IMG/VR virus record: IMGVR_UViG_3300030060_003743
Location: 1-61,212 of that record
Reading direction: 5' to 3' (one strand)
DNA: 61,212 nucleotides
Origin: a virus
Taxonomy: Duplodnaviria; Caudoviricetes
Below the pieces are notes generated by a model, which saw nothing but the letters and a program-made list of their open reading frames with translations, ran no database searches and had not been told where the DNA came from. This document shows positions 1 to 61,212 of the stretch, piece by piece. Every line of letters starts with the position of its first letter. Within the stretch, counting starts at the first letter, position 1. A program made the position numbers and the translations under genes.

Positions 1-98
1 AGCCAAATAAATTCTTTTTACATTGTCGGCCATCTTGTACACAACAGACCATTGTAAAGGTGTAAAGTCCTGAGCTTCATCTAGAATCAAGACTTCTA
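1..98. repeat. Terminal overlap of a circular assembly (copy 1)
   Basis: 1-98 is identical to 61113-61210; base 99 differs (g vs a). It falls inside a helicase ORF, so it is an assembly overlap. Genome is about 61,112 bp. Confidence 0.95.
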
Positions 99-693
99 GC
101 GGCGGAAACTCAACTTCGTCTATTGCTCGTTGAATCATATCTGTAAAATCTATAAAAGATTGTTTTTTGTAATGCTCATAAGTTGCTATCTTTCTACAAA
201 ACACATCTAAACTATCTTTTTTATAAGACTCTTTTTTATACACGAGCCGTGGGTCTTGTAACATGTTTCTGGCTTTATCATACACACCCAACGACCAATC
301 TTTGTAGGTAAAGTTATCGTCAGCTAATCTTGCGTCAGAAGTTTTAATGAAACTATTTTCAAGAGCAAAGTCAATCATGCAATTCTTAGGATCAAATACC
401 TCTTCTTCAAAATACTGCCTACAATACTTATGTAAAGTTTTAAATCTTAAAAAATCATCTTCAGTGTATTTAGGAAATGCAGCTAAAGCTCTATCCCGAG
501 CCGTGTTAACTGCTTTGTTGGTAAAAGATATAAAAGCTATGCTTTGTGGATCTATATCTTTTTTTAGATAACCCTTCAACACTCTTTCAATAAGAGTGTG
601 CGTCTTACCTGTGCCAGGAGGACCAAAAATCTTAATGGTCTTCTTGTATATTTGTTTCTGCTTCTGCAGACCTGAATTTTTTGTGGTGGTCAT
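1..693 (-). CDS. UvrD/Rep-like SF1 helicase, N-terminal part (continues at 61112-60180)
   Basis: Manual translation from ATG at 693: MTTTKNSGLQKQKQIYKKTIKIFGPPGTGKT (Walker A), AFISFTNKAV, LEVLILDEAQD (Walker B). In frame across the junction, 541 aa in total. Confidence 0.9.
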   Translation of the reverse strand, partial: MTTTKNSGLQKQKQIYKKTIKIFGPPGTGKTHTLIERVLKGYLKKDIDPQSIAFISFTNKAVNTARDRALAAFPKYTEDDFLRFKTLHKYCRQYFEEEVFDPKNCMIDFALENSFIKTSDARLADDNFTYKDWSLGVYDKARNMLQDPRLVYKKESYKKDSLDVFCRKIATYEHYKKQSFIDFTDMIQRAIDEVEFPPLEVLILDEAQDFTPLQWSVVYKMADNVKRIYLA

Positions 694-2212
694 CGTCGAT
701 CTCACTTACTTTTTTAGATTTTTTAGGCTTTAACTTTGTATGACTTACAAACTCTGGCATTTCAACACACCAAACGTTTTTTTCTTTTTTAACATACTCT
801 TTACGAACACAACCGAGCATTCGCAGAGCATCTGAGGTAGTGCTAAATATCTTTGATCCTTTTTTCTTTAGAAAACTATCTAATGTAATTTTTTTAAAGT
901 AGCATACGTTTGTGTTGGTATCTAAAATAACGTAACCATCTTTTAATTTTTCAAATTTATCTTGTTCTATATGCGATTCAAAAAAATCTTTTAACATAGA
1001 ATACTTCTCTTCCTCTAGGGTATCTGCGTAAGCATGATCTTTATTTTCTACTGCTTGTTCTACAATACCTTTCATTAATAGTTCAAAAGGACTTGGCCCT
1101 TTTCTTGGTTTAGGTAACGTCATCCAAAATTTACCATACCTTAAAAGTTTTACCCTGAAAGCCTTTTCATCTTTCATGTCCTCTGGACTTACTATAACAT
1201 GTTGATTTTCATAGTCGAACTCATAATAAGTATTTTTAGGATCTCTAATATAAGTAATATTTTGAAAGTTATCTATGATTTCAGGAACTGCCTCACCGAT
1301 ACCTAACCTTCTTGATTTACACAAATCTTTATTACATATTGGTTGTAATTCAGGGTGTTTTGGTGGACATTGATATTCGTAACTAGACTTATGAACTGAC
1401 TTAGCCAGTGCACTCACTTCGTTTCTTTCTAATGGTTTAGTAAATACAGCTAAATTTCTTTGCTGCGCTATCTCTTCAATTTGTTGCATGGACAGAGACG
1501 TGGTTTTTTTCATTTCTAAAACCAATATGTTAAATAAATAGTTATTACGATTATTAGAGGACCAACCTTCTTGTATTAATTTTTGCACACAAGGTGGGTA
1601 ATGACTCCAATCAGATTCAATATCATATTCTTGTACTCTATAATTATAAAAATCTTCCGGAGATATTTTTTTTTCTTCAGCTATCTCTAAAAATCTACCT
1701 GCCATAACAGGATTATTTCTATCGTCAAACGCAAATTCCATAGAAGAATTCATGTTGAAATAAGGCATGTTTAACATTTTGTTGCATGGAAACACCTCTA
1801 AAGCTTGAAAATACTGTGTGTTGATAGCATTAAGTTTTTTTAAAACTTTGTTGGTTTCTGCCGGCTCTGATAAAAATATAAATATGTGTAAACCACCAGA
1901 CTTCGACCTGACAGCTACCAAAGGTAAATTGTATTTATTTATAATATCTACATATTTTTTTTCTGAATAACTTTTATAATTATGAGGATCTACGTCTATA
2001 CATCCCCAAACGCACTTACCGTTTTTTTCAGGTTTAATACCAATTCTAATAGAACCATCTAAATGCTGCTTCCATAAAGATTCAGTGACTGGTTCATGAA
2101 TAGTCTGATATTGTGCGGATTTCTTCCCCCTCTCGTCGTCCTCACCCGTAAGTGAGGACTTGAGATAACAGGTATCATCTCCCGCAAATAATGTTAAAAA
2201 TTTGCGGTTCAT
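632..2212 (-). CDS. DNA primase (AEP/prim-pol-like N-terminus, PriCT-like middle)
   Basis: WGCIDVD (DxD) and RSKSGGLHIF motifs, YPPCVQ...NRNNYLFN; located in the replication module. Confidence 0.8.
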   Translation of the reverse strand: MNRKFLTLFAGDDTCYLKSSLTGEDDERGKKSAQYQTIHEPVTESLWKQHLDGSIRIGIKPEKNGKCVWGCIDVDPHNYKSYSEKKYVDIINKYNLPLVAVRSKSGGLHIFIFLSEPAETNKVLKKLNAINTQYFQALEVFPCNKMLNMPYFNMNSSMEFAFDDRNNPVMAGRFLEIAEEKKISPEDFYNYRVQEYDIESDWSHYPPCVQKLIQEGWSSNNRNNYLFNILVLEMKKTTSLSMQQIEEIAQQRNLAVFTKPLERNEVSALAKSVHKSSYEYQCPPKHPELQPICNKDLCKSRRLGIGEAVPEIIDNFQNITYIRDPKNTYYEFDYENQHVIVSPEDMKDEKAFRVKLLRYGKFWMTLPKPRKGPSPFELLMKGIVEQAVENKDHAYADTLEEEKYSMLKDFFESHIEQDKFEKLKDGYVILDTNTNVCYFKKITLDSFLKKKGSKIFSTTSDALRMLGCVRKEYVKKEKNVWCVEMPEFVSHTKLKPKKSKKVSEIDDDHHKKFRSAEAETNIQEDH

Positions 2213-2214
2213 GA

Positions 2215-3057
2215 TTAAAATACAACTTTGTCTTCTTCTTTAGTCTCGGACTTTAGTTGCTTGCTTTGTGCCGTAATTACTTCTTCCACCTTATCAAAGT
2301 CAACTTTGTTGAATATGTCAAACTCCTTAGCACTTAAATAAAAGTCCTTAGTCATTCTACATATCTCTGCATCATCAGCTGACTTAACAGGCTCTAGATG
2401 ACGATCAAACTCTATGGACCAACCTGGCCAATTACCTTTGTTATTAGATTCTTGAACCGTGGTTAACCTATAGATAGTCGCCCAACTAGGTGGGTTGAAA
2501 AAGCCTTTTGAACCCTGAACTCTTTTAGATGCCATTTGAGCATTCCAAAGTTTAGACTTCTTTTTCTGTGTAGATTTCATGGTGATCAAAGCACTTTCTA
2601 TTGGTACATAATCTTCATTTAAAATGTACACAAAGTGATTGCCGGTATCCTCTACGTAATTACCATTGGGTAGTCGATCCCTACCATCGTCACCTCTTGA
2701 GGTTTGCGATAGTATTTGTGGATCGATATGTATGTTAATAGGTCTGCCAGGAGAATCTCCACGGTCAGCCCACTCGTTAAAAGTGTTAACATACAAACAA
2801 GGCACAACTAGCATACCGTCCTTGCCTCGGTAGATAGAACTGGTAACTTCATTGTAGATGTCACCAACCTTAGCATCTTCGTTATACTTTGCGTCTTGTG
2901 GGTTTAAGACAGGAGAGTTACTACTTAATAATTTTAAGATAGGTAACTTCATGTCTCGTGCGGTAATGTTTTCAGTGCCTTGACCAGCGTACTGCTCAAA
3001 GTCACTGGCGACCATTACTTCTCCGCCTTGCTTCGTCTTACTTACTGCTTTCGTCAT
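2215..3057 (-). CDS. Putative single-stranded DNA-binding protein
   Basis: LPILKLL...SP and ITMKSTQKKKSKLWN motifs, acidic tail ending in F; adjacent to primase. Confidence 0.6.
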   Translation of the reverse strand: MTKAVSKTKQGGEVMVASDFEQYAGQGTENITARDMKLPILKLLSSNSPVLNPQDAKYNEDAKVGDIYNEVTSSIYRGKDGMLVVPCLYVNTFNEWADRGDSPGRPINIHIDPQILSQTSRGDDGRDRLPNGNYVEDTGNHFVYILNEDYVPIESALITMKSTQKKKSKLWNAQMASKRVQGSKGFFNPPSWATIYRLTTVQESNNKGNWPGWSIEFDRHLEPVKSADDAEICRMTKDFYLSAKEFDIFNKVDFDKVEEVITAQSKQLKSETKEEDKVVF

Positions 3058-3066
3058 TTTTACTCC

Positions 3067-3600
3067 TTACTTGATAGTAGTTTTGTTTGCGACGTAAACC
3101 CCAAAAAGATCCATAGGAACCGAACGGCCTTTTTCAATCTCTGTTTTAACATAAGATTTAAGAGTCATTGGTTCCACTTTCATTTTTTGAGATACATTGA
3201 GTTTTCTTTCCACTAGCTCCTCTACAAGAGCAGTAGCTACCGCATCTTCAGATTTACCAAAGTTTAAAGAAACAATGTTTTTTATCATGTCCCCTGCATC
3301 ATTCTCACGAAGCCAATCAAAAGCTTCGTCTCTCTTAGATTCAGGGATCCTAGCAGCGTAAAATTGACTGACTTTAACAGTTTTACCGTCTTCAGTCTTA
3401 ATCATAGATACGCCAGCTTCTTGCATCAGATTAGGAATAACTTCTTCAGAAATAGTTTTTTCTTCTTCCTTAAGATGTTTTAGAACTTCTTCCGTTTTTT
3501 CTATTTCTTTCTGAGTCTCTAATAACTTGTTGCAAGATTTAGAGATGTCTTTCAACTTCCCTGTGTCTACCGATAAGGCAGATTCTGCTTCTAAGTCCAT
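3067..3600 (-). CDS. Conserved phage replication-module protein
   Basis: Coiled-coil N-terminus, AFDWLRE and VEPMTLK motifs; SD GGAGG upstream. Confidence 0.6.
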   Translation of the reverse strand: MDLEAESALSVDTGKLKDISKSCNKLLETQKEIEKTEEVLKHLKEEEKTISEEVIPNLMQEAGVSMIKTEDGKTVKVSQFYAARIPESKRDEAFDWLRENDAGDMIKNIVSLNFGKSEDAVATALVEELVERKLNVSQKMKVEPMTLKSYVKTEIEKGRSVPMDLFGVYVANKTTIK

Positions 3601-3630
3601 AGGACCTCCTATATAATTTATAGAAACTAA

Positions 3631-3676
3631 ACAATAATATTAATATATTGCATTGTCAACAAATAAATACTATTAT
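3631..3676. promoter_or_regulatory. Overlapping divergent sigma70-like promoters
   Basis: Plus: TTGCAT(3648-3653)-N17-TATTAT(3671-3676). Minus: TTGACA(3659-3654)-N17-TATTGT(3636-3631). Lies between divergent ORFs starting at 3600 and 3709. Confidence 0.6.
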
Positions 3677-3708
3677 TCCTATAAATTATTAGAAAAATTG
3701 GAGCTAAT

Positions 3709-5121
3709 ATGGAATATAAGTATAAGACCGAACCCTTTGAACACCAGAGAAAGGCTTTATCTGAGGGCGCAAACAAGCATAATTACGCTTACCTCATGGA
3801 AATGGGCACAGGAAAAACTAAAGTTTGTATTGATAACATGGCACACTTGTGGCTACAAGACAAAATATCTTTAGTTTTAGTTGTTGCTCCTAACTCAGTT
3901 TACCAAAATTGGAAAACAGAAATAGAAAAGCACTGTCCTGTAGAAACTAATATACACGTTTACAAGATAGATAAAAACAAAAATTTTAAAATAGACGTAG
4001 AAAAGTTAAATTTTTTGCTTATAAACGTCGAGGCTTTTAGCCATAAATCAGGATTTGATTTTATTAACCCGATCGTTTACACCCATTGTGACGAAATGTG
4101 CATGGTGGTTGACGAGTCTACTACCATTAAAAATAGGAAAGCAAAAAGAACTAAAACTATAATAGAGGTAGGTCAAAACGTGGTTTATAAACGTATTTTG
4201 ACTGGCTCTCCAGTAACGAAATCTCCGTTAGATTTGTTTAGTCAATGTCAGTTTTTATCTAATGCCATACTAGGAACTGATAATTATTTTGTTTTTAGGG
4301 CAAGGCATTGCGCCATGAAACACATAGCTTTGCCAGGCAGAAACGTGCAGATACCCCTAATAACTCATTACATGAATCTTGAGGACATAGAGCATAGACT
4401 TAAAAATTATTCTTATCGAGTTAAAAAAGAAGAGTGTTTAAAGCTGCCAGACAAGATATATCAAAAAAGATTTGTGCAGTTGAAAGGAGAGCAGTTGGCG
4501 GTATATGTTACTCTAAAAAAACATGCCAGAGCTTTATTTGAGGATCAAGAAGTAAGTTATAATAATAAGTTAACTGAAATAATTAAGTTGACGCAGGTCT
4601 GCAATGGTTTTTTAAAATCAGATGAAGGTGTCATATCAGATTTAGGCAATGCAAAATTGCAAGAGCTTTTAAATATTTTAGATGAGCTAGATGGTAAAGC
4701 TATAATTTGGGCAGATTACATACACAATATAGAACAAATTAAAGAAAAATTAGATAAAGTATATGGAGAAGGCAGTAGTGTTACCATATATGGTGACGTT
4801 TCTATACAAGACAGAGAAAAAGCCATCAAAGACTTTCAAACATTAGACGAGGTTAGATTTATTGTGGGTAACCCTACCGTGGGTGGGTATGGTTTAAACT
4901 TAACTAAGGCATCCACTGTCATTTATTTTTCAAATAATTTTAATCTAGAAACTAGACTTCAATCAGAAGACAGAGCTCACCGCATAGGGCAAGAAAAAAA
5001 TGTAACTTACATAGACATCATAGCTGAAAAAACTATAGATGAATTTATAATTAGTCTTTTAAATAAAAAATTAAAGATTAGTGCGGAGACTTTAGGTGAA
5101 GAAGTTTTATCGTATTTATAG
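3709..5121 (+). CDS. SNF2-family (SF2) helicase
   Basis: MEMGTGKT, VVDEST, ILTGSP, GGYGLNLT, QSEDRAHRIGQ motifs. Confidence 0.92.
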   Translation: MEYKYKTEPFEHQRKALSEGANKHNYAYLMEMGTGKTKVCIDNMAHLWLQDKISLVLVVAPNSVYQNWKTEIEKHCPVETNIHVYKIDKNKNFKIDVEKLNFLLINVEAFSHKSGFDFINPIVYTHCDEMCMVVDESTTIKNRKAKRTKTIIEVGQNVVYKRILTGSPVTKSPLDLFSQCQFLSNAILGTDNYFVFRARHCAMKHIALPGRNVQIPLITHYMNLEDIEHRLKNYSYRVKKEECLKLPDKIYQKRFVQLKGEQLAVYVTLKKHARALFEDQEVSYNNKLTEIIKLTQVCNGFLKSDEGVISDLGNAKLQELLNILDELDGKAIIWADYIHNIEQIKEKLDKVYGEGSSVTIYGDVSIQDREKAIKDFQTLDEVRFIVGNPTVGGYGLNLTKASTVIYFSNNFNLETRLQSEDRAHRIGQEKNVTYIDIIAEKTIDEFIISLLNKKLKISAETLGEEVLSYL

Positions 5122-5179
5122 GTAAATTTAGGGGGTACTAACGGGTCGGGTAACCTCTAAAAAGCTCTATATGAGCCTC

Positions 5180-5905
5180 TCAGGAGCTCGTTTTTTTCAT
5201 GATTTTGCGAAAATCTTGCATTTTCTCCAACCATTTGTCTTCATACTCTTTTAACATGGTTTCGCTCATAACGTACTTTTGAAACACTAAATCTTTGGTG
5301 CATATTAAAATTAGACCTTGACGTATGTCTCCATACTGTAATTTGTGAGCCAAAGAGTAAGCACCAATTTGGTAAAAATAATCTTCAATCCATTCTTCTC
5401 TTTTAGGTTTATTGCTTTGTTTAAAATCTGCAATTGTAGGCTTACTCGCATATTCACATATTAAATCTGAAGAGCCAGCCCATTGATCTTTATATGCTAA
5501 ACTTACTTCAGTTCCATAAACTCTAGAAAGATCTTGTAAATTTTCAATAATGGTATGAGCCATCATTCTTGGAAGACTTCCCTCTTTAGATAAATTAAAA
5601 TACCCCTGACCATTCATATACTGTTCTAAAACATAGTGCATTTCTGTGCCTCTAGTTGCAGCCTGGCTCGTGATTCGTGCGGCTTCTTCATGGCCTATTC
5701 GATCTCGCCACCTTTGAAGTCCTTGTTTTTTTTCTTTAGACTGTGTGGTGGTTAATATAGTAGTAACACTAGGAACTTTTTTGCCATCCACATCGTAAGT
5801 TCTAAAATTGTCGCCATCGTCTCTACTGTAAAAACCGTAATTAAACTTGTTATCTTTTATAAAATCACTTACCGTAAAAACTTGGTCATTTCTCGTCAAT
5901 ATCAT
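5180..5905 (-). CDS. PD-(D/E)XK exonuclease
   Basis: VPSVTTIL, RGTEMH, AGSSD...IADFKQS, YFYQIGAY motifs. Confidence 0.85.
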   Translation of the reverse strand: MILTRNDQVFTVSDFIKDNKFNYGFYSRDDGDNFRTYDVDGKKVPSVTTILTTTQSKEKKQGLQRWRDRIGHEEAARITSQAATRGTEMHYVLEQYMNGQGYFNLSKEGSLPRMMAHTIIENLQDLSRVYGTEVSLAYKDQWAGSSDLICEYASKPTIADFKQSNKPKREEWIEDYFYQIGAYSLAHKLQYGDIRQGLILICTKDLVFQKYVMSETMLKEYEDKWLEKMQDFRKIMKKTSS

Positions 5906-6644
5906 TTTTTATATCTTTATTATATTTTATAATTTCTGCGATTATACTAAGGTCCACCTCATAATACAAAGCGGAGCATCTTATGGCTTCAACGTCTTTT
6001 GGAAAACAAGGTCCGCCAAAACCCCGATCTTTAGTGACAAGCGTGTGGCTGGCATTTATTCTTTTATCTAAAGCAACACCTTTACGAACATTATCAAAAT
6101 CTATGCCTGACGCTTTACAAAAATCATAAACTTGATTGAAAAAACTAACTTTTGTCGCTAAAAAAGCGTTTCTAAAATATTTAACAGCTATTAGTTCTTC
6201 TGGGTCTGCTGTTATTATGTGAGGGCAACTAGGAAATATTTCTTTAAACAATTTAATCCAAAACGATACTTCTTTTCCTCCAATCATTATGTGTTCTTGT
6301 TGGCGAATGTCATCCAAAGCTTTGTCTGCTCTTAAAAATTCAGGAGAGTATGCAATTTTTTTGTCAAACTTATCATTAATATATGACCAGCCCTGCACTG
6401 ATATGGTGCTTTTAATTAATATAGGCACATCAGGGCAATCTTCTAAAACATCTGTTACGTGAAGCATGTTACAAGCACCGGCAAGACCTTTTGGTGTTGG
6501 CACGCAAATAACAACAGCGTCTACATCCGAACTAATTTTTTTGTCGTAATGTTTTGGATCTATTATTTGAGTTTCGTGATAGTTTTGTAAAACAGCAGCG
6601 TAGGCTCTACCTACGTGACCGTAACCAGCTATGCCTATTTTCAT
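5886..6644 (-). CDS. ugd: UDP-glucose/GDP-mannose dehydrogenase family protein, C-terminally short
   Basis: GYGHVG Rossmann motif, ICVPTP, IKSTI, SPEFL, KYFRNAFLATK, GFGGPCFPKD (catalytic Cys). Only 252 aa. Confidence 0.85.
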   Translation of the reverse strand: MKIGIAGYGHVGRAYAAVLQNYHETQIIDPKHYDKKISSDVDAVVICVPTPKGLAGACNMLHVTDVLEDCPDVPILIKSTISVQGWSYINDKFDKKIAYSPEFLRADKALDDIRQQEHIMIGGKEVSFWIKLFKEIFPSCPHIITADPEELIAVKYFRNAFLATKVSFFNQVYDFCKASGIDFDNVRKGVALDKRINASHTLVTKDRGFGGPCFPKDVEAIRCSALYYEVDLSIIAEIIKYNKDIKNDIDEK

Positions 6645-6997
6645 TATTGTCCTAGTGGATTATCGTCTTTAAGTATATCGTAAACTTTAGCTAATTCTCT
6701 TTCCATCCAACCAGCTAGTTTATCTTCCATATCTTTCATTTCTACATCTAATTTTTCAATACCTTCGTACAATTCTGTGGTAGATTTGTTGTTAAACTGA
6801 ACTCGTTCCTCAACTGCAACCAGTCTTTCCTGTAACTGAGAAGTATCTGTTGCCACAAAATTTTTAACGGCTTCTTCTGTATGTTCCACTCTCGTAGCTA
6901 AATTGGCGACCCAATAGACTGTTGAACCTATCGGCACTATCGCCCCCAAAACTAGACTCAAAAGTAATCCCGACGAGATCGTAAGAGTTTTGTTCAT
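6644..6997 (-). CDS. Membrane-anchored coiled-coil protein
   Basis: N-terminal hydrophobic helix followed by a heptad-like helix. Confidence 0.6.
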   Translation of the reverse strand: MNKTLTISSGLLLSLVLGAIVPIGSTVYWVANLATRVEHTEEAVKNFVATDTSQLQERLVAVEERVQFNNKSTTELYEGIEKLDVEMKDMEDKLAGWMERELAKVYDILKDDNPLGQ

Positions 6998-8348
6998 AAA
7001 TCATCTCCTGTTGTATGGACAACGTTTCTGTTATTTTAATCGTATCTTGCATAACTTGCAAATATACTGCTGGTAACAATATTTGACCCAAAGAATCAAC
7101 GCTAATTACCTTAGATTTAGTTTCGCTTTTAGTTGTTTTAGCCACAGTTTTAACCTTTGGTTTAGGCTTATCTTTTTTGACGGTGGACTTTTTAGAATCA
7201 TTTTTCTTTTTAGACTTGTCGTTTTTAGGTTTACTTTTTTTGACGACTTTACTTTCATCACTTTTGATTTCGGTTTCGTCACTGTTTGATAACTCGCTTG
7301 TTGCATCAGTTTCATTCTCTGTTGTTGTCTCTTCTGATTCATTTAATGTGCTCTCCGTATTTTCTATTTTTTCTTCATTAATGCTTTCATCTATCTCGGG
7401 TACTTCTATTTCTACAATTTCTTGAGTTACTTCAACCTCAGATACGGGATTTAAGTCACTTACATCAGGAAGTTCAACTGATGTTATAGGGGCAACTACA
7501 AGTTCAGGCATATCTACTTCAACAGGCACATCAATAGTGGTGGGGATATTTACACTAACAGGTGTTATTTCAATAATTGGCTGTTCTAATATTATTTCAT
7601 TAGTAACAGACATTTCTAAATCAAGTCCGCCAACAATAGAGTTGGTTATCTCTTGCTCAACTATTTGTTCTATTACGGGCTCAACAATGACAGTTTGTTC
7701 TATTACGGGCTCAACAATGACAGGTGTAATTACAACAGGTTCTACTATCGGAGCTACATATTGTTCTGTGGTTACAGTAAAATTCAAATTGTCGATGATA
7801 GGCCCATACCAGTTACTGCTGTTACCTGTATCATTACCCGTGATTGTCAGATTAAGTGAGGTATCGTCTGTATTGAAATCGCCTGTTACATCTTTAGTAA
7901 AAGAATAGCTTTCCCAGCCATCTTCATATGGCACAGCTACAGATTCAGATATTACCTCTATTTCAGTTGCACTTTCAATGGTAATGGTAGACACCACCGT
8001 ATCATCAGCCCCAGCATTACACCATTCACTGCCTGAGTTACCACAACCGATGGAATCAAAATTCATATTAATTTCTTTAATTAAATGATTTTCCGGTAAA
8101 CTGGATGTATCAACATCTTGACTTATGTTACCACCTTGATACCTAAATCTTACACTTTTAGATGCTGAACCAGAATAAGTCGCAGGGTCTCTTTTGACCT
8201 TATCTTGGTTATTATCAGACAACTCCCAGCCATTGGTATCAGTTGTAAAATTTGGATTATTGAGTAGGTTGTCCGTAGTCGTTGACTCGGCGTGGCTTAC
8301 TGATATTGATGCGAATGCCAGGAGCATCCACAAGGTTACCTTGTTCAT
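6864..8348 (-). CDS. Exported protein: signal peptide, beta-sandwich/CBM-like domain, acidic Pro/Glu linker, Lys-rich segment
   Basis: Signal ...VSHA|ESTT, NLLNNPNF...W and YGPIIDN patterns, low-complexity linker. Confidence 0.6.
   Translation of the reverse strand: MNKVTLWMLLAFASISVSHAESTTTDNLLNNPNFTTDTNGWELSDNNQDKVKRDPATYSGSASKSVRFRYQGGNISQDVDTSSLPENHLIKEINMNFDSIGCGNSGSEWCNAGADDTVVSTITIESATEIEVISESVAVPYEDGWESYSFTKDVTGDFNTDDTSLNLTITGNDTGNSSNWYGPIIDNLNFTVTTEQYVAPIVEPVVITPVIVEPVIEQTVIVEPVIEQIVEQEITNSIVGGLDLEMSVTNEIILEQPIIEITPVSVNIPTTIDVPVEVDMPELVVAPITSVELPDVSDLNPVSEVEVTQEIVEIEVPEIDESINEEKIENTESTLNESEETTTENETDATSELSNSDETEIKSDESKVVKKSKPKNDKSKKKNDSKKSTVKKDKPKPKVKTVAKTTKSETKSKVISVDSLGQILLPAVYLQVMQDTIKITETLSIQQEMIYEQNSYDLVGITFESSFGGDSADRFNSLLGRQFSYESGTYRRSR
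7664..7723. repeat. 30-bp tandem duplication within CDS (VIVEPVIEQ x2)
   Basis: TTTGTTCTATTACGGGCTCAACAATGACAG at 7664-7693 and 7694-7723. Confidence 0.9.
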
Positions 8349-8769
8349 CTAGTTTTACCATCCCTCTTTCGATGTAAAGTTTTTTTGCTTCTTCTCCTAT
8401 TTTACCATCAATCGGACATGGAGAATTTGAGTCCCACATGGCTTGCCAGACCCGTGGATCTTGACACAAGATTGCAGTGGCAGAAACACGAAGTCCTAGT
8501 TGAGCCATGGCCCTACTTAGCTTAATGCGTTCACACGTCTTATCAACGACATGTATACCCGCTGAAGCATTGAATAAGCTTGTGCCCAATGCGCCTGACC
8601 TTACGACCACACACACATCGCTACCTCCACCTATTGAAACCGATGGCGATATGGCAGAAGCTGGTGGTTGATCCTTGTAGTAAATATTGCTATCTGCAGC
8701 GAAGCTGTCGGTGACATACAGTAATAACCAAGCTGATGCTAGTATTGTAATTAAAGTTGTCCATTTCAC
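8257..8769 (-). CDS. Exported Cys-containing conserved phage protein
   Basis: Signal peptide; SAISPS, CERIKLSR, LCQDPRVWQAM, PCPIDG motifs. Confidence 0.65.
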   Translation of the reverse strand: MKWTTLITILASAWLLLYVTDSFAADSNIYYKDQPPASAISPSVSIGGGSDVCVVVRSGALGTSLFNASAGIHVVDKTCERIKLSRAMAQLGLRVSATAILCQDPRVWQAMWDSNSPCPIDGKIGEEAKKLYIERGMVKLDEQGNLVDAPGIRINISKPRRVNDYGQPTQ

Positions 8770-8993
8770 TTCATTTTCTCCAGAATAGTATCAAGTTTAT
8801 TAGAGTTTTTATTGACTTGATCTTTTATGTACCTTATCTCTACCTCCATCACTTGAACTTTATCAACTTTAGTTTTGATAAGTTCTTGCTCTTTCACTAA
8901 GTCATTAATTTTAGCGGTAGACGTGCCCCAAGCTATGCCTATTAAAACAAAAGGTGAAATTATATAAATTACATTTTTAGGATCTATTCGCAT
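8766..8993 (-). CDS. Small membrane-anchored coiled-coil protein
   Basis: N-terminal TM helix; overlaps both neighbours in an operon-like way. Confidence 0.6.
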   Translation of the reverse strand: MRIDPKNVIYIISPFVLIGIAWGTSTAKINDLVKEQELIKTKVDKVQVMEVEIRYIKDQVNKNSNKLDTILEKMK

Positions 8994-11900
8994 CGCTCCT
9001 CCCTTGTCTTTGTGCTAATAATGAACCTATTGGATCATCCGGAAAAATGCTTTCATAAGTTAATTGATCACCTTCATTTTGTCGTGGGGGTGGTACCATA
9101 GGTGCAGGTGATGTAGGAGCCTCTGGCACCGTGGCAGGTGGCTCTTGTGGCTCAGGTGCCGGTGTTTGTGCAGGTGGTGGATTAGGACTGTTGTACTCCT
9201 TTTCTTTTCTTTGCCTAGACCTTTCAAGAGTTTTGTAAGCATCTTGTATTTCTTGAGGTAATAACCTCCTACGATAAATGTCAGGAAACATTCTTCTTTG
9301 TAATCTAGGGCTTAAATCATCGTAATCAAAATCTGCTTTTGGTACAAAAGTAGGACCCTCGTTTAACAGTCTACTTATTTCTTCAAAAGTAATCTTGCTA
9401 ACATCTACTCTAGACGGTTTATCAGCTTCTTTCTGTTCTAATCCGGGAGGATCGCCGAATAATTTTTCTAATAGGTAAGCAGTAGAAACTCTTTTTCTTG
9501 GCATTACATGATCCATGATATAAGTACTTTGAATGTCTTTAACTCTTTGTTCTGGCGATGCGATATCTAACAAAGCTCTTGCAGCTTTAGGGTCTGCAAG
9601 AAATCTTCCTAATTTACTTAAGCCAACTATCGATATAACTGTTGCAGGTAAGCCTATACTTCCTATTGAAGCTCCACCAATTAATAATTTTGTTGGATCT
9701 AAAATACCACTAAGACCTTGTAAACCTAACCTTCTTGTTAAGAATTGAGAAGTGTTGCCCGGTGCAGCACTTTCAAGTTGTTCAAACACTTCAGTCATTT
9801 TTTTCAAAGCATTTAATTGTGTGTCTGCTTCTTTTACAGTTCTACCTGATTGTATAAACATTTCTTTTAGAGCAGCTTCACCCCCTTCATCACCCAAGCC
9901 TAAATAATTTTTAAATTTAGTTACGTTAAAGTCACCAGCTTTTTCAGGAGAAAAGTCCAATACATTAAAGTTAATATCGTCTTTTATTTTTAATATTGAG
10001 TCTGGTTTAAATGACCTTGCTACTGAAAACTCTTTAGCCGCTGGATTCAAATCCATACCTCTAACAAATTCTGGAAACTCATCTAAACGTTTGTAATCTG
10101 TAACTCCTGCTTTTTGAGCTTTTGCTGTTATCTCTTGTATGCTTAAAGCTTGCGCACTCGGTGCGTTGGTAAAAGCTTGAGCGTAAGCGTCAAATAAATG
10201 TCTAGACGTCATTCTCTCCATGGTAGTTTGACCTATTTGACGTAAATTATACCTTTGACCAGGTCCAGAAGTTAAATCTTTAATATCTCTTTTAGGATTT
10301 TTGCCACCAAGTAACCCTGCGAAATCTGATATAGTTTGAGCATCTTTGCTTCTAAAAACAACTTTAGAAAGATGGTTAAACATACCTGCTGGAGTTACTT
10401 TTTCTGAGCCAGATATATCAAACAATGTTAAATTAGTAAATAAATCGCCATCCTGAGCTTTTAAAGCTCTAGCTACCGCTGCGTCATTAAAAGGCATAAC
10501 GCTAGCAAAGAAAAAACCATCTCCCATTCTCTGCGACTCATAAAAAGATTTTAAATCAATTTTTGTTTGCATACGTGCACTGGCAGGAATATTTGCTCCA
10601 TCCATAGCTTTGTTAAAAGCAACCTCTCCTGCGTCAAAAAATCTTAAATCTTTTTCTAACGCAAATTTTATGTCAAATAAACTGGTTAACTGTTTTCTAG
10701 AAATTTTATCTGCTCCTTCTCCTATGGCTTTATTAATAATTCTATGCAGATCAAAGAATTCTGCCCCACTTATATAAAGAGGTGATATTTCGTCTGCTGC
10801 TCGTGCATCAGCACGAAATCCATCAAGTCCAGATGCTAAATCATCTAAAAAAGTTCCTTTACCAGCTAACCTTCCAGCTTCAGTTGCTCCTACACCAAAC
10901 CCTTCACCTTTTATAAATTGAGGTAAGTTGCTAAATTCTTCTAAAGCTTTTCTTGCTGCTCCTAGAGAACTGTTCATTGGTATGAGCTTTTTATCTTTTA
11001 AAGTTTCAAAGTTGTCTAATTTTAATTTAACGTTTTCATAAAGACGGTCTATCATGCGGTAGTTTTCTTTGAAGTTCTCTGCCATTACATTCCTTAACTG
11101 ATAGCCAAATAAATTAGCGTGTTGTACAGGACCGAAAGCTTTAATGTGTTCTAAAAAATTAGCACTTATTCGTTTTTGAGATTCAGCAAATTTTGGTGCG
11201 TAACCTCTAGAAGCACCGGGTAATACCCCTATGGTTCTACCATAACTGTTGACTAATTTACCCATAACAAAATCAGTATTAGCTAAAGCTGCTAAACTTA
11301 AAGTATCTTCTTGACCAGCATTAATTGCATATTTAAGTCTTCTTTTAGAAACCTCTCCACCAGTTCCCGTCAAAAACTTGGCTGCAAACTTGCCCATGGG
11401 TATCAAACCATAAGACAATATACCCTGTGTTCCTAAACCCCAAACTAAAGATTGAGTGTAATCATCCACTGCTCTGGTCAATATTCTTTCTGTTGGAGTT
11501 AGAGCATCAAAATCTCTTTTGTTTAAATCTTTTAAATCTAATTGTGAGGTGATGGCTAAACTTTTGTTAAAGTTATCTAAATCATACAACCCTCCACCAG
11601 CCACACCACCGACAGGAGCTACAAAAGTTAAACCTTTTAACTCAGCTTTTGTAGCTTCAGTCAATCCATATTTTCTAGCGACCTTAGCTTGTGCAGGTAT
11701 TCTACTTAAAGCAGGTAGTAAACCCAAAGATACTTTATCTAAAAATCCTGTGGTCAATTGAAATACTTTACCTATACCACGAGGTGCTTTACTCATTCCT
11801 TTAAATATTTTACCTAAACTTTGCGAAGTGCTTCTTGTTTCAATACCCAGTTTTTCTTTCAACGCTTGTGGTGCTTTAGTTCCAAAACGAGTACCAAATT

Positions 11901-12204
11901 TTTCTATGTCCGCTTTTATGGCTTTGTTGTTTTTACCCATATAGCCAAGGTAAGCTGTCGCCTCTCCACCTAACACTGCGTAGTCCCTTCCCTCACCTTG
12001 TTTTGGATCAAAGCCTGCTTCTGCTTCTGCAGCTAAATAATCTCTACCGACAAATATTTTATCTTCTATGGCTTGCACACTTTCAGGACCTGTCAAGATC
12101 CCCTCTTTTAAAGCTTGATCAATAACATTTCTTTCTTCAGTGGATAATTTAGTTACATTTAATCTGTTCTCATCAATTGCTTTTTGTAAAGTAGATATGT
12201 CCAT
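8977..12204 (-). CDS. Large internal virion/DNA-ejection protein (putative)
   Basis: 1075 aa, helical and Gly/Ala-rich with a Pro-rich tail; sits after the tail genes, as podovirus core proteins do. Confidence 0.55.
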   Translation of the reverse strand: MDISTLQKAIDENRLNVTKLSTEERNVIDQALKEGILTGPESVQAIEDKIFVGRDYLAAEAEAGFDPKQGEGRDYAVLGGEATAYLGYMGKNNKAIKADIEKFGTRFGTKAPQALKEKLGIETRSTSQSLGKIFKGMSKAPRGIGKVFQLTTGFLDKVSLGLLPALSRIPAQAKVARKYGLTEATKAELKGLTFVAPVGGVAGGGLYDLDNFNKSLAITSQLDLKDLNKRDFDALTPTERILTRAVDDYTQSLVWGLGTQGILSYGLIPMGKFAAKFLTGTGGEVSKRRLKYAINAGQEDTLSLAALANTDFVMGKLVNSYGRTIGVLPGASRGYAPKFAESQKRISANFLEHIKAFGPVQHANLFGYQLRNVMAENFKENYRMIDRLYENVKLKLDNFETLKDKKLIPMNSSLGAARKALEEFSNLPQFIKGEGFGVGATEAGRLAGKGTFLDDLASGLDGFRADARAADEISPLYISGAEFFDLHRIINKAIGEGADKISRKQLTSLFDIKFALEKDLRFFDAGEVAFNKAMDGANIPASARMQTKIDLKSFYESQRMGDGFFFASVMPFNDAAVARALKAQDGDLFTNLTLFDISGSEKVTPAGMFNHLSKVVFRSKDAQTISDFAGLLGGKNPKRDIKDLTSGPGQRYNLRQIGQTTMERMTSRHLFDAYAQAFTNAPSAQALSIQEITAKAQKAGVTDYKRLDEFPEFVRGMDLNPAAKEFSVARSFKPDSILKIKDDINFNVLDFSPEKAGDFNVTKFKNYLGLGDEGGEAALKEMFIQSGRTVKEADTQLNALKKMTEVFEQLESAAPGNTSQFLTRRLGLQGLSGILDPTKLLIGGASIGSIGLPATVISIVGLSKLGRFLADPKAARALLDIASPEQRVKDIQSTYIMDHVMPRKRVSTAYLLEKLFGDPPGLEQKEADKPSRVDVSKITFEEISRLLNEGPTFVPKADFDYDDLSPRLQRRMFPDIYRRRLLPQEIQDAYKTLERSRQRKEKEYNSPNPPPAQTPAPEPQEPPATVPEAPTSPAPMVPPPRQNEGDQLTYESIFPDDPIGSLLAQRQGRSDANRS

Positions 12205-14994
12205 TTATCTTCCTCCTCTACCTCTAGTAACTGGTCTAGCTTTTTCTGTTTCTTCTCCTTTTTCTGGAAGAATTTTATCTTCTAAATCTAAATTATCAAT
12301 TCTATCTTTAGTGTCGATATCGCTTTCATCAGGAATTGTTTCTGGTTGAACAGTGGTGTCAGGAGCACCTGGATCAGCACCTTGCAATTTAAACCTATTG
12401 TACCTAGTATCCTTAATAACATGATAATATCTATGTTGTTTGTTAAGTAAGGTATCAATTGATTGACCACCGTCAATAGATTCTTTAAGTTTATCCCTAT
12501 ACTTTCTAAGCATATCCTCTAATAATTTCTCATAATTACCCGTTATTTGAGCTGGTGTTTTTCCAAAAGTTACTATTTCTGTATTCTTAGCCATTTCTTC
12601 TAAGTCATAAACAGTCAAACGATCTTTTTCTTTGTAAACGTTTGCTAACAAATATTTCATACGTGTTTCTATAATCTCTAACCTAGAAATCATTTTAATA
12701 ATGTCATCGCCTGATATATATTCAGGTAAACCTGTTTCTGAATTCTTTATCTCATAATTTTCACCTACTTTATATCCTTTATATTCAGTAACTTTACCAG
12801 CATCTACCTCCTGTATTCTGCTTAAAGCTTTTTCTTGCAGTGCATCACCATCAGCTAAGTTTTTTTGTAGCTTCTTGTAAGCATCTCGTCCTTTCTTTTT
12901 CAATTCTAGAGAGGCTTTATCAGTGCCTGTTATGTTCAACCAAGCGTCTTTTTCCCCGTTCGGACCGACTATTTTACCTTTGTCTAAAATTTCATTTATA
13001 ATCCTATCTCTACTTGAATCTATATTACCGTAACTCTTAGCATTTATTTCACTAAACTGGTCTATACTTTTAAAAATTTCAGATGGAACACCTAGTGCTT
13101 TTTCTACAACTTGCCTAATCGCACCACCACTAGAAGTTAGGTTAGGGAAATTTCGCATAATGTTTAAAACATCCTCAATGTTTACTATACTTTCATCAAG
13201 TTTACTCATCATAGCCAATTTATCTAACAAGACGTCATCATCAGCAACTGGAATATCTTTACCGTCAGCTATTGCAGCTTTAAAAGGTGCGTATTCTTCT
13301 GTATCAAATATAGGATCATTTAATTTTACATAAGTTACATCGCCGTCTGGCATTTGTACTTGCACTATAGTCGATCCAAATTCATCTTTTCCAGCATTAA
13401 AAGTTTTGTAAGGAATATACTGATTACTTGGGTCTGAAACAAGTATTCTGCTATCCAAATTTTTTGGTTTAGAAGCTTTTCTTATATCGTTAAGATACTT
13501 TTCTTTTTCTTTTAAATAATCTGTAACAGCATCACTTCCGCTTATTAAATTGTCTCTTTGTTCTTTTAAAAGAGCTTTCATATCTTCATCTAAAGTTGCG
13601 TCTAAATCTCTTTGATATTGCATATAGTCGGCAGCTAAACTTGCTCTAGTTTGTTTTTCTTCTTGATAAAGCTGTAGCATGTCCTCTGAATATATTGTAC
13701 TAGCTCTTGCCGCAGCTTCTGCAAAACCCGCCATGCCTGTTGCATTAGTAGGTGCAGACAAGTTGTTGAAAAAATTATAAGCTGCATAATTAGCTGTTTC
13801 ATTTGGTAAATCTAAGCCAGCATTTTTTCTAAAGTCATCATAAAATTGATCAAAGGATTTTCTTTGTTTATTATTTAATTTAGCTTTTTCAATTTCTATT
13901 AGTCTATTAGCTTCTTCGTACCCCTCTAAAAAATTAAAATAGTCTTTTTCTGGTCCTGCGGGATCACGATCATCTTTGAGTTTATTGTCTAGCTCCTCAT
14001 TCTCTGCTAAGTTTGATAAATAATTTAAAGTGCCGCTATCTCCGCCTTCTATTCTTTGTTCTATGGCATCACTAACCTGTTTTATAGACTTTTCATTAAT
14101 TTGACTGGCAGGAGTTAAATCATCGCCAACATCAAATCTAACTTTTTGGTTAAGCTCTGCTTTTTTTTGCATGGCTTCAGTTTCTAACTGTTCTTTCTCT
14201 GTGATTTTAAGAAGTTCTTTATCCAAAACCTCTTGAAAAGTTTCGCGTGTATCCTCTTTGGTGAGATTTCTACCTGATCTTCTAGCGTCTGTTACTTTCT
14301 CTGGATCAGGAATACCTTTTTCTTTTGTAGCGTAATAACTGTCACCTACTTGTATATAATGAGAGTCTTTAAGATCAGAGGGTTTTGTAGATCTTGTTAC
14401 TTTCTCTGATTCAAGAGAATAAGGATATTGAGTCGCTAAAGTCGGGTCAGACAATACTTTTTGTGCAAACTGTGGACCAGGTTTATTACTTGGTATAAAT
14501 TCGGAACCTATTCCAGCTATTAAACCTGTAGCTATAGCTCTTCCTGCTCTATTATAACCACTACCAGTTGAATCTATAAAATTTGCAAGTCTGTTAATAG
14601 CTTTGCCTTTTAATCCAAAACCTTTTACAAGTTCTGGAGTAAATAAACTTGAAATACCAAGTTCACCAACACCTTGTACCACACGTTGTTGTGGTTCTGC
14701 AGCACCATACATGCTAAACGAACTATCTTCTGGCCTGTCTATACCTCTAAGACCTTGTGCCACATCAAAAGCACCACTTGCAGCAAAACCTAAGTCCGCT
14801 ATGCCTGCAGTTTGCACTGCTCTTTTACCTAAAGCTTTTCCTGTGCCACCTGGTTTTAAACCTCGATAAGCGCCAGGTCGCATGACTCCACGACCTCTCA
14901 TGATGTTTTGACCAGTTCTAACTAAAGCAGGTAGACCGTAACGTAAAGCTGCACGTCCCGCCATCATTACTGCTGGTGCTAAGAAAAAAGCCAT
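12205..14994 (-). CDS. Internal virion/DNA-ejection protein (putative)
   Basis: 929 aa; amphipathic Gly/Ala N-terminus and coiled coils; same operon. Confidence 0.55.
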   Translation of the reverse strand: MAFFLAPAVMMAGRAALRYGLPALVRTGQNIMRGRGVMRPGAYRGLKPGGTGKALGKRAVQTAGIADLGFAASGAFDVAQGLRGIDRPEDSSFSMYGAAEPQQRVVQGVGELGISSLFTPELVKGFGLKGKAINRLANFIDSTGSGYNRAGRAIATGLIAGIGSEFIPSNKPGPQFAQKVLSDPTLATQYPYSLESEKVTRSTKPSDLKDSHYIQVGDSYYATKEKGIPDPEKVTDARRSGRNLTKEDTRETFQEVLDKELLKITEKEQLETEAMQKKAELNQKVRFDVGDDLTPASQINEKSIKQVSDAIEQRIEGGDSGTLNYLSNLAENEELDNKLKDDRDPAGPEKDYFNFLEGYEEANRLIEIEKAKLNNKQRKSFDQFYDDFRKNAGLDLPNETANYAAYNFFNNLSAPTNATGMAGFAEAAARASTIYSEDMLQLYQEEKQTRASLAADYMQYQRDLDATLDEDMKALLKEQRDNLISGSDAVTDYLKEKEKYLNDIRKASKPKNLDSRILVSDPSNQYIPYKTFNAGKDEFGSTIVQVQMPDGDVTYVKLNDPIFDTEEYAPFKAAIADGKDIPVADDDVLLDKLAMMSKLDESIVNIEDVLNIMRNFPNLTSSGGAIRQVVEKALGVPSEIFKSIDQFSEINAKSYGNIDSSRDRIINEILDKGKIVGPNGEKDAWLNITGTDKASLELKKKGRDAYKKLQKNLADGDALQEKALSRIQEVDAGKVTEYKGYKVGENYEIKNSETGLPEYISGDDIIKMISRLEIIETRMKYLLANVYKEKDRLTVYDLEEMAKNTEIVTFGKTPAQITGNYEKLLEDMLRKYRDKLKESIDGGQSIDTLLNKQHRYYHVIKDTRYNRFKLQGADPGAPDTTVQPETIPDESDIDTKDRIDNLDLEDKILPEKGEETEKARPVTRGRGGR

Positions 14995-16052
14995 TACCCC
15001 ATCACTCCTGTGCCAGCAAACAGATTAGGTTTATTTGCAGTTAACACTTTACCTACTTGACCAATAGTTTGTGCATACGGATTAGCTCCGGGAGCCGAGG
15101 TTGCTGTCACTTGACTCGATGCAGTTGGTAGTGCCGTCATGATACCTTTTTGGAATTCAATACGTTGATAAGGCTCATAAGCTCTAGCTATGTCAGTTTG
15201 TCTTTGACGATCTAAAGCTGCTTGTGCGATACCTCTTTGTTGTGCTCCCACACCCATTTGTTGCTGTATATCTTGAGCTTGCATTGCTTGTTGTTGCGCA
15301 CCCAACCCAACAAACTGTTGTCCTATGCCTTGTTCAGCACCTGTTCTAAATTGTCTGTCTGACATGGCAGCACTCAAAGCGTTACCAAAAATACCTGCTT
15401 GAAGCTGTCCTATTTGGCCTAATCGGGCTCTTTCTAGTTCTGCTGATGCTACTCCCTCTCTACCACCACCAAACGCTCCAGATCTTACTGCATTTGCACT
15501 TAAGGCATCTTGACCCATGGCCGCTTGTCTATTAATTTCGTCAATAGCAAATTGACTATACGGATTTAAAAAAGATTCAATATTTAAAGGTGCGCGTGCT
15601 GCCGCTTGTGCCGCTTCAGTTGCAGCAATACCTTGTTGTAAAGCCGGAGTTCCTACCCCTGTTTCACCAGCTAAAGTAAAAGCACCTTGTTCTAAAGCTG
15701 TGGGTGCTGCCACTTCATAAGCTGGTATGTTGATCGGCTGAGAAGTTAAATCTGCTGCTGTATCAAATAAGGCTAATTTTCTAGCTTCTATCTCTGGAGC
15801 TTCACGAGCAAATGTAGTTGTGGTATCTGGTGTGGTAGTTCCACCCCCACCACCACCGAAGTATTGTGTTAAACCAGTTTCATCATTAACTGTGCCACAA
15901 CCACCATGTGCAATAAGAAGTTTTCTTTCGTATTCGTTTACATGAGCTAAATGTACATCTTCTGGATGTCCGTGAGCCGTGATTTCTTTATAAAGCTGTT
16001 TAAACAACTTTATCTTTTCTTGCATATTTAATTGTTTTGTATCAATACTCAT
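14994..16052 (-). CDS. Internal virion/pilot-like protein
   Basis: Likely start 16052 (ATGA overlap with upstream stop). EDVHLAHVNEYE..LL..HGG.GTVN.ETGL.QYF motif and GAFGGGR motif; Gln/Ala-rich. Confidence 0.6.
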   Translation of the reverse strand: MSIDTKQLNMQEKIKLFKQLYKEITAHGHPEDVHLAHVNEYERKLLIAHGGCGTVNDETGLTQYFGGGGGGTTTPDTTTTFAREAPEIEARKLALFDTAADLTSQPINIPAYEVAAPTALEQGAFTLAGETGVGTPALQQGIAATEAAQAAARAPLNIESFLNPYSQFAIDEINRQAAMGQDALSANAVRSGAFGGGREGVASAELERARLGQIGQLQAGIFGNALSAAMSDRQFRTGAEQGIGQQFVGLGAQQQAMQAQDIQQQMGVGAQQRGIAQAALDRQRQTDIARAYEPYQRIEFQKGIMTALPTASSQVTATSAPGANPYAQTIGQVGKVLTANKPNLFAGTGVMG

Positions 16053-16462
16053 AATTCTTTCTCTATTTGTACATGTGTCTTTACATACCCTTTGTGTTTT
16101 AAAACTCTTTCCCATCCAGGTCTTGCAAACACCTCCATTTTCTTACAACCCTGCTCCTTTGCCCATGCAGCTATATCATCAATGTGATGAAACCACCTTT
16201 TATACATTACGCCTGTGGTGATTTTAATATCACAGACTTTAATTTTAGGGTAGTTTCGTACTTCAGTTACAACCGAGGCGTACACTTTGTCATTGTCTCC
16301 AACTATCAACCAAAGTTGAAATGTACCTTTCTTGCATGCCGCTAATACATCTTTAGCATCAAACCCTCCGTTTGTATCGCATGCCAGCTGTATCATTTCT
16401 ACTGCCAAAGGCCACACTTTTTCTACATCATTTTGATTAAATAATACAATTTTAGTTTGCAT
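16049..16462 (-). CDS. GNAT-like virion-module protein
   Basis: FQLWLI, WAKEQGC...RPGWERVL pattern. Confidence 0.55.
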   Translation of the reverse strand: MQTKIVLFNQNDVEKVWPLAVEMIQLACDTNGGFDAKDVLAACKKGTFQLWLIVGDNDKVYASVVTEVRNYPKIKVCDIKITTGVMYKRWFHHIDDIAAWAKEQGCKKMEVFARPGWERVLKHKGYVKTHVQIEKEL

Positions 16463-17444
16463 TAACTAAGTCGTAAATCCTTTTCATTTGATCTTGCTGA
16501 TTGTAAAAAAATTTAGCACCTTTACTACGCATATCTTTAAAGTCCTCAGGATTTGCACCTGACATGATGCCTGCTCCAAGAACAGCATCTGCACGAGAAA
16601 CAAACTCACCATCAGCGAGTTGTGCTAACATAGTGTCTGTATCTTTATCACCTGTGCCAGAGCCGTCTTCAACATAACCTTGCGCTCTAACATAATTATT
16701 AATATCATTTTCATCGTGTTCCATTTTGCTAGGTAAGTAATTTACACCACCTTCATTGAAAGCTGCTATACCTCCCTTTGCTCTGTAAAGAACATTACTT
16801 GGAGTATAATCATAAATATCTGTCACAGGCTCTCCCATTACTGGCGCTCTGTCTGTAAGACCTTTTAATTTTTCTAAGTTTTCTTGATACATTTCAGCAC
16901 TAGGCCCCATAGGACGATTTAATTCTGGTTGAACTTGTGGTGGTAAACTTTGTGGAATTATAGAAGATCCTATACCATAACCTATTAAAGCTTGGTTATC
17001 CATTAAAGCTTTACCAAACTTAGCGCTATCTCCTAACAAATTAGCCATGACACCAGTGTTTCCTGTTAAACCCGTGCCAATAGTATTAGGTGAAAATTTA
17101 GGAGCACTTGTTCCTGCTGCGCTTTTCAAAAGTGCATCTGATCCAAAGCCTGTTGGAGTTGAAGTAACAACACCTGCCCCAGGCCCACCTGCAGCTATGG
17201 TGTCCGCTAAAGGAGCAGTTGTTCCTGCCTTACTTAAATATTCACCTAGTTTGCCAGTAGCCGTAGCTCCAGCACCACCGAGTAGTCCTGCTTTTATAGA
17301 ATCTCTAGTGGATGCCCCTAATAATTTAGAGGTAAGAAAACTAGACAGACCTGCACTTATGGCTGTACCAAATGTGCCTGCCCCTGCAGATGTTAATATT
17401 GCATTTATGCCGAGAGATATTGGATCAATCATTTCCCATTTCAA
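16452..17444 (-). CDS. Internal virion protein
   Basis: Gly/Ala-rich hydrophobic N-terminus; AKGG/NEGG motifs; G.G..D...AQLADGEFV..ADAV motif. Confidence 0.55.
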   Translation of the reverse strand: MKWEMIDPISLGINAILTSAGAGTFGTAISAGLSSFLTSKLLGASTRDSIKAGLLGGAGATATGKLGEYLSKAGTTAPLADTIAAGGPGAGVVTSTPTGFGSDALLKSAAGTSAPKFSPNTIGTGLTGNTGVMANLLGDSAKFGKALMDNQALIGYGIGSSIIPQSLPPQVQPELNRPMGPSAEMYQENLEKLKGLTDRAPVMGEPVTDIYDYTPSNVLYRAKGGIAAFNEGGVNYLPSKMEHDENDINNYVRAQGYVEDGSGTGDKDTDTMLAQLADGEFVSRADAVLGAGIMSGANPEDFKDMRSKGAKFFYNQQDQMKRIYDLVNAN

Positions 17445-17477
17445 CTCCTTTATAAGCTTATAAGGACTAGTTTACCC

Positions 17478-18290
17478 TTATTCTGTAGCGCTATCAACAC
17501 CATCACAGGGTTTCATTTCATCCCACAAACGTCCTGTATATTGAAATTCACCAACGTGTGTAATGTAATCCATAATGTAACAGTAACATTTACCACCGGT
17601 GTTACGCCACAACCTACAAAAAGCAAAGTCTTCACCTAAAAAACGTTTGTTTTTTGCATCATAATAAGTGTCAAAAAAGTTATACAGATAAGGTTTTTTC
17701 TGTAATTTACCGTCAATTAAACTTTCTTGGTGTATCTCCATGTCAGGATATGACTTTATCAAAGTATCAAAAACTTCTCGTTTAATAAGCATACAGCCAG
17801 TGGGTGCATGGGTGACTTCAATTACACCCTCACCCTCTATCTTAATGGCCTCACTATCTTCTAATCGTAAGGGATAAGTATTACAATTGACATGTGCTTC
17901 GTGAGCCGTGGTCACATCACCATGTAATATTTTTTGAATGAGCCTATCAAACTTAATATCTTTTAAAGGATAAGGCACAGAGATGACGTCCTTGTCAGCC
18001 TCAAGCATACTCCATATGCTGTCAGAGGAAAACGCAATATCTGAATCTATAAAAAGCATGTGTGACATTTCGCTTTTTAAAAAAGAAGCAGCACATAAGT
18101 TTCTGCCCTGCGTTACCAGTGATGATTTTATCATTTCAAAAACAACTTTAATACCTTTTTCCATGCAGTTTTTTTGAAACTCCAACATACTTTGTGTGTA
18201 ATGTATGGATACTTCACTATGGACAGGTGTGGCCACATATATACTTATGTTTTTGTCTTCAAGCCATAAAGGTTTACTTGGGTCTTGCAT
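17478..18290 (-). CDS. GT-A fold glycosyltransferase-like protein
   Basis: VATP, SLVTQGRN, LFIDSDI (DxD), TGCMLIKREVF, GEDFAFC motifs. Confidence 0.8.
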   Translation of the reverse strand: MQDPSKPLWLEDKNISIYVATPVHSEVSIHYTQSMLEFQKNCMEKGIKVVFEMIKSSLVTQGRNLCAASFLKSEMSHMLFIDSDIAFSSDSIWSMLEADKDVISVPYPLKDIKFDRLIQKILHGDVTTAHEAHVNCNTYPLRLEDSEAIKIEGEGVIEVTHAPTGCMLIKREVFDTLIKSYPDMEIHQESLIDGKLQKKPYLYNFFDTYYDAKNKRFLGEDFAFCRLWRNTGGKCYCYIMDYITHVGEFQYTGRLWDEMKPCDGVDSATE

Positions 18291-19209
18291 CTAAAGCACC
18301 CTCTAAAAAAATAATCCACTGCACTGCTTTTTTGTCCCAGTGGTAAAACCTTTTTGTGTACTCTTGTTGTAAGCACAAATGATCATATATAAAATCTTCA
18401 TGCAAATGATCCATGCCAACTTTGATTGCATGAGCAAAGTTTTGCGCTAGTTTAGTGTAATTGTCAGTGTAATTCACATATATAGGAAATTCAGCACAAG
18501 TTTCAAACAACGCGCCATAGTTTGTTACCACACAATATAGACCTGCAGCCATGGCTTCTAAAGCTGATATGCAAGATGTTTCTTGCCAGATGCTAGGGTA
18601 AGCAAACATATGATAATCACTTAATTTGTCCAAAATAACCTCGTTTGGTTGATATCCGATGTAGTTAACATTTGGTAATATTTTTGCTTGATCAATTAAT
18701 TTTGACCAATCGTCTTGATTATTTTTGTTGAATTCTTCCCCGTATATCTCACAACTACTGTATACATCTAATGTAATATTTTCATCTTTTAAATATTGCA
18801 TGGCTAACAAAAGCACATTTAACCCACGCCAAGGAGTTGGTTGAAACACTAATCGTAGTGTCTCGCCTTTTTTGTACCTTCGTAAGTGTGGAAAGTGAGT
18901 AACGCCATTTTTTATAACATGACACTTTTCTGTTGGTACGTCATAAAGCATTCTATACTTTTCATAATTCCAATGTGAATTGAACACATACCAATCGTAA
19001 ACGTCATGGTTTCTTTTATCTTCGAAAAAAGGTTTTATATTAGGCTGGTCGTAACTATTTTTTTGCCATAAGATATTAATCTTGTTTTTATCTACGGGCA
19101 CTTTACCCGGCACTGATGTACAGATTTGAAAGTTGTCTAACAGGTTTTTATCTACATACTTATGTAAAAACTCTAATTGTAGTTCTGTGCCACCTTTAGG
19201 CTCAATCAT
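18274..19209 (-). CDS. GT-B fold (GT4-like) glycosyltransferase
   Basis: GGTE, VFNSHW, VIKNG, PWRGL, YPSIWQETSCISALEAMAAG (Ex7E). Start placed after SD GGAGA. Confidence 0.85.
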   Translation of the reverse strand: MIEPKGGTELQLEFLHKYVDKNLLDNFQICTSVPGKVPVDKNKINILWQKNSYDQPNIKPFFEDKRNHDVYDWYVFNSHWNYEKYRMLYDVPTEKCHVIKNGVTHFPHLRRYKKGETLRLVFQPTPWRGLNVLLLAMQYLKDENITLDVYSSCEIYGEEFNKNNQDDWSKLIDQAKILPNVNYIGYQPNEVILDKLSDYHMFAYPSIWQETSCISALEAMAAGLYCVVTNYGALFETCAEFPIYVNYTDNYTKLAQNFAHAIKVGMDHLHEDFIYDHLCLQQEYTKRFYHWDKKAVQWIIFLEGALDARPK

Positions 19210-19393
19210 TCGTCTCCCCAAACAAATCTAATTTTGGAACTATAATAGTAACATCACGTTGAATATCTTCTTCTTTAGTAGAAGTGTTCGGATCTTTTAT
19301 GTCCTCTTGAGCTTGTTCCTCTGAGGCATATTCAAGACCTGACTTTTTGTTTGTGATTTTAGTTTTTGATTCACAATCTATAGTAATCGTCAT
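19202..19393 (-). CDS. Small conserved hypothetical protein
   Basis: Fills the operon gap and overlaps the next gene. Confidence 0.6.
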   Translation of the reverse strand: MTITIDCESKTKITNKKSGLEYASEEQAQEDIKDPNTSTKEEDIQRDVTIIVPKLDLFGETND

Positions 19394-19402
19394 GGCTGTA
19401 TT

Positions 19403-19744
19403 TTAACCATTTTCTTGCGATCTGTCTAATTGAGCGTAGGAGATTACTCCAGACAGTTTCGCAGCTGTTTCTGCAGTCATTTTTAATATATCGCCTTCTT
19501 CTAATACTAACGTATTGGTAATAATATCGGTCGTGCTTGTAGCAGCAATGTCTTGATTACCAATGACATGCGTAGCTGATGCAGAAGTATCTGTTAGTTT
19601 TGTGGTCAAAGTCACTGCACTACTGTGTATGTTGACTGCTTGTATTTGTTTAATTAATAATCTTGCGTTGCTAGGTGCAGTTAACACCGAAGTTTCGTCA
19701 GTATTTGCCAGGGTGAAACCTTGATTTTTATATTGAATAGTCAT
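19403..19744 (-). CDS. Virion structural protein (beta-rich)
   Basis: LVLEEGDILK motif; located in the tail operon. Confidence 0.6.
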   Translation of the reverse strand: MTIQYKNQGFTLANTDETSVLTAPSNARLLIKQIQAVNIHSSAVTLTTKLTDTSASATHVIGNQDIAATSTTDIITNTLVLEEGDILKMTAETAAKLSGVISYAQLDRSQENG

Positions 19745-19905
19745 GATATAAACCAGTTAAAAGCATCTTGCTCATTTTTTAAATCAGTTTGAAAAGAAAA
19801 ATTTAGTTGATTTTTTAGAGTATTTAAGGACTCAAGTATTTGTCTTTGGTTACTAACATCGTACTCATCTTTAGGTTCGGGTATTGTTACAATTATTTTT
19901 GCCAT
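19741..19905 (-). CDS. Small protein, 54 aa (not in ORF track)
   Basis: MAKIIVTIPEPKDEYDVSNQRQILESL...NWFIS; TAATG and ATGA overlaps with both neighbours. Confidence 0.7.
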   Translation of the reverse strand: MAKIIVTIPEPKDEYDVSNQRQILESLNTLKNQLNFSFQTDLKNEQDAFNWFIS

Positions 19906-22070
19906 TATCTTCTACCGTCTGGTTGTATGTCTGCTCTAAAAGAACCAAATCTCCAGTTCTCATCAGTTGTGGTGTTTTCTATTCTTAAAGCCACCAATCG
20001 ACCTCTAGTTCTAGTGTCTATTTTTTTAGTTGATGATGTTACTGTAAAAGGACCTAGAAGTGAACTAGCTTTTGTTTCACTTGGAAAATCTTTTATCTTT
20101 AAAGTAACAGTAGCGTTACCGCTTAAAACTTTAAAATCTGGTATAAATCTTTTTACTTTCATCATAAATTCGCCTTGTCCGCCATCTACAAAAGCAAAAT
20201 CACCAGATTCGATAAACGCATCAATGCTGGCAGTAGCGTTACCATTTTGATCTGATTGATTAACACCTTTTTCATGTTGATAAGTGGTTGTTGCACCATT
20301 GGTTGTGCTTACACCTTGAATGGTTGGAAAGGTAGGCGCAGTAGAAGATGCAAACTCTGTCGCTATCGGCTTGTCAAATAAATACTTGTCAGCATAAGTT
20401 GTTCTAGCTAACGAACTGGTAGTCCATACCCCTTCTCTATAGTTGAACGTAACACATCTATCAATTGAATTTGAACCTGCTTTAGGGTAAAACCAATTTA
20501 TTTCCGTGAAAAGAGAATTATAATTACTATAAACTATTTCACCTGAGTCATAGTTAATACCTAAGTCGTCGGTATTAACATTCGTAAACACAAAATCTTC
20601 TACTGAACATGGTAAGCGTTTTACTGTGCCGTCAAACACAAAAAAGCCTCCAGATTCACCCATCCAATACACAGCACCATCTACATACACTAGGGCATGT
20701 TGACCAATTAAACCGCAGTTAGAACCCACCTGTTGAATACTAAAAGTAAAAGGAGGCCCAACGAACTGCATAGTATAAGCAGAGGTATCGGTTAATATTA
20801 AGATATAATCTTTGGCCCTAGTTGCCCCAACAATTCTACTACCGGAGTCTAATCTAAACGTGCCTGCTGTATTTGTTGATACAGGCGTGTAATCAGTTCT
20901 ATCTTCTTGATCACTAAAACGAATAAACATTTTGTCTTGTGTTGTGCCAGTGCCTATTGTGGTCTCTGTGCCTAAGTGTATCAAGTGTCTGTCTCGACCT
21001 GATACTAATGACATAACACTTTTGGTTGGATTATTACTACTGGCAGTTGCTCTTGTGGTTAAACCACTGGTTGGATTCCATTCAAAAGTTTTACCATCGT
21101 GTACTGTAACAATCAGTATTGTGCCAAAATTGTCTAACGCAAAATTAGCAGGTTCTAAAGTTACATCTGTAGTTGCTGATGCGTTACCCCAAGCAACAAA
21201 GTTAGTCGCATCGGTAACGACTGCCTCATCATCGTGTGCTGCACGAGTTGAACCCAAAGCCGCTCTAGTAATGCCTGTTAAATCATTACTAGAAATGCCT
21301 GTGTAAGTGATTAATTCTGAACCGACTAAAATGTGTCCAGATGAACTAAAACCAGATGTTGATGTTAAAGTCACCGCAGTGCCAGAACCTCCAGTACCAG
21401 CTGTATTGTCACCCAACGCACCGTTTAAATCATTCTTAGTTAAAGCTATTGTTTCACCACCCCATTGTGCCACACCCCAACCATAACCTGCGGTTGCTTG
21501 AGCTGGACCAAATTTAACATATGGATTTACATTACACCCTGTTGCACCAGTTACACCAGCCCCAGATTCTACTTTACTCATGGTGACGGTAAATGTGTCA
21601 GTTGCTCGTGTAACCACTTCAAACGTATTATCAGTAAAATCTGTTGCTACAAAACCCGTGCCACTACCTGGAATAGTCATATTACTAAAAGTAAATAGAT
21701 CACCTACAGCCAAACCATGTGCCGTTTTGTTTACCGTTAAAGTAGCTGAATTGTTGGTAGTCGTATAAGTGCAAGAAGTTAATGCGGTATCCAGCGGTGT
21801 TACGTCATAGTAAGCACCTCCATAATAAAGAACCAAAACTTTATTGGTAGCTATTGCTAAATACTTATTACCATCCAAGTCAGTCCAGTTGTGTGTGTCT
21901 CTTGCAGCACCAGCTATAGTATTTGCAGTTAGCTTCTCCCAACCACCGATCTTTTCTGGTTCGCCGTACCTAAATCTTACAAAGTCGCCATCAATCCATG
22001 TGCTTTCCGCAACGGATTCACTCATTTGTTTGTTAAAACCTGGTTTAAATGGCACTTTAATTAATGGCAT
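19905..22070 (-). CDS. Tail nozzle / packaged-DNA stabilisation protein (beta-propeller-like)
   Basis: VRFRYGEPEKIGGW, IRFSDQED, NCGLIG, VYWMG, EINWFYP motifs. Confidence 0.7.
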   Translation of the reverse strand: MPLIKVPFKPGFNKQMSESVAESTWIDGDFVRFRYGEPEKIGGWEKLTANTIAGAARDTHNWTDLDGNKYLAIATNKVLVLYYGGAYYDVTPLDTALTSCTYTTTNNSATLTVNKTAHGLAVGDLFTFSNMTIPGSGTGFVATDFTDNTFEVVTRATDTFTVTMSKVESGAGVTGATGCNVNPYVKFGPAQATAGYGWGVAQWGGETIALTKNDLNGALGDNTAGTGGSGTAVTLTSTSGFSSSGHILVGSELITYTGISSNDLTGITRAALGSTRAAHDDEAVVTDATNFVAWGNASATTDVTLEPANFALDNFGTILIVTVHDGKTFEWNPTSGLTTRATASSNNPTKSVMSLVSGRDRHLIHLGTETTIGTGTTQDKMFIRFSDQEDRTDYTPVSTNTAGTFRLDSGSRIVGATRAKDYILILTDTSAYTMQFVGPPFTFSIQQVGSNCGLIGQHALVYVDGAVYWMGESGGFFVFDGTVKRLPCSVEDFVFTNVNTDDLGINYDSGEIVYSNYNSLFTEINWFYPKAGSNSIDRCVTFNYREGVWTTSSLARTTYADKYLFDKPIATEFASSTAPTFPTIQGVSTTNGATTTYQHEKGVNQSDQNGNATASIDAFIESGDFAFVDGGQGEFMMKVKRFIPDFKVLSGNATVTLKIKDFPSETKASSLLGPFTVTSSTKKIDTRTRGRLVALRIENTTTDENWRFGSFRADIQPDGRR

Positions 22071-22074
22071 AATA

Positions 22075-22665
22075 CTAAGTATATTGCTTACCGTTCATCC
22101 AAGCAACCACTGCGTGTCGTTGCCCTTCATACACTGTTTCGCACCCGTGCAAGGTCCATGAGGGAAATATAATAATATTACCTTTTTCTTGTGGTGGAAA
22201 AAACTTTTCACCAACACCATTAACAAGGTAAAAAAGACCACCTTTAAAATTATCGTTTAACACGGTAAGACAAGTAAGTTTACGCACATAGTCTTGATTT
22301 GTTTTAAACGAATAGTCAACATGTGTTGTGTATTTACCGTTACGCTTATATATTAAGTATTCCGACTGGCTACAGTAACTTAGATCATATTTCCAATTTT
22401 GAAAATTAGCATCTAAAGATGCAGTAACTAAATACGATGTAATTCCAGTATATGTAGGCAGTTGTATTGTTTTAACATCTCTAGTTTTCTTCTTAACTTT
22501 TTCATCATAATTTTTTTGTTTTTTATTTTCTATTTCAACTTTTGCTGGTTCAGCTTTTTTTGAACTCCACTTATTGTAATAATAATCACAAACATCGTGA
22601 GGTATACCTTCATCTTTTTGATAAATCCAACAAGGCACATGTAAATTATCTTCTTTGTCTTTCAT
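22075..22665 (-). CDS. 2OG-Fe(II) oxygenase (P4Hc/PiuC-like)
   Basis: HVD, RKLT, FKGG, IFPS..LH...V..G.R.AVVAW motifs. Confidence 0.88.
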   Translation of the reverse strand: MKDKEDNLHVPCWIYQKDEGIPHDVCDYYYNKWSSKKAEPAKVEIENKKQKNYDEKVKKKTRDVKTIQLPTYTGITSYLVTASLDANFQNWKYDLSYCSQSEYLIYKRNGKYTTHVDYSFKTNQDYVRKLTCLTVLNDNFKGGLFYLVNGVGEKFFPPQEKGNIIIFPSWTLHGCETVYEGQRHAVVAWMNGKQYT

Positions 22666-22673
22666 ATTTTCTC

Positions 22674-23357
22674 CTAAAATGCAGGTACTACAATATCATC
22701 ACTAAGATCTTCTTTAGCAACATTAACAGCTTCCCAATTAAAAAAATGTGTAATGCAGTATCGACCATCACCAAATGTAGCATCTTCAAACATTTTTACT
22801 GCAAAAACTTGATGCTCTAAATAACTTGGAAACATAACCATGCGGTTTGACAAACACTTTATGTTTTGGTTTGATTGTGTAAATTTAAAATTGCCGCCTT
22901 TATATTTTTTTGGTTCTTTGTGTAGCCATATAACAAATGTAAATTGTGTGCCATCGGAGTGTGGTTTATATTCTTGATCTTCATCGTAATAACTTACCAT
23001 AGTTGCATCGGTGTTAGTGCCAGCATAATTATCGTGATGTAAAGGCATAGCCTTTTTAACAAGGTCTTTAAACTCTTGTGACCTTTGTTTATACAAACAA
23101 TTTAAAATATGTGAGAACTGTTTACCTTTCGGTGTGTACAAATCCCAAAGGTAAAATCTAAATGAATTTGATTTTGATACACCTTTTTCATCATGGGCCA
23201 CCACAGTATTCTCTGCTTTTTCTATTGTGGCAACATCACGACTTGTGTAAAAATCTATTTCTTTCCATACATTAATAAGCTCTTCTTCAGTATACCAGTT
23301 GTCTATTTGTAAGTATGGATATAAAGGGTCTTTACCTATTTTAATTTTCCAAGACAT
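22674..23357 (-). CDS. 2OG-Fe(II) oxygenase
   Basis: YKPHSD, YKGGNF, MFPSYLEHQV, GRYCIT motifs. Confidence 0.88.
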   Translation of the reverse strand: MSWKIKIGKDPLYPYLQIDNWYTEEELINVWKEIDFYTSRDVATIEKAENTVVAHDEKGVSKSNSFRFYLWDLYTPKGKQFSHILNCLYKQRSQEFKDLVKKAMPLHHDNYAGTNTDATMVSYYDEDQEYKPHSDGTQFTFVIWLHKEPKKYKGGNFKFTQSNQNIKCLSNRMVMFPSYLEHQVFAVKMFEDATFGDGRYCITHFFNWEAVNVAKEDLSDDIVVPAF

Positions 23358-24097
23358 TCTAATTTTTTTAACAAGTTTATCAAAAACTTAATGTGGTCTA
23401 TTTCATACCATTTAACTGCAATTGTCAAATTGCTAGGATTTGCGTGATGATTATTGTGATATGGGTGCATCAAAATAAAAGGTAAATGAATATTTCGTGA
23501 ATTATCATTAGTTTCAAAGTTTTTATATCCAAACCTATGTCCAAAAACATTAACCCAAGAAGCGGCATGTAATGAATATACTGCGGGTAAAGCAAACAGG
23601 TATAACGCTAGTTTAATATTTACTAATATAAAGAACATAACTACGCTCCAATAAATAACATAGTAGTATTTTTTTACAATTACATGGGATTTATCTTTTA
23701 TTAATTTTTTAATTAATTTTGAGCTAATTACAGAATTTTTTTCTGTACCAATCCAAAACCAAGTTCGCCAACCATTTTCAGCAGGATGCGGGTCTCCGTC
23801 AACGTCAGAATATTTATGATGTGTAGAGTGATTTGCTGCCCATACCATGGGTGGTCCTTGTAAGCCAAAGATAGCACATGCGTTTAAAAACAATTCTAAT
23901 GGTCTAGCGACTGTAAAAGCACCATGTGACAAATATCTATGACAATATCCCTCTATGCCTAACTTTGCAAAAAACACAATACCTAACAAAGTAAACCATA
24001 AATAAGTTAAATCCCATAAATAAAAAAGACCTATTATAGCAAATAGGTGCATGAGACCTTGTGATACTAATAATTTGTGATGATCTGTTAAATTCAT
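23336..24097 (-). CDS. Membrane fatty acid desaturase (delta-9, DesC/Ole1-like)
   Basis: Three His boxes HRYLSH, HSTHH (then YSD..GDPH) and HNNHH; VNVFGH..GY.NF...D.SRN; several TM segments. Confidence 0.9.
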   Translation of the reverse strand: MNLTDHHKLLVSQGLMHLFAIIGLFYLWDLTYLWFTLLGIVFFAKLGIEGYCHRYLSHGAFTVARPLELFLNACAIFGLQGPPMVWAANHSTHHKYSDVDGDPHPAENGWRTWFWIGTEKNSVISSKLIKKLIKDKSHVIVKKYYYVIYWSVVMFFILVNIKLALYLFALPAVYSLHAASWVNVFGHRFGYKNFETNDNSRNIHLPFILMHPYHNNHHANPSNLTIAVKWYEIDHIKFLINLLKKLECLGKLK

Positions 24098-24489
24098 TTA
24101 TAACCTTTAATTAATCTTTGCGATGGTATGATTTTATTATTTACTATGACAGATGTGTTCTGTCTTGTTTTTCCCATAAACATTATAGTGTAAACAGGTT
24201 TTTCAGCGACTATTTTATGAAAATTTTTGTAAGGTAAAAAATTTAACCATCTTTTTTTTGTTTTTTTCCCATTTACTATTTCATCATAAGTGCCCCATAA
24301 CAAAAACGAAATAAAACTTCCTTCATGATTGTGTGGCACTTGTTCAACTGGAAATATTTTAGAAAACAAAATTGTCAAAAAAGGCGTCCAAATACCCCAC
24401 CTTTTTATTGTAAAATTACCAGTTCGAGTTATGACGTGTGTAGCACCTAGCCCAGAGTTTTTATAAATCTTTAAGAAGGACTTTATCAT
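24094..24489 (-). CDS. Cupin-like protein
   Basis: PHNHEGSFISFLLWGTYDE...FHKI pattern. Start taken at MIKSF. Confidence 0.6.
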   Translation of the reverse strand: MIKSFLKIYKNSGLGATHVITRTGNFTIKRWGIWTPFLTILFSKIFPVEQVPHNHEGSFISFLLWGTYDEIVNGKKTKKRWLNFLPYKNFHKIVAEKPVYTIMFMGKTRQNTSVIVNNKIIPSQRLIKGYK

Positions 24490-25279
24490 AACCACCACTA
24501 CCATCGTCTTTTGGCACCATGACATATTCCCCAATGTTAGCTTTATTTACACTTTGAGCTATTCGATTGCCATGATTATCATATTTAGGCAGCACTATCT
24601 CTGTGTCGTCTAAATTAGTAAGTTCATCTGCAAAATCAGCTGTGTATTCAACATACAAATCAGAATTATCACCATACACTTGTGTTCTAATTAAATGTGT
24701 AAATAAACGCACAGATACTAATTCTTTTTTATCATTAAATTGAAATTGGTAACTGTCATCAGCGTGTAATTTTTTACTGGCAGATATTGGCATTGCTATG
24801 CTGCTATTTAAACTATTAGCCCACGCAAACACTTTATCGTTTGCACCTTGCACATACACTGATTGTTTTTTTAAATTGTTAAAATCTTTATCAAACATAT
24901 CGGAAATCCTATACACAGATAAGCCCTCTCCAAGAGGTTGCATAGAATAAGCATTATTATCTTTGTAAAAAACTTCAATAGTTTTTGTGGTGTTATCTAA
25001 ATCATAAATATAACGCATGAAGTCTTTGTCTAACAATAAATTGTTTTGTATTTTTGCAACAGAAGCGTGATTAGAGTCAACTGAACATTGATGAATAGTT
25101 AAAACATTTGCATCACCCATGTCTACACCTATCATGTTTACTTCAAAAGGAAATGTTTCGCCAGAAAATTTATCTGTAATTTGTTTTTTTAATTTAACGA
25201 TTTCCGTGTCATCTGGGTTACCCCAGTACGCTCTGTTGATTACCTTTTTGTTTTCAATATAAGCTCTAAATAAATACAT
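24461..25279 (-). CDS. Hypothetical protein
   Basis: 272-aa ORF coupled to the upstream stop (TAATG). Confidence 0.6.
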   Translation of the reverse strand: MYLFRAYIENKKVINRAYWGNPDDTEIVKLKKQITDKFSGETFPFEVNMIGVDMGDANVLTIHQCSVDSNHASVAKIQNNLLLDKDFMRYIYDLDNTTKTIEVFYKDNNAYSMQPLGEGLSVYRISDMFDKDFNNLKKQSVYVQGANDKVFAWANSLNSSIAMPISASKKLHADDSYQFQFNDKKELVSVRLFTHLIRTQVYGDNSDLYVEYTADFADELTNLDDTEIVLPKYDNHGNRIAQSVNKANIGEYVMVPKDDGSGGYDKVLLKDL

Positions 25280-26178
25280 TACGATACTGCTCCTTGAACG
25301 TTTCCACTACCATCTTCAAATGTTACTTGATTACCAGCTAAATTGATAGCCTTACCTGCTGCTCCACCAGATGCCCCACTGTTGGTTCCGGCTGAACCAG
25401 CTTGTCCAAAGCCACCACCAGATCCCCCAGTACCTGCTGGGCCACCAGATGCCCCGCCACCTTGTCCAGCCGCACTAATGCTTCCCGCTTGTCCTGCTGT
25501 CGCTGCGCCACCACCAGATGCTCCACTAGATCCACCTTGTTGACCTTGGCCTCCGCCTCCGCCACCGCCAGAGAACTGTTGAATTAATTGACCACCTTTA
25601 ACAGGTTGTGTAACTTGAGATCCTTTACCGCCTCCGCCGCCGCCTCCGCCGCCACGGATATTTCCACCATTGTTTTGAATGGTAGTGTTAATTCCTAAAA
25701 CTACAGCAGGCTGTCCCGCTGAACCAGCACCACCCTGTGCGTTTTGACCGCCACCAGCTCCACCAGCTCCACCTCTACCGACAATTTGACTGTTGTTAAT
25801 AATTTTTACAGTGTCTCCAGATGTCCATTGGTTACCTGTGTCAATCGCTGAAGCTCCTGTAGATCCTACAATTGCTTGTACGGTGAGCGTAACATCTGAG
25901 TTACCCGCAGAATAAGTGCCACCTCTATTAGAGAATATGTTGTAACTTTGTGTGGTTGAAGAAATAGTAAGTGCAATTGCCACTCGATTTGTACTGCCAT
26001 AAAACTGAGACACAGCGATCGTGCCACTACTTGGAATACTACCTGCATCACCAGAGGTGCCAGACGGCACATTGTCGCCACCTGCGTAATATTCACTTAA
26101 TGATATTGGATTACTACCTCCAAACTCAGTTTGAATAGCAGAAAACGCTAAGGATGAACCTGCACTAGGTATTGCCAT
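25279..26178 (-). CDS. Glycine-rich tail fibre tip/adhesin-like protein
   Basis: IQTEFGGSNPISLSEYY N-terminal motif; poly-Gly blocks (NGGNIRGGGGGGGGG) reminiscent of T-even gp38; follows an S74 fibre. Confidence 0.7.
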   Translation of the reverse strand: MAIPSAGSSLAFSAIQTEFGGSNPISLSEYYAGGDNVPSGTSGDAGSIPSSGTIAVSQFYGSTNRVAIALTISSTTQSYNIFSNRGGTYSAGNSDVTLTVQAIVGSTGASAIDTGNQWTSGDTVKIINNSQIVGRGGAGGAGGGQNAQGGAGSAGQPAVVLGINTTIQNNGGNIRGGGGGGGGGKGSQVTQPVKGGQLIQQFSGGGGGGGQGQQGGSSGASGGGAATAGQAGSISAAGQGGGASGGPAGTGGSGGGFGQAGSAGTNSGASGGAAGKAINLAGNQVTFEDGSGNVQGAVS

Positions 26179-27397
26179 TTTCTAACTTCTCCACTTTCTT
26201 TTCTAATTCTTTAATCGCTTCTATAAGAACACCGACTAAATTACCGTATGCAACAGACATATACTCGCCTTTATCGTGTACGACCTGTGGCATAACTTTT
26301 TGTATTTCTTGTGCTATGACCCCTGTGCCCTCTCTACCCTCTCTGGTAAAGGTAACACCTCGCATTTCTTTTACTCTGTCTAAAGCGTTTTTAATTGTTT
26401 CAATGTCATCTTTTAATCTTTCATCAGAAAAAGCCGTGACATCATTATTAAAAGTAGCTGCACCTGCAGCACTCATATCTAGTGTTAGAGCGGTAATTGT
26501 TGAACCACCATCGTTGCCTTTAAAAATCATGTCCTTATCACTCACAGCACTTTGAATTACAAAGTCTGATGAGCTATTTTGTAATCGACCTATCTCAGTG
26601 CCTGCGTCTTTAAAAATAATATCTGCACCATCTGCATCTAGTATAACGTCTCCTGGCGAATCTAAAATCATGTCAGAGCCGCTATGTAAAGATTGATCTC
26701 TTGTTTTAAACTGCCAACCAACTGTACTATCTCCTGAATAAACTAATGTAAATGCTGCTCTTTCGTTAGCCACCACTAAATCAGAACTAGCTCCATTTAT
26801 ATTAGAACTGTTACGACCGACAGTTAAATTGTTAGAGTCAAACGTATTTTCAGAATCAAGAAAAGTTACTTCATCTCCCGCAGCTGGTGAGGCAGGTAAG
26901 GTAATAGTTCTTGCTCCACCTGAAGTATCTACTAATATTTGTGCTCCAGCTTGCACGGTTTCATTTGCACTAATTACACGCCAAAATCTTGTTTCTTGAT
27001 CTTTTACTATATCTGTGCCATTGGAGTGGCAGACATAGTGGTTTCCTTCACAAAGTAAAAAACCAGTTTGACTAGTGACTTTAAAAGTTAAAGTATTACC
27101 ATCGTGATTTGTGCCATCAAATATATTAAAAAACTTTTCTATACTAGCAGGCATATTTACTGTTCTATTTGCAGCTAATGTTCCTGTAAATTTAAGAGTC
27201 ATGTTTCTAGCATTAGATACCGCGGCATTAGACATAACTAACGTAACATCAGATGAAGCCACATCTATTTCCTGATAACCTGCGATCGCTTGTTGTATGA
27301 CGTTAAAATTAGTATTGGTTTTATCACCCCATGTGCCTGGATTTTCTCCAGTAGCCATAAGTTCTATTTTTAAATCGCTTGAAAATGTTGATGCCAT
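26165..27397 (-). CDS. Tail fibre with C-terminal S74 intramolecular chaperone
   Basis: TGEN.GTWG..TN.N N-terminus, ITLPASP.AGD, SDERLKDDI...GVIAQE...VAYGNLV.VLIEAIKEL. Confidence 0.85.
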   Translation of the reverse strand: MASTFSSDLKIELMATGENPGTWGDKTNTNFNVIQQAIAGYQEIDVASSDVTLVMSNAAVSNARNMTLKFTGTLAANRTVNMPASIEKFFNIFDGTNHDGNTLTFKVTSQTGFLLCEGNHYVCHSNGTDIVKDQETRFWRVISANETVQAGAQILVDTSGGARTITLPASPAAGDEVTFLDSENTFDSNNLTVGRNSSNINGASSDLVVANERAAFTLVYSGDSTVGWQFKTRDQSLHSGSDMILDSPGDVILDADGADIIFKDAGTEIGRLQNSSSDFVIQSAVSDKDMIFKGNDGGSTITALTLDMSAAGAATFNNDVTAFSDERLKDDIETIKNALDRVKEMRGVTFTREGREGTGVIAQEIQKVMPQVVHDKGEYMSVAYGNLVGVLIEAIKELEKKVEKLENGNT

Positions 27398-27435
27398 AAT
27401 AGTTACTCTCTTTGTTTAATTCATTATATAGTTCT

Positions 27436-27792
27436 CTACGCTACCTTTTCAACCTCATCTACATCAGTCCATGTTTGTGAAGTTCCTGTGCTGACAGCTG
27501 TCCATGTTTGTGCGGTGCCAGTGCTTACTGTTTCCCACGCCACACCATTTGCAATGCCTGCCGTAGCCGTTAATGCAATACCAGTTATATCTACAGGCGT
27601 ATTAAGATCAATAGACAGACTTCCCACCGAAGGCGTCATCGCTGTGCCTGTGACAGAAACGTTGGCGTCTGCCGTAGAAGAAGATGAACCTGCGTTCATA
27701 GATAAGGCTGAACCAGTTACAGCAACAGCTAATACTTGCTCCTGCATAGTTGCAAATGACTGTTCTGCAAATGCTACTGTACCGAAACTCAT
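27436..27792 (-). CDS. Virion structural protein
   Basis: FG..AF....FA N-terminus, Thr/Ser-rich, repeated W..VSTG. Confidence 0.55.
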   Translation of the reverse strand: MSFGTVAFAEQSFATMQEQVLAVAVTGSALSMNAGSSSSTADANVSVTGTAMTPSVGSLSIDLNTPVDITGIALTATAGIANGVAWETVSTGTAQTWTAVSTGTSQTWTDVDEVEKVA

Positions 27793-27794
27793 AG

Positions 27795-29972
27795 TTAACT
27801 CCTGTTTTTCAGTTCGTCTACTTCATTTTTTAAATCTTTTATTGCTTCTATAAGAAGTCCTACTAGATTGCTATAAGCAACTGATTTGATTTTATCTTCT
27901 GAATCATCTTCTCTAACTACCTCTGGAGCTATCTTCTCTACTTCTTGAGCAATAACACCCATTTGCCTTTCGCCGTCAACATCAATTCTATTAAATGTTA
28001 CCCCACGCATTTGACATACTTTGTCTAAAGCATCTGGTATTGTTTCTATATTTTCTTTAAGTCTTACATCTGAAAACGCAGTCACATCGTTATTAAAAGT
28101 TGCTGCTCCAGCCGCTGACATGTCTAGTGTCAATGCTGTAATTTCTGAAGAACCATCATAACCATTAATTTTTAAATCTTTATCAGCAGTATTTACTCTA
28201 ATAAACATATCATTGGACGCATTATAAATTTGACCATACTGAGTTCCGTTATCTAAAAATCTTACATCTCCATCAGTGTCAGCATCTAATTCAATTCTAC
28301 CAGCACTATCAAGTGTTAAATCACCACTCGATAAATCTATTTCTGTGCCGTCTATCGTAATATTATCAATAGAAACTCCAGCGTCTGCCGTTACCGCTCC
28401 GTTAAAAGTTGCCGCTCCAGCAGCTGAACCATCTAGTGTTAAAAATGTGGTATCTGAGCCACCATCGGTACCTTTAAATATTATATCTGAATCATTTGCC
28501 GTAGCGTCAATCGTAATGTTTCCAGAAGATGTTGAAATAGTGACTGCTGCATCCCCCTCTGTAATATTGTCTGCTGCCAATGAGCTAACACTGGCTGCTG
28601 CAAAAGATAGCGTTCCACTGCCGTTTGTTTTTAAAAAGTGTCCATCGCTGCCATCAGCTGTTGGCATATTAAATGCAGTTCCACCAGAGGTCATGATTAT
28701 CTTACTGCCGTCAGAGGCAAAAGATTCATTTGCATCATGAAATTGTAAAGTAGGTGTGCCACCAGAGTCTGTTAATAATAAACCAGTGTCATGCACATGT
28801 GTTAAAGCTATTTCATCATTAGCACCAAAAGATAAAATTGCACCATCGTGTTGTAGTTCTAAATCTTGAGTTAATGTTACATCTCCGTCAGATCCTATTG
28901 CTATAGCGTCTGTATCTGAGGCAGAACCTATTTGTCCGCCATCTGCTATAGTAATACCACCTGAGTGCACGTCTCTCTGGCTAAAAGTCACCACCCCATC
29001 CGAAGCTATCGCTATTGAATCAGTGTCACTGGTATGCCCTATGTTTGTGCCATTAATAATTATATTATCAACAGTTAATGTTGTTAGTGTGCCAAGTGAT
29101 GTAATGTTGGTTTGTGCGGCTGTTGTCAAAGTCACATCTGCAATGTAAGTTTTTATTCTTGATACTTCACATTTCTTTTCTGTACCACCAGCACCATCAT
29201 CAACAATAATTAAATCAGCATCTGCTAATGCAGCACCAATGTCTGATGCACCATCTATATCTAGTGCTCCTATATCTACTTTATTGGCTGTCGAAATAGT
29301 TGCTAATTTTGTATCCGCGATCGCTGCATCTGAAGCTACACTTGCATTGACTACAGCGTTGGCAGCTAATTGATCAGCACCTACCGCATCATCAGCAATT
29401 TTAGCTTGAGTTACATTGTCATCTACAATTGAGGCTGTTACCACAGCACTTGCAGCTAACTGGTCTGCACCTACAGCATCATCGGCTATCATGGCTTGTT
29501 CTACGGCGTCATTAGCGATGGTGAGGGCCCCACCTGAGGCTATTGTTGCGTCACCACTTAATGCGACCTCTTCATAACTAGTGCCATCTGCAACTAATAT
29601 TTTTCCAGATGTTACATCTGGCATAATTAGTTTAGCTGGTAAAGTTAGATTGTTATTGGCATCTAAAACGGTTGCTTTACTTGCAGGTAAACAACAAAAA
29701 ACAAACTTAGTGCCTGCTGAAAAATCTACTGCACTGTCACTGTTTGAACTTGATATTACAGTAGTACGAGCAAGAGTTGAACTATCTGAAGATAAAGTAC
29801 CTAAGCCAACTTCAAATTCAGCATTTAAAACAATACAGTAATAAGTTGTGTTGCTGTTGCCGATACCAGCAGCAAATGTTTCAAAACCTGATACAGCACC
29901 GCCTAACGTTACAGTTCCTGTGCCTGTTGTCGTGGTTGTTTCTTTTACACGGTCATTGATTACTAACGCCAT
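27795..29972 (-). CDS. Tail fibre with C-terminal S74 intramolecular chaperone
   Basis: DRVKETTTTTGTG N-terminus, IADDAV repeats, SDVRLKENI...GVIAQEVE...LLIEAIKDL. Confidence 0.88.
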   Translation of the reverse strand: MALVINDRVKETTTTTGTGTVTLGGAVSGFETFAAGIGNSNTTYYCIVLNAEFEVGLGTLSSDSSTLARTTVISSSNSDSAVDFSAGTKFVFCCLPASKATVLDANNNLTLPAKLIMPDVTSGKILVADGTSYEEVALSGDATIASGGALTIANDAVEQAMIADDAVGADQLAASAVVTASIVDDNVTQAKIADDAVGADQLAANAVVNASVASDAAIADTKLATISTANKVDIGALDIDGASDIGAALADADLIIVDDGAGGTEKKCEVSRIKTYIADVTLTTAAQTNITSLGTLTTLTVDNIIINGTNIGHTSDTDSIAIASDGVVTFSQRDVHSGGITIADGGQIGSASDTDAIAIGSDGDVTLTQDLELQHDGAILSFGANDEIALTHVHDTGLLLTDSGGTPTLQFHDANESFASDGSKIIMTSGGTAFNMPTADGSDGHFLKTNGSGTLSFAAASVSSLAADNITEGDAAVTISTSSGNITIDATANDSDIIFKGTDGGSDTTFLTLDGSAAGAATFNGAVTADAGVSIDNITIDGTEIDLSSGDLTLDSAGRIELDADTDGDVRFLDNGTQYGQIYNASNDMFIRVNTADKDLKINGYDGSSEITALTLDMSAAGAATFNNDVTAFSDVRLKENIETIPDALDKVCQMRGVTFNRIDVDGERQMGVIAQEVEKIAPEVVREDDSEDKIKSVAYSNLVGLLIEAIKDLKNEVDELKNRS

Positions 29973-29981
29973 GTTTCACCT

Positions 29982-30419
29982 CTATGCTATTCGTATAACA
30001 GCAGCTGATGAAGTAAAAGCAGGGAATTGAATAGTAAAAGTTCCAGATGTAGCTGTTTTATCTGAACCAAAATTTAACACACATACTGCTGGATCACCAG
30101 AAGCTGTGTCGTTGTAAATTAAAGCACCCCTTGCTGTTAACGTAACACCTGTAAAAGATAAATCAGCAAAATCAACTAATGCTGTGTCAGATGATAATGA
30201 TGTACCTGCATTTGTCAAAGCACTCCCCCCAGAAGCATACTGACCTGTAGCCGATACCTGATTGTCTGTAGTGAATGATGTGGTTGATTTTCCTAAAGTA
30301 GCACTACTGGTATACAGTGCTAATTTAAAACTATTACCACCACTTGATTTAAAATTGTGTGTGGCCTCTAATAATTCTTTTTTAAATGAATTACATATTG
30401 CATTGGTTGTTATAGCCAT
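29982..30419 (-). CDS. Virion structural protein
   Basis: CNSFK.ELL...HNF, FKLALYT, TARGALIYN, FG.DKT motifs. Confidence 0.65.
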   Translation of the reverse strand: MAITTNAICNSFKKELLEATHNFKSSGGNSFKLALYTSSATLGKSTTSFTTDNQVSATGQYASGGSALTNAGTSLSSDTALVDFADLSFTGVTLTARGALIYNDTASGDPAVCVLNFGSDKTATSGTFTIQFPAFTSSAAVIRIA

Positions 30420-31087
30420 TATCTTACTCCTTTGACATTTGGTGAAACTGATGGAATAGGCATTCTAGGCACTCCATCTTCATACTGTCCTCGTTTTCTG
30501 TGCCCCATTTGTTGCATAGCAAACTGCTGTATCTCTTCATTGTACTTTTGTTTGTATAGATTGTACATATCGGTCGGCCCTTTTAAATAGCTAAAACACT
30601 CAGTTAAAACACCATGTAACAATAAACTCTCTTGGTTTGTAGACAAAAACGTAGTTGTTGAGCTATTAAAATGCGGTGGGTCAATAATATAATTAATTTG
30701 TATGCTTAAAGTGCTTGATGGTATTGGTGCTATTATAATTGTAGCATCATCCCAATTAGCGTAATACTTTGGTGTTCCAGTCGCGTCGCCAGGATTAAAC
30801 TCAGATATAAAACTAGTATCTCTTTTTTCTAAAAATATTCGATTACTACTACTTGTTACTTGCACTGATCTTAAATAAATCATGTCCTCTGGCATACTTA
30901 CAAATCTTTGAGATGCCACCGTAGTAGACGTTTTGTATGCTCTTAAATCATCGTAATCTACTTTCCCAGCAATATCTAATTCAATATTACGGATAAATTG
31001 ATCTATTAACGTATCGGACAAAACATTAGAATCTACTTCAGTGTAGTTTCTGACTTGTGTTAAAAAATTAGCGTGTGTAATACTCAT
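30419..31087 (-). CDS. Head-tail adaptor / tail tubular-like protein
   Basis: GTPKYYA, IAPIP, LLLHGVL.E...YLKG motifs. Confidence 0.65.
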   Translation of the reverse strand: MSITHANFLTQVRNYTEVDSNVLSDTLIDQFIRNIELDIAGKVDYDDLRAYKTSTTVASQRFVSMPEDMIYLRSVQVTSSSNRIFLEKRDTSFISEFNPGDATGTPKYYANWDDATIIIAPIPSSTLSIQINYIIDPPHFNSSTTTFLSTNQESLLLHGVLTECFSYLKGPTDMYNLYKQKYNEEIQQFAMQQMGHRKRGQYEDGVPRMPIPSVSPNVKGVR

Positions 31088-31425
31088 GATATGCTTATTG
31101 TAACCTCACCCACTGCAGTGTTTAATTGTCTTCTTATGTTTTGAACTGAACCATCTTCCTGTGGAACTTGAGAGCTCACGTCAAAACTTACGAACTGATT
31201 AGGATCTAAACTCACAGTTAAATCTAATGGCTTTCTAGGTCTTGGATTATATAAAGCAACTGCATCCGATTGATGATGTTTTCTTCTAATTTGTGGATGT
31301 TTTGCTTCGTACTCAGATTTATGAACTATAGATCCATTCCACTCTTTTACCATTTCTTTATATGGAAACTCCATACCTGACCTGTCAGATATTGCTTTTG
31401 CGTATTTTCCTTTTGCGTACGGCAT
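31084..31425 (-). CDS. Conserved virion-module protein
   Basis: AISDRSG..FPY..M..EWNG..V...EYE.KHPQ motif. Confidence 0.65.
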   Translation of the reverse strand: MPYAKGKYAKAISDRSGMEFPYKEMVKEWNGSIVHKSEYEAKHPQIRRKHHQSDAVALYNPRPRKPLDLTVSLDPNQFVSFDVSSQVPQEDGSVQNIRRQLNTAVGEVTISIS

Positions 31426-31433
31426 AGTTACCT

Positions 31434-31820
31434 CTAATACAATTTAGTTGGCCTATTACGACCTAACTTACATTTAACTTTGACACTACCACCTTTTTTA
31501 AAATATTTCTCTGGGTTAGGACCAAGGTATTCTTCATTACTATCAAGTTTTTTTTCAATATAGCCTCTTTTTTTTCTACCTCGTAAAGTTCTGTCCCTTC
31601 TTTTAAGCATGACATCGCCTACACCCGCATCTTTCATATTCTGCTCTATCATTTTTTCAACACGCTCTCGCTTTTTTTCTGCTCTTTTTCTAGTAAACTC
31701 ATCAACTTTTTTACTTTCACTAATATTTCTAAGCTTTATAGAATGTAGCATCCCTTTTTTAACTCTTAAAGTTCTATTGATAGCTGTTTTAAGTTCTTTT
31801 AACGGTATACCTCTAGGCAT
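31434..31820 (-). CDS. Basic protein with KKGG..V.CKLGRN.PT C-terminal motif
   Basis: SD GGAG; paralogous C-terminus with 31829-32224 and 43921-44241. Confidence 0.65.
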   Translation of the reverse strand: MPRGIPLKELKTAINRTLRVKKGMLHSIKLRNISESKKVDEFTRKRAEKKRERVEKMIEQNMKDAGVGDVMLKRRDRTLRGRKKRGYIEKKLDSNEEYLGPNPEKYFKKGGSVKVKCKLGRNRPTKLY

Positions 31821-31828
31821 TTGCTCTC

Positions 31829-32224
31829 CTAATATAGTTTAGTTGGTTTATTACGACCTAGTTTACATTTAGCTTTAACACTACCGCCTTTTTTATATTT
31901 ACCTGGCCCAGTGTATTCTTCATCTTTTTTTATTTTTTTAGCCACGTAACCTCTACCAGTTGGTGGTCTACCTTTTTTATCACGCACATACAAATCTTTT
32001 AATGCTCGTTGAGTATTTTTATCTTTCATTAACATGTCATTCATGTTTTCGTTACTACCATAAATGTAAGAAGCTGCATCTTGACGCAAAGGATCTAAAT
32101 TAGGAAATAAATCTTCTATTTTTTTATTTTCTTGAGAATTAATATTAACCTGTAAAAGATTTTTTATACCTCTTTTTTTAGACCTTATTCTTTTTGCACC
32201 TAAACTAGTTGGTATTCTAGGCAT
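31829..32224 (-). CDS. Basic protein, paralog of 31434-31820
   Basis: Ends KKGGSVKAKCKLGRNKPTKLY. Confidence 0.65.
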   Translation of the reverse strand: MPRIPTSLGAKRIRSKKRGIKNLLQVNINSQENKKIEDLFPNLDPLRQDAASYIYGSNENMNDMLMKDKNTQRALKDLYVRDKKGRPPTGRGYVAKKIKKDEEYTGPGKYKKGGSVKAKCKLGRNKPTKLY

Positions 32225-32226
32225 AA

Positions 32227-32916
32227 CTAACTCCCTGCTGGATAATAACTTTGCGGAGTAATATACACCGAAGTTCTTTGTCCATCTTCTTCTAAAGCTC
32301 GTTTTAATTCATCTTCATATATCATTTTATTTTGCTGAACTAATTGAGGGTTTATTTTCATGGCTAAGTAATAAGCCAGACCGGCAACCATACAAGGTAT
32401 AAATCTAAAAGCCACATCAGCTTGATTAGTATAAGCACCAGCATCTTCAATACGTTCCATAAAATAATATTTAAGATGTGTAAATGTACTCGCGTCAGGT
32501 GTTTGATACAAAGTAATAGTAGGTGTGGTTTGACGATCAACATAGTATTCAGACGGTTGACCAGTAGCACCTTTATTATTTTTTGACGCATAATCACTTC
32601 TTGATATTTTAGTCAAAGACACATCAGTGGTTGAAGTAGTTGTCCCACTTGAACTACTGATATACGCTTCTAAAATGTCACTAGTGTTTGAAGGTGCAGT
32701 ATAAGTTGCAGTGCCCGAAGTTAAGGCTTGTGTGTTTAATGCCACTTTCCATAAGTGTACGCCACGATTACCCCACTCAGAAAACAAAATATTAAGACTG
32801 CGACGAGCAGACCTAAGATCACGGCCGCTATTAGTTCTAACAGCACAGCGCTCATATGCTTCCTCAATGATGTCATCGATATCAAGATCAAATGCAGTTG
32901 TACCTGAAGTAGCCAT
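32227..32916 (-). CDS. Head-tail connector / adaptor protein
   Basis: MATSGTT.F.LD...IIEEAYER, ARRSLN....EW.NRG..LW, RF.PCMV.GLAYY motifs. Confidence 0.7.
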   Translation of the reverse strand: MATSGTTAFDLDIDDIIEEAYERCAVRTNSGRDLRSARRSLNILFSEWGNRGVHLWKVALNTQALTSGTATYTAPSNTSDILEAYISSSSGTTTSTTDVSLTKISRSDYASKNNKGATGQPSEYYVDRQTTPTITLYQTPDASTFTHLKYYFMERIEDAGAYTNQADVAFRFIPCMVAGLAYYLAMKINPQLVQQNKMIYEDELKRALEEDGQRTSVYITPQSYYPAGS

Positions 32917-32924
32917 CTAACCTC

Positions 32925-33512
32925 CTAAAAAGTACCTTTAAATTTTGTACCTCTAATTGCAGCACCTTGTCCTTTAGTCACCATACCACCTTGTGCTCTA
33001 CCTTTAGGAGCACCTTTACCAATGATGTCAGCTTTAGATGTTTTAGACTTTCTTTTAGGTCCTCTTTTTTTAGCTGCCTTCTGTTTTTTTCTTTTTTCTA
33101 TTTCTACAGCAGTTAGCGCTGCACCAGCACCCGAAGCTACCTTAGCTGTATCTGAAAATCTTTTTTTAGATTTTGGAGAGGCAACACCTCTTTTATTAAT
33201 ATCAAGTATTATTTTTTTCAGATTTGCTATTTCTCCACCCATTTCTCCTTTAGTCATTTCTTTCATTAAATAGCCAGATAGTTCCTTTCTTCTAGATAAG
33301 AAATCTTTTTTGCCTTTGTTTTTACCAATACCTGACAAGCCTAATCTTCTTGCTATAAAATCACCTCTGCCCGCTTTAACAACACCACGGCCCATTAATA
33401 TGTCTTTCATGGTTACTTTGCCATCACCTGATAGATCTGGAAATTTTTTCTTACTGCCTTTTTTTAAACCTTTTGCTTTTAACTTTTTTAAACCTTGTTT
33501 TAAATTACTCAT
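32925..33512 (-). CDS. Basic virion-module protein with EF-hand/dockerin-like DLSGDGKVT motif
   Basis: FPDLSGDGKVTMKDIL; ends G.GAAIRGTKFKGTF. Confidence 0.6.
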   Translation of the reverse strand: MSNLKQGLKKLKAKGLKKGSKKKFPDLSGDGKVTMKDILMGRGVVKAGRGDFIARRLGLSGIGKNKGKKDFLSRRKELSGYLMKEMTKGEMGGEIANLKKIILDINKRGVASPKSKKRFSDTAKVASGAGAALTAVEIEKRKKQKAAKKRGPKRKSKTSKADIIGKGAPKGRAQGGMVTKGQGAAIRGTKFKGTF

Positions 33513-33520
33513 GTCAACTC

Positions 33521-33799
33521 CTACACGTCTATTAAACCGCCGTAATATTTTTTATCAATCGTTCTTACATTGGTGGGTTTACCACCAACCCCTTGAGCTT
33601 TCGCTCTCTTTCTTGTTACAGCAGAGCGTATCTGACCTTTACTCATACTAGCAGCTTTTGACGCTGGAACACATTTTGGATATTTACGTTTAGAGCCTTT
33701 TGCACTTTTACGCCCACACTTCTTATATCCACCTCCTTTTTTAGGAGCACCGATATCTACCCAGTCTTCCTGAAACCATTTTTTCAGTCCACTTGCCAT
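33521..33799 (-). CDS. Small basic conserved protein
   Basis: L.KWF.E.WVDI, CGR, YPKCVP motifs. Confidence 0.7.
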   Translation of the reverse strand: MASGLKKWFQEDWVDIGAPKKGGGYKKCGRKSAKGSKRKYPKCVPASKAASMSKGQIRSAVTRKRAKAQGVGGKPTNVRTIDKKYYGGLIDV

Positions 33800-34080
33800 T
33801 ACATTAAATCTTTGTAATAAGCAGCAGCTGACGGGTTACTCATTGACATGCCGTCAACATCCATTTGTATAATAGATCCTGATGTATCACCTGATTCAAC
33901 AAACGTACCTTCTTTAGCTGGTTTTGGACCTCTAAAGTCTTTACGTTTCTTGCCTCCCGGACCTTTGATTTTACCTGCGCAAACCTTACTAGCATACGCA
34001 TTAGCATAAGCTGATGGATAAACATCAAATTTACGTTTTGCCGCAGCTTTACCTCTTGGACATAATTTTGGCATATACAC
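33799..34080 (-). CDS. Small basic conserved protein
   Basis: KRKFDVYPSAYAN motif; SD GGAGG. Confidence 0.7.
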   Translation of the reverse strand: MYMPKLCPRGKAAAKRKFDVYPSAYANAYASKVCAGKIKGPGGKKRKDFRGPKPAKEGTFVESGDTSGSIIQMDVDGMSMSNPSAAAYYKDLM

Positions 34081-34123
34081 CTCCTTGTTACATACCTTTA
34101 AATATTAACAGTTTTTATAAACT

Positions 34124-34222
34124 CTATCTAGACCTTACTTGTTTCTTCTTTTTTTTCTTTTTCTTCTTTTTCATTGGTGGTTTAGATATCTGTTTGCTCA
34201 TCTGTGCTCTTGTTATTGACAT
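34124..34222 (-). CDS. 32-aa poly-Lys peptide (not in ORF track)
   Basis: MSITRAQMSKQISKPPMKKKKKKKKKKQVRSR; SD GAGG upstream; overlaps the endolysin stop. Confidence 0.6.
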   Translation of the reverse strand: MSITRAQMSKQISKPPMKKKKKKKKKKQVRSR

Positions 34223-34677
34223 TTACTATACCTCGTTTTTCCATTTTCGTCTTTTTCAGCCACTAAATAGTTTTCCCTATTAGCGTACTCACTAACAAAA
34301 GATACATGTACCCAACCGGAATTAGGATCTATTGGATCATGAAATTCTAAAATTACCTGATCATAACCGACATTTTTACTAATCCAATCGGCTAAGTCTT
34401 TATTAGATATGCCAGGAATCTCTAAATCGGCTGCTTGACCTTTGCAATGCTGTGACCTAGATGATGAGCCAATTTTTTGACTTAACTCTGGTGAACGGTA
34501 TCCTGATGTAATGACAACAGGTTTTTTAAAATAATTTCTAATAGGTTGAAGAACATTTTCACATAAGGTTTGAAGATTTACGATGTGTTCCTTGTCGGGA
34601 CTGTTATCTATACCACATCGCTCTGCTGTTTGTGATTTAGTAAGTTCTGCTAAAGTAAAATTGTCTGATAGTCTCAT
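34213..34677 (-). CDS. Endolysin, peptidase M15A family
   Basis: LS.NFTL.E, ITSGYRS, SQHCKGQAAD, WVHVS Zn-peptidase motifs. Confidence 0.9.
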   Translation of the reverse strand: MRLSDNFTLAELTKSQTAERCGIDNSPDKEHIVNLQTLCENVLQPIRNYFKKPVVITSGYRSPELSQKIGSSSRSQHCKGQAADLEIPGISNKDLADWISKNVGYDQVILEFHDPIDPNSGWVHVSFVSEYANRENYLVAEKDENGKTRYSKCQ

Positions 34678-34794
34678 TTATCTTTTTGATTTAAGAACTC
34701 CTTTTAATGTTTTTGCTTGTTTTGCATGAGTTCTACTGGCTTTTGTTAAACCTTTAATAACTTTTTTTACTTTTGTTTTTGCATTTTTTTTCAT
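34678..34794 (-). CDS. 38-aa basic peptide (not in ORF track)
   Basis: MKKNAKTKVKKVIKGLTKASRTHAKQAKTLKGVLKSKR; SD GAGG; stop abuts the endolysin ATG. Confidence 0.6.
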   Translation of the reverse strand: MKKNAKTKVKKVIKGLTKASRTHAKQAKTLKGVLKSKR

Positions 34795-34805
34795 ACATAC
34801 CTCTT

Positions 34806-34940
34806 TTATAGAATGATAAGTAGAACTGCTAAGACGATAATAATAGCGTCTCTTATCTTACAGCTTTCACAAGTCCAAGTATCTTTATACTTAGACCATG
34901 CACTATCTACTTTTTTGTACATATTAGTTAACATTTCCAT
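34806..34940 (-). CDS. Small protein with C-terminal TM helix
   Basis: Start at MEMLTN after SD GAGGAG; ends AIIIVLAVLLIIL. Confidence 0.5.
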   Translation of the reverse strand: MEMLTNMYKKVDSAWSKYKDTWTCESCKIRDAIIIVLAVLLIIL

Positions 34941-35251
34941 CTTCTCCTCGCTTGACATATGCGTTTGTTTGGTGTTTTTCGACAGTTTACATTGTGCATC
35001 TTTGCTTGACCAGCACTTCTCGCACAAAATGATTTTCTACGTTTTGCAGATTTACTGCCTGGTTTGACTTTTCCTGTTACAGCAGTTTTTAATTTACTTC
35101 CGGGATTCATACGACGATAAGCCTTAACACCCGCTTGTGTCATACCAGCACCGGATTTAGTAGGTCTATAGTTTCTTTTGTTTCGGGCAGGCATACCACC
35201 CTTAGCAAAACCCACTAAATCATTTGTATATTGTTCAACTGTAATATCCAT
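34928..35251 (-). CDS. Small basic conserved protein (RRKSFCAR motif)
   Basis: GMT.AG...YRR.NPGSKLK, RRKSFCAR, ends RRWKC. Confidence 0.75.
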   Translation of the reverse strand: MDITVEQYTNDLVGFAKGGMPARNKRNYRPTKSGAGMTQAGVKAYRRMNPGSKLKTAVTGKVKPGSKSAKRRKSFCARSAGQAKMHNVNCRKTPNKRICQARRRWKC

Positions 35252-35253
35252 AA

Positions 35254-35676
35254 TTAATCGTAGTTTTTTGTAAACTCTGCGATCACTGTATAAGTATTAC
35301 CAGAATCAGCTGCACCTGGAACAACAAAGTTAACATCACTTTGATTAGAATTAGATGAAGTGTTAGCGGGTATACCACCAAACTCTCTAAAGTCCCAATA
35401 GCCTGAGTCCACCAATGTAACAATTGGTATGTCACCATCTGAATCTTCAAAATCTAATCTTGCAAATGAGTCACCACCGTCGCCATTAGCACAAGACCAC
35501 CAAATTCTTTGTGGGCTTACTGTTGTAACGGATTGTCCATTTTTATTATCTGCTAACGCAGAGACATCGGCAAAGACTGTTGTACCGCCCGTGCCATCTG
35601 ATTCGTTTACTATTTTGATTACTACTCTCTTATCATTCTCTTGTAAGATTGTAGGTCCTGTTACTGTGTCTGCCAT
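35254..35676 (-). CDS. Virion structural protein
   Basis: SDGTG....DVS.L and DF..FGG motifs; downstream of the capsid gene. Confidence 0.6.
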   Translation of the reverse strand: MADTVTGPTILQENDKRVVIKIVNESDGTGGTTVFADVSALADNKNGQSVTTVSPQRIWWSCANGDGGDSFARLDFEDSDGDIPIVTLVDSGYWDFREFGGIPANTSSNSNQSDVNFVVPGAADSGNTYTVIAEFTKNYD

Positions 35677-35761
35677 AGTTTCCCTCCTTAATCAAGAAAC
35701 AAGGAAGCGAAGGTACTTTCTATCATTCTAAAAAAAATGTTCTTCGCTTCCCTTAGTTATA

Positions 35762-36388
35762 TTAAGCGTCGTAGCCTTTTAATTCAATAAGTAATTTACC
35801 AGCTGTGTAATCTGCATCTGTAGCATCACCAGTTGTTAAATATAAGAACGCATCAGCGGCAGGCACGGCTGTAAAGTATACTTTACTACCTAATGTCGCA
35901 TCACCAGCGTTAACAAGTAATGTTTCTGTTAAGTCACCGATTGCTCCGTCTTCAACCCCTGTGCCCTCTGTAGCAGAATGCACGTTAATGTCTGGGTCAC
36001 CACCAGCAGGTGCTTCAAAGCACTCCATACTACCTGTTAAAATAGTACCATTTCTTGCAGCTGTAATTTGACCAATATGACAAACTAAAGATGTACCATT
36101 TACACCTATGATGTCACCTGAACCTGTTGATCTCAAACCTGTTAAATCAATTAAAATTTGTGTAGTAATAATACCACCACTTTGTATCACAGAACTTCTG
36201 TAAATTGTTCCAGAACCTGTAGTAATACCAGTGCCAGCTTCTACAGGCATGGTGTTGGCATCAAAAGATGCGATACCGCTAGAATCTATGCTTGATTGTG
36301 TTGTGAAAGCTCCAGTAGTTGCGTTCTTACTAACGACTGTAAAGCCGCCTTCTGATCTGACTGGACCTGAAAATGTTGAATTAGCCAT
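35762..36388 (-). CDS. Capsid-associated/decoration protein
   Basis: MANSTFSGPVRS N-terminus, beta-rich; directly after the major capsid gene. Confidence 0.6.
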   Translation of the reverse strand: MANSTFSGPVRSEGGFTVVSKNATTGAFTTQSSIDSSGIASFDANTMPVEAGTGITTGSGTIYRSSVIQSGGIITTQILIDLTGLRSTGSGDIIGVNGTSLVCHIGQITAARNGTILTGSMECFEAPAGGDPDINVHSATEGTGVEDGAIGDLTETLLVNAGDATLGSKVYFTAVPAADAFLYLTTGDATDADYTAGKLLIELKGYDA

Positions 36389-36478
36389 AATTATCTCCTA
36401 AGTAAAGAATACAGTCTTTAGGTCGTCGACTATACGCGTCTGTATTCAAGTTGTTTGTATAGTAAATTTATTATACCT

Positions 36479-36506
36479 AAAAAAAAGGGGACTCGTAAGT
36501 CCCCTT
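36479..36506 (-). terminator. Intrinsic terminator after major capsid gene
   Basis: Minus strand AAGGGGACT-TACG-AGTCCCCTT followed by a T-run. Confidence 0.85.
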
Positions 36507-36528
36507 AATCTTTCCTCCAAAGAACTAC

Positions 36529-37440
36529 TTACGCAGCTCCAGGTGAACCAAATATTCCTCTTGGATCCGAGAATCCAAATGAATATCTTTCTCTCGCTTT
36601 GAACCTCACGTTACCGGTATCGAAGTCACCTTCCATAGCAGTTTTGATTGGTGCTCTAACAAACTGTTTTAGTCCATTAGGTGCATCAGTCATGATGAAG
36701 AAAGCATCTGTGTCAGTTAAATAATGGTTAACTCTGTAGCCTTGTGGGATCATACCCATTGAAGACATAGCGTTAATATCATTATCGGATGTACCGACAC
36801 GTTGAGGTGTTTTTAATATTCTTTCCGCTGTGAACTGAAGTTCTTTAGGAATGACTAACTTAACACCTTGTAATGCAACTTTTAAACCTCTTTCATCAAC
36901 AAATGCAGCAATGTCAATCATTGACTGCTCTAACGATGTTTCAGAAAGGTCAGAAGCTGTTGACAACTCATTAGCAAATGTACCTCCGTTTGTTAGAGGG
37001 TGCACAGCTGAACATAGTTCAACTCCGTCACCACCTGTGAAACTTGAGTTAAAAGCGTTGTTAAGCACGTTAGCAGCTTTCACTTGTTTAGTGTTAGCCA
37101 TTGAACGAGCCAGTGCTCTTGTGTAACGACCTGCTAATCTGTCGTATAAATTATCTTCAATTGCTTCCTCTGTAATAGCGAAAGCCATTGCGATAGTTTC
37201 ATGTGTGTACCTTGCTGTAAAACCTTCTTGCGCGGTGTCAAATGCTACACCTTCACCTTCAGATTTTACCGGTGCCGAGCCGAAACCAGACAAGATAACT
37301 TCTTCTTCAAACGCTCTGTCAGAGCTCTCTGAATCAAAAATTTCAGCGTGTTCGTTTTCGTATCGGTTATACTCTAGTCCAAAAAGAGCGTTAAGCCCAG
37401 GCTCTAACTCTTTGACTAGTTGGGATCTTGAAATAGCCAT
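36529..37440 (-). CDS. Major capsid protein
   Basis: MAISRSQLVKELEPGLNALFGLEY, SDRAFEEE, EEAIEDNLY, KARERYSFG.SDPRG; follows scaffold; strong terminator downstream. Confidence 0.88.
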   Translation of the reverse strand: MAISRSQLVKELEPGLNALFGLEYNRYENEHAEIFDSESSDRAFEEEVILSGFGSAPVKSEGEGVAFDTAQEGFTARYTHETIAMAFAITEEAIEDNLYDRLAGRYTRALARSMANTKQVKAANVLNNAFNSSFTGGDGVELCSAVHPLTNGGTFANELSTASDLSETSLEQSMIDIAAFVDERGLKVALQGVKLVIPKELQFTAERILKTPQRVGTSDNDINAMSSMGMIPQGYRVNHYLTDTDAFFIMTDAPNGLKQFVRAPIKTAMEGDFDTGNVRFKARERYSFGFSDPRGIFGSPGAA

Positions 37441-37450
37441 AGTTAACCTC

Positions 37451-38035
37451 CTAAGCTAGACCGGCGCCTTTTTGGCCGAATATGTGGTTTTGAATAATTA
37501 CGCGCACATTGGTTGCATCATTGCCGACATCACTGTTATCAGGGTCTCTTGAAATATCAATAGCCTTGAGAGGTAATGCGGCAGTAGTTGCTCCAGTAGT
37601 TACATCTAATTCAGCACCAGATATACCGGTTGTTGTGCTTCCAGCTGATGTGTATACGATATCAAAGTTACCGAATAAGTCAGCTATAGGAAAAGCAGCA
37701 TCTGCTTGAATTTCAAATATAACCATTGGGTCGTCAATTATAAACGCTTCAATATCAGAAGCATTTGTGCTCGCAGGGTAATGATTGGAAAAAGTTTCTT
37801 TTCCACTGGTTGGGTCCGTAAAACGACATCCGTTAAAAACACCCACGATAGGAACTGTGCCACCATCGGCATGTACCTCAACTGTTCCGCCAGTGACTTG
37901 GGCTACCATGTCACCTTTAAAAATTGATGTTCCATAATTCGCAGCTATTCTATAACGAGTTTGTCCTCCAGTGTAGGGTGTTCCACCTACTCTGCCTATC
38001 GGACGCATACCAAATGCAGAATCTTGGTTTGCCAT
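37451..38035 (-). CDS. Capsid cement/decoration-like protein
   Basis: FG.RP, IF.GD.V, VGVFNGC, DDP...FEIQ motifs; immediately upstream of the capsid gene. Confidence 0.6.
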   Translation of the reverse strand: MANQDSAFGMRPIGRVGGTPYTGGQTRYRIAANYGTSIFKGDMVAQVTGGTVEVHADGGTVPIVGVFNGCRFTDPTSGKETFSNHYPASTNASDIEAFIIDDPMVIFEIQADAAFPIADLFGNFDIVYTSAGSTTTGISGAELDVTTGATTAALPLKAIDISRDPDNSDVGNDATNVRVIIQNHIFGQKGAGLA

Positions 38036-38087
38036 AATTAAACTCCATAAAAATAGTTAAACAAATGTGGTTACAAAAGTTAAAAAA

Positions 38088-38561
38088 TTAAGACTTTCTG
38101 TTACCACCAAAAGTTACACGAGACTGTCTATCAATATTGACAGGCATCTCTGGTCGTTGCTCCTTTAGAATGTCTTGATCAACTGCTTTTACTTGGTCAG
38201 AAGTAATATCTTGAAAATACTTCTTGCGTTGCTCGACTATTTCTTCAGGTATCCTTGCCAACACAAGGCCTCCAACCCCGATTAACCCCTGATGTTTGCC
38301 TTCATGGATTACTGGATAGTCGTGGTCACCAATTTCGTTTTGAACTTCTTCAGCTCTAACAAATTCCCAACCTTCTCTGAGTTTTTTAGAAACATTACCT
38401 GAATCCATAAAACCCACACTTTCTACCCTAATCCACCTATGACAATAACCTTGCGGTGCAGGTGGTGCATCTAGACTTGATGGTGGCGTCCAAGGTCTAT
38501 TACGAACATCCTTTTTCTCTTGGCTCGCGCGTGAGGTTTTCTTTACTGTACTTTTAGTCAT
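38088..38561 (-). CDS. Conserved head-module protein
   Basis: W.PPS.LDAPP.P.G..HRWIR, LREGWE, GGL.LARIP motifs. Confidence 0.65.
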   Translation of the reverse strand: MTKSTVKKTSRASQEKKDVRNRPWTPPSSLDAPPAPQGYCHRWIRVESVGFMDSGNVSKKLREGWEFVRAEEVQNEIGDHDYPVIHEGKHQGLIGVGGLVLARIPEEIVEQRKKYFQDITSDQVKAVDQDILKEQRPEMPVNIDRQSRVTFGGNRKS

Positions 38562-38564
38562 CGT

Positions 38565-39464
38565 CTACTCCTTCACGAATTTCGCGTATTCTTCTAGTGG
38601 CACCCCTAATTTTTTAGCTATCGCTACTTGTGAACGGGTGAGTTTCACGGTTCTGCGTCCTTGCTGTTTACGCCCCGCCGAGGCAACAGTTTGTACGGGT
38701 TTTTTATCTTCAACAAACTTATTAGGAAAATAATCCTTCATTCGTTTATCTATCTCATTGTAATACTCATCAGAGTCAACTGTAAAGCCCTCTCTTTCAA
38801 TTAAATTTTTATGAAGACTAAAAGCAGCATCAGTCATTACTTCATCTGTACCAAACCAAGTGTTATCTTCTGCCCAAGCTTTAGCTTTTACGCTTGGTTG
38901 AGCAGGCGCTGGTTCTTCAGCTTGTTGCTCTAATTGAGTTTTTCTTTGTTCAGTTTCTTGTAACTTAATTTTACCTTTTTCTTTTTCTACAGCTAAACGG
39001 GTCAACTCGTCTTGAGCTTCAACCATTTTTGCGCTGTCTTGAGTATCAACTGCCTCTTGCAATTTAACTTTTGCTTGTTCTCTTTGAGCATCTACTCTGG
39101 CATCAAACTCTTTTAAAAAGGTTTCGTCACTAGTAACTTGACTTTTCTCAATATTCGAATACTTGTCTTGCAAACCTTTCGCATAATCAAGAGCAGCTTT
39201 TTCTCTTCTTTCTGCTTCTCTCATCTTACGAGTTAGTTTATCAATTCTTTTTTGTGTTTTTTCTGATACGTCCTGTAAATTGTCTTTAGTTTTTTCTTCT
39301 TCAACAATTTCAGCTTTATCGTTATTAACTGGATCAGTGTATCCTAAATCAACTTCAGGGGTTGCAGTAGATCCTTCAGTTGTAGAGGGTTGCTCTACAT
39401 CAACGGAACTTTCTTCAACATCATCAGTATCTAATTCAACATCTTGTACTTGTGCTTCTGACAT
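38565..39464 (-). CDS. Scaffolding protein (putative)
   Basis: Acidic N-terminus, long coiled coil, W...N.WFG, C-terminal LT.SQ.AIAKKLGV..EEYAK. Confidence 0.7.
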   Translation of the reverse strand: MSEAQVQDVELDTDDVEESSVDVEQPSTTEGSTATPEVDLGYTDPVNNDKAEIVEEEKTKDNLQDVSEKTQKRIDKLTRKMREAERREKAALDYAKGLQDKYSNIEKSQVTSDETFLKEFDARVDAQREQAKVKLQEAVDTQDSAKMVEAQDELTRLAVEKEKGKIKLQETEQRKTQLEQQAEEPAPAQPSVKAKAWAEDNTWFGTDEVMTDAAFSLHKNLIEREGFTVDSDEYYNEIDKRMKDYFPNKFVEDKKPVQTVASAGRKQQGRRTVKLTRSQVAIAKKLGVPLEEYAKFVKE

Positions 39465-39473
39465 ATTTTACTC

Positions 39474-39905
39474 CTAAAATAGTGCGAGGATGTCCTCGGG
39501 TTTTTCAATAGTCCCAATAATTTCATCATCGTTAATGATTCTATGTTCTCCAAACTTGGTTTTAAATCTAGCGCCAGCATACCTACCTATTACTACAAAC
39601 TGACCTTCTTTACACCAAGGGGTTGAAAATTTTTCTGTATCTTTGTAACACATGTCGCCCATTTTAACGACATAGCCTACTACTGATGTCATCTCAGAAG
39701 TTTCTAAAGTTTGTTCTGATAAGGCAATACCACCTTTAGTTGTTTCAGACATTTTCCACATTTTAAGTAAAATACGGTAACCGACTGGATCAGGTAATTG
39801 ATCCATGTGTTTTAAATAATCTTGTGTTGGTTTAGGGGCGTCTTCTTTTTTTTCAGGCAATATAGTTTCATCTACTATATATTTAGGTTTGATGATGCTA
39901 GTCAT
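39474..39905 (-). CDS. groES: Phage co-chaperonin GroES
   Basis: P.GYRILL, TKGGI.L, G.VV.MG, V...RYAG, RIINDDEIIG.IE motifs. Confidence 0.85.
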   Translation of the reverse strand: MTSIIKPKYIVDETILPEKKEDAPKPTQDYLKHMDQLPDPVGYRILLKMWKMSETTKGGIALSEQTLETSEMTSVVGYVVKMGDMCYKDTEKFSTPWCKEGQFVVIGRYAGARFKTKFGEHRIINDDEIIGTIEKPEDILALF

Positions 39906-39908
39906 TTT

Positions 39909-40088
39909 TTACTCTACTCCTTTTTGCAGGTCTTTTAAATCCTGTAGCAACAGCTCCATGCCGTTGAGCTTTCCTTTAGCATACGCCAAAGATTCTTGAT
40001 TGTCTACACTGTATACAATGTGTTCTTTTAAATCAGCTATTCTTTTTTCTAAAACCATTTTAACGGTTAACAAAGTATCTATATCCAC
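39909..40088 (-). CDS. 59-aa helical protein (GTG start, not in ORF track)
   Basis: MDIDTLLTVKMVLEKRIADLKEHIV...YAKGKLNGM; fills the gap between two operon genes. Confidence 0.6.
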   Translation of the reverse strand: MDIDTLLTVKMVLEKRIADLKEHIVYSVDNQESLAYAKGKLNGMELLLQDLKDLQKGVE

Positions 40089-40769
40089 TTACTTTTTTTT
40101 CTCCGGTGCATATAAATTATTAAAAGTGTATTCCCAATCCATGTAACTGTCATGTGCCTCCGCTTTATGTGTCCATTGAGACGGAATAAAGTCAGGTGGA
40201 CCATTGCCTGTAACCCACATAGCAGGAGAGGTAACTCTTACTCTATTGTTTGGTAAAGCCACAAAACAACCTTTCCATGGCCCTTCGGTCAACGCTAAAA
40301 CATGTGATTGTTTATGTTGTGCTGGATCATCAGCTATTTCACTGTTGGTATAGTCTACCGTAAAATAGTATTTTGCTGTATAAAACTCACCTTCAATACG
40401 AGCTAACCAAGGACTAGAACTGGTTCGATCAAAGACAACGATGGAATGATCTCTGGAGGAAACATCCCAAGGTTGCGCAATATGAGTTGGCATAGGTGGT
40501 GGCATCTCATCTAGTGGTTCATCTTCAACTAAGGCGGTGATTGGCATACGAGCCCACATGGCACCACCATGCGGATTTTCTAAACGATTCTCTTCATCTT
40601 CACAACCAGTAAAAATGACTTGAAAACTCAAACAACGATCTGGAATGGTATTAACTGCTATAACATAACAGTGTAGGAATTCACCGTGATAAGCACGATG
40701 GTTATGTGTAAATTCTTTTCTGACCCATGCCTTTAAAACTAAAGGTATGTTTGATATCAAATGTGACAA
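40089..40769 (-). CDS. Conserved hypothetical phage protein
   Basis: HGGAMWARMPI.AL, QPWD, Y.FTVDY, QHKQSHV, ALPNNRVR motifs. Confidence 0.7.
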   Translation of the reverse strand: MSHLISNIPLVLKAWVRKEFTHNHRAYHGEFLHCYVIAVNTIPDRCLSFQVIFTGCEDEENRLENPHGGAMWARMPITALVEDEPLDEMPPPMPTHIAQPWDVSSRDHSIVVFDRTSSSPWLARIEGEFYTAKYYFTVDYTNSEIADDPAQHKQSHVLALTEGPWKGCFVALPNNRVRVTSPAMWVTGNGPPDFIPSQWTHKAEAHDSYMDWEYTFNNLYAPEKKK

Positions 40770-40771
40770 AT

Positions 40772-41044
40772 TTAACCCTTTGTTATTTTATATCCCATTC
40801 TTCTAGCAGCTGCTCTTAAACCGGCAACTGACATTTTAGCGCCACCTTTAGCGTAGCCTTTAGCCATCTTACCGCCCATAGCTTTCATCATTTTAGCTCC
40901 ACCTTTAGCATAACCTTTGGCCATCTTACCACCTCTAGCTTTTAATGTTCCAGCTGGTGTTGGTTTCATTGGTCTAACTTTTCTAGCTGGACTTGCTGGT
41001 TTTATTCCTTTTAATCCTTTTTTCACTTTTGGTCCTACTGCCAT
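40772..41044 (-). CDS. Small basic protein with GGKMAKGYAKGGAKM repeats
   Basis: Two 15-aa repeats; SD GGAGG. Confidence 0.65.
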   Translation of the reverse strand: MAVGPKVKKGLKGIKPASPARKVRPMKPTPAGTLKARGGKMAKGYAKGGAKMMKAMGGKMAKGYAKGGAKMSVAGLRAAARRMGYKITKG

Positions 41045-41053
41045 GTCTTCCTC

Positions 41054-41434
41054 CTACTTAGTAAATTTACCGATTGATTTTAACCCAAATGATGCTCCAA
41101 TACTAGCCATAATTGACCACTGTAACCATTCAGGAAATGTAGCTAAAAACTCTATACCTCTTGCAACAAATGGTTGAAAGTAAGGTATAAAGCTAAAAAT
41201 TATGATTGCAATAAAACAAATTGTCCAGGCTTCATCTTTCCAAGAATCATCACTTGCCTTTGCCATAGCAGTTTCCCACTCAATTTTACCTTCTGCTACT
41301 TTCTTTTGCACTGCAACTTTTGCGTCAATCTCTGCTATTTTTAAATCAGATTTAGCTTTTGCTTTTTTAGCAGAATGTTCAAAGTAACCACCAACAGCTT
41401 TTGATAATCCATTGACTATTAAACCTATCATCAT
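41054..41434 (-). CDS. Holin-like membrane protein
   Basis: SWKDE.W motif and two TM helices ending ASFG.K. Confidence 0.6.
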   Translation of the reverse strand: MMIGLIVNGLSKAVGGYFEHSAKKAKAKSDLKIAEIDAKVAVQKKVAEGKIEWETAMAKASDDSWKDEAWTICFIAIIIFSFIPYFQPFVARGIEFLATFPEWLQWSIMASIGASFGLKSIGKFTK

Positions 41435-41589
41435 TTAACTCCTATAAATTTTTGACCTTTAACTTGAATACCACTGACACCTTTGTAAGGGCTCCTTGCA
41501 CCTACATCACGAAATGGACAACCACCTTTTTTCAAACCTTGTGGGTTGGGTCCTCGTTTAGGTGGCACTGTTTTACTTAGTTTTTTCAT
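41431..41589 (-). CDS. 52-aa basic protein (not in ORF track)
   Basis: MKKLSKTVPPKRGPNPQGLKKGGCPFR...KGQKFIGVK; overlaps the portal end and the next ATG. Confidence 0.6.
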   Translation of the reverse strand: MKKLSKTVPPKRGPNPQGLKKGGCPFRDVGARSPYKGVSGIQVKGQKFIGVK

Positions 41590-43918
41590 CTTTACCAGTG
41601 TCCTGTTTTAACTTATCACGCATAATGTCTAACTTATCATCTGCAACTCGTATTCTTTCTTTACTTGCAGTTTCAGCGTCTTCACGTTGCATTCTTTCTA
41701 AATCAATGTTTTGCTCAAACTCTTCACGTTTTCTTTGCTCTTCTGTAGCAAACTCTTGACTTCTACGTTGAATATCCATGGCACGCATATCTAACTCTTG
41801 TTGTTTCAATTGCACCAATGGGTCTGGCTTCTGATTACCCATCTCTAAGTTAACCAGTTCTTCGGTTAACTGAGTTATGGTTTCTGCCACCATAGAATCA
41901 AATAAATGTTTAAATCCTTCTGGATCTCTTTGTGCTACCTCCATCATTTCGGGTTTACTTTCCACAATTTGTTTTACTTGTGCGGTAGCTTTAAACGATA
42001 TGTGTTCCGATACGTGCCCTTGTAATGCAGCATATACTGCAGGATTTGCTTGTACCATTCTTGATTGCATAAACTTAGTATGTGCTAAAATATGTGCATC
42101 ATGGTTTTGAAATGGAAAAGCCGTTAACATTTCTCCACGAAGTGCCGCTGCATTTTCAAGACCAGGGTCTCTTGGTACAGGTTGTGGGGCTGGTTTTAAT
42201 AAAGACTCTATGTCTTTAGTGCCTAACGCTGCGTACACTCTACGATACGCCTCATGCACGTTATGTAATTGCGGGTTAGAAGTAGCTATTTGTAATTGAG
42301 TTTGAGCTAAAGTCACTCGTTGTGTCATAGAAAAGATGTTAGGGTCTGCGACCGGTAATACATCTACTTCAGGACTAAAATCCATTTGTTTAATCATACG
42401 CTCTGCGTTATATACCGCATACGGATAAATAGGGGGTAAATAGGTAGAAAATACATCACTTAATAACCTAAACTCTTGACGCATTGCGTAATAACATCTT
42501 TTATGTATCGCACTCATGACCCGTGAACCGCGTTCCAAGAGAGCCACTGTTGTACCAACAGCCCTATTTTTGCCATCTTCGCCCACTTGCATGTCAGCGA
42601 TGGCCGCGAATCTTTGACCAGCTTGTACGACAAAACCTAATAATTGAAACAACGTTTGACTTGGTTCTTTAAATGGTAGTATTTGAAATTGATCCTTTAT
42701 ATTTCCACCGGGTGCATCTACGTCTCTAAATTCACCTGGTTGAAATGGTTGATCCTCGTCACGTATGCGTAAGCCTCTTGCTTTGAAGCCAGCTGGTAGG
42801 TTAGACAAGGTCCCCGCATCAAGAAGCTGTCTAAGAGAAGCAGTGGCAGTTTTACTTAATCCACCAATCATGTGTATTAAACCAAACCCATAGAAACCTA
42901 AGCCCGGTAAAAACTTGTAGTGTACAAAAAACTCTTTGCGTTTGAACAATTCATCGTTTGGCTCGTAGTTTCTGTAGATAGATAAAATCTCTCTTGAGCC
43001 TTCATCTAAAGTTACAATATAAGGTATTTTAATATTTTTTTTATCGTCCTCAGACTCTTCTAAATACAAATCAACGTGCATTTCTAAAACATTAAACTGA
43101 TAATCTTTATCTAAATCTCCGCTAGAACTAACACCACCTAACTCATCGTATTTGTCTTGCACTGTGCTGTCATCGGTTCGGCTAGGTAAAATATCAACGT
43201 CACGATAAAAACCTACTTGTTGTTTTTTAAGAATATCATTTTCACTCATGCGCACTAAATGTGTAATTCGTTCGCAATCGTTTAAATCAGTCGCATAGTA
43301 TGGCACCACTAAATCTTCTGCAGGCACGAATTTAGATACGGCACGTTGCATAACGTCATCATAGTACACTTTTTTAAAAGCTGATCCTGCTAACGGTAAA
43401 TAAAACAACAACTGGTCAAACTCAGGTGTATACTCTTCCATCTTTTCGGTAATCATGTAATTCATGAATTCTTGCACACGGTCTGCTTGTGCTTCTTTCT
43501 CTGGAGTGACTGAACCCACTATTTTGGTGTTGACTGGACCATCGGAAGGTAATAATTCTTTGTAAGCTTGAGCTTGAAACTGTGTCACTGCCTCAGCTAA
43601 CATTGGGTGAGTAACTGAACTGGCACCTAGAAACGGGCCACTTTCATTGTTGTACTTAAAACCTAATAAATCTAATCCTGAAGTATAAGATTTTTCCCAA
43701 TCGCTTCTGGATTCTTTGTCTCTTTTGTAATCAGCCAATAGATCGTTAGCCATACTGGCTAATTCACGTTCATCCATATTTTCTGCAAGATTGACATAAA
43801 AGTCTTGTTCTTCTTCCTGAATCTCTTCCTCAACAGTTTCATCTGTTATTTCTACATCAACAGGTTCGACAGCATCTATTTCTTCTTGCGTTACTTCAAT
43901 GTTATCTTCAACAGCCAT
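41573..43918 (-). CDS. Portal protein
   Basis: 781 aa; F.A.AY.ELLP..GPV, LPLAGSAFKKVY, LDAGTL.NLPAGFK, AVGTT.AL.E motifs; lies between TerL and the head genes. Confidence 0.85.
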   Translation of the reverse strand: MAVEDNIEVTQEEIDAVEPVDVEITDETVEEEIQEEEQDFYVNLAENMDERELASMANDLLADYKRDKESRSDWEKSYTSGLDLLGFKYNNESGPFLGASSVTHPMLAEAVTQFQAQAYKELLPSDGPVNTKIVGSVTPEKEAQADRVQEFMNYMITEKMEEYTPEFDQLLFYLPLAGSAFKKVYYDDVMQRAVSKFVPAEDLVVPYYATDLNDCERITHLVRMSENDILKKQQVGFYRDVDILPSRTDDSTVQDKYDELGGVSSSGDLDKDYQFNVLEMHVDLYLEESEDDKKNIKIPYIVTLDEGSREILSIYRNYEPNDELFKRKEFFVHYKFLPGLGFYGFGLIHMIGGLSKTATASLRQLLDAGTLSNLPAGFKARGLRIRDEDQPFQPGEFRDVDAPGGNIKDQFQILPFKEPSQTLFQLLGFVVQAGQRFAAIADMQVGEDGKNRAVGTTVALLERGSRVMSAIHKRCYYAMRQEFRLLSDVFSTYLPPIYPYAVYNAERMIKQMDFSPEVDVLPVADPNIFSMTQRVTLAQTQLQIATSNPQLHNVHEAYRRVYAALGTKDIESLLKPAPQPVPRDPGLENAAALRGEMLTAFPFQNHDAHILAHTKFMQSRMVQANPAVYAALQGHVSEHISFKATAQVKQIVESKPEMMEVAQRDPEGFKHLFDSMVAETITQLTEELVNLEMGNQKPDPLVQLKQQELDMRAMDIQRRSQEFATEEQRKREEFEQNIDLERMQREDAETASKERIRVADDKLDIMRDKLKQDTGKDEKTK

Positions 43919-43920
43919 AA

Positions 43921-44241
43921 TTAAGTTATCCTTGTTTTTCTATTTTTGCCTATTTTACACTTAACTTGCACGTATTTCCCTTTTTTTAATTTAGGTATAG
44001 ACGCGTCAATTTTTTTTACAGAAGTTTGAAATATATCAAATGCAGGATTTTTAGCACTAAAAGCAGTTTTAAAAGCTTTGTTTTTTGCTTCTATTTTGCT
44101 AATTAAATTAGGATTTTTTCTTTGATATGATTCAATGCCTTTTTTTATGGTTAAAGGGTCTACCTTTTTAGCATACCTCTCCATAGCTTTTTTTACGAGC
44201 TTTTCAGTTGTTTTAGATATGTTTTGTGCTTTTGTTGCCAT
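43921..44241 (-). CDS. Basic protein with KKG..V.VKCKIG.N..T C-terminal motif
   Basis: Ends LKKGKYVQVKCKIGKNRKTRIT. Confidence 0.6.
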   Translation of the reverse strand: MATKAQNISKTTEKLVKKAMERYAKKVDPLTIKKGIESYQRKNPNLISKIEAKNKAFKTAFSAKNPAFDIFQTSVKKIDASIPKLKKGKYVQVKCKIGKNRKTRIT

Positions 44242-44253
44242 ATTATCTAAAGT

Positions 44254-46776
44254 TTACCACTTAAATATATCTACCACTAGCCCACCCTCAGCTTTATACT
44301 GTTTAATGGGTAGCTCTTTCATGTTTTTAGGAACCTTAATAGCCACGCTTTTATAATACAAGTTAGCATCTACCTCAAACATGTCTATGAACCTATCTTT
44401 ACTCATACCTAAAGAATCTGCATAAATAAGTCTTTCTTCAGGTGTAGCAAAAGCCGCTTCATGTTGAAGATAATTCCTATAATCTAACCCTAAATCTTTA
44501 TACAATTCTTTATTTTTTTCAGGTCTTAATATTTTATAAGGTTTTTTTGGATCTGATTTAGCGACATCAATTTGCAAAACTTCTGTGTTATACCTTTTAG
44601 CCAAATCTTGCAACTCTTTAACCACGATTGCTGTTTGTTTTGACATTGCTTTGCCGTCATAAGGCACTTCTCGCCTTACTCCCTCTGTTCCATCGTACAC
44701 TTTTGTCTGACCAGGAAATCCTGCTTTCCCGTTTGCAGTGCCGTAAAATTTAAAGTTTCCTGCGGTAGAGCCTCCTGTAGTATAACCTCTTAGATGATGC
44801 ACGTATTCAGTCGGGTTTATAGAAACATAGTCTGCATCCAACTCTGCAGCATTTTTTAACATTTTTTTTAAGGCATCGTTAGCCCAATCATCCCCTTCTT
44901 TTAATGGCATAAAATTAGCCACATCGTTTTGTAAATAAAGATTTTCTATAGCATCTCTAGGACTAGGGTCAACATTATCAAGTTCATATCTAGTAATAAA
45001 ATCTTGTCTCTCTTTTACAGCTTCTTCAAGTTCTTTACCCTTTAACCCAACTTTAAACGGTTGTCTTTTAAGCCTATCAATGACGCTGGTTTTAATTTTA
45101 TTGTTAAATACTTTTTTTGTGTTTTCTAATTCTCTGTATCTTTTTTCATCGTTTGGAGTAATACGAAAAGCTTTTTGATTAATTTCTATCTGTTCATCTA
45201 AAGCAGCACGTATTTGATCTTTATAAAGTCTACCATCAAAGTCCGGATTTACTGGACTAATTCTTGCATATTCTGCAGGTTCACCACCCATAGCTTTTAC
45301 TAATTGCTGTGTGGTTTGTTGCGGGCTTTGTAATTCATCGATGGCTAAAGTCTTTTTACCATCCAAAGTTGTTCTTTTACCAAATCTTGTCCAATAAAGC
45401 ACATCAACAACTCCCGCAGATTCCATTCCTTCCGAGCCAGTTTTTTCAGCTTTACCCGATATAAACTCATAATGGTTTGGCCTAAAATTTTTGTTTTTTT
45501 GAGTCGTTGTGCTCACAATACTATTATCTGGAAAATACGCTACATGTTCGTAATAATTTTCAGGTGACCACATACGATACCCTGTTTGATGTCCAAATTT
45601 TGGAAGTCTTCTATTTTTTTTATTAGAATCTATAAGTCTTGCCATGCCCTCAAACTGTTCATTTAATTGTTGTTCATTTTTAATTACATCTCTTACTCCT
45701 TGTATTACATCATCAGGAATAAAAGCTCTATTCTCAGGGGTTAATTTACCAATAAACCCTGTGATACCTTTTAAAGTGTCCATATAATTTCCTTGAACAG
45801 CAGTATCAGATATATCTAGTTCAGTGTGATGGTCGCTTAATTTTTTTCTTAACGTTAAAAATCTTTGAGACACTCTTAAATTTCTCTGCGCTAAACTATT
45901 GACATTTGCCAATTCTGGATCTAACGCTTTATATATCAGTCTACCTAATTCTCCTGCAGCAACGTCTGATGAATTACCTAAGTCAGCATCTCTAAATGCT
46001 TTAGCTAAATTTGTAAGTGCTGGCTCATAAGTGGCAACTGCTTTTTTGTTTAGCGAGTCGATGTTACGCAACGAATCAAAAAATATATCATGCGATTCCA
46101 TTCGATGCACCATCATTTTATTGACAGGAGAGTTGTTGATCATTTCAAGTAAAGTGCTTTTTGAAATAGTAGCGTTTTGATCTGCAGCAAACTTTAAAAA
46201 ACCATCTGTTAAATTACCTTGGCTATCATATCGAGCAATGTTTAAATCATCTAACTCTTCCTTTCTAATGTTTTGTCTAAATTTAGATTTGCCGCCTGCT
46301 TGTTTTATATATTTTGAGGTTATTTCACCACTTAATACTTTGTTGTTACTAAATAAATTAGCCCACTCTTTTGCAGGTAGGTTTTTTTTACTAGGGTGTA
46401 ACGCAACAAAGTCAAACAAGGCAGACCCACCGTTAGGTGTAATTTTACCAGTACCATTAGTTAAGGGGTTGTCTAGAACCATTTCTTTTATTTTTGCTAA
46501 CTCAATGCGTTCCGCCTCCAATATTTTAGGAGTTAAAAACTCTTGTTGGTTTTTTATTTTAACTAAATCATTTTTTAAAATTTCACGTTCTGAAAGTACG
46601 GGTTGTTTGGGTTTTTCTTTTACAACTTTACTTGCCGCTTTTATAACAGGACCCACCCCACGAACCTTAGAAAAAAGAGCAAGCGCCCCAATACCAAGAC
46701 CAGTTCCACCAAGAATTTTTAACTTATCTTGTGTATCCTGACTTAAGCCAGGTGATTTAGTTTCTATTTCGGCCAT
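44254..46776 (-). CDS. Large putative internal virion protein
   Basis: 840 aa; LAIDELQS and KNAAE...DYVSI motifs; C-terminal YKAEGGLV. Confidence 0.55.
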   Translation of the reverse strand: MAEIETKSPGLSQDTQDKLKILGGTGLGIGALALFSKVRGVGPVIKAASKVVKEKPKQPVLSEREILKNDLVKIKNQQEFLTPKILEAERIELAKIKEMVLDNPLTNGTGKITPNGGSALFDFVALHPSKKNLPAKEWANLFSNNKVLSGEITSKYIKQAGGKSKFRQNIRKEELDDLNIARYDSQGNLTDGFLKFAADQNATISKSTLLEMINNSPVNKMMVHRMESHDIFFDSLRNIDSLNKKAVATYEPALTNLAKAFRDADLGNSSDVAAGELGRLIYKALDPELANVNSLAQRNLRVSQRFLTLRKKLSDHHTELDISDTAVQGNYMDTLKGITGFIGKLTPENRAFIPDDVIQGVRDVIKNEQQLNEQFEGMARLIDSNKKNRRLPKFGHQTGYRMWSPENYYEHVAYFPDNSIVSTTTQKNKNFRPNHYEFISGKAEKTGSEGMESAGVVDVLYWTRFGKRTTLDGKKTLAIDELQSPQQTTQQLVKAMGGEPAEYARISPVNPDFDGRLYKDQIRAALDEQIEINQKAFRITPNDEKRYRELENTKKVFNNKIKTSVIDRLKRQPFKVGLKGKELEEAVKERQDFITRYELDNVDPSPRDAIENLYLQNDVANFMPLKEGDDWANDALKKMLKNAAELDADYVSINPTEYVHHLRGYTTGGSTAGNFKFYGTANGKAGFPGQTKVYDGTEGVRREVPYDGKAMSKQTAIVVKELQDLAKRYNTEVLQIDVAKSDPKKPYKILRPEKNKELYKDLGLDYRNYLQHEAAFATPEERLIYADSLGMSKDRFIDMFEVDANLYYKSVAIKVPKNMKELPIKQYKAEGGLVVDIFKW

Positions 46777-46778
46777 GG

Positions 46779-48254
46779 TTAATAGTACCTATATTCTTTA
46801 GGGGGACGATCTTCATCGTCTCTATAGTCTGAGTATAACTCAACAAAGTTTCCTTGGCGATACCTTAGTATTGCTTGAGTCGTGGAATCAACATAGTCAT
46901 CGTTAGCGCCATGCGGAAAAGCCGCACATTCATCAATCACATCTTCCGCAAATTTTTCACCATATGGGTACCACACTGCACCACTTTCAAAGACGGGTGC
47001 ACAACTGTTCACTCTCGTATGTTTGTCATTCCCTCTGGTTGGGGTAAATGGCACCACTGGAATACCCATGCGCCTAAACTCTTGGGTCAATGGTTCACCA
47101 GATGCTTTTTGCTCGACGATGATTGTTTCTGGTTCCCAGTATTTGTGAGCGTCCAACGCCACTGCCTTAAGTTCTGGAAAATCGTATTTACCACGAATCG
47201 CATCTAACAAAATAATATTCGGCGCACCACCCTCTTCAGGAAAAAATACACCCCATGTGGTAATCGCAGAATAGTCTGCCGTTTCTTTTTTTGAAAAGGC
47301 TGTATCATAACTTTGAATAACATGTTGTAGCATGGGCAAACCTTCTTTCTCCCAAGGTCGCCACCAATCTCGTTTAAGTATCGCACCCTCTTCTGAGGTT
47401 GGTTCTTGCATATATTGTGCTGACCAGTTTCGAATTGGAATACTTGCTTTAATTTTTTCTAATTCTTCTAGTTCCCAATACTCAGGCCAAACTGGGTTCC
47501 CTGAGTCGAGAATCGCTGGAAAAGAAACTTGTCGCCAAGTGTCCGCTTTGGGTTCGGTTTGAGCCTTCAACAGTCTACCTGTTAAATCGTCCTCGGCCCA
47601 ACGAGTCATGACCACCAAAATCGAACCGCCAGGTTGCAAACGTTGTCGGGGTCCTGAAGTGTACCATTCGTACGCACGCTCCATGGCAGTATCAGACATA
47701 GAATCTTGTTCCGTGTGTGGATCATCAATAATCAGTAAGTCCGCACCACGACCCGTGATGGACGAACCAACACCCGCAGCATAGTATTCACCACCTTGAT
47801 TAGTTTCCCACCTACCTTTGGCTTTAGAGTCCTCACGCAGTTTCACATCGCCAAATATTTGTTTGTATTCTGGTGAATCAATAATGTTACGAACCTTAGC
47901 TCCGAACCTTGCCGCAAGTTCTGTATTGTGCGAGACCTGCATAATTTTTAATTTTGGATACTTACCAATAATCCAAGCAGGGTAGTATACAGAAGCAAAT
48001 TCAGATTTAGTATGTCTAGGGGGCATGTTGATAATGAGCCTCCCTTTTCTTTGATCTGCTATATCTGTAAATTCTTTTGCAATAATCTGATGATGACCCC
48101 ATTCTTCAGGCTTTTTTGATTTTCTACAAATAAAATCAGGCCATACCTCTTGCACAAAAGCTAAAAAATTATCCTGACAAAGTTTAATATGCTGTATCCA
48201 AAGTTTTTCTACTTGGAGCCTTAATTGTTCGGTGGTCATTAGTTCCGTTTGCAT
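46779..48254 (-). CDS. terL: Terminase large subunit
   Basis: INMPPRHTKS (Walker A), GRGADLLIIDDP, VMTRW, SYDTA, NDDYVDS motifs. Confidence 0.95.
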   Translation of the reverse strand: MQTELMTTEQLRLQVEKLWIQHIKLCQDNFLAFVQEVWPDFICRKSKKPEEWGHHQIIAKEFTDIADQRKGRLIINMPPRHTKSEFASVYYPAWIIGKYPKLKIMQVSHNTELAARFGAKVRNIIDSPEYKQIFGDVKLREDSKAKGRWETNQGGEYYAAGVGSSITGRGADLLIIDDPHTEQDSMSDTAMERAYEWYTSGPRQRLQPGGSILVVMTRWAEDDLTGRLLKAQTEPKADTWRQVSFPAILDSGNPVWPEYWELEELEKIKASIPIRNWSAQYMQEPTSEEGAILKRDWWRPWEKEGLPMLQHVIQSYDTAFSKKETADYSAITTWGVFFPEEGGAPNIILLDAIRGKYDFPELKAVALDAHKYWEPETIIVEQKASGEPLTQEFRRMGIPVVPFTPTRGNDKHTRVNSCAPVFESGAVWYPYGEKFAEDVIDECAAFPHGANDDYVDSTTQAILRYRQGNFVELYSDYRDDEDRPPKEYRYY

Positions 48255-48368
48255 TCAAGTATTATAACCATAACTAGACGTTTTACCAGTGTGTGCGTCT
48301 ATTCGACTTGCCAGCTTTACTACGGCGTGTGTGTGTCGGGCGTTTTCGTTATCGGGAAAATCCAAAAA

Positions 48369-48400
48369 ACAAAAAAAAGGCTCATTCGAAAATGAGCCTT
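48369..48400 (-). terminator. Intrinsic terminator upstream of terL (UUCG loop)
   Basis: Minus strand AAGGCTCATT-TTCG-AATGAGCCTT followed by a T-run. Confidence 0.85.
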
Positions 48401-48458
48401 GCAGAAATGGTGGTTATTCGGGGATATTGAATAACCACCCTGCCAAAATCAATTAGCT

Positions 48459-48617
48459 TTATTGATGTTTATCCTCTAATTTTTCCATTAGTTTTTTTTC
48501 TAATCCTTCGTAAAAGTTTTCCCATATATTTCTAGGTACACTTGAAAGACGCATATCCTTTTTAGCCTTTGCAATATATCTTTTTATTTTCTTTTTTTCT
48601 TTTTCGTATTCGTTCAT
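48459..48617 (-). CDS. 52-aa charged protein (not in ORF track)
   Basis: MNEYEKEKKKIKRYIAKAKKDMRL...; SD GAGGGGG; ATGA overlap with the upstream gene. Confidence 0.65.
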   Translation of the reverse strand: MNEYEKEKKKIKRYIAKAKKDMRLSSVPRNIWENFYEGLEKKLMEKLEDKHQ

Positions 48618-48925
48618 TCTTCCCCCTCAACAATTATGTCATTATTGGTATTTTCTTGCGTGATGAGTAACTTATCTTTTATAGGTTTTAATATCATCAT
48701 TATATGTAACATCAAGTCTTGCGATTGATTAGTACCCTGATACTTAATGCAATTTTCAGTTACTATTTTTTCAAGTAATCCAAAAAGTGTTATGTAGTCT
48801 AATTGGTCATTTTCAATTACACCTTGAATTGCTTGTTCAATATCCTGTGTATTTCTTAATTGACTTTCACAAAATTCGACAAGGTCAAACCCATTGTTTG
48901 TATTTCTATCATTATTATTTGGCAT
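48614..48925 (-). CDS. Hypothetical early protein
   Basis: Own promoter and AACATTGGG leader. Confidence 0.65.
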   Translation of the reverse strand: MPNNNDRNTNNGFDLVEFCESQLRNTQDIEQAIQGVIENDQLDYITLFGLLEKIVTENCIKYQGTNQSQDLMLHIMMILKPIKDKLLITQENTNNDIIVEGEE

Positions 48926-48965
48926 TTTATTTTCCCAATGTTGATTAATATTATCTAACCTCTTA

Positions 48966-48993
48966 ATTATGGACTTATTAATATTAATTGCAA
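48966..48993 (-). promoter_or_regulatory. Sigma70-like promoter
   Basis: TTGCAA-N16-CATAAT upstream of the 48925 start. Confidence 0.55.
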
Positions 48994-49129
48994 TAGTTAA
49001 CTGTAATTAAATTTCAACACGAATGGACGTTTTCCCGCACCGAGATTTTGATGACGTTTTCCCGACCCGTACCGGTTTTCTTTAATAGGCGAAAATTTAA
49101 AAAAAACGTCAATGATCTCGGGAAATCTT

Positions 49130-49191
49130 AAAAAAACGAGCTCCTTATTTGCGATATTTCAACTTTCGGTATACTAGACTACCTCGAAAAT
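49130..49191. repeat. 62-bp dispersed repeat (copies at 49694-49755 and partial at 50336-50372)
   Basis: AAAAAAACGAGCT(C/G)CTTATTTGCGATATTTCAACTTTCGGTATACTAGACTACCT(C/T)GAAAAT; 2 mismatches between the full copies. Confidence 0.9.
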
Positions 49192-49283
49192 TTTAAGTTT
49201 TAACACGAATGAACTCCCGACCCGCACCGGTTTTCTTTAATAACCACAAGCCACAAAAAAAACGTAATCGATATCGGGAAAAT

Positions 49284-49637
49284 CTAATATGACGTTCTTT
49301 TTATTCTACCTATAAAGGGTGCGATTTTCTTGTTCACAAAATCTAAAACATCTTGAAAATTTTCTAATTGTTCACACGTTTTAGAATGACTGTAATTGTT
49401 AACCTCCATAATCGTAAATCTAGGACTATCTAAAAAACCTTGAGAAACTGCTTCCCGGTCTTTTAAATTTTTCTCATCTATCCAGATTTGCCACCCCTTG
49501 AAAGCGAACGAGGGACAAGCGTCATTATGCCATGATGAATTAATCCACTGATCCGGCAAATCGATATCAGCAAAAGTTTGTTCCCACCCTTCAAGCATAC
49601 TACAGCTTTTCCATTTATTGTCTTGTACTTCTAGCAT
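49284..49637 (-). CDS. Hypothetical early protein
   Basis: Start re-placed at MLEVQ after SD GGAGG; SW.NDACPSF motif. Confidence 0.7.
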   Translation of the reverse strand: MLEVQDNKWKSCSMLEGWEQTFADIDLPDQWINSSWHNDACPSFAFKGWQIWIDEKNLKDREAVSQGFLDSPRFTIMEVNNYSHSKTCEQLENFQDVLDFVNKKIAPFIGRIKRTSY

Positions 49638-49665
49638 TATTATACCTCCAATGTTGTGATAGCTT

Positions 49666-49695
49666 ATTATATACATATAATGCGATATAAAGCAA
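49666..49695 (-). promoter_or_regulatory. Sigma70-like promoter
   Basis: TTGCTT-N18-TATAAT. Confidence 0.6.
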
Positions 49696-49867
49696 AAAAA
49701 CGAGCTGCTTATTTGCGATATTTCAACTTTCGGTATACTAGACTACCTTGAAAATACAGGGTTTTAGGGCTTCAAAAGTTACGATCTAAATTTTCCGGAC
49801 CTGAGACCGGGCAGGCTGCTTTTAATGCGAAAAAATCATAAAAAAACGTCAACTTTATCGGGAAATT

Positions 49868-49963
49868 TCAAAAAAAATCGGAAATGACAACAAAGATGAG
49901 TAAAAAGATAATCCATAGACGAGGGAAAACTAGCCCGAGGGCTAGTAAAATTAAAATTTCCAA
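49868..49963 (-). CDS. 31-aa hydrophobic peptide (TTG start, not in ORF track)
   Basis: MEILILLALGLVFPRLWIIFLLIFVVISDFF; SD AGGGG; similar to 56620-56718. Overlaps a terminator-like hairpin. Confidence 0.5.
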   Translation of the reverse strand: MEILILLALGLVFPRLWIIFLLIFVVISDFF

Positions 49964-49976
49964 GTATTTTCCCCTA

Positions 49977-50261
49977 TTAAATAAACATTTTGCCAAAATT
50001 GGAATTTAAAAGTTCTTTGACGAGGTATCTAGTGACCTTAATTCCACATTTAGTTTGATAGTTATAAGAGCCAATGATGTTTGCTACTATGGTAAACGAA
50101 TATTCCTTCATGAGATTAGAAATTTGATTTGATATATCAACTTCTTCGCACAAAAATTCATAAACTTTCATTTGCTCATGGCTTTTAAAACCACCTTTTT
50201 TTGCGATTGCGTCTAAACTAGCTTTATATTCTTTCGAATAATGTCTTACTGTATATGGCAT
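49977..50261 (-). CDS. Hypothetical early protein
   Basis: Start re-placed at MPYTV after SD AGGGGG. Confidence 0.65.
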   Translation of the reverse strand: MPYTVRHYSKEYKASLDAIAKKGGFKSHEQMKVYEFLCEEVDISNQISNLMKEYSFTIVANIIGSYNYQTKCGIKVTRYLVKELLNSNFGKMFI

Positions 50262-50295
50262 AGTATTTCCCCCTAATGTTTTTAAAATACACCCC

Positions 50296-50324
50296 ATTTT
50301 ATGCTTTTTTTGCCAAAAAGTAAA
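50296..50324 (-). promoter_or_regulatory. Sigma70-like promoter
   Basis: TTTACT-N17-TAAAAT. Confidence 0.45.
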
Positions 50325-50414
50325 ATTTTTGACGTCCTTATTTGCGATATTTCAACTTTCAAGGTACTAGACCATGCCGATTTTTTTAATTTGACAAGAC
50401 AAATTACCGGTTGT

Positions 50415-50566
50415 GCAGCGCACGGTTCTGGAAACTTAAACATGAAATCCAGTAAAAAAGGCGACAACCATGTCGGGAATTTCCACAAAGACTGTCCAAA
50501 CCTCATCTACGGCCGTGAAAAAAGAAACGCAGCGCACGGGTCTGGAAACTTAAACATGAAATCCAG
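50415..50566. repeat. 38-bp direct repeat pair
   Basis: GCAGCGCACGG(T/G)TCTGGAAACTTAAACATGAAATCCAG at 50415-50452 and 50529-50566. Confidence 0.9.
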
Positions 50567-50742
50567 CAAAGAAGGCGTGGATCGTAACGGGAGTTTTCCC
50601 GATCCGCGGAACCTGGATGGCTTCTTTATATGCAAATCAATAATTTATAGACGTTTCTAGCATCGGGAAATCCTAGTCCAGGCGCACGGCTTCAGGTCAT
50701 CGCTGAAAACCTTGTACCTAGTGCATTGTGCCAAGAGACTTA

Positions 50743-51141
50743 TCATTTTCCCGCACCGCGCGCCGCCCGATGTATTAACAAGATTAATTTTTCATCAAAG
50801 ACGTCAGCCGCATCGGGAAATTCTGCAATTAGATGCACGGCTCTCGAATCATGGACTTCTAGAAGTTTGAGAGCGCACTGCGAGGCATGAAAATTTAAGA
50901 TAAAAGACTTTCCACCAACTTGTCTATGCTTAATGTGCCAATTAATTTGAAACTTTGAAAGGTTGCAATTCTTAACCTCATTGGCTTTTAATTCTAACCA
51001 AAAAGAACTGCCATCAATACACCCATAGATGTCAGGTATTCCATTGATTGTAGAGGATTCTATGCGAGTTAAAAACCAGCTTTTTTGTGTCTTTTGAATC
51101 AGGTTAAGTCTTTTCCAAATTTTTGATTCTGTTATCTTCAT
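50743..51141 (-). CDS. VRR-NUC / Holliday-junction resolvase-like nuclease
   Basis: TES..W, RIE, GIPD, WLELK, LS..QI.W.......GG.SFIL motifs. Confidence 0.85.
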   Translation of the reverse strand: MKITESKIWKRLNLIQKTQKSWFLTRIESSTINGIPDIYGCIDGSSFWLELKANEVKNCNLSKFQINWHIKHRQVGGKSFILNFHASQCALKLLEVHDSRAVHLIAEFPDAADVFDEKLILLIHRAARGAGK

Positions 51142-51146
51142 TCTAC

Positions 51147-51177
51147 AAAAAAAACCCCTGCAAGTATGAACAGGGGT
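51147..51177 (-). terminator. Intrinsic terminator-like hairpin
   Basis: Minus strand ACCCCTG-N10-CAGGGGT followed by a T-run, downstream of the 52634-51222 operon. Confidence 0.6.
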
Positions 51178-51221
51178 ATAAGTGTTGAGCTTTTTGTTAG
51201 CTCGAGGATATGACTTAAATA

Positions 51222-51473
51222 CTACTCGCCAACTAAGAAATCTTCAAGTTTTTTTTGACTGGCAGATTCTATGACTTGGTAAAAATCTTCCGTATCAAAA
51301 TACGGACTGCTATGAATCCATTGGGTATTGTCTACCATAATACGCAAATCTTGTGCATTAAATCCATAATCTATGTACTGCCTTACAGCTTGATTAAAGT
51401 TTCCATGAATTATACTTTCGCAAATTTCATCAAACTGTTTTTGCGTTCTATATTCCTTTTTAGTTTTTTCCAT
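51222..51473 (-). CDS. Hypothetical early protein
   Basis: SD GAGGAG; in operon. Confidence 0.65.
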   Translation of the reverse strand: MEKTKKEYRTQKQFDEICESIIHGNFNQAVRQYIDYGFNAQDLRIMVDNTQWIHSSPYFDTEDFYQVIESASQKKLEDFLVGE

Positions 51474-51485
51474 TTAACTCTCCTC

Positions 51486-51836
51486 TTATTGTTCACATTC
51501 ACATGAAATTCTTGAATGTATATCGTCGTAAGCTGATGATAAATTATAGTACCCTTTACCCTCACACATTTTACATTCTATTATTTCTTTTTTTGTTTCA
51601 ATAGTAGCCATGTCATTAGGTTTGCGATAGCAGTAACCATAATTAATAGCTCTTAAAATATAATATTTACCTTTTGGTAAAACCTTTACGACATCATCAA
51701 AATCAGATTCGTTAGCGCCTATGCTTAAAGCTATTGAATCTAACTTTTCAGCATCTACTAGTACTAAATCACCCGATACGGCTTCGTCATGTTCCCCAAA
51801 ATTGTCTATAAATGTTTCGTGTTCTTTATCCATCAT
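51486..51836 (-). CDS. Hypothetical protein with C-terminal CxxCxGxG/CxC motif
   Basis: CKMCEGKG...CEC; SD GGGGGG. Confidence 0.65.
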   Translation of the reverse strand: MMDKEHETFIDNFGEHDEAVSGDLVLVDAEKLDSIALSIGANESDFDDVVKVLPKGKYYILRAINYGYCYRKPNDMATIETKKEIIECKMCEGKGYYNLSSAYDDIHSRISCECEQ

Positions 51837-51842
51837 TCCCCC

Positions 51843-52634
51843 CTATGCTATGCAGAATCCACCAGACATTTTACAAAACTGAATAAAATCTTGAACGTTT
51901 TCCACATCAAAATTAAAATCAGCTTGTGGCTGGTATTGGTCAAGTAAAGAAAACAACTTTTTCTTATCTTCACTTTTAAGTTTATCTTCAAATTGTTCAA
52001 ACGTTATTCTAATACCTAACGAATTATCAGCAATTTTATATTCTTGATTCATTTCATACTTACGAAATAGCTTTTCAATTTCAGGCATCACCTCTTGATG
52101 ATTATATTCTTTTGCTTTTTTAGTCATCTTTGCCCATTTTATTGCCTCTTTTTCAGTATGACCATGTTTAATTAGTGCTTCTAAAGAACTGGATATTCTT
52201 AAAACAACATCCTCTTTGACTTCATAAAAATCATTAGAATGCCAAGCATCTCTGTCTTCTTCTTTAATCTCTCCTGTGAATTTTCCTATGTACTCGGCTA
52301 GGGGATGCCAATACCAAACATTATTATAGAAATGAAAACCTTCGTTTTCATTTATAACTTTAGACATCATTTTTTTAATATCGTGTTGTGTTTGTTCAGG
52401 CAAACCACTAAGTTTTTTTACTATATTATCAAGTTCTTTTTTCATGTCTTCATCTTTTAAAGGTGTTCCATGAAATAGCTCTACGAGTGAAATTTGGCGA
52501 CCAGTTTTATTGTATGCAGTAAAAGCATTAAAGTTTATGTCGTGGTTTTCGCATTTGTCTAAAAAAGGTTTCCAAACTTTTCCTAAATGTTCCTGTGAAT
52601 AAGCAGGACTAATTCCAAATAAATCAAAACCCAT
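51843..52634 (-). CDS. Hypothetical early protein
   Basis: MGFDLFG start, F..NVWYWHPL motif, ends F..FC..SGGF.I; own promoter. Confidence 0.7.
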   Translation of the reverse strand: MGFDLFGISPAYSQEHLGKVWKPFLDKCENHDINFNAFTAYNKTGRQISLVELFHGTPLKDEDMKKELDNIVKKLSGLPEQTQHDIKKMMSKVINENEGFHFYNNVWYWHPLAEYIGKFTGEIKEEDRDAWHSNDFYEVKEDVVLRISSSLEALIKHGHTEKEAIKWAKMTKKAKEYNHQEVMPEIEKLFRKYEMNQEYKIADNSLGIRITFEQFEDKLKSEDKKKLFSLLDQYQPQADFNFDVENVQDFIQFCKMSGGFCIA

Positions 52635-52668
52635 AATTATCTCCCAATGTTGATTAATGTGTACCCTT

Positions 52669-52696
52669 ATAATAGCAAATATTCAAGCATATACAA
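52669..52696 (-). promoter_or_regulatory. Sigma70-like promoter with extended -10
   Basis: TTGTAT-N16-TATTAT, with TG.n before the -10. Confidence 0.55.
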
Positions 52697-52760
52697 GAAA
52701 TTAATACTTTTTTAAAACGCTTGACTTTCAAGTTTCCCGAGCGCGGGACCTGGTTTTTTC

Positions 52761-52882
52761 CAATAATCTAGTAATTTAAAAAAAGACGTAATTAATGTCG
52801 GGAAATCTCACCACTGAGTCCCGGATCCGGGCTATCAATAATCTAGTAATTTAAAAAAAGACGTAATTAATGTCGGGAAATC
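52761..52882. repeat. Perfect 47-bp direct repeat, 75-bp period
   Basis: CAATAATCTAGTAATTTAAAAAAAGACGTAATTAATGTCGGGAAATC at 52761-52807 and 52836-52882. Confidence 0.95.
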
Positions 52883-52888
52883 CCACAG

Positions 52889-52917
52889 TTGACATACCCT
52901 ATTTAATCCTATGTAAT
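52889..52917 (+). promoter_or_regulatory. Sigma70-like promoter, probably leaderless
   Basis: TTGACA-N17-TGTAAT, 7 nt before ATG at 52925; no SD. Confidence 0.65.
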
Positions 52918-52924
52918 TATATTT

Positions 52925-53236
52925 ATGGAACAAAAAATAGACAAGTTTGGTAATTTAACCATACCTCTTTTTGACATAATTGATCAAAAAGACGCTGATA
53001 AATTTTATTATTTTTACATGGGCTTAGATAGGTCAATAAAAAAAGTAATAGAAAACGCTTTTTATCAGGCGTACACAAAAAATCTTTTAGATAGAAAAGA
53101 ACCCCATATCTTACATCGTGAGGAAAACGGCATCACATATATTGAGGTTGATCCTAGTGACATAATAAGAAATATAGAGATTATCAAAAAAATTATAGCC
53201 ACTAATGAAGTCGTACAAGAAGATGAAAACGAGTAA
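52925..53236 (+). CDS. Hypothetical protein
   Basis: 103-aa ORF directly behind a consensus promoter. Confidence 0.65.
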   Translation: MEQKIDKFGNLTIPLFDIIDQKDADKFYYFYMGLDRSIKKVIENAFYQAYTKNLLDRKEPHILHREENGITYIEVDPSDIIRNIEIIKKIIATNEVVQEDENE

Positions 53237-53474
53237 ACATCCTCTGTATATAGTTGTGTGGAAAGACCACACGTCTAACTCTTCCTGGCAAACTGAAGAA
53301 GAAATAAAAAAAGAAAAATATATATTAGCTTATAGTATAGGCTATTTACTTCATCAAGATAAAGAATGTGTTAAATTATGTAATACTTATACCTCTGACG
53401 AAGGGTACGGAGGTTTAGATCTTATTTTAAAATCTTGTATTGTTGAGATGTACGAAATAGAGATAATAGACTAG
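53205..53474 (+). CDS. Conserved small phage protein
   Basis: V.WKDH....SW, SIGYL, I.KSCI pattern. Confidence 0.7.
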   Translation: MKSYKKMKTSKHPLYIVVWKDHTSNSSWQTEEEIKKEKYILAYSIGYLLHQDKECVKLCNTYTSDEGYGGLDLILKSCIVEMYEIEIID

Positions 53475-53971
53475 TCTTTAACCTCACCTTGAATTATGAT
53501 TGTGTTAGCTCCAACTTTATCTTCAAGCTCTTTTAGTCTAGTTTCGAGCTGATCTCTAGACATTCCCTCTAAAGTGCTATGTGTTATTTCTTTCTTATCA
53601 ACATATTGACCGGCTAACTGACCAGACCTGAACTCTGCATTTATTGCTGCAGTATACTGACCCTTTTGCTCACTCCCATCTCTCAACCTTTCTAAAGTTT
53701 TATATCTTCTAAGTTTGTCTTTTTCATATTTGGCTTGTTCTTCACTCAACCTTATCTCTAAATACCTACACACATGCGGATTTGCCTCAGGACTAGTCAA
53801 CTTACTGGCCAAAGCCATAGCAGAATTATCACTCTTTGAACTGTAACCAGCTTTAATTAAGGCGTCTTTTTTAGATATAGTTCCCCAGTTTTCAACCAAA
53901 ATATCTACAAAAGCTTTTTGTTTTTCTGTCAAATCTTGAGAAGATCTGACTGTTTTTGGTTTTTGTGGCAT
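53471..53971 (-). CDS. terS: Terminase small subunit
   Basis: LTEKQKAFV, A..AGYS, AS.L HTH-like N-terminus; AAINAE...G.LAG.Y. Confidence 0.8.
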   Translation of the reverse strand: MPQKPKTVRSSQDLTEKQKAFVDILVENWGTISKKDALIKAGYSSKSDNSAMALASKLTSPEANPHVCRYLEIRLSEEQAKYEKDKLRRYKTLERLRDGSEQKGQYTAAINAEFRSGQLAGQYVDKKEITHSTLEGMSRDQLETRLKELEDKVGANTIIIQGEVKD

Positions 53972-54048
53972 AACATTCTCCTGTAATTATTATAATGTAA
54001 TTACTTACAAATTAAAAATATAAAAAAAAATCGCAAGTTCCAGTCCTC

Positions 54049-54150
54049 TTTTTCCTATTTTATAGGAAGTTTTCCTAGTTTTTTCCTAGTTTTTTCCTAG
54101 TTTAAATTCAACATAAGCCTATTGGTATGCTATTTTTCCTATTTTCCTAA
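54049..54150. repeat. TTCCTA(G) short-repeat array in AT-rich intergenic DNA
   Basis: TTCCTA at 54052, 54072, 54083, 54094, 54136 and 54144, plus inverted TAGGAA at 54063. Confidence 0.8.
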
Positions 54151-54211
54151 AATATTTGTTAATTTTATACTTTTTTTTAAAAAAAAGTTCTAAGCAACTG
54201 CATTATAGAAA

Positions 54212-54239
54212 TTGACTATGATTAATATAATGTTATCAT
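54212..54239 (+). promoter_or_regulatory. Sigma70-like promoter with extended -10 and no downstream plus-strand ORF
   Basis: TTGACT(54212-54217)-N16-TATCAT(54234-54239), with TG.n before the -10. Confidence 0.55.
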
Positions 54240-54245
54240 AGTGTC

Positions 54246-54295
54246 ACTGAGTACGTGATTCTCTTCCCCCAATGTTGATACTCGCGTACTCTCTC
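54246..54295 (+). ncRNA. Candidate hairpin small RNA with anti-RBS loop
   Basis: Stem GAGTACGTGA/TCGCGTACTC (G-U pair on plus strand) and loop TTCTCTTCCCCCAATGTTGATAC, complementary to the early-gene leaders. Ends are inferred. Confidence 0.5.
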
Positions 54296-54773
54296 AAATT
54301 ATCTTTGATATAAAAATAGTGGTCACAAAGTAATTCGGAGTAATTAATATTTCATCTCTTAACTTTTTAGTTTTTCTTCTTAGCCTTTGTTTTTCTTTTA
54401 AATTATCTAAACAATTGATTTTTTTGTACATTTTGTTATAGGTGTGCCACATTAACTGTCTTTTGGTAAACCTAACAACCCTGCTGGCAACTGCTTTTTT
54501 GTAAGAACTGATAACTGATTGTGCGTCAATGTCCGCACAGGTGCACACCTCTTGAAATTTAGATCCATTGTCTAATATCCAATTATGTGCCTCTAATTTT
54601 ATTAAAGAATTTTTTCTATCAGAATTAGTGATTAAAGTATCTTCAACCGCTGTTGTTAAAACAGACCTCCAAAGTTTTTTTTCACAACTTACACCGTCGT
54701 CTATTAACACATCTCTAGACATTTTAAAGCCCAGTGTTTGCAAAACTTCTGCTGATAAATTACTCATAATCAA
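54294..54773 (-). CDS. Conserved hypothetical protein (possible transcription regulator)
   Basis: E..LWR.VL..A..D, A..WI, F..VC..A.ID motifs. Confidence 0.6.
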   Translation of the reverse strand: MIMSNLSAEVLQTLGFKMSRDVLIDDGVSCEKKLWRSVLTTAVEDTLITNSDRKNSLIKLEAHNWILDNGSKFQEVCTCADIDAQSVISSYKKAVASRVVRFTKRQLMWHTYNKMYKKINCLDNLKEKQRLRRKTKKLRDEILITPNYFVTTIFISKII

Positions 54774-54988
54774 TGCCCGTAGGTTTTGATTAATGTAGAT
54801 AACATTTTTTCACAAACAAGTAAAGTTTGAGTGTTGTGACCTTTTTTAATAATTAAATATTCGTTATACAAGGCCTCCATGAGATGGTTTTTTGCCTCAT
54901 AATCCATGTCGGAGAGGTCAACGTCTTTGAACTGTTCCAAAGACATTTCTATGATATTTTCCCAGTCTATGTTTTTCTTTGACGACAT
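54770..54988 (-). CDS. Hypothetical protein
   Basis: Overlaps neighbours in the operon. Confidence 0.6.
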   Translation of the reverse strand: MSSKKNIDWENIIEMSLEQFKDVDLSDMDYEAKNHLMEALYNEYLIIKKGHNTQTLLVCEKMLSTLIKTYGH

Positions 54989-55182
54989 GAGTCATTTATA
55001 TCATCTTCTTCAACAATATCCAATAACTCATAGCCAGTGTGCCCAGTTCCATCGCATTTTGGACACAACATAGTACCTTCTCTAATCTCCACCACATTAC
55101 TTGGCAGTGGCGAATGATCCGTGTTGCGTGTACCATTTCCCGAGCAAGCCTCACATATTACATATTTTTTTACAATCGCCAT
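54967..55182 (-). CDS. DnaJ-type zinc-finger protein
   Basis: CEACSGNG and CPKCDGTG. Confidence 0.75.
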   Translation of the reverse strand: MAIVKKYVICEACSGNGTRNTDHSPLPSNVVEIREGTMLCPKCDGTGHTGYELLDIVEEDDINDSCRQRKT

Positions 55183-55190
55183 TTTTTCTC

Positions 55191-55400
55191 CTATAAAACT
55201 TTTTCATTAAGATTGTCCAACAAACTCTTCTTAAAAGCTTCCTGGTCAACACCCTCACTGATAGATAGTTTCTCTACCTCTTCATCTAGCATTTTAGTAA
55301 TTTGTGCGGCTGGCCCACGATAATTGTGTTTACTTACCGCTTTCAATAACTTATGATCTTCAACCTTAACAGCTACACTTTTCCACTTAGTTGCATCCAT
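55191..55400 (-). CDS. Ribbon-helix-helix-like DNA-binding protein
   Basis: KWKSVAV strand followed by two helices; SD GGAG. Confidence 0.6.
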   Translation of the reverse strand: MDATKWKSVAVKVEDHKLLKAVSKHNYRGPAAQITKMLDEEVEKLSISEGVDQEAFKKSLLDNLNEKVL

Positions 55401-55419
55401 TTAATAAATCTCCGTAAAA

Positions 55420-56265
55420 TTAATCATGACAAAAACAAGTTTCTTGGTTTGGTTCGTCATCGTCAAATAGTTCGCCTTGGTTTCTTGTATTATCTAACAA
55501 AGTTTGGTAGTTAGCACGATCTTTTCTAAAAAAATGCACCATGTTATCACTACCTATTTTCTTGCCTTCTTGTTCGATCCACCAATCTGCAAGCTCTGGT
55601 TTTATCTTCATCATATTTTGAATTGTTTTAGCTCCTTTTAAGAAACATAAATCACAATTACCATATGGTGTTTTACCGCCGTTGTTGATTAGTCGTAAAT
55701 CAAAATCATTATTTGTCCAAAAATTAAAAACGTCTTTGACCGTAGCTTGTGCTTCATACAATGGTGCCTCGGTATCCCAACGTTCTTTTGCGTTAGCTCT
55801 CTCTAACCTGGCCACTCGGTGTGGCTCATCATATCTTAACCCAATATAATTGTTCCAATGTTCAAAGCCCAACTCTTGCATTAAAAATGCTTTCATGGGT
55901 TTTATTTTTAAATAACTCGTACAGTACCGTGTCACGGGGTTCGGTAAAAATTGTTTACTATCAATGAGTTGTCCATAAGGTTCCCCGTTTCTCGATGCAG
56001 TTTCATACGTAACCACACGATACTTATGTTCTTGCTCCAGGTCACATTCAATCCAGTAAATTGGTACGTTCCAACGCGTTGAACATTCGTTTACAAAATC
56101 TAAAGTTTCTGGCATCTCTTTGCCAGTGTTAGAGAACACGACCGGTAAATCGTCTGGCAACTTACCATCATACTCGTCTAAAATTTTACGTAACATGTAA
56201 CCGCTTGTCCTACCTCCTGAAAAACTAATACAACCAGGTGTCTCTACCCTATATGGACTTTTCAT
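55420..56265 (-). CDS. PAPS-reductase-family (PP-loop) protein
   Basis: ISFSGGRTS, FSNTGKE, R.CT..LKIKP, IGLRYDE..R, GNCDLCFLK. Start after SD GGGAG. Confidence 0.85.
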   Translation of the reverse strand: MKSPYRVETPGCISFSGGRTSGYMLRKILDEYDGKLPDDLPVVFSNTGKEMPETLDFVNECSTRWNVPIYWIECDLEQEHKYRVVTYETASRNGEPYGQLIDSKQFLPNPVTRYCTSYLKIKPMKAFLMQELGFEHWNNYIGLRYDEPHRVARLERANAKERWDTEAPLYEAQATVKDVFNFWTNNDFDLRLINNGGKTPYGNCDLCFLKGAKTIQNMMKIKPELADWWIEQEGKKIGSDNMVHFFRKDRANYQTLLDNTRNQGELFDDDEPNQETCFCHD

Positions 56266-56620
56266 TTGATCTCCCTTGCAAGTTGCAAATGACTCTCGTA
56301 ATGCCGTCATCGTCTGTCACATATTCTACCAAATCATGCAGCTTATAGTTAGTGTTATATGCCGGTTCATTATTAACCAAACCGATACCTTTTTTTCGGT
56401 CGCCTTTTATTATTTTAACCCACATTTTTTCTAAAACTTTTTGACCATTACGAACCGTAACAGAGTCATCAATAGGAAAATAACAATAGATAAAATCTTT
56501 AGGTACATCAGGGTTATTTTTTACCGTCAAATACATTTCAACACCGTGCTCTTCACAGGTGTATACAATATTATCTTCCGCCTCTTCTAAAAGTTTTTTT
56601 AATTTTCCTTCTTTTACCAT
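56249..56620 (-). CDS. Hypothetical protein (E.MWV.I...G...NEP motif, DUF2314-like)
   Basis: EKMWVKI..G....GIGLVNNEP; start by TAATG coupling. Confidence 0.55.
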   Translation of the reverse strand: MVKEGKLKKLLEEAEDNIVYTCEEHGVEMYLTVKNNPDVPKDFIYCYFPIDDSVTVRNGQKVLEKMWVKIIKGDRKKGIGLVNNEPAYNTNYKLHDLVEYVTDDDGITRVICNLQGRSNEKSI

Positions 56621-56718
56621 TATAAAAACCCCCATACAATTGTTGCTAGTATAACTAAAAATATTGCTTTTGGAAAAAACAATAAAAGTGCTAACAGTAT
56701 TAATAATTCTTTAATCAA
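56620..56718 (-). CDS. 32-aa hydrophobic peptide (TTG start, not in ORF track)
   Basis: MIKELLILLALLLFFPKAIFLVILATIVWGFL; overlaps the upstream stop and the downstream ATG. Confidence 0.6.
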   Translation of the reverse strand: MIKELLILLALLLFFPKAIFLVILATIVWGFL

Positions 56719-57010
56719 AAGGTATGTCTTGATAGTCTTCTGGTTCTCTACAGCGTTTTTCACTTTTGGCCAGTACATGACAAGTTTCTAAGTTAAGAAC
56801 CGGAGTGTAGACACACATGTCTTTAAAAGATTCTCCTTCGGCTTTACCAATTTTAGTGAGAGTTAAAGTGCCTAAAGAAATATTCTTTAGCTTATCGTAA
56901 TTAACATCTAACTTGTCAGGATCCCACTCCATTTTAGCCAGACGTTTATCTATCTCTTCGACCATAGCTCTAAAATATTTTGACTGGCTTTTAAATTTAT
57001 ATGATTGCAT
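56711..57010 (-). CDS. Hypothetical protein
   Basis: SD GGAG; ends DIPFD. Confidence 0.6.
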   Translation of the reverse strand: MQSYKFKSQSKYFRAMVEEIDKRLAKMEWDPDKLDVNYDKLKNISLGTLTLTKIGKAEGESFKDMCVYTPVLNLETCHVLAKSEKRCREPEDYQDIPFD

Positions 57011-57227
57011 CTTTGCTCCTAGTGTTGACCAAATCTTCTATATCCATACCTTTTTCTTTGTTTGTTTCAAAACGTACAAAATCAGATTGGTTTTTATTCA
57101 ACTCTTCATGTTTGTGCATGTAAGTAATTAACCACTCTAATGCCATTTCTAGATGAAGGTTTGGCTCGTCACCCGTTCTAGCAGATCTTTTTTTTCCAAT
57201 CCAGTAAGACCAAGATAATTTCATCAC
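56997..57227 (-). CDS. Hypothetical protein
   Basis: SD GGAGG; in operon. Confidence 0.55.
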   Translation of the reverse strand: MMKLSWSYWIGKKRSARTGDEPNLHLEMALEWLITYMHKHEELNKNQSDFVRFETNKEKGMDIEDLVNTRSKDAII

Positions 57228-57454
57228 TTATCCTCCTCTCCTTCTAAAGATATGTCGCTTTTTACATAAACCCTAGACCACCACCAATTACTTGGTTGAT
57301 CGTCATGTTCTACCACGTATATTCTCTCAGGGCAATCGTCTATCCAGGTTTGAAAAGCTTCTCTTCTATTCTCACGTTCTTCTAGCTCTTGTTGTTCCTG
57401 TTCCTCTTGTTGTTCCTGTTCCTCTAGTTGTATCTGATATTCTGCTTCTGTCAT
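57224..57454 (-). CDS. Acidic hypothetical protein
   Basis: EEQEQQ repeats; SD GGAG. Confidence 0.55.
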   Translation of the reverse strand: MTEAEYQIQLEEQEQQEEQEQQELEERENRREAFQTWIDDCPERIYVVEHDDQPSNWWWSRVYVKSDISLEGEEDK

Positions 57455-58173
57455 ATGATTAGTTCACTCCTAAGTTTAGTAATTCCTACTTCACTTTTAG
57501 TAGGAACTTTTTTTGGATCTGGGTTTTTTAAACCATTTTCAAAAATATGCACCACCATTTTCATAACCTCTGGTGGTAAATTTCTTTTTGCTAAGTTTGC
57601 ACCGTAAGTGCAAAACACAATGTTACTTCTCTTTCTGCCTTTAGTTTTAGTGTAACCAGCCTGTGGCACCAATTGATCAGTGGATATGTTGCCGAGCGGT
57701 CTCTGCACACCCATGTCATAATTCCAACGAATCCAAGTAAACGGCTCTCCTGTGTATGGACAAAAGTAACCAAATTCTTTTTTTTGTTTTACCCATAAAT
57801 TCCAAAAAGATATAAATGTAGGATGTTCATGTATAAATCCATGTTTCTTTGCATTATTAACAGTGCCTCGCCACAACTCATGTAGGTACAACTGTTCGTC
57901 ACCTTTCTCTTTTAGAGCTATTCTGTTCTCTCTGTACTGCTCATCCATCTTCTTTTGTTTAGCTGATTGTCGATAGGCTTTTCTAGCCGCCATGCCTTTT
58001 GAACTAGACCTATATTTTCTTTGACTTTCTCGATAGCCTTCAGTTTGAGCATACCTCGCACTGCTGGCTTTGCCTTTAGCACTCTTATCATACTTTTTTT
58101 GAGTGGTTTTACGATTTGCTTTTTTTTGTTTTTTGTTTAATAAGTCTTTTTTCTTTGTATATTGATTTGCCAT
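57451..58173 (-). CDS. HNH/His-Me-like endonuclease, possibly degenerate
   Basis: Basic repeated N-terminus; CPYTG, ISTDQL.P..GY, NIVFC...N..K motifs. Confidence 0.55.
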   Translation of the reverse strand: MANQYTKKKDLLNKKQKKANRKTTQKKYDKSAKGKASSARYAQTEGYRESQRKYRSSSKGMAARKAYRQSAKQKKMDEQYRENRIALKEKGDEQLYLHELWRGTVNNAKKHGFIHEHPTFISFWNLWVKQKKEFGYFCPYTGEPFTWIRWNYDMGVQRPLGNISTDQLVPQAGYTKTKGRKRSNIVFCTYGANLAKRNLPPEVMKMVVHIFENGLKNPDPKKVPTKSEVGITKLRSELII

Positions 58174-58270
58174 TTTTACTCCCAATTAGTTAAAGAAAGC
58201 GAGCTGTTTCGAGTATCATCAAACTCATTTTTAGGAACAAACAACCCGCCCTCACTTAGCGTCAAATACA

Positions 58271-58299
58271 ATAATGAAGGACAAGCTATTATATGTCAA
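58271..58299 (-). promoter_or_regulatory. Sigma70-like promoter
   Basis: TTGACA-N17-CATTAT just after the polA stop. Confidence 0.6.
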
Positions 58300-58318
58300 G
58301 ATAAATCTCTAATTAATC

Positions 58319-60187
58319 TCATACTACCTCGCCGAAATCTTTTCCTAACGCTACGTCAACCACACTAGGCACCTTAAGTTCTATGCAGGTTTCCATAATT
58401 TTAGTAATTTTTTCGACTTGTTCTTGATTTACTATACTGAAACAAAGCTCATCATGGATTTGCAACATGGGTGTCATACCCTCTTTGTGGCAGTCAACGA
58501 CAGCTTGTTTGGTTTGATCAGCGGCACTACCTTGAATCAACCTATTTAACGCTTTATATGTAAAAGCACGTTTTATGTTGTTGGCACCGTATTTTGCAGA
58601 AGCGTTCTCAAATCGCTCCGCAGTGTGTATTCCAAAATCTTTGGGCTCCCACATATCAAAACGACATTTACGCCCTAATTTCGTCCTTATAACGCCTTCT
58701 GAGGCCGCTTTTTGCATACATTTATCAGACAAAAGCTTCACAAATGGCACTTTGTTGTTATATTGATTAATTAAATTAGTGGCTTCTTGAGAATCAAGTC
58801 CTAACATACCAGCCAACTTGTGTTTACCCATGCCATACATAAGACCTAAACCTATGGTTTTAGCTTGTTTACGCTCTATACCAACCAGGTCTGCGACTGT
58901 TTGATGAAAATCTGCGTCAGCGTTAGCGTAGGCTTCTACTAATTCCTCAGAACCAGTTAAACCTTCATCGACAGAAGCTGCATAGTGCACCACGAGCCGT
59001 GGTTCTTGTTGCGAATAGTCAAAGCTACCCCACTGGCAACCTTCTTCCGGTAAAAACAAACCTCTAATCAGTGGCCCAAACTCTTTGGATCTTGCTGGTA
59101 GTTGCTGTAAGTTTGGATTCGACATGGCCAGTCGACCACTAACTGTGCCGCCCTGATCATTTTTAATTTGTCTAATTTCTGAATGAATGCGTCCTTTATG
59201 TTCATATTTTAAAATAGAACTAATAAAGGTGTTATGAAATTTATTTACCTCTCTTGCCTGAACGATAAGTTTACTAATCTCATTAGGATTATTATTTAAC
59301 CAATTTTGTGTAAAGCTTGGTTCATCTGTTTTAGTTCTAGGGTACTCAATACCTAACTTATCAAAAGCAAATCCTATTTGTCTTGCAGCCCAAATATCAA
59401 CGTCCTGCCCAACTAACTTTTTAATTTTTCGCAATATCTCTTGTTCTTGTTTTTTAAAAGTAAACTGCATCTCAACTGTTTTATCCATGTCTACTCGAAT
59501 GCCAGTTTCTCTCATCTGCACTAAAATGGGTAACAGAGATTTTTCTAACTCCCAAATGGTTTCCAGACTTTGATTATATATTTCGCCTTTAAACCTCTGC
59601 CATAACAGAAGCGTGAGCCGTGCGTCTTGCTCTGCGTAGAAACCAACATGCTCTGCTGGTAACTTCCACATCTCACCTTTCGGGTCTACCCCGTGTTGCT
59701 GTGCAGCTTCTATTAAACCAGTCTCTGCTTTAAGTTCGCCAAGATAATCTTTCGACAACGAGTTTAAAGTGTAACTGTATCTATTTTCATCAATCAAAGC
59801 ACCGGCAACCATGGTGTCTACGATTTCGCCGTTAACATCAATATTCATCGACCGTAACCAGCCAACATCGTACTGAGCGTTATGAAATATTTTTGTCGCA
59901 GGCAAAGCACAAACATCCTTCATGTATTTAATGACCTGCTGCTTAATTAAATTACCACCACCAAAATGTGCAAAAGGAAAATACCCCTGCCACCCTTCAA
60001 CGGCTACCGCAAACCCAATGACATAACCACTTTTGGTTGCCCAACCTGCACCTTTACCATCTCTTAGTCCTTCGTCGCAAGTTTCTAAGTCAATCGCTAT
60101 CTCATCATAACCACTCAAATCTTTGTATTCGTTTGGCGCTGACCAAATGTGTTTTTTAAAGTTAAAAGTTAACTGCAGATTAGACAT
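58319..60187 (-). CDS. polA: DNA polymerase, family A (3'-5' exonuclease + polymerase)
   Basis: IDLET, FHNAQYD, YAEQD exonuclease motifs; GRL...NPNLQQ, DYSQQEPR, KTIGLGLMYG, IQGSAAD, QIHDEL. Confidence 0.96.
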   Translation of the reverse strand: MSNLQLTFNFKKHIWSAPNEYKDLSGYDEIAIDLETCDEGLRDGKGAGWATKSGYVIGFAVAVEGWQGYFPFAHFGGGNLIKQQVIKYMKDVCALPATKIFHNAQYDVGWLRSMNIDVNGEIVDTMVAGALIDENRYSYTLNSLSKDYLGELKAETGLIEAAQQHGVDPKGEMWKLPAEHVGFYAEQDARLTLLLWQRFKGEIYNQSLETIWELEKSLLPILVQMRETGIRVDMDKTVEMQFTFKKQEQEILRKIKKLVGQDVDIWAARQIGFAFDKLGIEYPRTKTDEPSFTQNWLNNNPNEISKLIVQAREVNKFHNTFISSILKYEHKGRIHSEIRQIKNDQGGTVSGRLAMSNPNLQQLPARSKEFGPLIRGLFLPEEGCQWGSFDYSQQEPRLVVHYAASVDEGLTGSEELVEAYANADADFHQTVADLVGIERKQAKTIGLGLMYGMGKHKLAGMLGLDSQEATNLINQYNNKVPFVKLLSDKCMQKAASEGVIRTKLGRKCRFDMWEPKDFGIHTAERFENASAKYGANNIKRAFTYKALNRLIQGSAADQTKQAVVDCHKEGMTPMLQIHDELCFSIVNQEQVEKITKIMETCIELKVPSVVDVALGKDFGEVV

Positions 60188-61212
60188 CCTTATTCTCCTG
60201 TATGTAAATTAAATAGTCTTTGCCAATTGGGTAATTATACTTATGGTCAGTTGATAATAAATGCAAAGAATCTTTAGCTCTGGTAACACCTGTGTAAATA
60301 ACTCTTTTTTCATCAGACTGCTCTTCAACATTTTTATGAGAAAAAGATGCTGGCCAGTTTGCTTTAGAATACAATAACACGTTGTCTGCCTCTCCCCCTT
60401 TAACAGAGTGTATAGTATCAATAATTATTTTTGGATCAGAGTCTAACGCTTTTTGTCCGTAACGTTGTAGCAAACGAACAAAGTACAACACCTGAGTAGG
60501 TGTAAAATTACGTTTTAAAATGTGCCACCATTCAAATTCTTTTTCAATTAATTTTAATTTTAAACCACACCACTCAACTAAATAATTAAAATCAATAACA
60601 ACATTGTCGGGTATGTTCATCCAAAATTTAGCTTGCCTGAAAGAAACATCTTCTAATTCTCTTATGTAGCGATACATGTTTTCAGCTTCACTTTTATCAA
60701 TACTTTTGTTTTTTTGCAGTTTAGTCCAACTCTTAATCGCTTTCCACTGTTTTTGATCAAAAGACTTATTGCCCTTATTGTCAGAAAAATACAAACCTGA
60801 AGTTTTAGCAAAGACCCGTAACTCATTAACAGTGGTGTTAACTCTACCTAGTACATACCAAGTTCCAGGCAAGTCTCCCACAGGCACTTCATTAAAATTT
60901 AAGTAACGTTTTACTGCGCCCTCTTTTTCTAAGTAATCATACTCTTTGTCCACACTGTCTATTATACCTCTTCTTATTATTTGTGAGAAATGATGAATGT
61001 CTTTTCCAAAACGTCTTGTTTTACGTAAGACAACTTTTCGTCCTGGAAAATACTCAGTGAAATATTTAGGATCAGCACCGTTCCAACGATAAATACCTTG
61101 ATCATCATCGCCAGCCAAATAAATTCTTTTTACATTGTCGGCCATCTTGTACACAACAGACCATTGTAAAGGTGTAAAGTCCTGAGCTTCATCTAGAATC
61201 AAGACTTCTAAC
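60180..61212 (-). CDS. UvrD/Rep-like helicase, C-terminal part
   Basis: ILDEAQD, AGDDDQGIY.WNGA, TIHSVKGGEAD, YTGVTRAK motifs. Confidence 0.92.
   Translation of the reverse strand, partial: LEVLILDEAQDFTPLQWSVVYKMADNVKRIYLAGDDDQGIYRWNGADPKYFTEYFPGRKVVLRKTRRFGKDIHHFSQIIRRGIIDSVDKEYDYLEKEGAVKRYLNFNEVPVGDLPGTWYVLGRVNTTVNELRVFAKTSGLYFSDNKGNKSFDQKQWKAIKSWTKLQKNKSIDKSEAENMYRYIRELEDVSFRQAKFWMNIPDNVVIDFNYLVEWCGLKLKLIEKEFEWWHILKRNFTPTQVLYFVRLLQRYGQKALDSDPKIIIDTIHSVKGGEADNVLLYSKANWPASFSHKNVEEQSDEKRVIYTGVTRAKDSLHLLSTDHKYNYPIGKDYLIYIQENKDV
61113..61212. repeat. Terminal overlap of a circular assembly (copy 2)
   Basis: Matches 1-100 except at one base. Confidence 0.95.

Follow-up and report, generated by a model that had tools for sequence, protein, structure and literature searches.

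The units that carry RCGT-N8-TCGGGAAA sites between terL and terS in this phage genome are real, strand-specific and confined to a block that is hypervariable among relatives. The ten sites would be the conserved heads of intergenic linkers of approximately 70 bp separating small early-gene cassettes, and we give roughly even chances to the explanation that these units act as regulatory and recombination linkers resembling the PeSLs of T4-type phages. As putative cis-regulatory boundary modules of early transcription units, they may insulate or terminate upstream transcripts and provide an upstream element for the next promoter, with the invariant bipartite head read by a putative protein. They may also provide short stretches of homology that let the phage's own recombination machinery exchange, delete or duplicate cassettes, as happens at the PeSLs of T4-type phages.

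The window is the whole stretch of DNA analyzed, a complete virus record of 61,212 bp (98% complete) in which no terminal repeats were found. Judged by protein identity to HTVC023P (74% for TerL and 69% for DNA polymerase), the phage is an HTVC023P-type pelagiphage. It is a marine podovirus that infects the ocean bacterium SAR11. Its genes run on the - strand. The TerL gene (46779-48254) matches phrog_38 (E-value: 5e-116) and the TerS gene (53471-53971) matches phrog_51 (E-value: 6.9e-9); against Pfam Terminase_2, TerS scores 25.5 bits, marginally below the 26.1 cut-off. Misassembly of bp 48340-52880, a possibility raised in the initial annotation, does not apply as contigs from other marine studies cover the region: one (X5 record 17) spans 47978-48829 with 0 differences and another (X6 record 27) covers 48405-52791 except for three replaced or skipped stretches.

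Both strands of the 61,212-bp genome were scanned for RCGT-N8-TCGGGAAA, written in full as RCGTNNNNNNNNTCGGGAAA. Eight exact matches were found, 8 forward and 0 reverse, all within 48340-52880 (+ strand starts at 48340, 49106, 49262, 49846, 50651, 50801, 52786 and 52861). Shuffled genomes contained a mean of 0.01 matches and 0/100 reached eight; the reversed control pattern had 0 matches in the genome. Two variant sites have two mismatches (50461) and, as read from the sequence, three mismatches (50575-50594). On the coding (-) strand, the site takes the form TTTCCCGA-N8-ACGY followed by a T-run. Its spacer is 8 nt long in 10/10 copies and free in sequence, and 12 invariant positions flank it in eight copies. 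When up to two mismatches were allowed, 13 matches were found in the whole genome compared to 4.05 expected; 11 of these fall within 48340-52880, including two left arms on the - strand, and the other two are at 44725 and 55929. The core TCGGGAAA occurs 12 times in the genome (1.08 expected): as eight right arms (+), as three perfect left arms (-) at 49058, 50595 and 52733, and as one stray at 55136. Left-arm complementarity is 8/8 in three of the ten units and 7/8 in three more (49213, 49792 and 50747), while U1, U5, U6 and U10 have no complementary arm above chance. The initial annotation had correctly placed the ten co-oriented sites (eight exact and two variants) and the six left arms, and its 8-nt spacer and unit lengths were also right.

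On the coding strand, a unit consists, in order, of the head, the T-run, an A/T box that resembles TATTAAAG and lies 37-42 nt from the start of the head, and a GC-rich block carrying a short dyad, often followed by the head core in inverted form. Units with arms are 68-76 bp long. All ten lie on the - strand. U1 (48340..48359) is a head only, TTTCCCGA-N8-ACGC, without a complementary arm, and is located between terL and the last early-gene terminator, a terminator-like intrinsic hairpin (48377..48400, - strand) that closes the block and is the coding-strand upstream neighbour of U1. U2 (49058..49125) is a 68-bp full unit with head, T-run, TATTAAAG box, GC block and perfect inverted arm; its coding-strand downstream neighbour is an extra tail-like half unit of the ACGTTTTCCCGC type (family D7; 49022..49042, - strand). 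U3 (49213..49281) is a full unit that starts 3 nt past the stop of gene 49284-49676, with a 7/8 arm. U4 (49792..49865), a full unit following the hairpin at 49930-45, has a 7/8 arm with an uncompensated C-C mismatch. U5 (50415..50480) and U6 (50529..50594) have the variant heads ATTCCCGA-N8-TCGC and ACTCCCGT-N8-ACGC, respectively (both D5). U7 (50595..50670) is a full unit with a perfect arm, and U8 (50747..50820) is a full unit that directly follows the conserved nuclease domain; the ORF of the nuclease gene reads through it. U9 (52733..52805), a full unit with a perfect arm, lies upstream of the first early gene in tandem with U10 (52820..52880), which has a 12-bp GC palindrome, lacks an inverted arm (D4) and adjoins the promoter-like stretch of two + strand genes.

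The units follow gene ends or terminators and precede the promoter-like stretches of the next cassette. By eye, heads lie upstream of the promoter-like hexamers at distances of approximately 70-160 bp, without overlap, and unit-to-promoter spacing is variable. Promoter-like hits are not enriched in the window (23 compared to 24.2 expected). A second repeated intergenic module, D2, is found in three - strand copies (49130-49202, 49694-49766 and 50323-50395) between units and promoter-like stretches, and in the relative L012 a D2-like stretch is located upstream of the MGFD gene. Another terminator-like intrinsic hairpin lies at 51154-51177. A small hairpin preceding the T-run was found in only one of the ten heads (U5), and the heads are therefore not ordinary intrinsic terminators; on the coding strand, no T-run follows the GC dyads of this phage.

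The block between terL and terS contains eight - strand genes (48459..52634): 51843-52634, 51486-51836, 51222-51473, 50842-51141, 49977-50261, 49284-49637, 48614-48925 and 48459-48617. Six are small ORFs with few or no relatives, and the block is a hypervariable ORFan region among related phages. Only two of its genes are widely conserved, encoding the nuclease (48/81 loci) and the MGFD protein (30/81 loci); the other six ORFs have matches in 0 to 9 of 81 loci. The - strand nuclease gene (50842..51141), conserved and probably early, encodes a PD-(D/E)xK protein with a predicted Holliday-junction-resolvase/VRR-NUC-like fold (Hjc, E-value: 2.9e-4, TM 0.62; VRR_NUC 4qbn, E-value: 1.1e-3). We infer that the block consists of early genes from the timing of HTVC027P genes in the same position. 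In the available text of the HTVC027P RNA-seq report, gp35, gp37, gp38 and gp39, immediately upstream of terL, are classed as Early, with very high TPM in the supplement rows for gp35 and gp38, while terS, gp31 and terL are classed as Late; the same text describes HTVC023P-type phages as lacking their own RNA polymerase (PMC12753301). The TerL proteins of HTVC027P and this phage are 63% identical, and the region upstream of terL looks different.

The exact motif is absent from all 80 relatives, including phages whose TerL is 92-96% and TerS 81-83% identical to those of this phage. At the same place, 24 of the 34 relatives examined have another C-rich tandem motif followed by a T/TATA-like box and a GC-rich dyad. 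In these relatives, the GC-containing 8-mers repeated most often upstream of terL are permuted forms of a 6-9-nt tandem motif specific to the lineage. In 11 of these 24, 138/141 sense-strand motif copies lie within 4.5 kb upstream of terL (with 16 antisense copies), a figure that is partly circular because the motifs were picked from that region. Each phage lineage has its own head motif with the same architecture and place. In L009, for example, a unit is preceded by a canonical terminator. In L031, units lie upstream of the sigma-70-type promoter sequences TTGACA-17-TATAAT (12/12) and TTGACA-16-TATATT, and two head arrays are themselves hairpin-plus-T-run terminators. L064 has an orthologous head upstream of terL, comparable to U1, and a U8-like arrangement at its nuclease gene; the 49284-49676 gene is missing from L064, and what the two phages have in common is mainly regulatory stretches. 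By this comparison of loci, the motif is one lineage's version of a feature common to HTVC023P-type phages. The earlier remark that it matches no nameable element family is correct for the exact motif.

Natural variants differ by a whole cassette and in unit copy number, with breakpoints in repeated modules. In an X6 contig, 49190-49809 (U3, gene 49284-49676 and D2 copy 2) is replaced by 49 nt, and an X2 contig has a single unit in place of the U9/U10 tandem pair. Of the three rearrangements in X6, two (51493/51642 and 51827/51842) involve no units. Marine contig pieces end repeatedly at 48996, 49846, 50444, 52737 and 52838-58, although ends at repeats may also be technical. L064 homology-block ends lie at or near U4, U8, U9 and U10. 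Among six GTCCCG-type relatives, 72/188 homology-block ends fall within units compared to 43.3 expected, an enrichment of about 1.7-fold that is modest and rests on non-independent pairs. These breakpoints, the hypervariable ORFan block, the HTVC027P early genes and the gain and loss of cassettes and units all fit one of three roles proposed in the initial annotation, that of exchangeable early-gene cassettes with PeSL-like boundaries; its interpretation as a whole is partly supported.

PeSLs are promoter-early stem-loop cassettes of T4-type myoviruses consisting of a consensus sigma-70 promoter and a G/C stem-loop terminator, with both activities shown by reporter assays in the available text of these studies (Arbiol et al. 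2010, PMC2839356; Comeau et al. 2014, PMC4122927). As far as that text describes them, PeSLs resemble the present units in being short composite motifs that recur in the intergenic gaps of a hyperplastic early-ORFan region, in gene-wise orientation, in the GC-rich dyad, in association with early sigma-70-type promoters and terminators, and in that insertions, deletions and replacements between close relatives end in the motifs. They differ in that the PeSL, as described there, is itself the promoter, while the 70-bp unit lies upstream of promoter-like hexamers. In addition, the head is bipartite with a free spacer (C-rich tandem arrays in relatives) rather than a sigma-70 element, is not a hairpin terminator in this phage and changes in sequence between lineages. 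Host, phage family (here a pelagiphage podovirus) and sequences are unrelated.

It is possible, if rather unlikely, that the heads are operator-like sites for a sequence-specific regulator, either phage-made or entering the cell along with the DNA, that turns early transcription on or off. Comparable systems are phi29 p4 and the arrays of heptads to which ribbon-helix-helix repressors bind. The 12 fixed positions around a free 8-nt spacer point to sequence-specific recognition. Simple homologous recombination would not require it, which counts against a linker-only view. The head remains invariant where the complementary arm is missing or mismatched, and the protein-binding site on duplex DNA proposed in the initial annotation is therefore reasonable. 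Head motifs are lineage-specific with a second half-site that changes in concert (ACGT in this phage, ACAC in L064), and U1 lies upstream of the late gene terL, whose only -10-like hexamer has, by eye, a weak -35. However, no cognate head-binding candidate was found between the two proteins examined. The MGFD early protein (model pLDDT 75.3) has no DNA-binding fold match and no PDB hit at E ≤ 0.001, and the conserved ribbon-helix-helix-like protein (55191-55400) shows no change in its predicted DNA-facing strand residues between lineages whose heads differ. Furthermore, the heads precede rather than overlap the promoter-like hexamers, and the head-to-TATA-box distance in L009 varies by 16-29 nt. 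An operator function could coexist with a linker role.

We consider it unlikely that the units act as RNA, with a long irregular hairpin on a polycistronic early transcript serving as a processing or stabilizing site. The T7 early region, which has tandem early promoters and is transcribed early by host RNA polymerase, is processed in this way at RNase III sites between its genes. The present units are likewise repeated, one-orientation cis elements between podovirus genes that are probably early, and on the coding strand they fold with TTTCCCGA and TCGGGAAA paired in an outer stem and the U-run and A-run paired in an inner one. Unlike the T7 elements, they have no sigma-70 consensus and no significant RNA structure: folding is no better than that of shuffles (z -2.1 to +0.6 for the coding strand and -0.9 to 0 for the other strand), 4/10 units lack the complementary arm, arm changes are uncompensated and an Rfam search returned nothing. 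By eye, the GTCCCG, GTTCTC and ATCTCTAC lineages show no evident outer pairing.

The heads are still less likely to be phage nickase sites that produce localized single-strand interruptions in virion DNA, as in phiKMV-like phages, tf and T5. The consensus is strictly one-stranded, with the RCGT-N8-TCGGGAAA form on the non-coding strand, and resembles the strand-specific consensus of those lytic phages, specifically the bipartite, fixed-spacer CGAC-N5-CCTACTCCGG of the phiKMV group; the available text of that report also describes site variation between relatives and proposes co-evolution of nick site and nickase (PMC3517423). A PD-(D/E)xK nuclease gene lies among the units, but its nearest folds are junction resolvases and not known nickases. 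In the same text, nicks are single sites spread over much of the genome (11/14 in the left half for tf; PMC3517423), whereas here 7% of the genome contains all the sites, each within a composite early-block unit, and the relatives have tandem arrays instead of single sites.

Selfish, MITE-like miniature inverted-repeat elements multiplied in this genome would have the 68-76-bp length, inverted ends, variable centres and several, partly tandem copies of naturally varying number seen here, but this origin is highly improbable. Inspection by eye revealed no target-site duplications, the ORFs scanned yielded no transposase or recombinase, and other viral and cellular records never contain more than one chance-level motif copy. 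Lineages with different sequences also keep the same architecture, place and orientation, which is more in line with a function than with parasitism. Integron attC sites are similar in being imperfect inverted repeats of approximately 60-140 bp whose ends are conserved and centres variable, and which sit, all oriented alike, between small cassettes that look promoterless. They differ in that the units, as read from the sequence, contain no GTTRRRY/RYYYAAC core, 4/10 lack a second arm, and the scanned ORFs yielded no integron integrase or other tyrosine/serine recombinase.

Repeated short boxes are typical of pac sites. The location of the sites between terS and terL would suit the terminase (pac) or genome-end signals bound by TerS that were suggested initially, but this role is not supported and has very little probability: the ten sites are spread among about eight genes along 4.5 kb, every unit is tied to a gene boundary, the record lacks terminal repeats, and the exact motif is missing even from relatives with 92-96% identical TerL and 81-83% identical TerS. 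Immediately upstream of terS, 54050-54149 contains six TAGGAAAA copies with counterparts in HTVC023P, L027 and L051, and this conserved iteron cluster, which better fits the conserved TerS, is a better pac candidate than the ten heads.

The window is one whole viral record, 61,212 bp in length, which is estimated to be 98% complete and has no end repeats. It is related to Pelagibacter phage HTVC023P (74% identity for TerL and 69% for the family-A DNA polymerase), and at least 595 related stretches are present in IMG/VR. Nearly all genes of the window are on the - strand, and the repeat motif is therefore to be read on that strand. The early block consists of eight - strand genes (48459-52634) with terS on one side and terL on the other; six of the eight ORFs are small, with few or no relatives. 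In the RNA-seq classes given for HTVC027P in PMC12753301, gp35, gp37, gp38 and gp39, immediately upstream of terL, are early (with very high TPM values for gp35 and gp38 in rows of the supplement), terS, gp31 and terL are late, and gp30, gp33 and gp34, likewise between terS and terL, fall into two extra clusters. The same source states that phages of this type do not encode their own RNA polymerase (PMC12753301). By synteny with HTVC027P, the block of the window would probably be transcribed early as well. Upstream of the early operon gp35-39 of HTVC027P, and adjoining the oddly timed gp34, is a GC-rich non-coding stretch of approximately 400 nt (L090, the HTVC027P locus, 6140-6540) that opens with GAAGCTTG-type repeats and could be a structured RNA. 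Away from the early block, the phage carries accessory genes (55420-56310, 5886-6644, 18274-19221, 22075-23357 and 23336-24097, -), the set including a PAPS-reductase-domain protein, a UDP-glucose dehydrogenase-like protein, a glycosyltransferase, two 2OG-Fe(II) oxygenases and a fatty-acid-desaturase-like protein; its primase carries an AEP (TOTE-type) domain.

The motif, RCGT-N8-TCGGGAAA, reads TTTCCCGA-N8-ACGY on the coding strand, and in most copies a T-run comes next. Eight exact copies were found, all on one strand and all within 48340-52880, and shuffled sequences contained a mean of 0.01 copies, with none of 100 shuffles reaching eight. Neither reverse-strand copies nor copies of a reversed control pattern were found in the whole window, and TCGGGAAA itself occurs 12 times in the window versus 1.08 expected. 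The initial annotation, which listed two variant sites (50461 and 50575), a spacer fixed at 8 nt with free sequence and inverted left arms in six of ten units, proved accurate in each of these respects: the spacer has only a weak sequence consensus, three of the arms are perfect and three match at 7/8 positions, and the remaining four units have no arm above chance. Misassembly, which the annotation had raised as a concern, is excluded because contigs from other marine sequencing studies cover the units; for one study (X5), stretches of the region without contig cover carry no evidential weight.

On the coding strand, each unit begins with the conserved bipartite site (the head). Next come, in turn, the T-run, an TATTAAAG-like A/T box that starts 37-42 nt from the start of the head, and a block rich in GC with a short dyad of variable sequence. 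Six units finally have the core of the head repeated in inverted orientation (the arm). The unit ends are TTTCCCGA and TCGGGAAA. Numbered U1 to U10 by position, the units (48340-52880, -) occupy the gaps of the early block. U10 and U9 are in tandem ahead of the first early gene (51843-52634), U8 to U5 are consecutive after a nuclease gene (50842-51141), U4 follows a hairpin downstream of gene 49977, U3 begins 3 nt past a stop codon, U2 together with a half unit lies ahead of gene 48925, and U1 separates the last terminator (48377-48400) from terL. A second repeated intergenic module, D2, is present in three copies (49130-49202, 49694-49766 and 50323-50395, -) between units and promoter-like hexamers. 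The early genes also have a leader motif in common, CAACATTGGRRG, accompanied by strong Shine-Dalgarno-like sequences (48926-48955, 49640-49660 and 52636-52665, -), and this motif is present in the related locus L064 too.

Promoter-like matches are located between units and gene starts (48993-48966, 50324-50296 and 52663-52636). Such hexamers lie downstream of the units rather than inside them, and the window total (23 versus 24.2 expected) shows no enrichment. In the related locus L031, units are upstream of TTGACA-17-TATAAT (12/12) and TTGACA-16-TATATT. On the coding strand, no T-run comes after the GC dyads. A hairpin with a T-run is predicted in only one of the ten heads (U5), the other nine are predicted not to be intrinsic terminators, and two canonical terminators predicted in the early block fall outside the units. 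Among relatives, two head arrays of L031 are predicted hairpin-plus-T-run terminators, and in L009 a canonical terminator is followed by a unit. Readings of the unit as a sigma-70, sigma-32, sigma-54 or ECF-type promoter were dropped by eye because of a misfit in spacing or sequence or because they were lineage-bound; IHF, CtrA, G-quadruplex, anti-Shine-Dalgarno and Chi-like readings were similarly dropped as misfits or as not general across lineages.

Recurrence in related phages, which the initial annotation had made a test of its reading, holds for the architecture and not for the motif: the exact 20-nt motif is present in 0 of 80 related loci, while the same design appears there under lineage-specific motifs. 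For example, L064 has TTTCCCGA-N8-ACAC at orthologous sites, including before terL and immediately after the nuclease gene. Of 34 loci examined, 24 have a lineage-specific tandem motif (types TTTCCCG, TTCCCG, GTCCCG(C), GTTCTC, TYCTCGTT and ATCTCTACC), permutations of which make up the top repeated GC-containing 8-mers upstream of terL; repeats that include ATCTTGAG are peculiar to HTVC023P. Of the 141 sense copies counted in 11 tandem-motif loci, 138 are located within 4.5 kb upstream of terL, and antisense copies number 16 in total; as the motifs were chosen from this region, only their absence elsewhere carries weight. The array in relatives leads into a T-run or TATA-like box, then a GC-rich block with a dyad and, in many cases, the array's own complement. 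Because the design is shared, the units of the window are one lineage's version of a feature of the whole phage type.

Sequence searches retrieved little else. A profile of seven units run with nhmmer against 81 loci and the window recovered the seven input units and one weak match in L064 (E-value: 0.0014), and near-identical DNA was absent from 50,697 phage records. The motif plus T-run matched 48 IMG/VR loci, once each; IMG/VR loci with several TTTCCCG copies were set aside, their contexts being unrelated. At least 120 stretches matched in 185,579 species genomes. Among the 80 matches listed, each occurred once, in unrelated taxa and with none titled Pelagibacter; these are at chance level and provide no host link. 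No other record, viral or cellular, was found to hold more than one copy of the head (among the matches listed, for the species genomes). Term searches of the text of pelagiphage papers found no description of the elements.

The gene content of the block is variable. Only the nuclease gene (48/81 loci) and the first early gene (30/81) are widely shared, and the other six ORFs have matches in 0 to 9 of the 81 loci. Homology to L064 is found mainly in regulatory stretches, with blocks ending at or near U4, U8, U9 and U10, and gene 49284-49676 is missing from L064. In a contig from marine study X6, 49190-49809 (comprising U3, gene 49284-49676 and D2 copy 2) is replaced by 49 nt, the ends of the replacement falling within D2 copy 1 and U4. 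In a contig from study X2, position 52737 is joined to 52838, leaving one unit instead of U9 plus U10. Contig pieces from marine assemblies also stop repeatedly at unit edges. Two further changes in X6 are away from units (148 nt replaced at 51493/51642 and 527 nt inserted at 51827/51842). Across six GTCCCG-type relatives, compared in non-independent pairs, 72 of 188 homology-block ends fall within units versus 43.3 expected, in agreement with the proposal that gene-content breakpoints coincide with the units. This gives moderate support to the conclusion that units mark where gene content changes, moderate because the pairs are non-independent and because repeats also break assemblies. Of the roles suggested initially, that of boundaries of exchangeable early-gene cassettes is the one in keeping with these data, among them the loss of a cassette and a unit at repeat modules in X6 and the block ends at units in L064.

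The feature is real and specific, and is best filed with the promoter-early stem-loop (PeSL) kind of T4-type phages, here in a major marine phage group. Descriptions of PeSLs are given in PMC2839356 and PMC4122927. As is the case for PeSLs, the repeats are concentrated in a hyperplastic region next to ORFans, all copies falling within 48340-52880 between small ORFs that have few relatives or none, and the ends of indels and replacements between close relatives fall in units. Unlike PeSLs, the conserved part of the unit is not a sigma-70 promoter and, in this phage, is not a hairpin terminator, and every lineage has a rewritten head sequence. The reading that we favour, and to which we give about an even chance, takes the units as PeSL-like linkers, which would bound early transcription units as cis-regulatory modules and double as homology patches at which cassettes are gained, lost and duplicated. 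The units provide a sequence handle on the early block, marking the starts and ends of early cassettes; in natural populations, cassettes as well as units are gained and lost, and the architecture is kept in every lineage as the short head motif is rewritten. If they are PeSL-like, modular shuffling via regulatory linkers would not be limited to T4-type myoviruses and would reach a major group of marine podoviruses.

A second reading, compatible with the linker role and in our estimation rather unlikely, is that the heads form the operator array of a regulator. Heads stay invariant where the arm is missing or is mismatched without compensation, which argues that the head is read directly rather than through pairing. 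If a specific protein does so, the head would expose a regulator or nuclease of rapidly changing specificity. A candidate reader was sought among the window proteins, specifically the RHH-like protein and the first early protein, and none was found. The RHH-like protein (55191-55400, -; 69 aa, N-terminus KWKSVAV...) has homologues in 18 related loci with a well conserved strand motif, and was rejected as its strand residues do not track head type. The first early gene (51843-52634, -) encodes a protein with an MGFDxYG N-terminus and an SGGFxIC C-terminus that is approximately 198 aa in relatives, includes HTVC023P gp23 among its family and has a 47-residue insertion in the window copy. It belongs to no Pfam or NCBIfam family and matches only viral hypotheticals in Atlas, and a PDB search with its AlphaFold model (pLDDT 75.3) gave nothing at E ≤ 0.001; a metagenome scan returned three distant matches and no close relative. 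Lacking a recognisable fold, it is not a candidate binder.

The nuclease gene (50842-51141, -) underlies a bolder reading. Its product has a PD-(D/E)xK motif, is conserved across lineages and, when modelled (pLDDT 83), is most similar in fold to the Holliday junction resolvase Hjc (E-value: 2.9e-4, TM 0.62) and VRR_NUC 4qbn (E-value: 1.1e-3), with a profile match to 4qbo (E-value: 0.014). The first head immediately follows the conserved domain in the window phage, L064, L009 and the TTTCCCG lineage, and in both the window and L064 the ORF continues for approximately 33 codons through U8 or its counterpart. Because of this adjacency, the units could belong to an active, phage-encoded gene-cassette exchange system of HTVC023P-type pelagiphages, integron-like in outcome with other enzymology, a reading that we consider unlikely. 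Each lineage's head motif would be the recognition code of a fast-evolving protein, and the GC-rich dyads would extrude as cruciforms that the resolvase-like nuclease, encoded among the units, would cut, targeting recombination to cassette borders. Nucleases of this kind are common in phages, so the adjacency may mean nothing. In contrast to integron attC sites, the units lack R''/R' core sites (RYYYAAC ... GTTRRRY), and PHROG and Pfam scans of the genome's ORFs found no integrase/recombinase family, transposase, sigma factor or RNA polymerase. If such a system did exist, the block of early ORFans in the ocean's most abundant known group of pelagiphages would be a programmed diversity generator.

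Also unlikely is a role as RNA processing sites: the folds of seven units, on both strands, were no better than those of shuffles (coding-strand z -2.1 to +0.6), and Rfam 15 gave no match at gathering score in the whole window. The nick consensus of phiKMV-like phages is likewise bipartite and strand-specific according to PMC3517423, and all eight exact copies here are on one strand; we nevertheless think it very unlikely that the heads are nick sites. MITE-like elements are a far-fetched explanation, given that the matches listed elsewhere are single and at chance level and that no target-site duplications were visible by eye. A pac or terminase role, also among the initial suggestions, is highly improbable, with the motif in none of 80 relatives despite TerL identities of up to 96% and TerS identities of up to 83%. 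Moreover, a 100-bp stretch just upstream of terS (54050-54149, -) holds six copies of TAGGAAAA, some as CTAGGAAAA spaced by 11 nt (13 in the window versus 5.7 expected), and repeats of this type are also found upstream of terS in HTVC023P, L027 and L051. The 54050-54149 repeats could be a pac site, an activator array for a late promoter or an origin, and the RHH-like protein could be their binder. On the other side of terS, a promoter-like stretch on the + strand (52889-52927; TTGACA ... TGTAATTAT, by eye) begins 9 nt past the last head and precedes two + strand genes (52925-53474) that converge on terS with a 4-nt overlap, the promoter-like stretch being similarly placed in L064.

Follow-up and report, generated by a model that had tools for sequence, protein, structure and literature searches.

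A candidate plus-strand RNA beside terS with a loop complementary to cassette-gene leaders in an HTVC023P-type pelagiphage

In the phage genome analyzed here, a promoter and hairpin lie on the plus strand between a gp19-like gene and the small terminase gene terS, and the hairpin loop is complementary to a box in the leaders of several small genes. We consider a trans-acting anti-leader RNA, which would lower translation from these cassette leaders, to be the best explanation of this arrangement, with a probability of roughly 60%. The plus strand of the gp19-like/terS intergenic region would encode a non-coding RNA that is transcribed from a host-type sigma70 promoter and starts at about 54246. 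Its first 46 nt would fold into a stem-loop with a 23-nt C-rich loop showing UCUUCCCCCAAUGUUGAU, and this loop would pair in trans with a box, AUCAACAUUGGG, that is fused to the SD in short 5' leaders. The predicted targets are separately promoted small genes in the variable terS-terL block, most clearly those with starts at 52634, 48925, 49637, and 50261. Because the pairing would cover the SD, the most likely outcome would be that 30S binding is blocked, with or without cleavage of the duplex, and the leader genes would be turned down together. That the RNA is made, that it pairs in the cell, and how and when it would affect its targets are inferences from the sequence. If true, an RNA that controls separately promoted, exchangeable small genes via a shared box would constitute a simple post-transcriptional regulon, and such a regulon would account for the common leader on unrelated cassette genes.

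The window, by which we mean the whole stretch of DNA analyzed, is a virus record of 61,212 bp that is approximately 98% complete by estimate. Its sequence places the phage among the HTVC023P-type pelagiphages, marine kin of the phages that infect SAR11, and its large terminase and that of Pelagibacter phage HTVC023P share 74.4% identity. The minus strand carries nearly all of the window genes. The gene order common to the window and HTVC023P runs from DNA polymerase through small genes to the gp19-like gene, an intergenic region, and terS, and then through small, separately promoted genes spanning about 5 kb to terL. The candidate element sits in the 322-nt gap from the gp19-like gene to terS, where the relevant features are as follows.

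54294 to 54773, minus strand: gp19-like gene, 159 aa, 31% identity to HTVC023P gp19 (E 2e-26)
53471 to 53971, minus strand: small terminase gene terS, downstream of the intergenic region with the element
54212 to 54239, plus strand: promoter P_plus, sigma70-like with an extended -10
54249 to 54291, plus strand: 5' stem-loop of the candidate RNA, with loop 54259-54281 between arms 54249-54258 and 54282-54291
54262 to 54279, plus strand: predicted anti-leader seed UCUUCCCCCAAUGUUGAU, complement of the leader box and the G-rich SD

The gp19-like gene is convergent with the candidate RNA, and 2 nt separate its stop codon (54294-54296) from the end of the stem at 54291. Nearer homologs of the gp19-like protein are 97, 82, 80, and 67% identical to it. 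The protein matches no Pfam or PHROG family. Its predicted structure consists of helices throughout (pLDDT 78) and resembles no PDB entry at E<=0.001. At the DNA level, megablast with 53400-55400 as query gave no match among phage records. The helicase gene is split over the ends of the record (1-705 and 60180-61212), so the assembly is circularly permuted.

A plus-strand gene pair at 52925-53474 encodes proteins of 103 and 89 aa, the second of which matches phrog_25889; the pair has a perfect TTGACA -35 ahead of it, is convergent with terS, and is conserved in the relative L015. At 54040-54150, CTAGGAAAA-type iterons, both direct and inverted, are followed by a conserved GAGGAC element, and iterons of this type also occur at 3820-3930 in L010, 5680-5790 in L166, and 8640-8750 in L187. 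Iterons with GAGGAC are found upstream of terS in all lineages examined, HTVC023P included, and this stretch may be a site of terminase binding (pac) or of late-promoter control.

P_plus consists of a TTGACT -35 hexamer (54212-54217), a 16-nt spacer, a TG (54231-54232), and a TATCAT -10 hexamer (54234-54239), with a predicted transcription start near 54246. Promoter-like sites that score at least 10/12 number 35 in the whole 61,212-bp record, 15 on the plus and 20 on the minus strand, and only 2 of them, at 54212 and 58737, have the TG as well. A preliminary description of this DNA had noted a promoter with no ORF behind it and no U-tract 3' of the stem, and both observations hold. No plus-strand ORF of at least 30 aa begins within 54246-54567, and the nearest plus-strand terminator-like site lies about 680 nt further on, at 54922-54945. 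The candidate thus appears to have its own promoter, as a classical trans-acting sRNA does, but unlike such an sRNA it has no intrinsic terminator behind the stem that would delimit a discrete small RNA.

The stem comprises 10 bp and encloses the 23-nt loop TTCTCTTCCCCCAATGTTGATAC, a large one by the standard of kissing loops. Folding energy is -14.5 kcal/mol for the plus strand (z -4.33), with 1 of 200 shuffles equally good, and -12.6 kcal/mol (z -3.61) for the minus strand, which has one C.A mismatch. This agrees with the earlier statement that the stem pairs fully on the plus strand only; the strand preference is real, but it is small since the energies of the two strands are about 2 kcal/mol apart. 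Rfam yielded no match at the gathering threshold in the whole window and none at E<=1 within 53900-54500. A small ORF behind the minus-strand loop box was considered and rejected, as no ATG, GTG, or TTG stands at SD distance from this box in the window or in its relative L013.

The leaders that the loop is predicted to recognize are listed here with the energies of their loop duplexes.

52634 to 52654, minus strand: target leader 1, 263-aa MGFD gene, with box ATCAACATTGGG at 52643-52654, SD, and ATG; -20.3 kcal/mol
48925 to 48945, minus strand: target leader 2, 103-aa gene, with box ATCAACATTGGG at 48934-48945 and ATG; -19.4 kcal/mol
49637 to 49656, minus strand: target leader 3, with CAACATTGGAGG at 49645-49656 and ATG at 49637; -15.5 kcal/mol
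50261 to 50280, minus strand: target leader 4, with AACATTAGGGGGAA at 50267-50280 and ATG at 50261; -19.3 kcal/mol
48618 to 48626, minus strand: SD-only match GGGGGAAGA of a 52-aa gene, without the box; -18.9 kcal/mol

The sequence ATCAACATTGGG occurs exactly 3 times, always on the minus strand (48934-48945, 52643-52654, and 54268-54279), and its backwards control has no match. The shorter CAACATTGG occurs exactly 4 times, again always on the minus strand, with the extra copy at 49648-49656; when one mismatch is allowed there are 21 matches against 17.65 expected, which is chance level. A genome-wide count of the box, which the preliminary description had proposed, therefore places exact copies only in leaders and in the loop, and on one strand. 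Both the box counts and the duplex energies support its claim that the loop is antisense to the SD leaders of the genes at 52634, 48925, 49637, and 50261, all of which start with ATG. Its list of 7 targets was too long, as those at 48617, 51836, and 58173 are SD matches only: the first 2 consist of the G-rich SD alone, and the match at 58173/58185 is trivial (-3.4 kcal/mol).

The cassette genes with the box lie between terS and terL. The distance from the box to the start codon is fixed (7-10 nt) while that to the -10 hexamer is variable (9-22 nt), indicating that the box is part of the 5'UTR/ribosome-binding region and not of the promoter. Three HTVC027P genes peak in early or extra temporal clusters according to the available text of PMC12753301, and the GenBank record puts these genes between terS and terL; by analogy, these clusters are the one indication, an indirect one, that the target genes may be early.

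Pairing of the loop distinguishes the cassette leaders from other starts. Duplexes with 6 cassette leaders range from -15.5 to -20.3 kcal/mol and those with 5 other starts from -3.4 to -12.6 kcal/mol, with the terS start at -6.6 and the gp19-like start at -7.6 kcal/mol. When all start regions were scanned, as had likewise been proposed, the best 4 of 85 ORF starts by loop duplex were all in the terS-terL cassette block. None of 4409 other 23-nt windows in the 14-kb neighborhood was better on the mean of the top 3 leaders. We thus predict an accessible seed complementary to several mRNA initiation regions. The longest exact match stands out in the window (12) and in HTVC023P (15) but not in L010 (11) or L187 (9-10). 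Due to A/T runs, composition shuffles often yield 9-11-mers, and the longest exact match was rejected as a general measure because shuffles reach such lengths.

The sequence features are observed directly, as are their conservation and the parallel systems in relatives. A search for further copies drew on relatives of terS (13 viral and 34 metagenome loci) and of the gp19-like gene and on the promoter-plus-arm pattern, and found the same hairpin in only one relative, L013/L015. A loose 14-nt loop pattern was also tried in IMG/VR and set aside as uninformative, having at least 115 chance matches. The window and L013 share 76% identity over 476 aligned columns. Within this alignment the -35 and -10 hexamers are each identical at 6/6 positions and the TG of the extended -10 is retained, with 11/17 identities in the promoter spacer and 5/9 in the discriminator; the loop core is identical at 16/16 positions and the loop flanks differ. 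In L013 the stem on the equivalent strand has 13 bp (-14.3 kcal/mol, z -4.33), and its U.G and G.U pairs correspond to C.A and A.C on the gene-sense strand. The inner part of the stem pairs by G-U/U-G on the plus-equivalent strand of the window as well as of L013, against A.C/C.A on the opposite strand.

On the side of the leaders, the box is retained in 3/3 orthologous L015 leaders with divergent flanks: the ortholog of the 52634 leader retains CAACATTGGGAG, that of the 48925 leader retains ATCAACATTGGGAG, and that of the 50261 leader has CAACATTGGGGAA. The cassette promoters show the same conservation pattern as P_plus between the window and L015. In this relative, then, the hairpin and its complementarity to the leaders are both conserved, a point that the preliminary description had proposed to check. 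The box is invariant between the window and L013/L015, which leaves no co-variation of loop and leader to follow in this pair.

Leader boxes differ among the lineages of the group, and each lies immediately upstream of the cassette-gene SD. Several lineages have an additional same-strand copy of their box between the gp19-like gene and terS, and these copies lie inside reverse-strand RNA-like structures. The cases of L010, L146, L187, and HTVC023P were found by match-seeking and carry that selection bias. HTVC027P and 023Pt_psg01 were left out of the comparison since their terS is inverted, and no additional copy was found in the L004-type lineage (gp19-like clusters L135 and L138) or in DSL-LC04.

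The L010 box, TGTTAACAATA, contains the palindrome TGTTAACA and has 3 exact copies in 38.8 kb, all on one strand. Its additional copy lies in the 28-nt loop of a 13-bp stem that folds at -19.5 kcal/mol (z -4.4) on the reverse strand and -15.8 kcal/mol (z -1.4) on the sense strand, and this hairpin is the 5'UTR of a reverse membrane-protein gene. A second reverse-strand hairpin at L010 3708-3755, formed by GGGGGAUU and AAUCCCCC with a 25-nt loop and followed by U6, stands behind a TTGTAA-17-TATATT promoter and is absent in the close relative L012. L186/L187 have no reverse gene; a stand-alone reverse-strand RNA abuts the gp19-like stop codon, and consists of a 5' hairpin, ACUCCGUUUGGUAU, an 11-bp terminator, and U7, where the leaders read (C)AAAACGGAG.

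In HTVC023P the additional copy is the complement of the box AACUAACAAAAAAGG and adjoins a reverse-strand terminator with U10, at about 10,810-10,880 of MN698239.1. The sequence AACTAACAAA occurs 6 times forward and 0 times in reverse in this phage; 4 copies are in cassette leaders, and one is in the 3'UTR of the reverse gene gp20, beside the terminator. An unannotated 30-codon hydrophobic ORF (L166 4886-4978; approximately 10,885-10,977 in the HTVC023P record) lies behind the additional box and an AAGG SD, and overlaps the gp20 3' end on the opposite strand.

A family of 8 contigs shares one further RNA of this kind, at these positions.

L146 461-541, L147 2822-2902, L151 5625-5705, and L199 7970-8050, reverse strand: structured RNA of the family
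L201 8669-8749, L208 5030-5110, L211 4949-5029, and L212 8669-8749, reverse strand: the same RNA

It runs from hairpin 1 through a single-stranded CCUUUCGU, a terminator, and a U-run to the ATG of a reverse gene whose product is a membrane protein about 80-98 aa long, and could also act as an attenuator of that gene. The CCUUUCGU seed is invariant in 8/8 contigs. The stems of hairpin 1 differ in sequence, with a C-G to U-A exchange in L151, and the terminator shows compensatory change in 7/15 pairs and contains G-U pairs. UAACGAAAGG is the leader sequence of this family, and about 7 of the 14 leaders of L201 have it. Seed and leader co-vary: changes in the 3' part of the seed, which is variable, are matched in the 5' part of the leader.

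L202: seed CCUUUCUCGUUA, leader UAACGAGAAAG
L208: seed ..CGUUAAUGAGG, leader CUCAUUAAUUGAAAGG
L146 and L212: seed ..CGUUUAUAU, leader AUAUAAACG

Co-variation with leaders, which the preliminary description had proposed to look for in relatives, is present in the seeds of other lineages. A terminator with a U-tail is present in L146/147/151, L199, L201, L208, L211, L212, L186/187, and HTVC023P. The reverse promoters of L010, L146, and L187 have a -10 that ends in A and are not called by the promoter scan. The motif CUCUUCC is common to the window loop and the 8-contig family; position and this motif are all that would speak for homology of the window hairpin with the RNAs of other lineages, and we do not claim it.

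A blind scan was conducted across lineages. From the 90 loci listed, those with at least 1500 nt downstream of terS and a gp19 match of more than 380 nt were kept, and grouping their gp19-like proteins at 85% identity left 20 clusters. Every 16-nt window was scored against the cassette leaders of the same locus, and p ranks the best window between gp19 and terS against blocks of equal size from other parts of the locus. On the reverse strand p<=0.02 in 5/20 lineages, namely our window, where 2 of 100 blocks were equally good, and L208, L211, L212, and L202, with 0 such blocks each. Among the 13 lineages new to inspection, 4 reached p<=0.02 and 9 were not significant at p<=0.05. The forward-strand control reached p<=0.1 in 0/20 lineages, with a minimum of 0.12. 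Block-level p was 0.13 for L166, 0.21 for L186, 0.22 for L010, 0.24 for L201, and 0.27 for L199, and the scan was likewise not significant for L193, L195, L240, L210, L205, L234, and L228. L151, which represents the L146 lineage, has one leader and is uninformative. The best reverse window of L135 (p 0.09) lies near terS at the GAGGAC element, outside any RNA-like structure.

An alternative that we regard as unlikely is that the plus-strand promoter is real but the loop-leader match has no trans role, either because the transcript acts in cis, antisense or convergent to the 3' end of the gp19-like mRNA, or because the element is the promoter-5'UTR remnant of a lost reverse gene. The stem is only 2 nt from the convergent gp19-like stop codon, and since the first terminator-like site comes at 54922, transcription would continue antisense across the gp19-like gene, as expected for a cis role, yet such a role leaves the tracking of seed and box across lineages unexplained. 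A remnant would fit the presence at this position, in L010, L142, and L146/147/151, of a reverse membrane-protein gene with the equivalent element in its 5'UTR, together with the lack of this gene in the window and L013. A dead 5'UTR should decay, however, and here the hexamers, the stem, and the 16-nt core are retained between two genomes that share 76% identity over the region. In addition, L186/L187 are without the reverse gene and retain a complete stand-alone RNA with seed and terminator.

It is quite improbable that the minus, gene-sense strand is the functional one. In that case the hairpin would belong to the upstream operon, as its 3' end or as a processing or stabilizing structure, and its loop would carry a fifth same-sense copy of box and SD, kept as a relic of a lost cassette or as a decoy for the ribosome, S1, or a phage protein. 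All box copies are indeed on the same strand in the window, in HTVC023P (6 forward, 0 reverse), and in L010 (3 exact), but the G-U pairs of the window, L013, L010, and the 8-contig family favor the other strand, as do the U-tracts of the terminators beside the copies in HTVC023P, L146, and L187. The minus strand does fold as well (-12.6, z -3.61), and in HTVC023P an SD-like AAGG, an ATG, and 30 open codons come after the copy; in the window and in L013, by contrast, the SD has no start codon behind it. As a relic, the loop copy shares 12-14 nt with the leaders, which is too short for upkeep by gene conversion, and yet it is conserved. The decoy that the preliminary description had offered as its own alternative is weakened by these terminators and G-U pairs in relatives, which point to the reverse strand.

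A DNA-level site (for cassette recombination, a nuclease, or a DNA-binding regulator), with the hairpin as an inverted repeat edging the variable region, would suit the repeated modules and whole-cassette differences of the terS-terL block (the 49189/49810 join) and the palindrome TGTTAACA within the L010 box, but is very improbable given stems that co-vary as RNA helices and contain G-U pairs, and a box whose fixed distance to SD and start (7-10 nt) and variable distance to the -10 (9-22 nt) suggest a role in RNA or translation.

The trans-acting anti-leader RNA, then, is supported in part, by the conserved promoter and hairpin, the best-pairing loop, and the tracking seeds in relatives, and 3 of the 7 targets first listed fall away. 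Its closest likeness among known systems is to the c4 (immI) RNA of P1/P7 and the CI RNA of P4, phage RNAs with exposed loops that pair with the phage's own mRNAs, including the ribosome-binding site, and that owe their specificity to short complementary boxes differing among related phages. The candidate would share this feature, having a loop complementary to its phage's own boxes and a specificity that differs among relatives. The c4 and CI RNAs are processed from the same transcript as their targets; in contrast, the candidate is on the strand opposite to all of its predicted targets and has its own promoter, these targets are several separately promoted leaders up to 5 kb away, and no lysogeny or immunity function is evident for it.

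As in S. aureus RNAIII and RsaE, a C-rich stretch in a hairpin loop would pair with the G-rich SD of several mRNAs. RNAIII and RsaE are host-encoded, however, and their UCCC motifs have 4-6 nt, whereas the candidate's seed extends over 12-16 nt and takes in a box that is specific to the phage and lies upstream of the SD. Lambda OOP RNA, which acts on cII, resembles the candidate in having a promoter against the main direction of transcription, and it is short and overlaps the 3' end of a convergent gene; the candidate would do so if its transcript ran on beyond the stem. Unlike the candidate, for which no terminator is seen and whose conserved part is a loop matching distant leaders, OOP has a terminator and acts in cis. 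The PeSL cassettes of T4-type phages resemble the leaders described here in being repeated units of promoter and leader that border small, variable genes in a plastic part of the genome, but PeSLs are thought to drive shuffling, and we know of no antisense partner for them.

More speculatively, HTVC023P-type pelagiphages might carry diversifying "lock-and-key" RNAs near terS, each with a seed for the box of its lineage, that serve as a master switch for accessory/early genes and silence co-infecting close relatives. We consider this extension doubtful; if true, it would be a form of RNA-based exclusion or immunity in lytic phages. To our knowledge, the timing of gene expression in pelagiphages is almost unknown. 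A literature search for pelagiphage small RNAs gave unrelated papers only, and we found no mention of promoters in the available text of the main comparative paper (PMC9599517). Cultured HTVC023P has the same layout, and the idea is therefore directly testable.

The terS-terL block (window 48300-52900) shows whole-cassette differences among close relatives in DNA runs, and 52858-54800 is nearly invariant, with 3-11 differences per contig piece in DNA contigs from 4 runs. In contigs from 2 runs, 49189 is connected to 49810 by 49 letters of other sequence, and replacements in DNA runs also affect 51493-51642 and 51827-51842. Units of the form TTTCCCGA...ACGTC(T)n recur in window 48340-52880, along with TCGGGAAA partners in inverted orientation. 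An approximately 60-bp repeat, GAAAGTTGAAATATCGCAAATAAG, lies ahead of 3 cassette promoters, and its L015 variant ends in ACACC.
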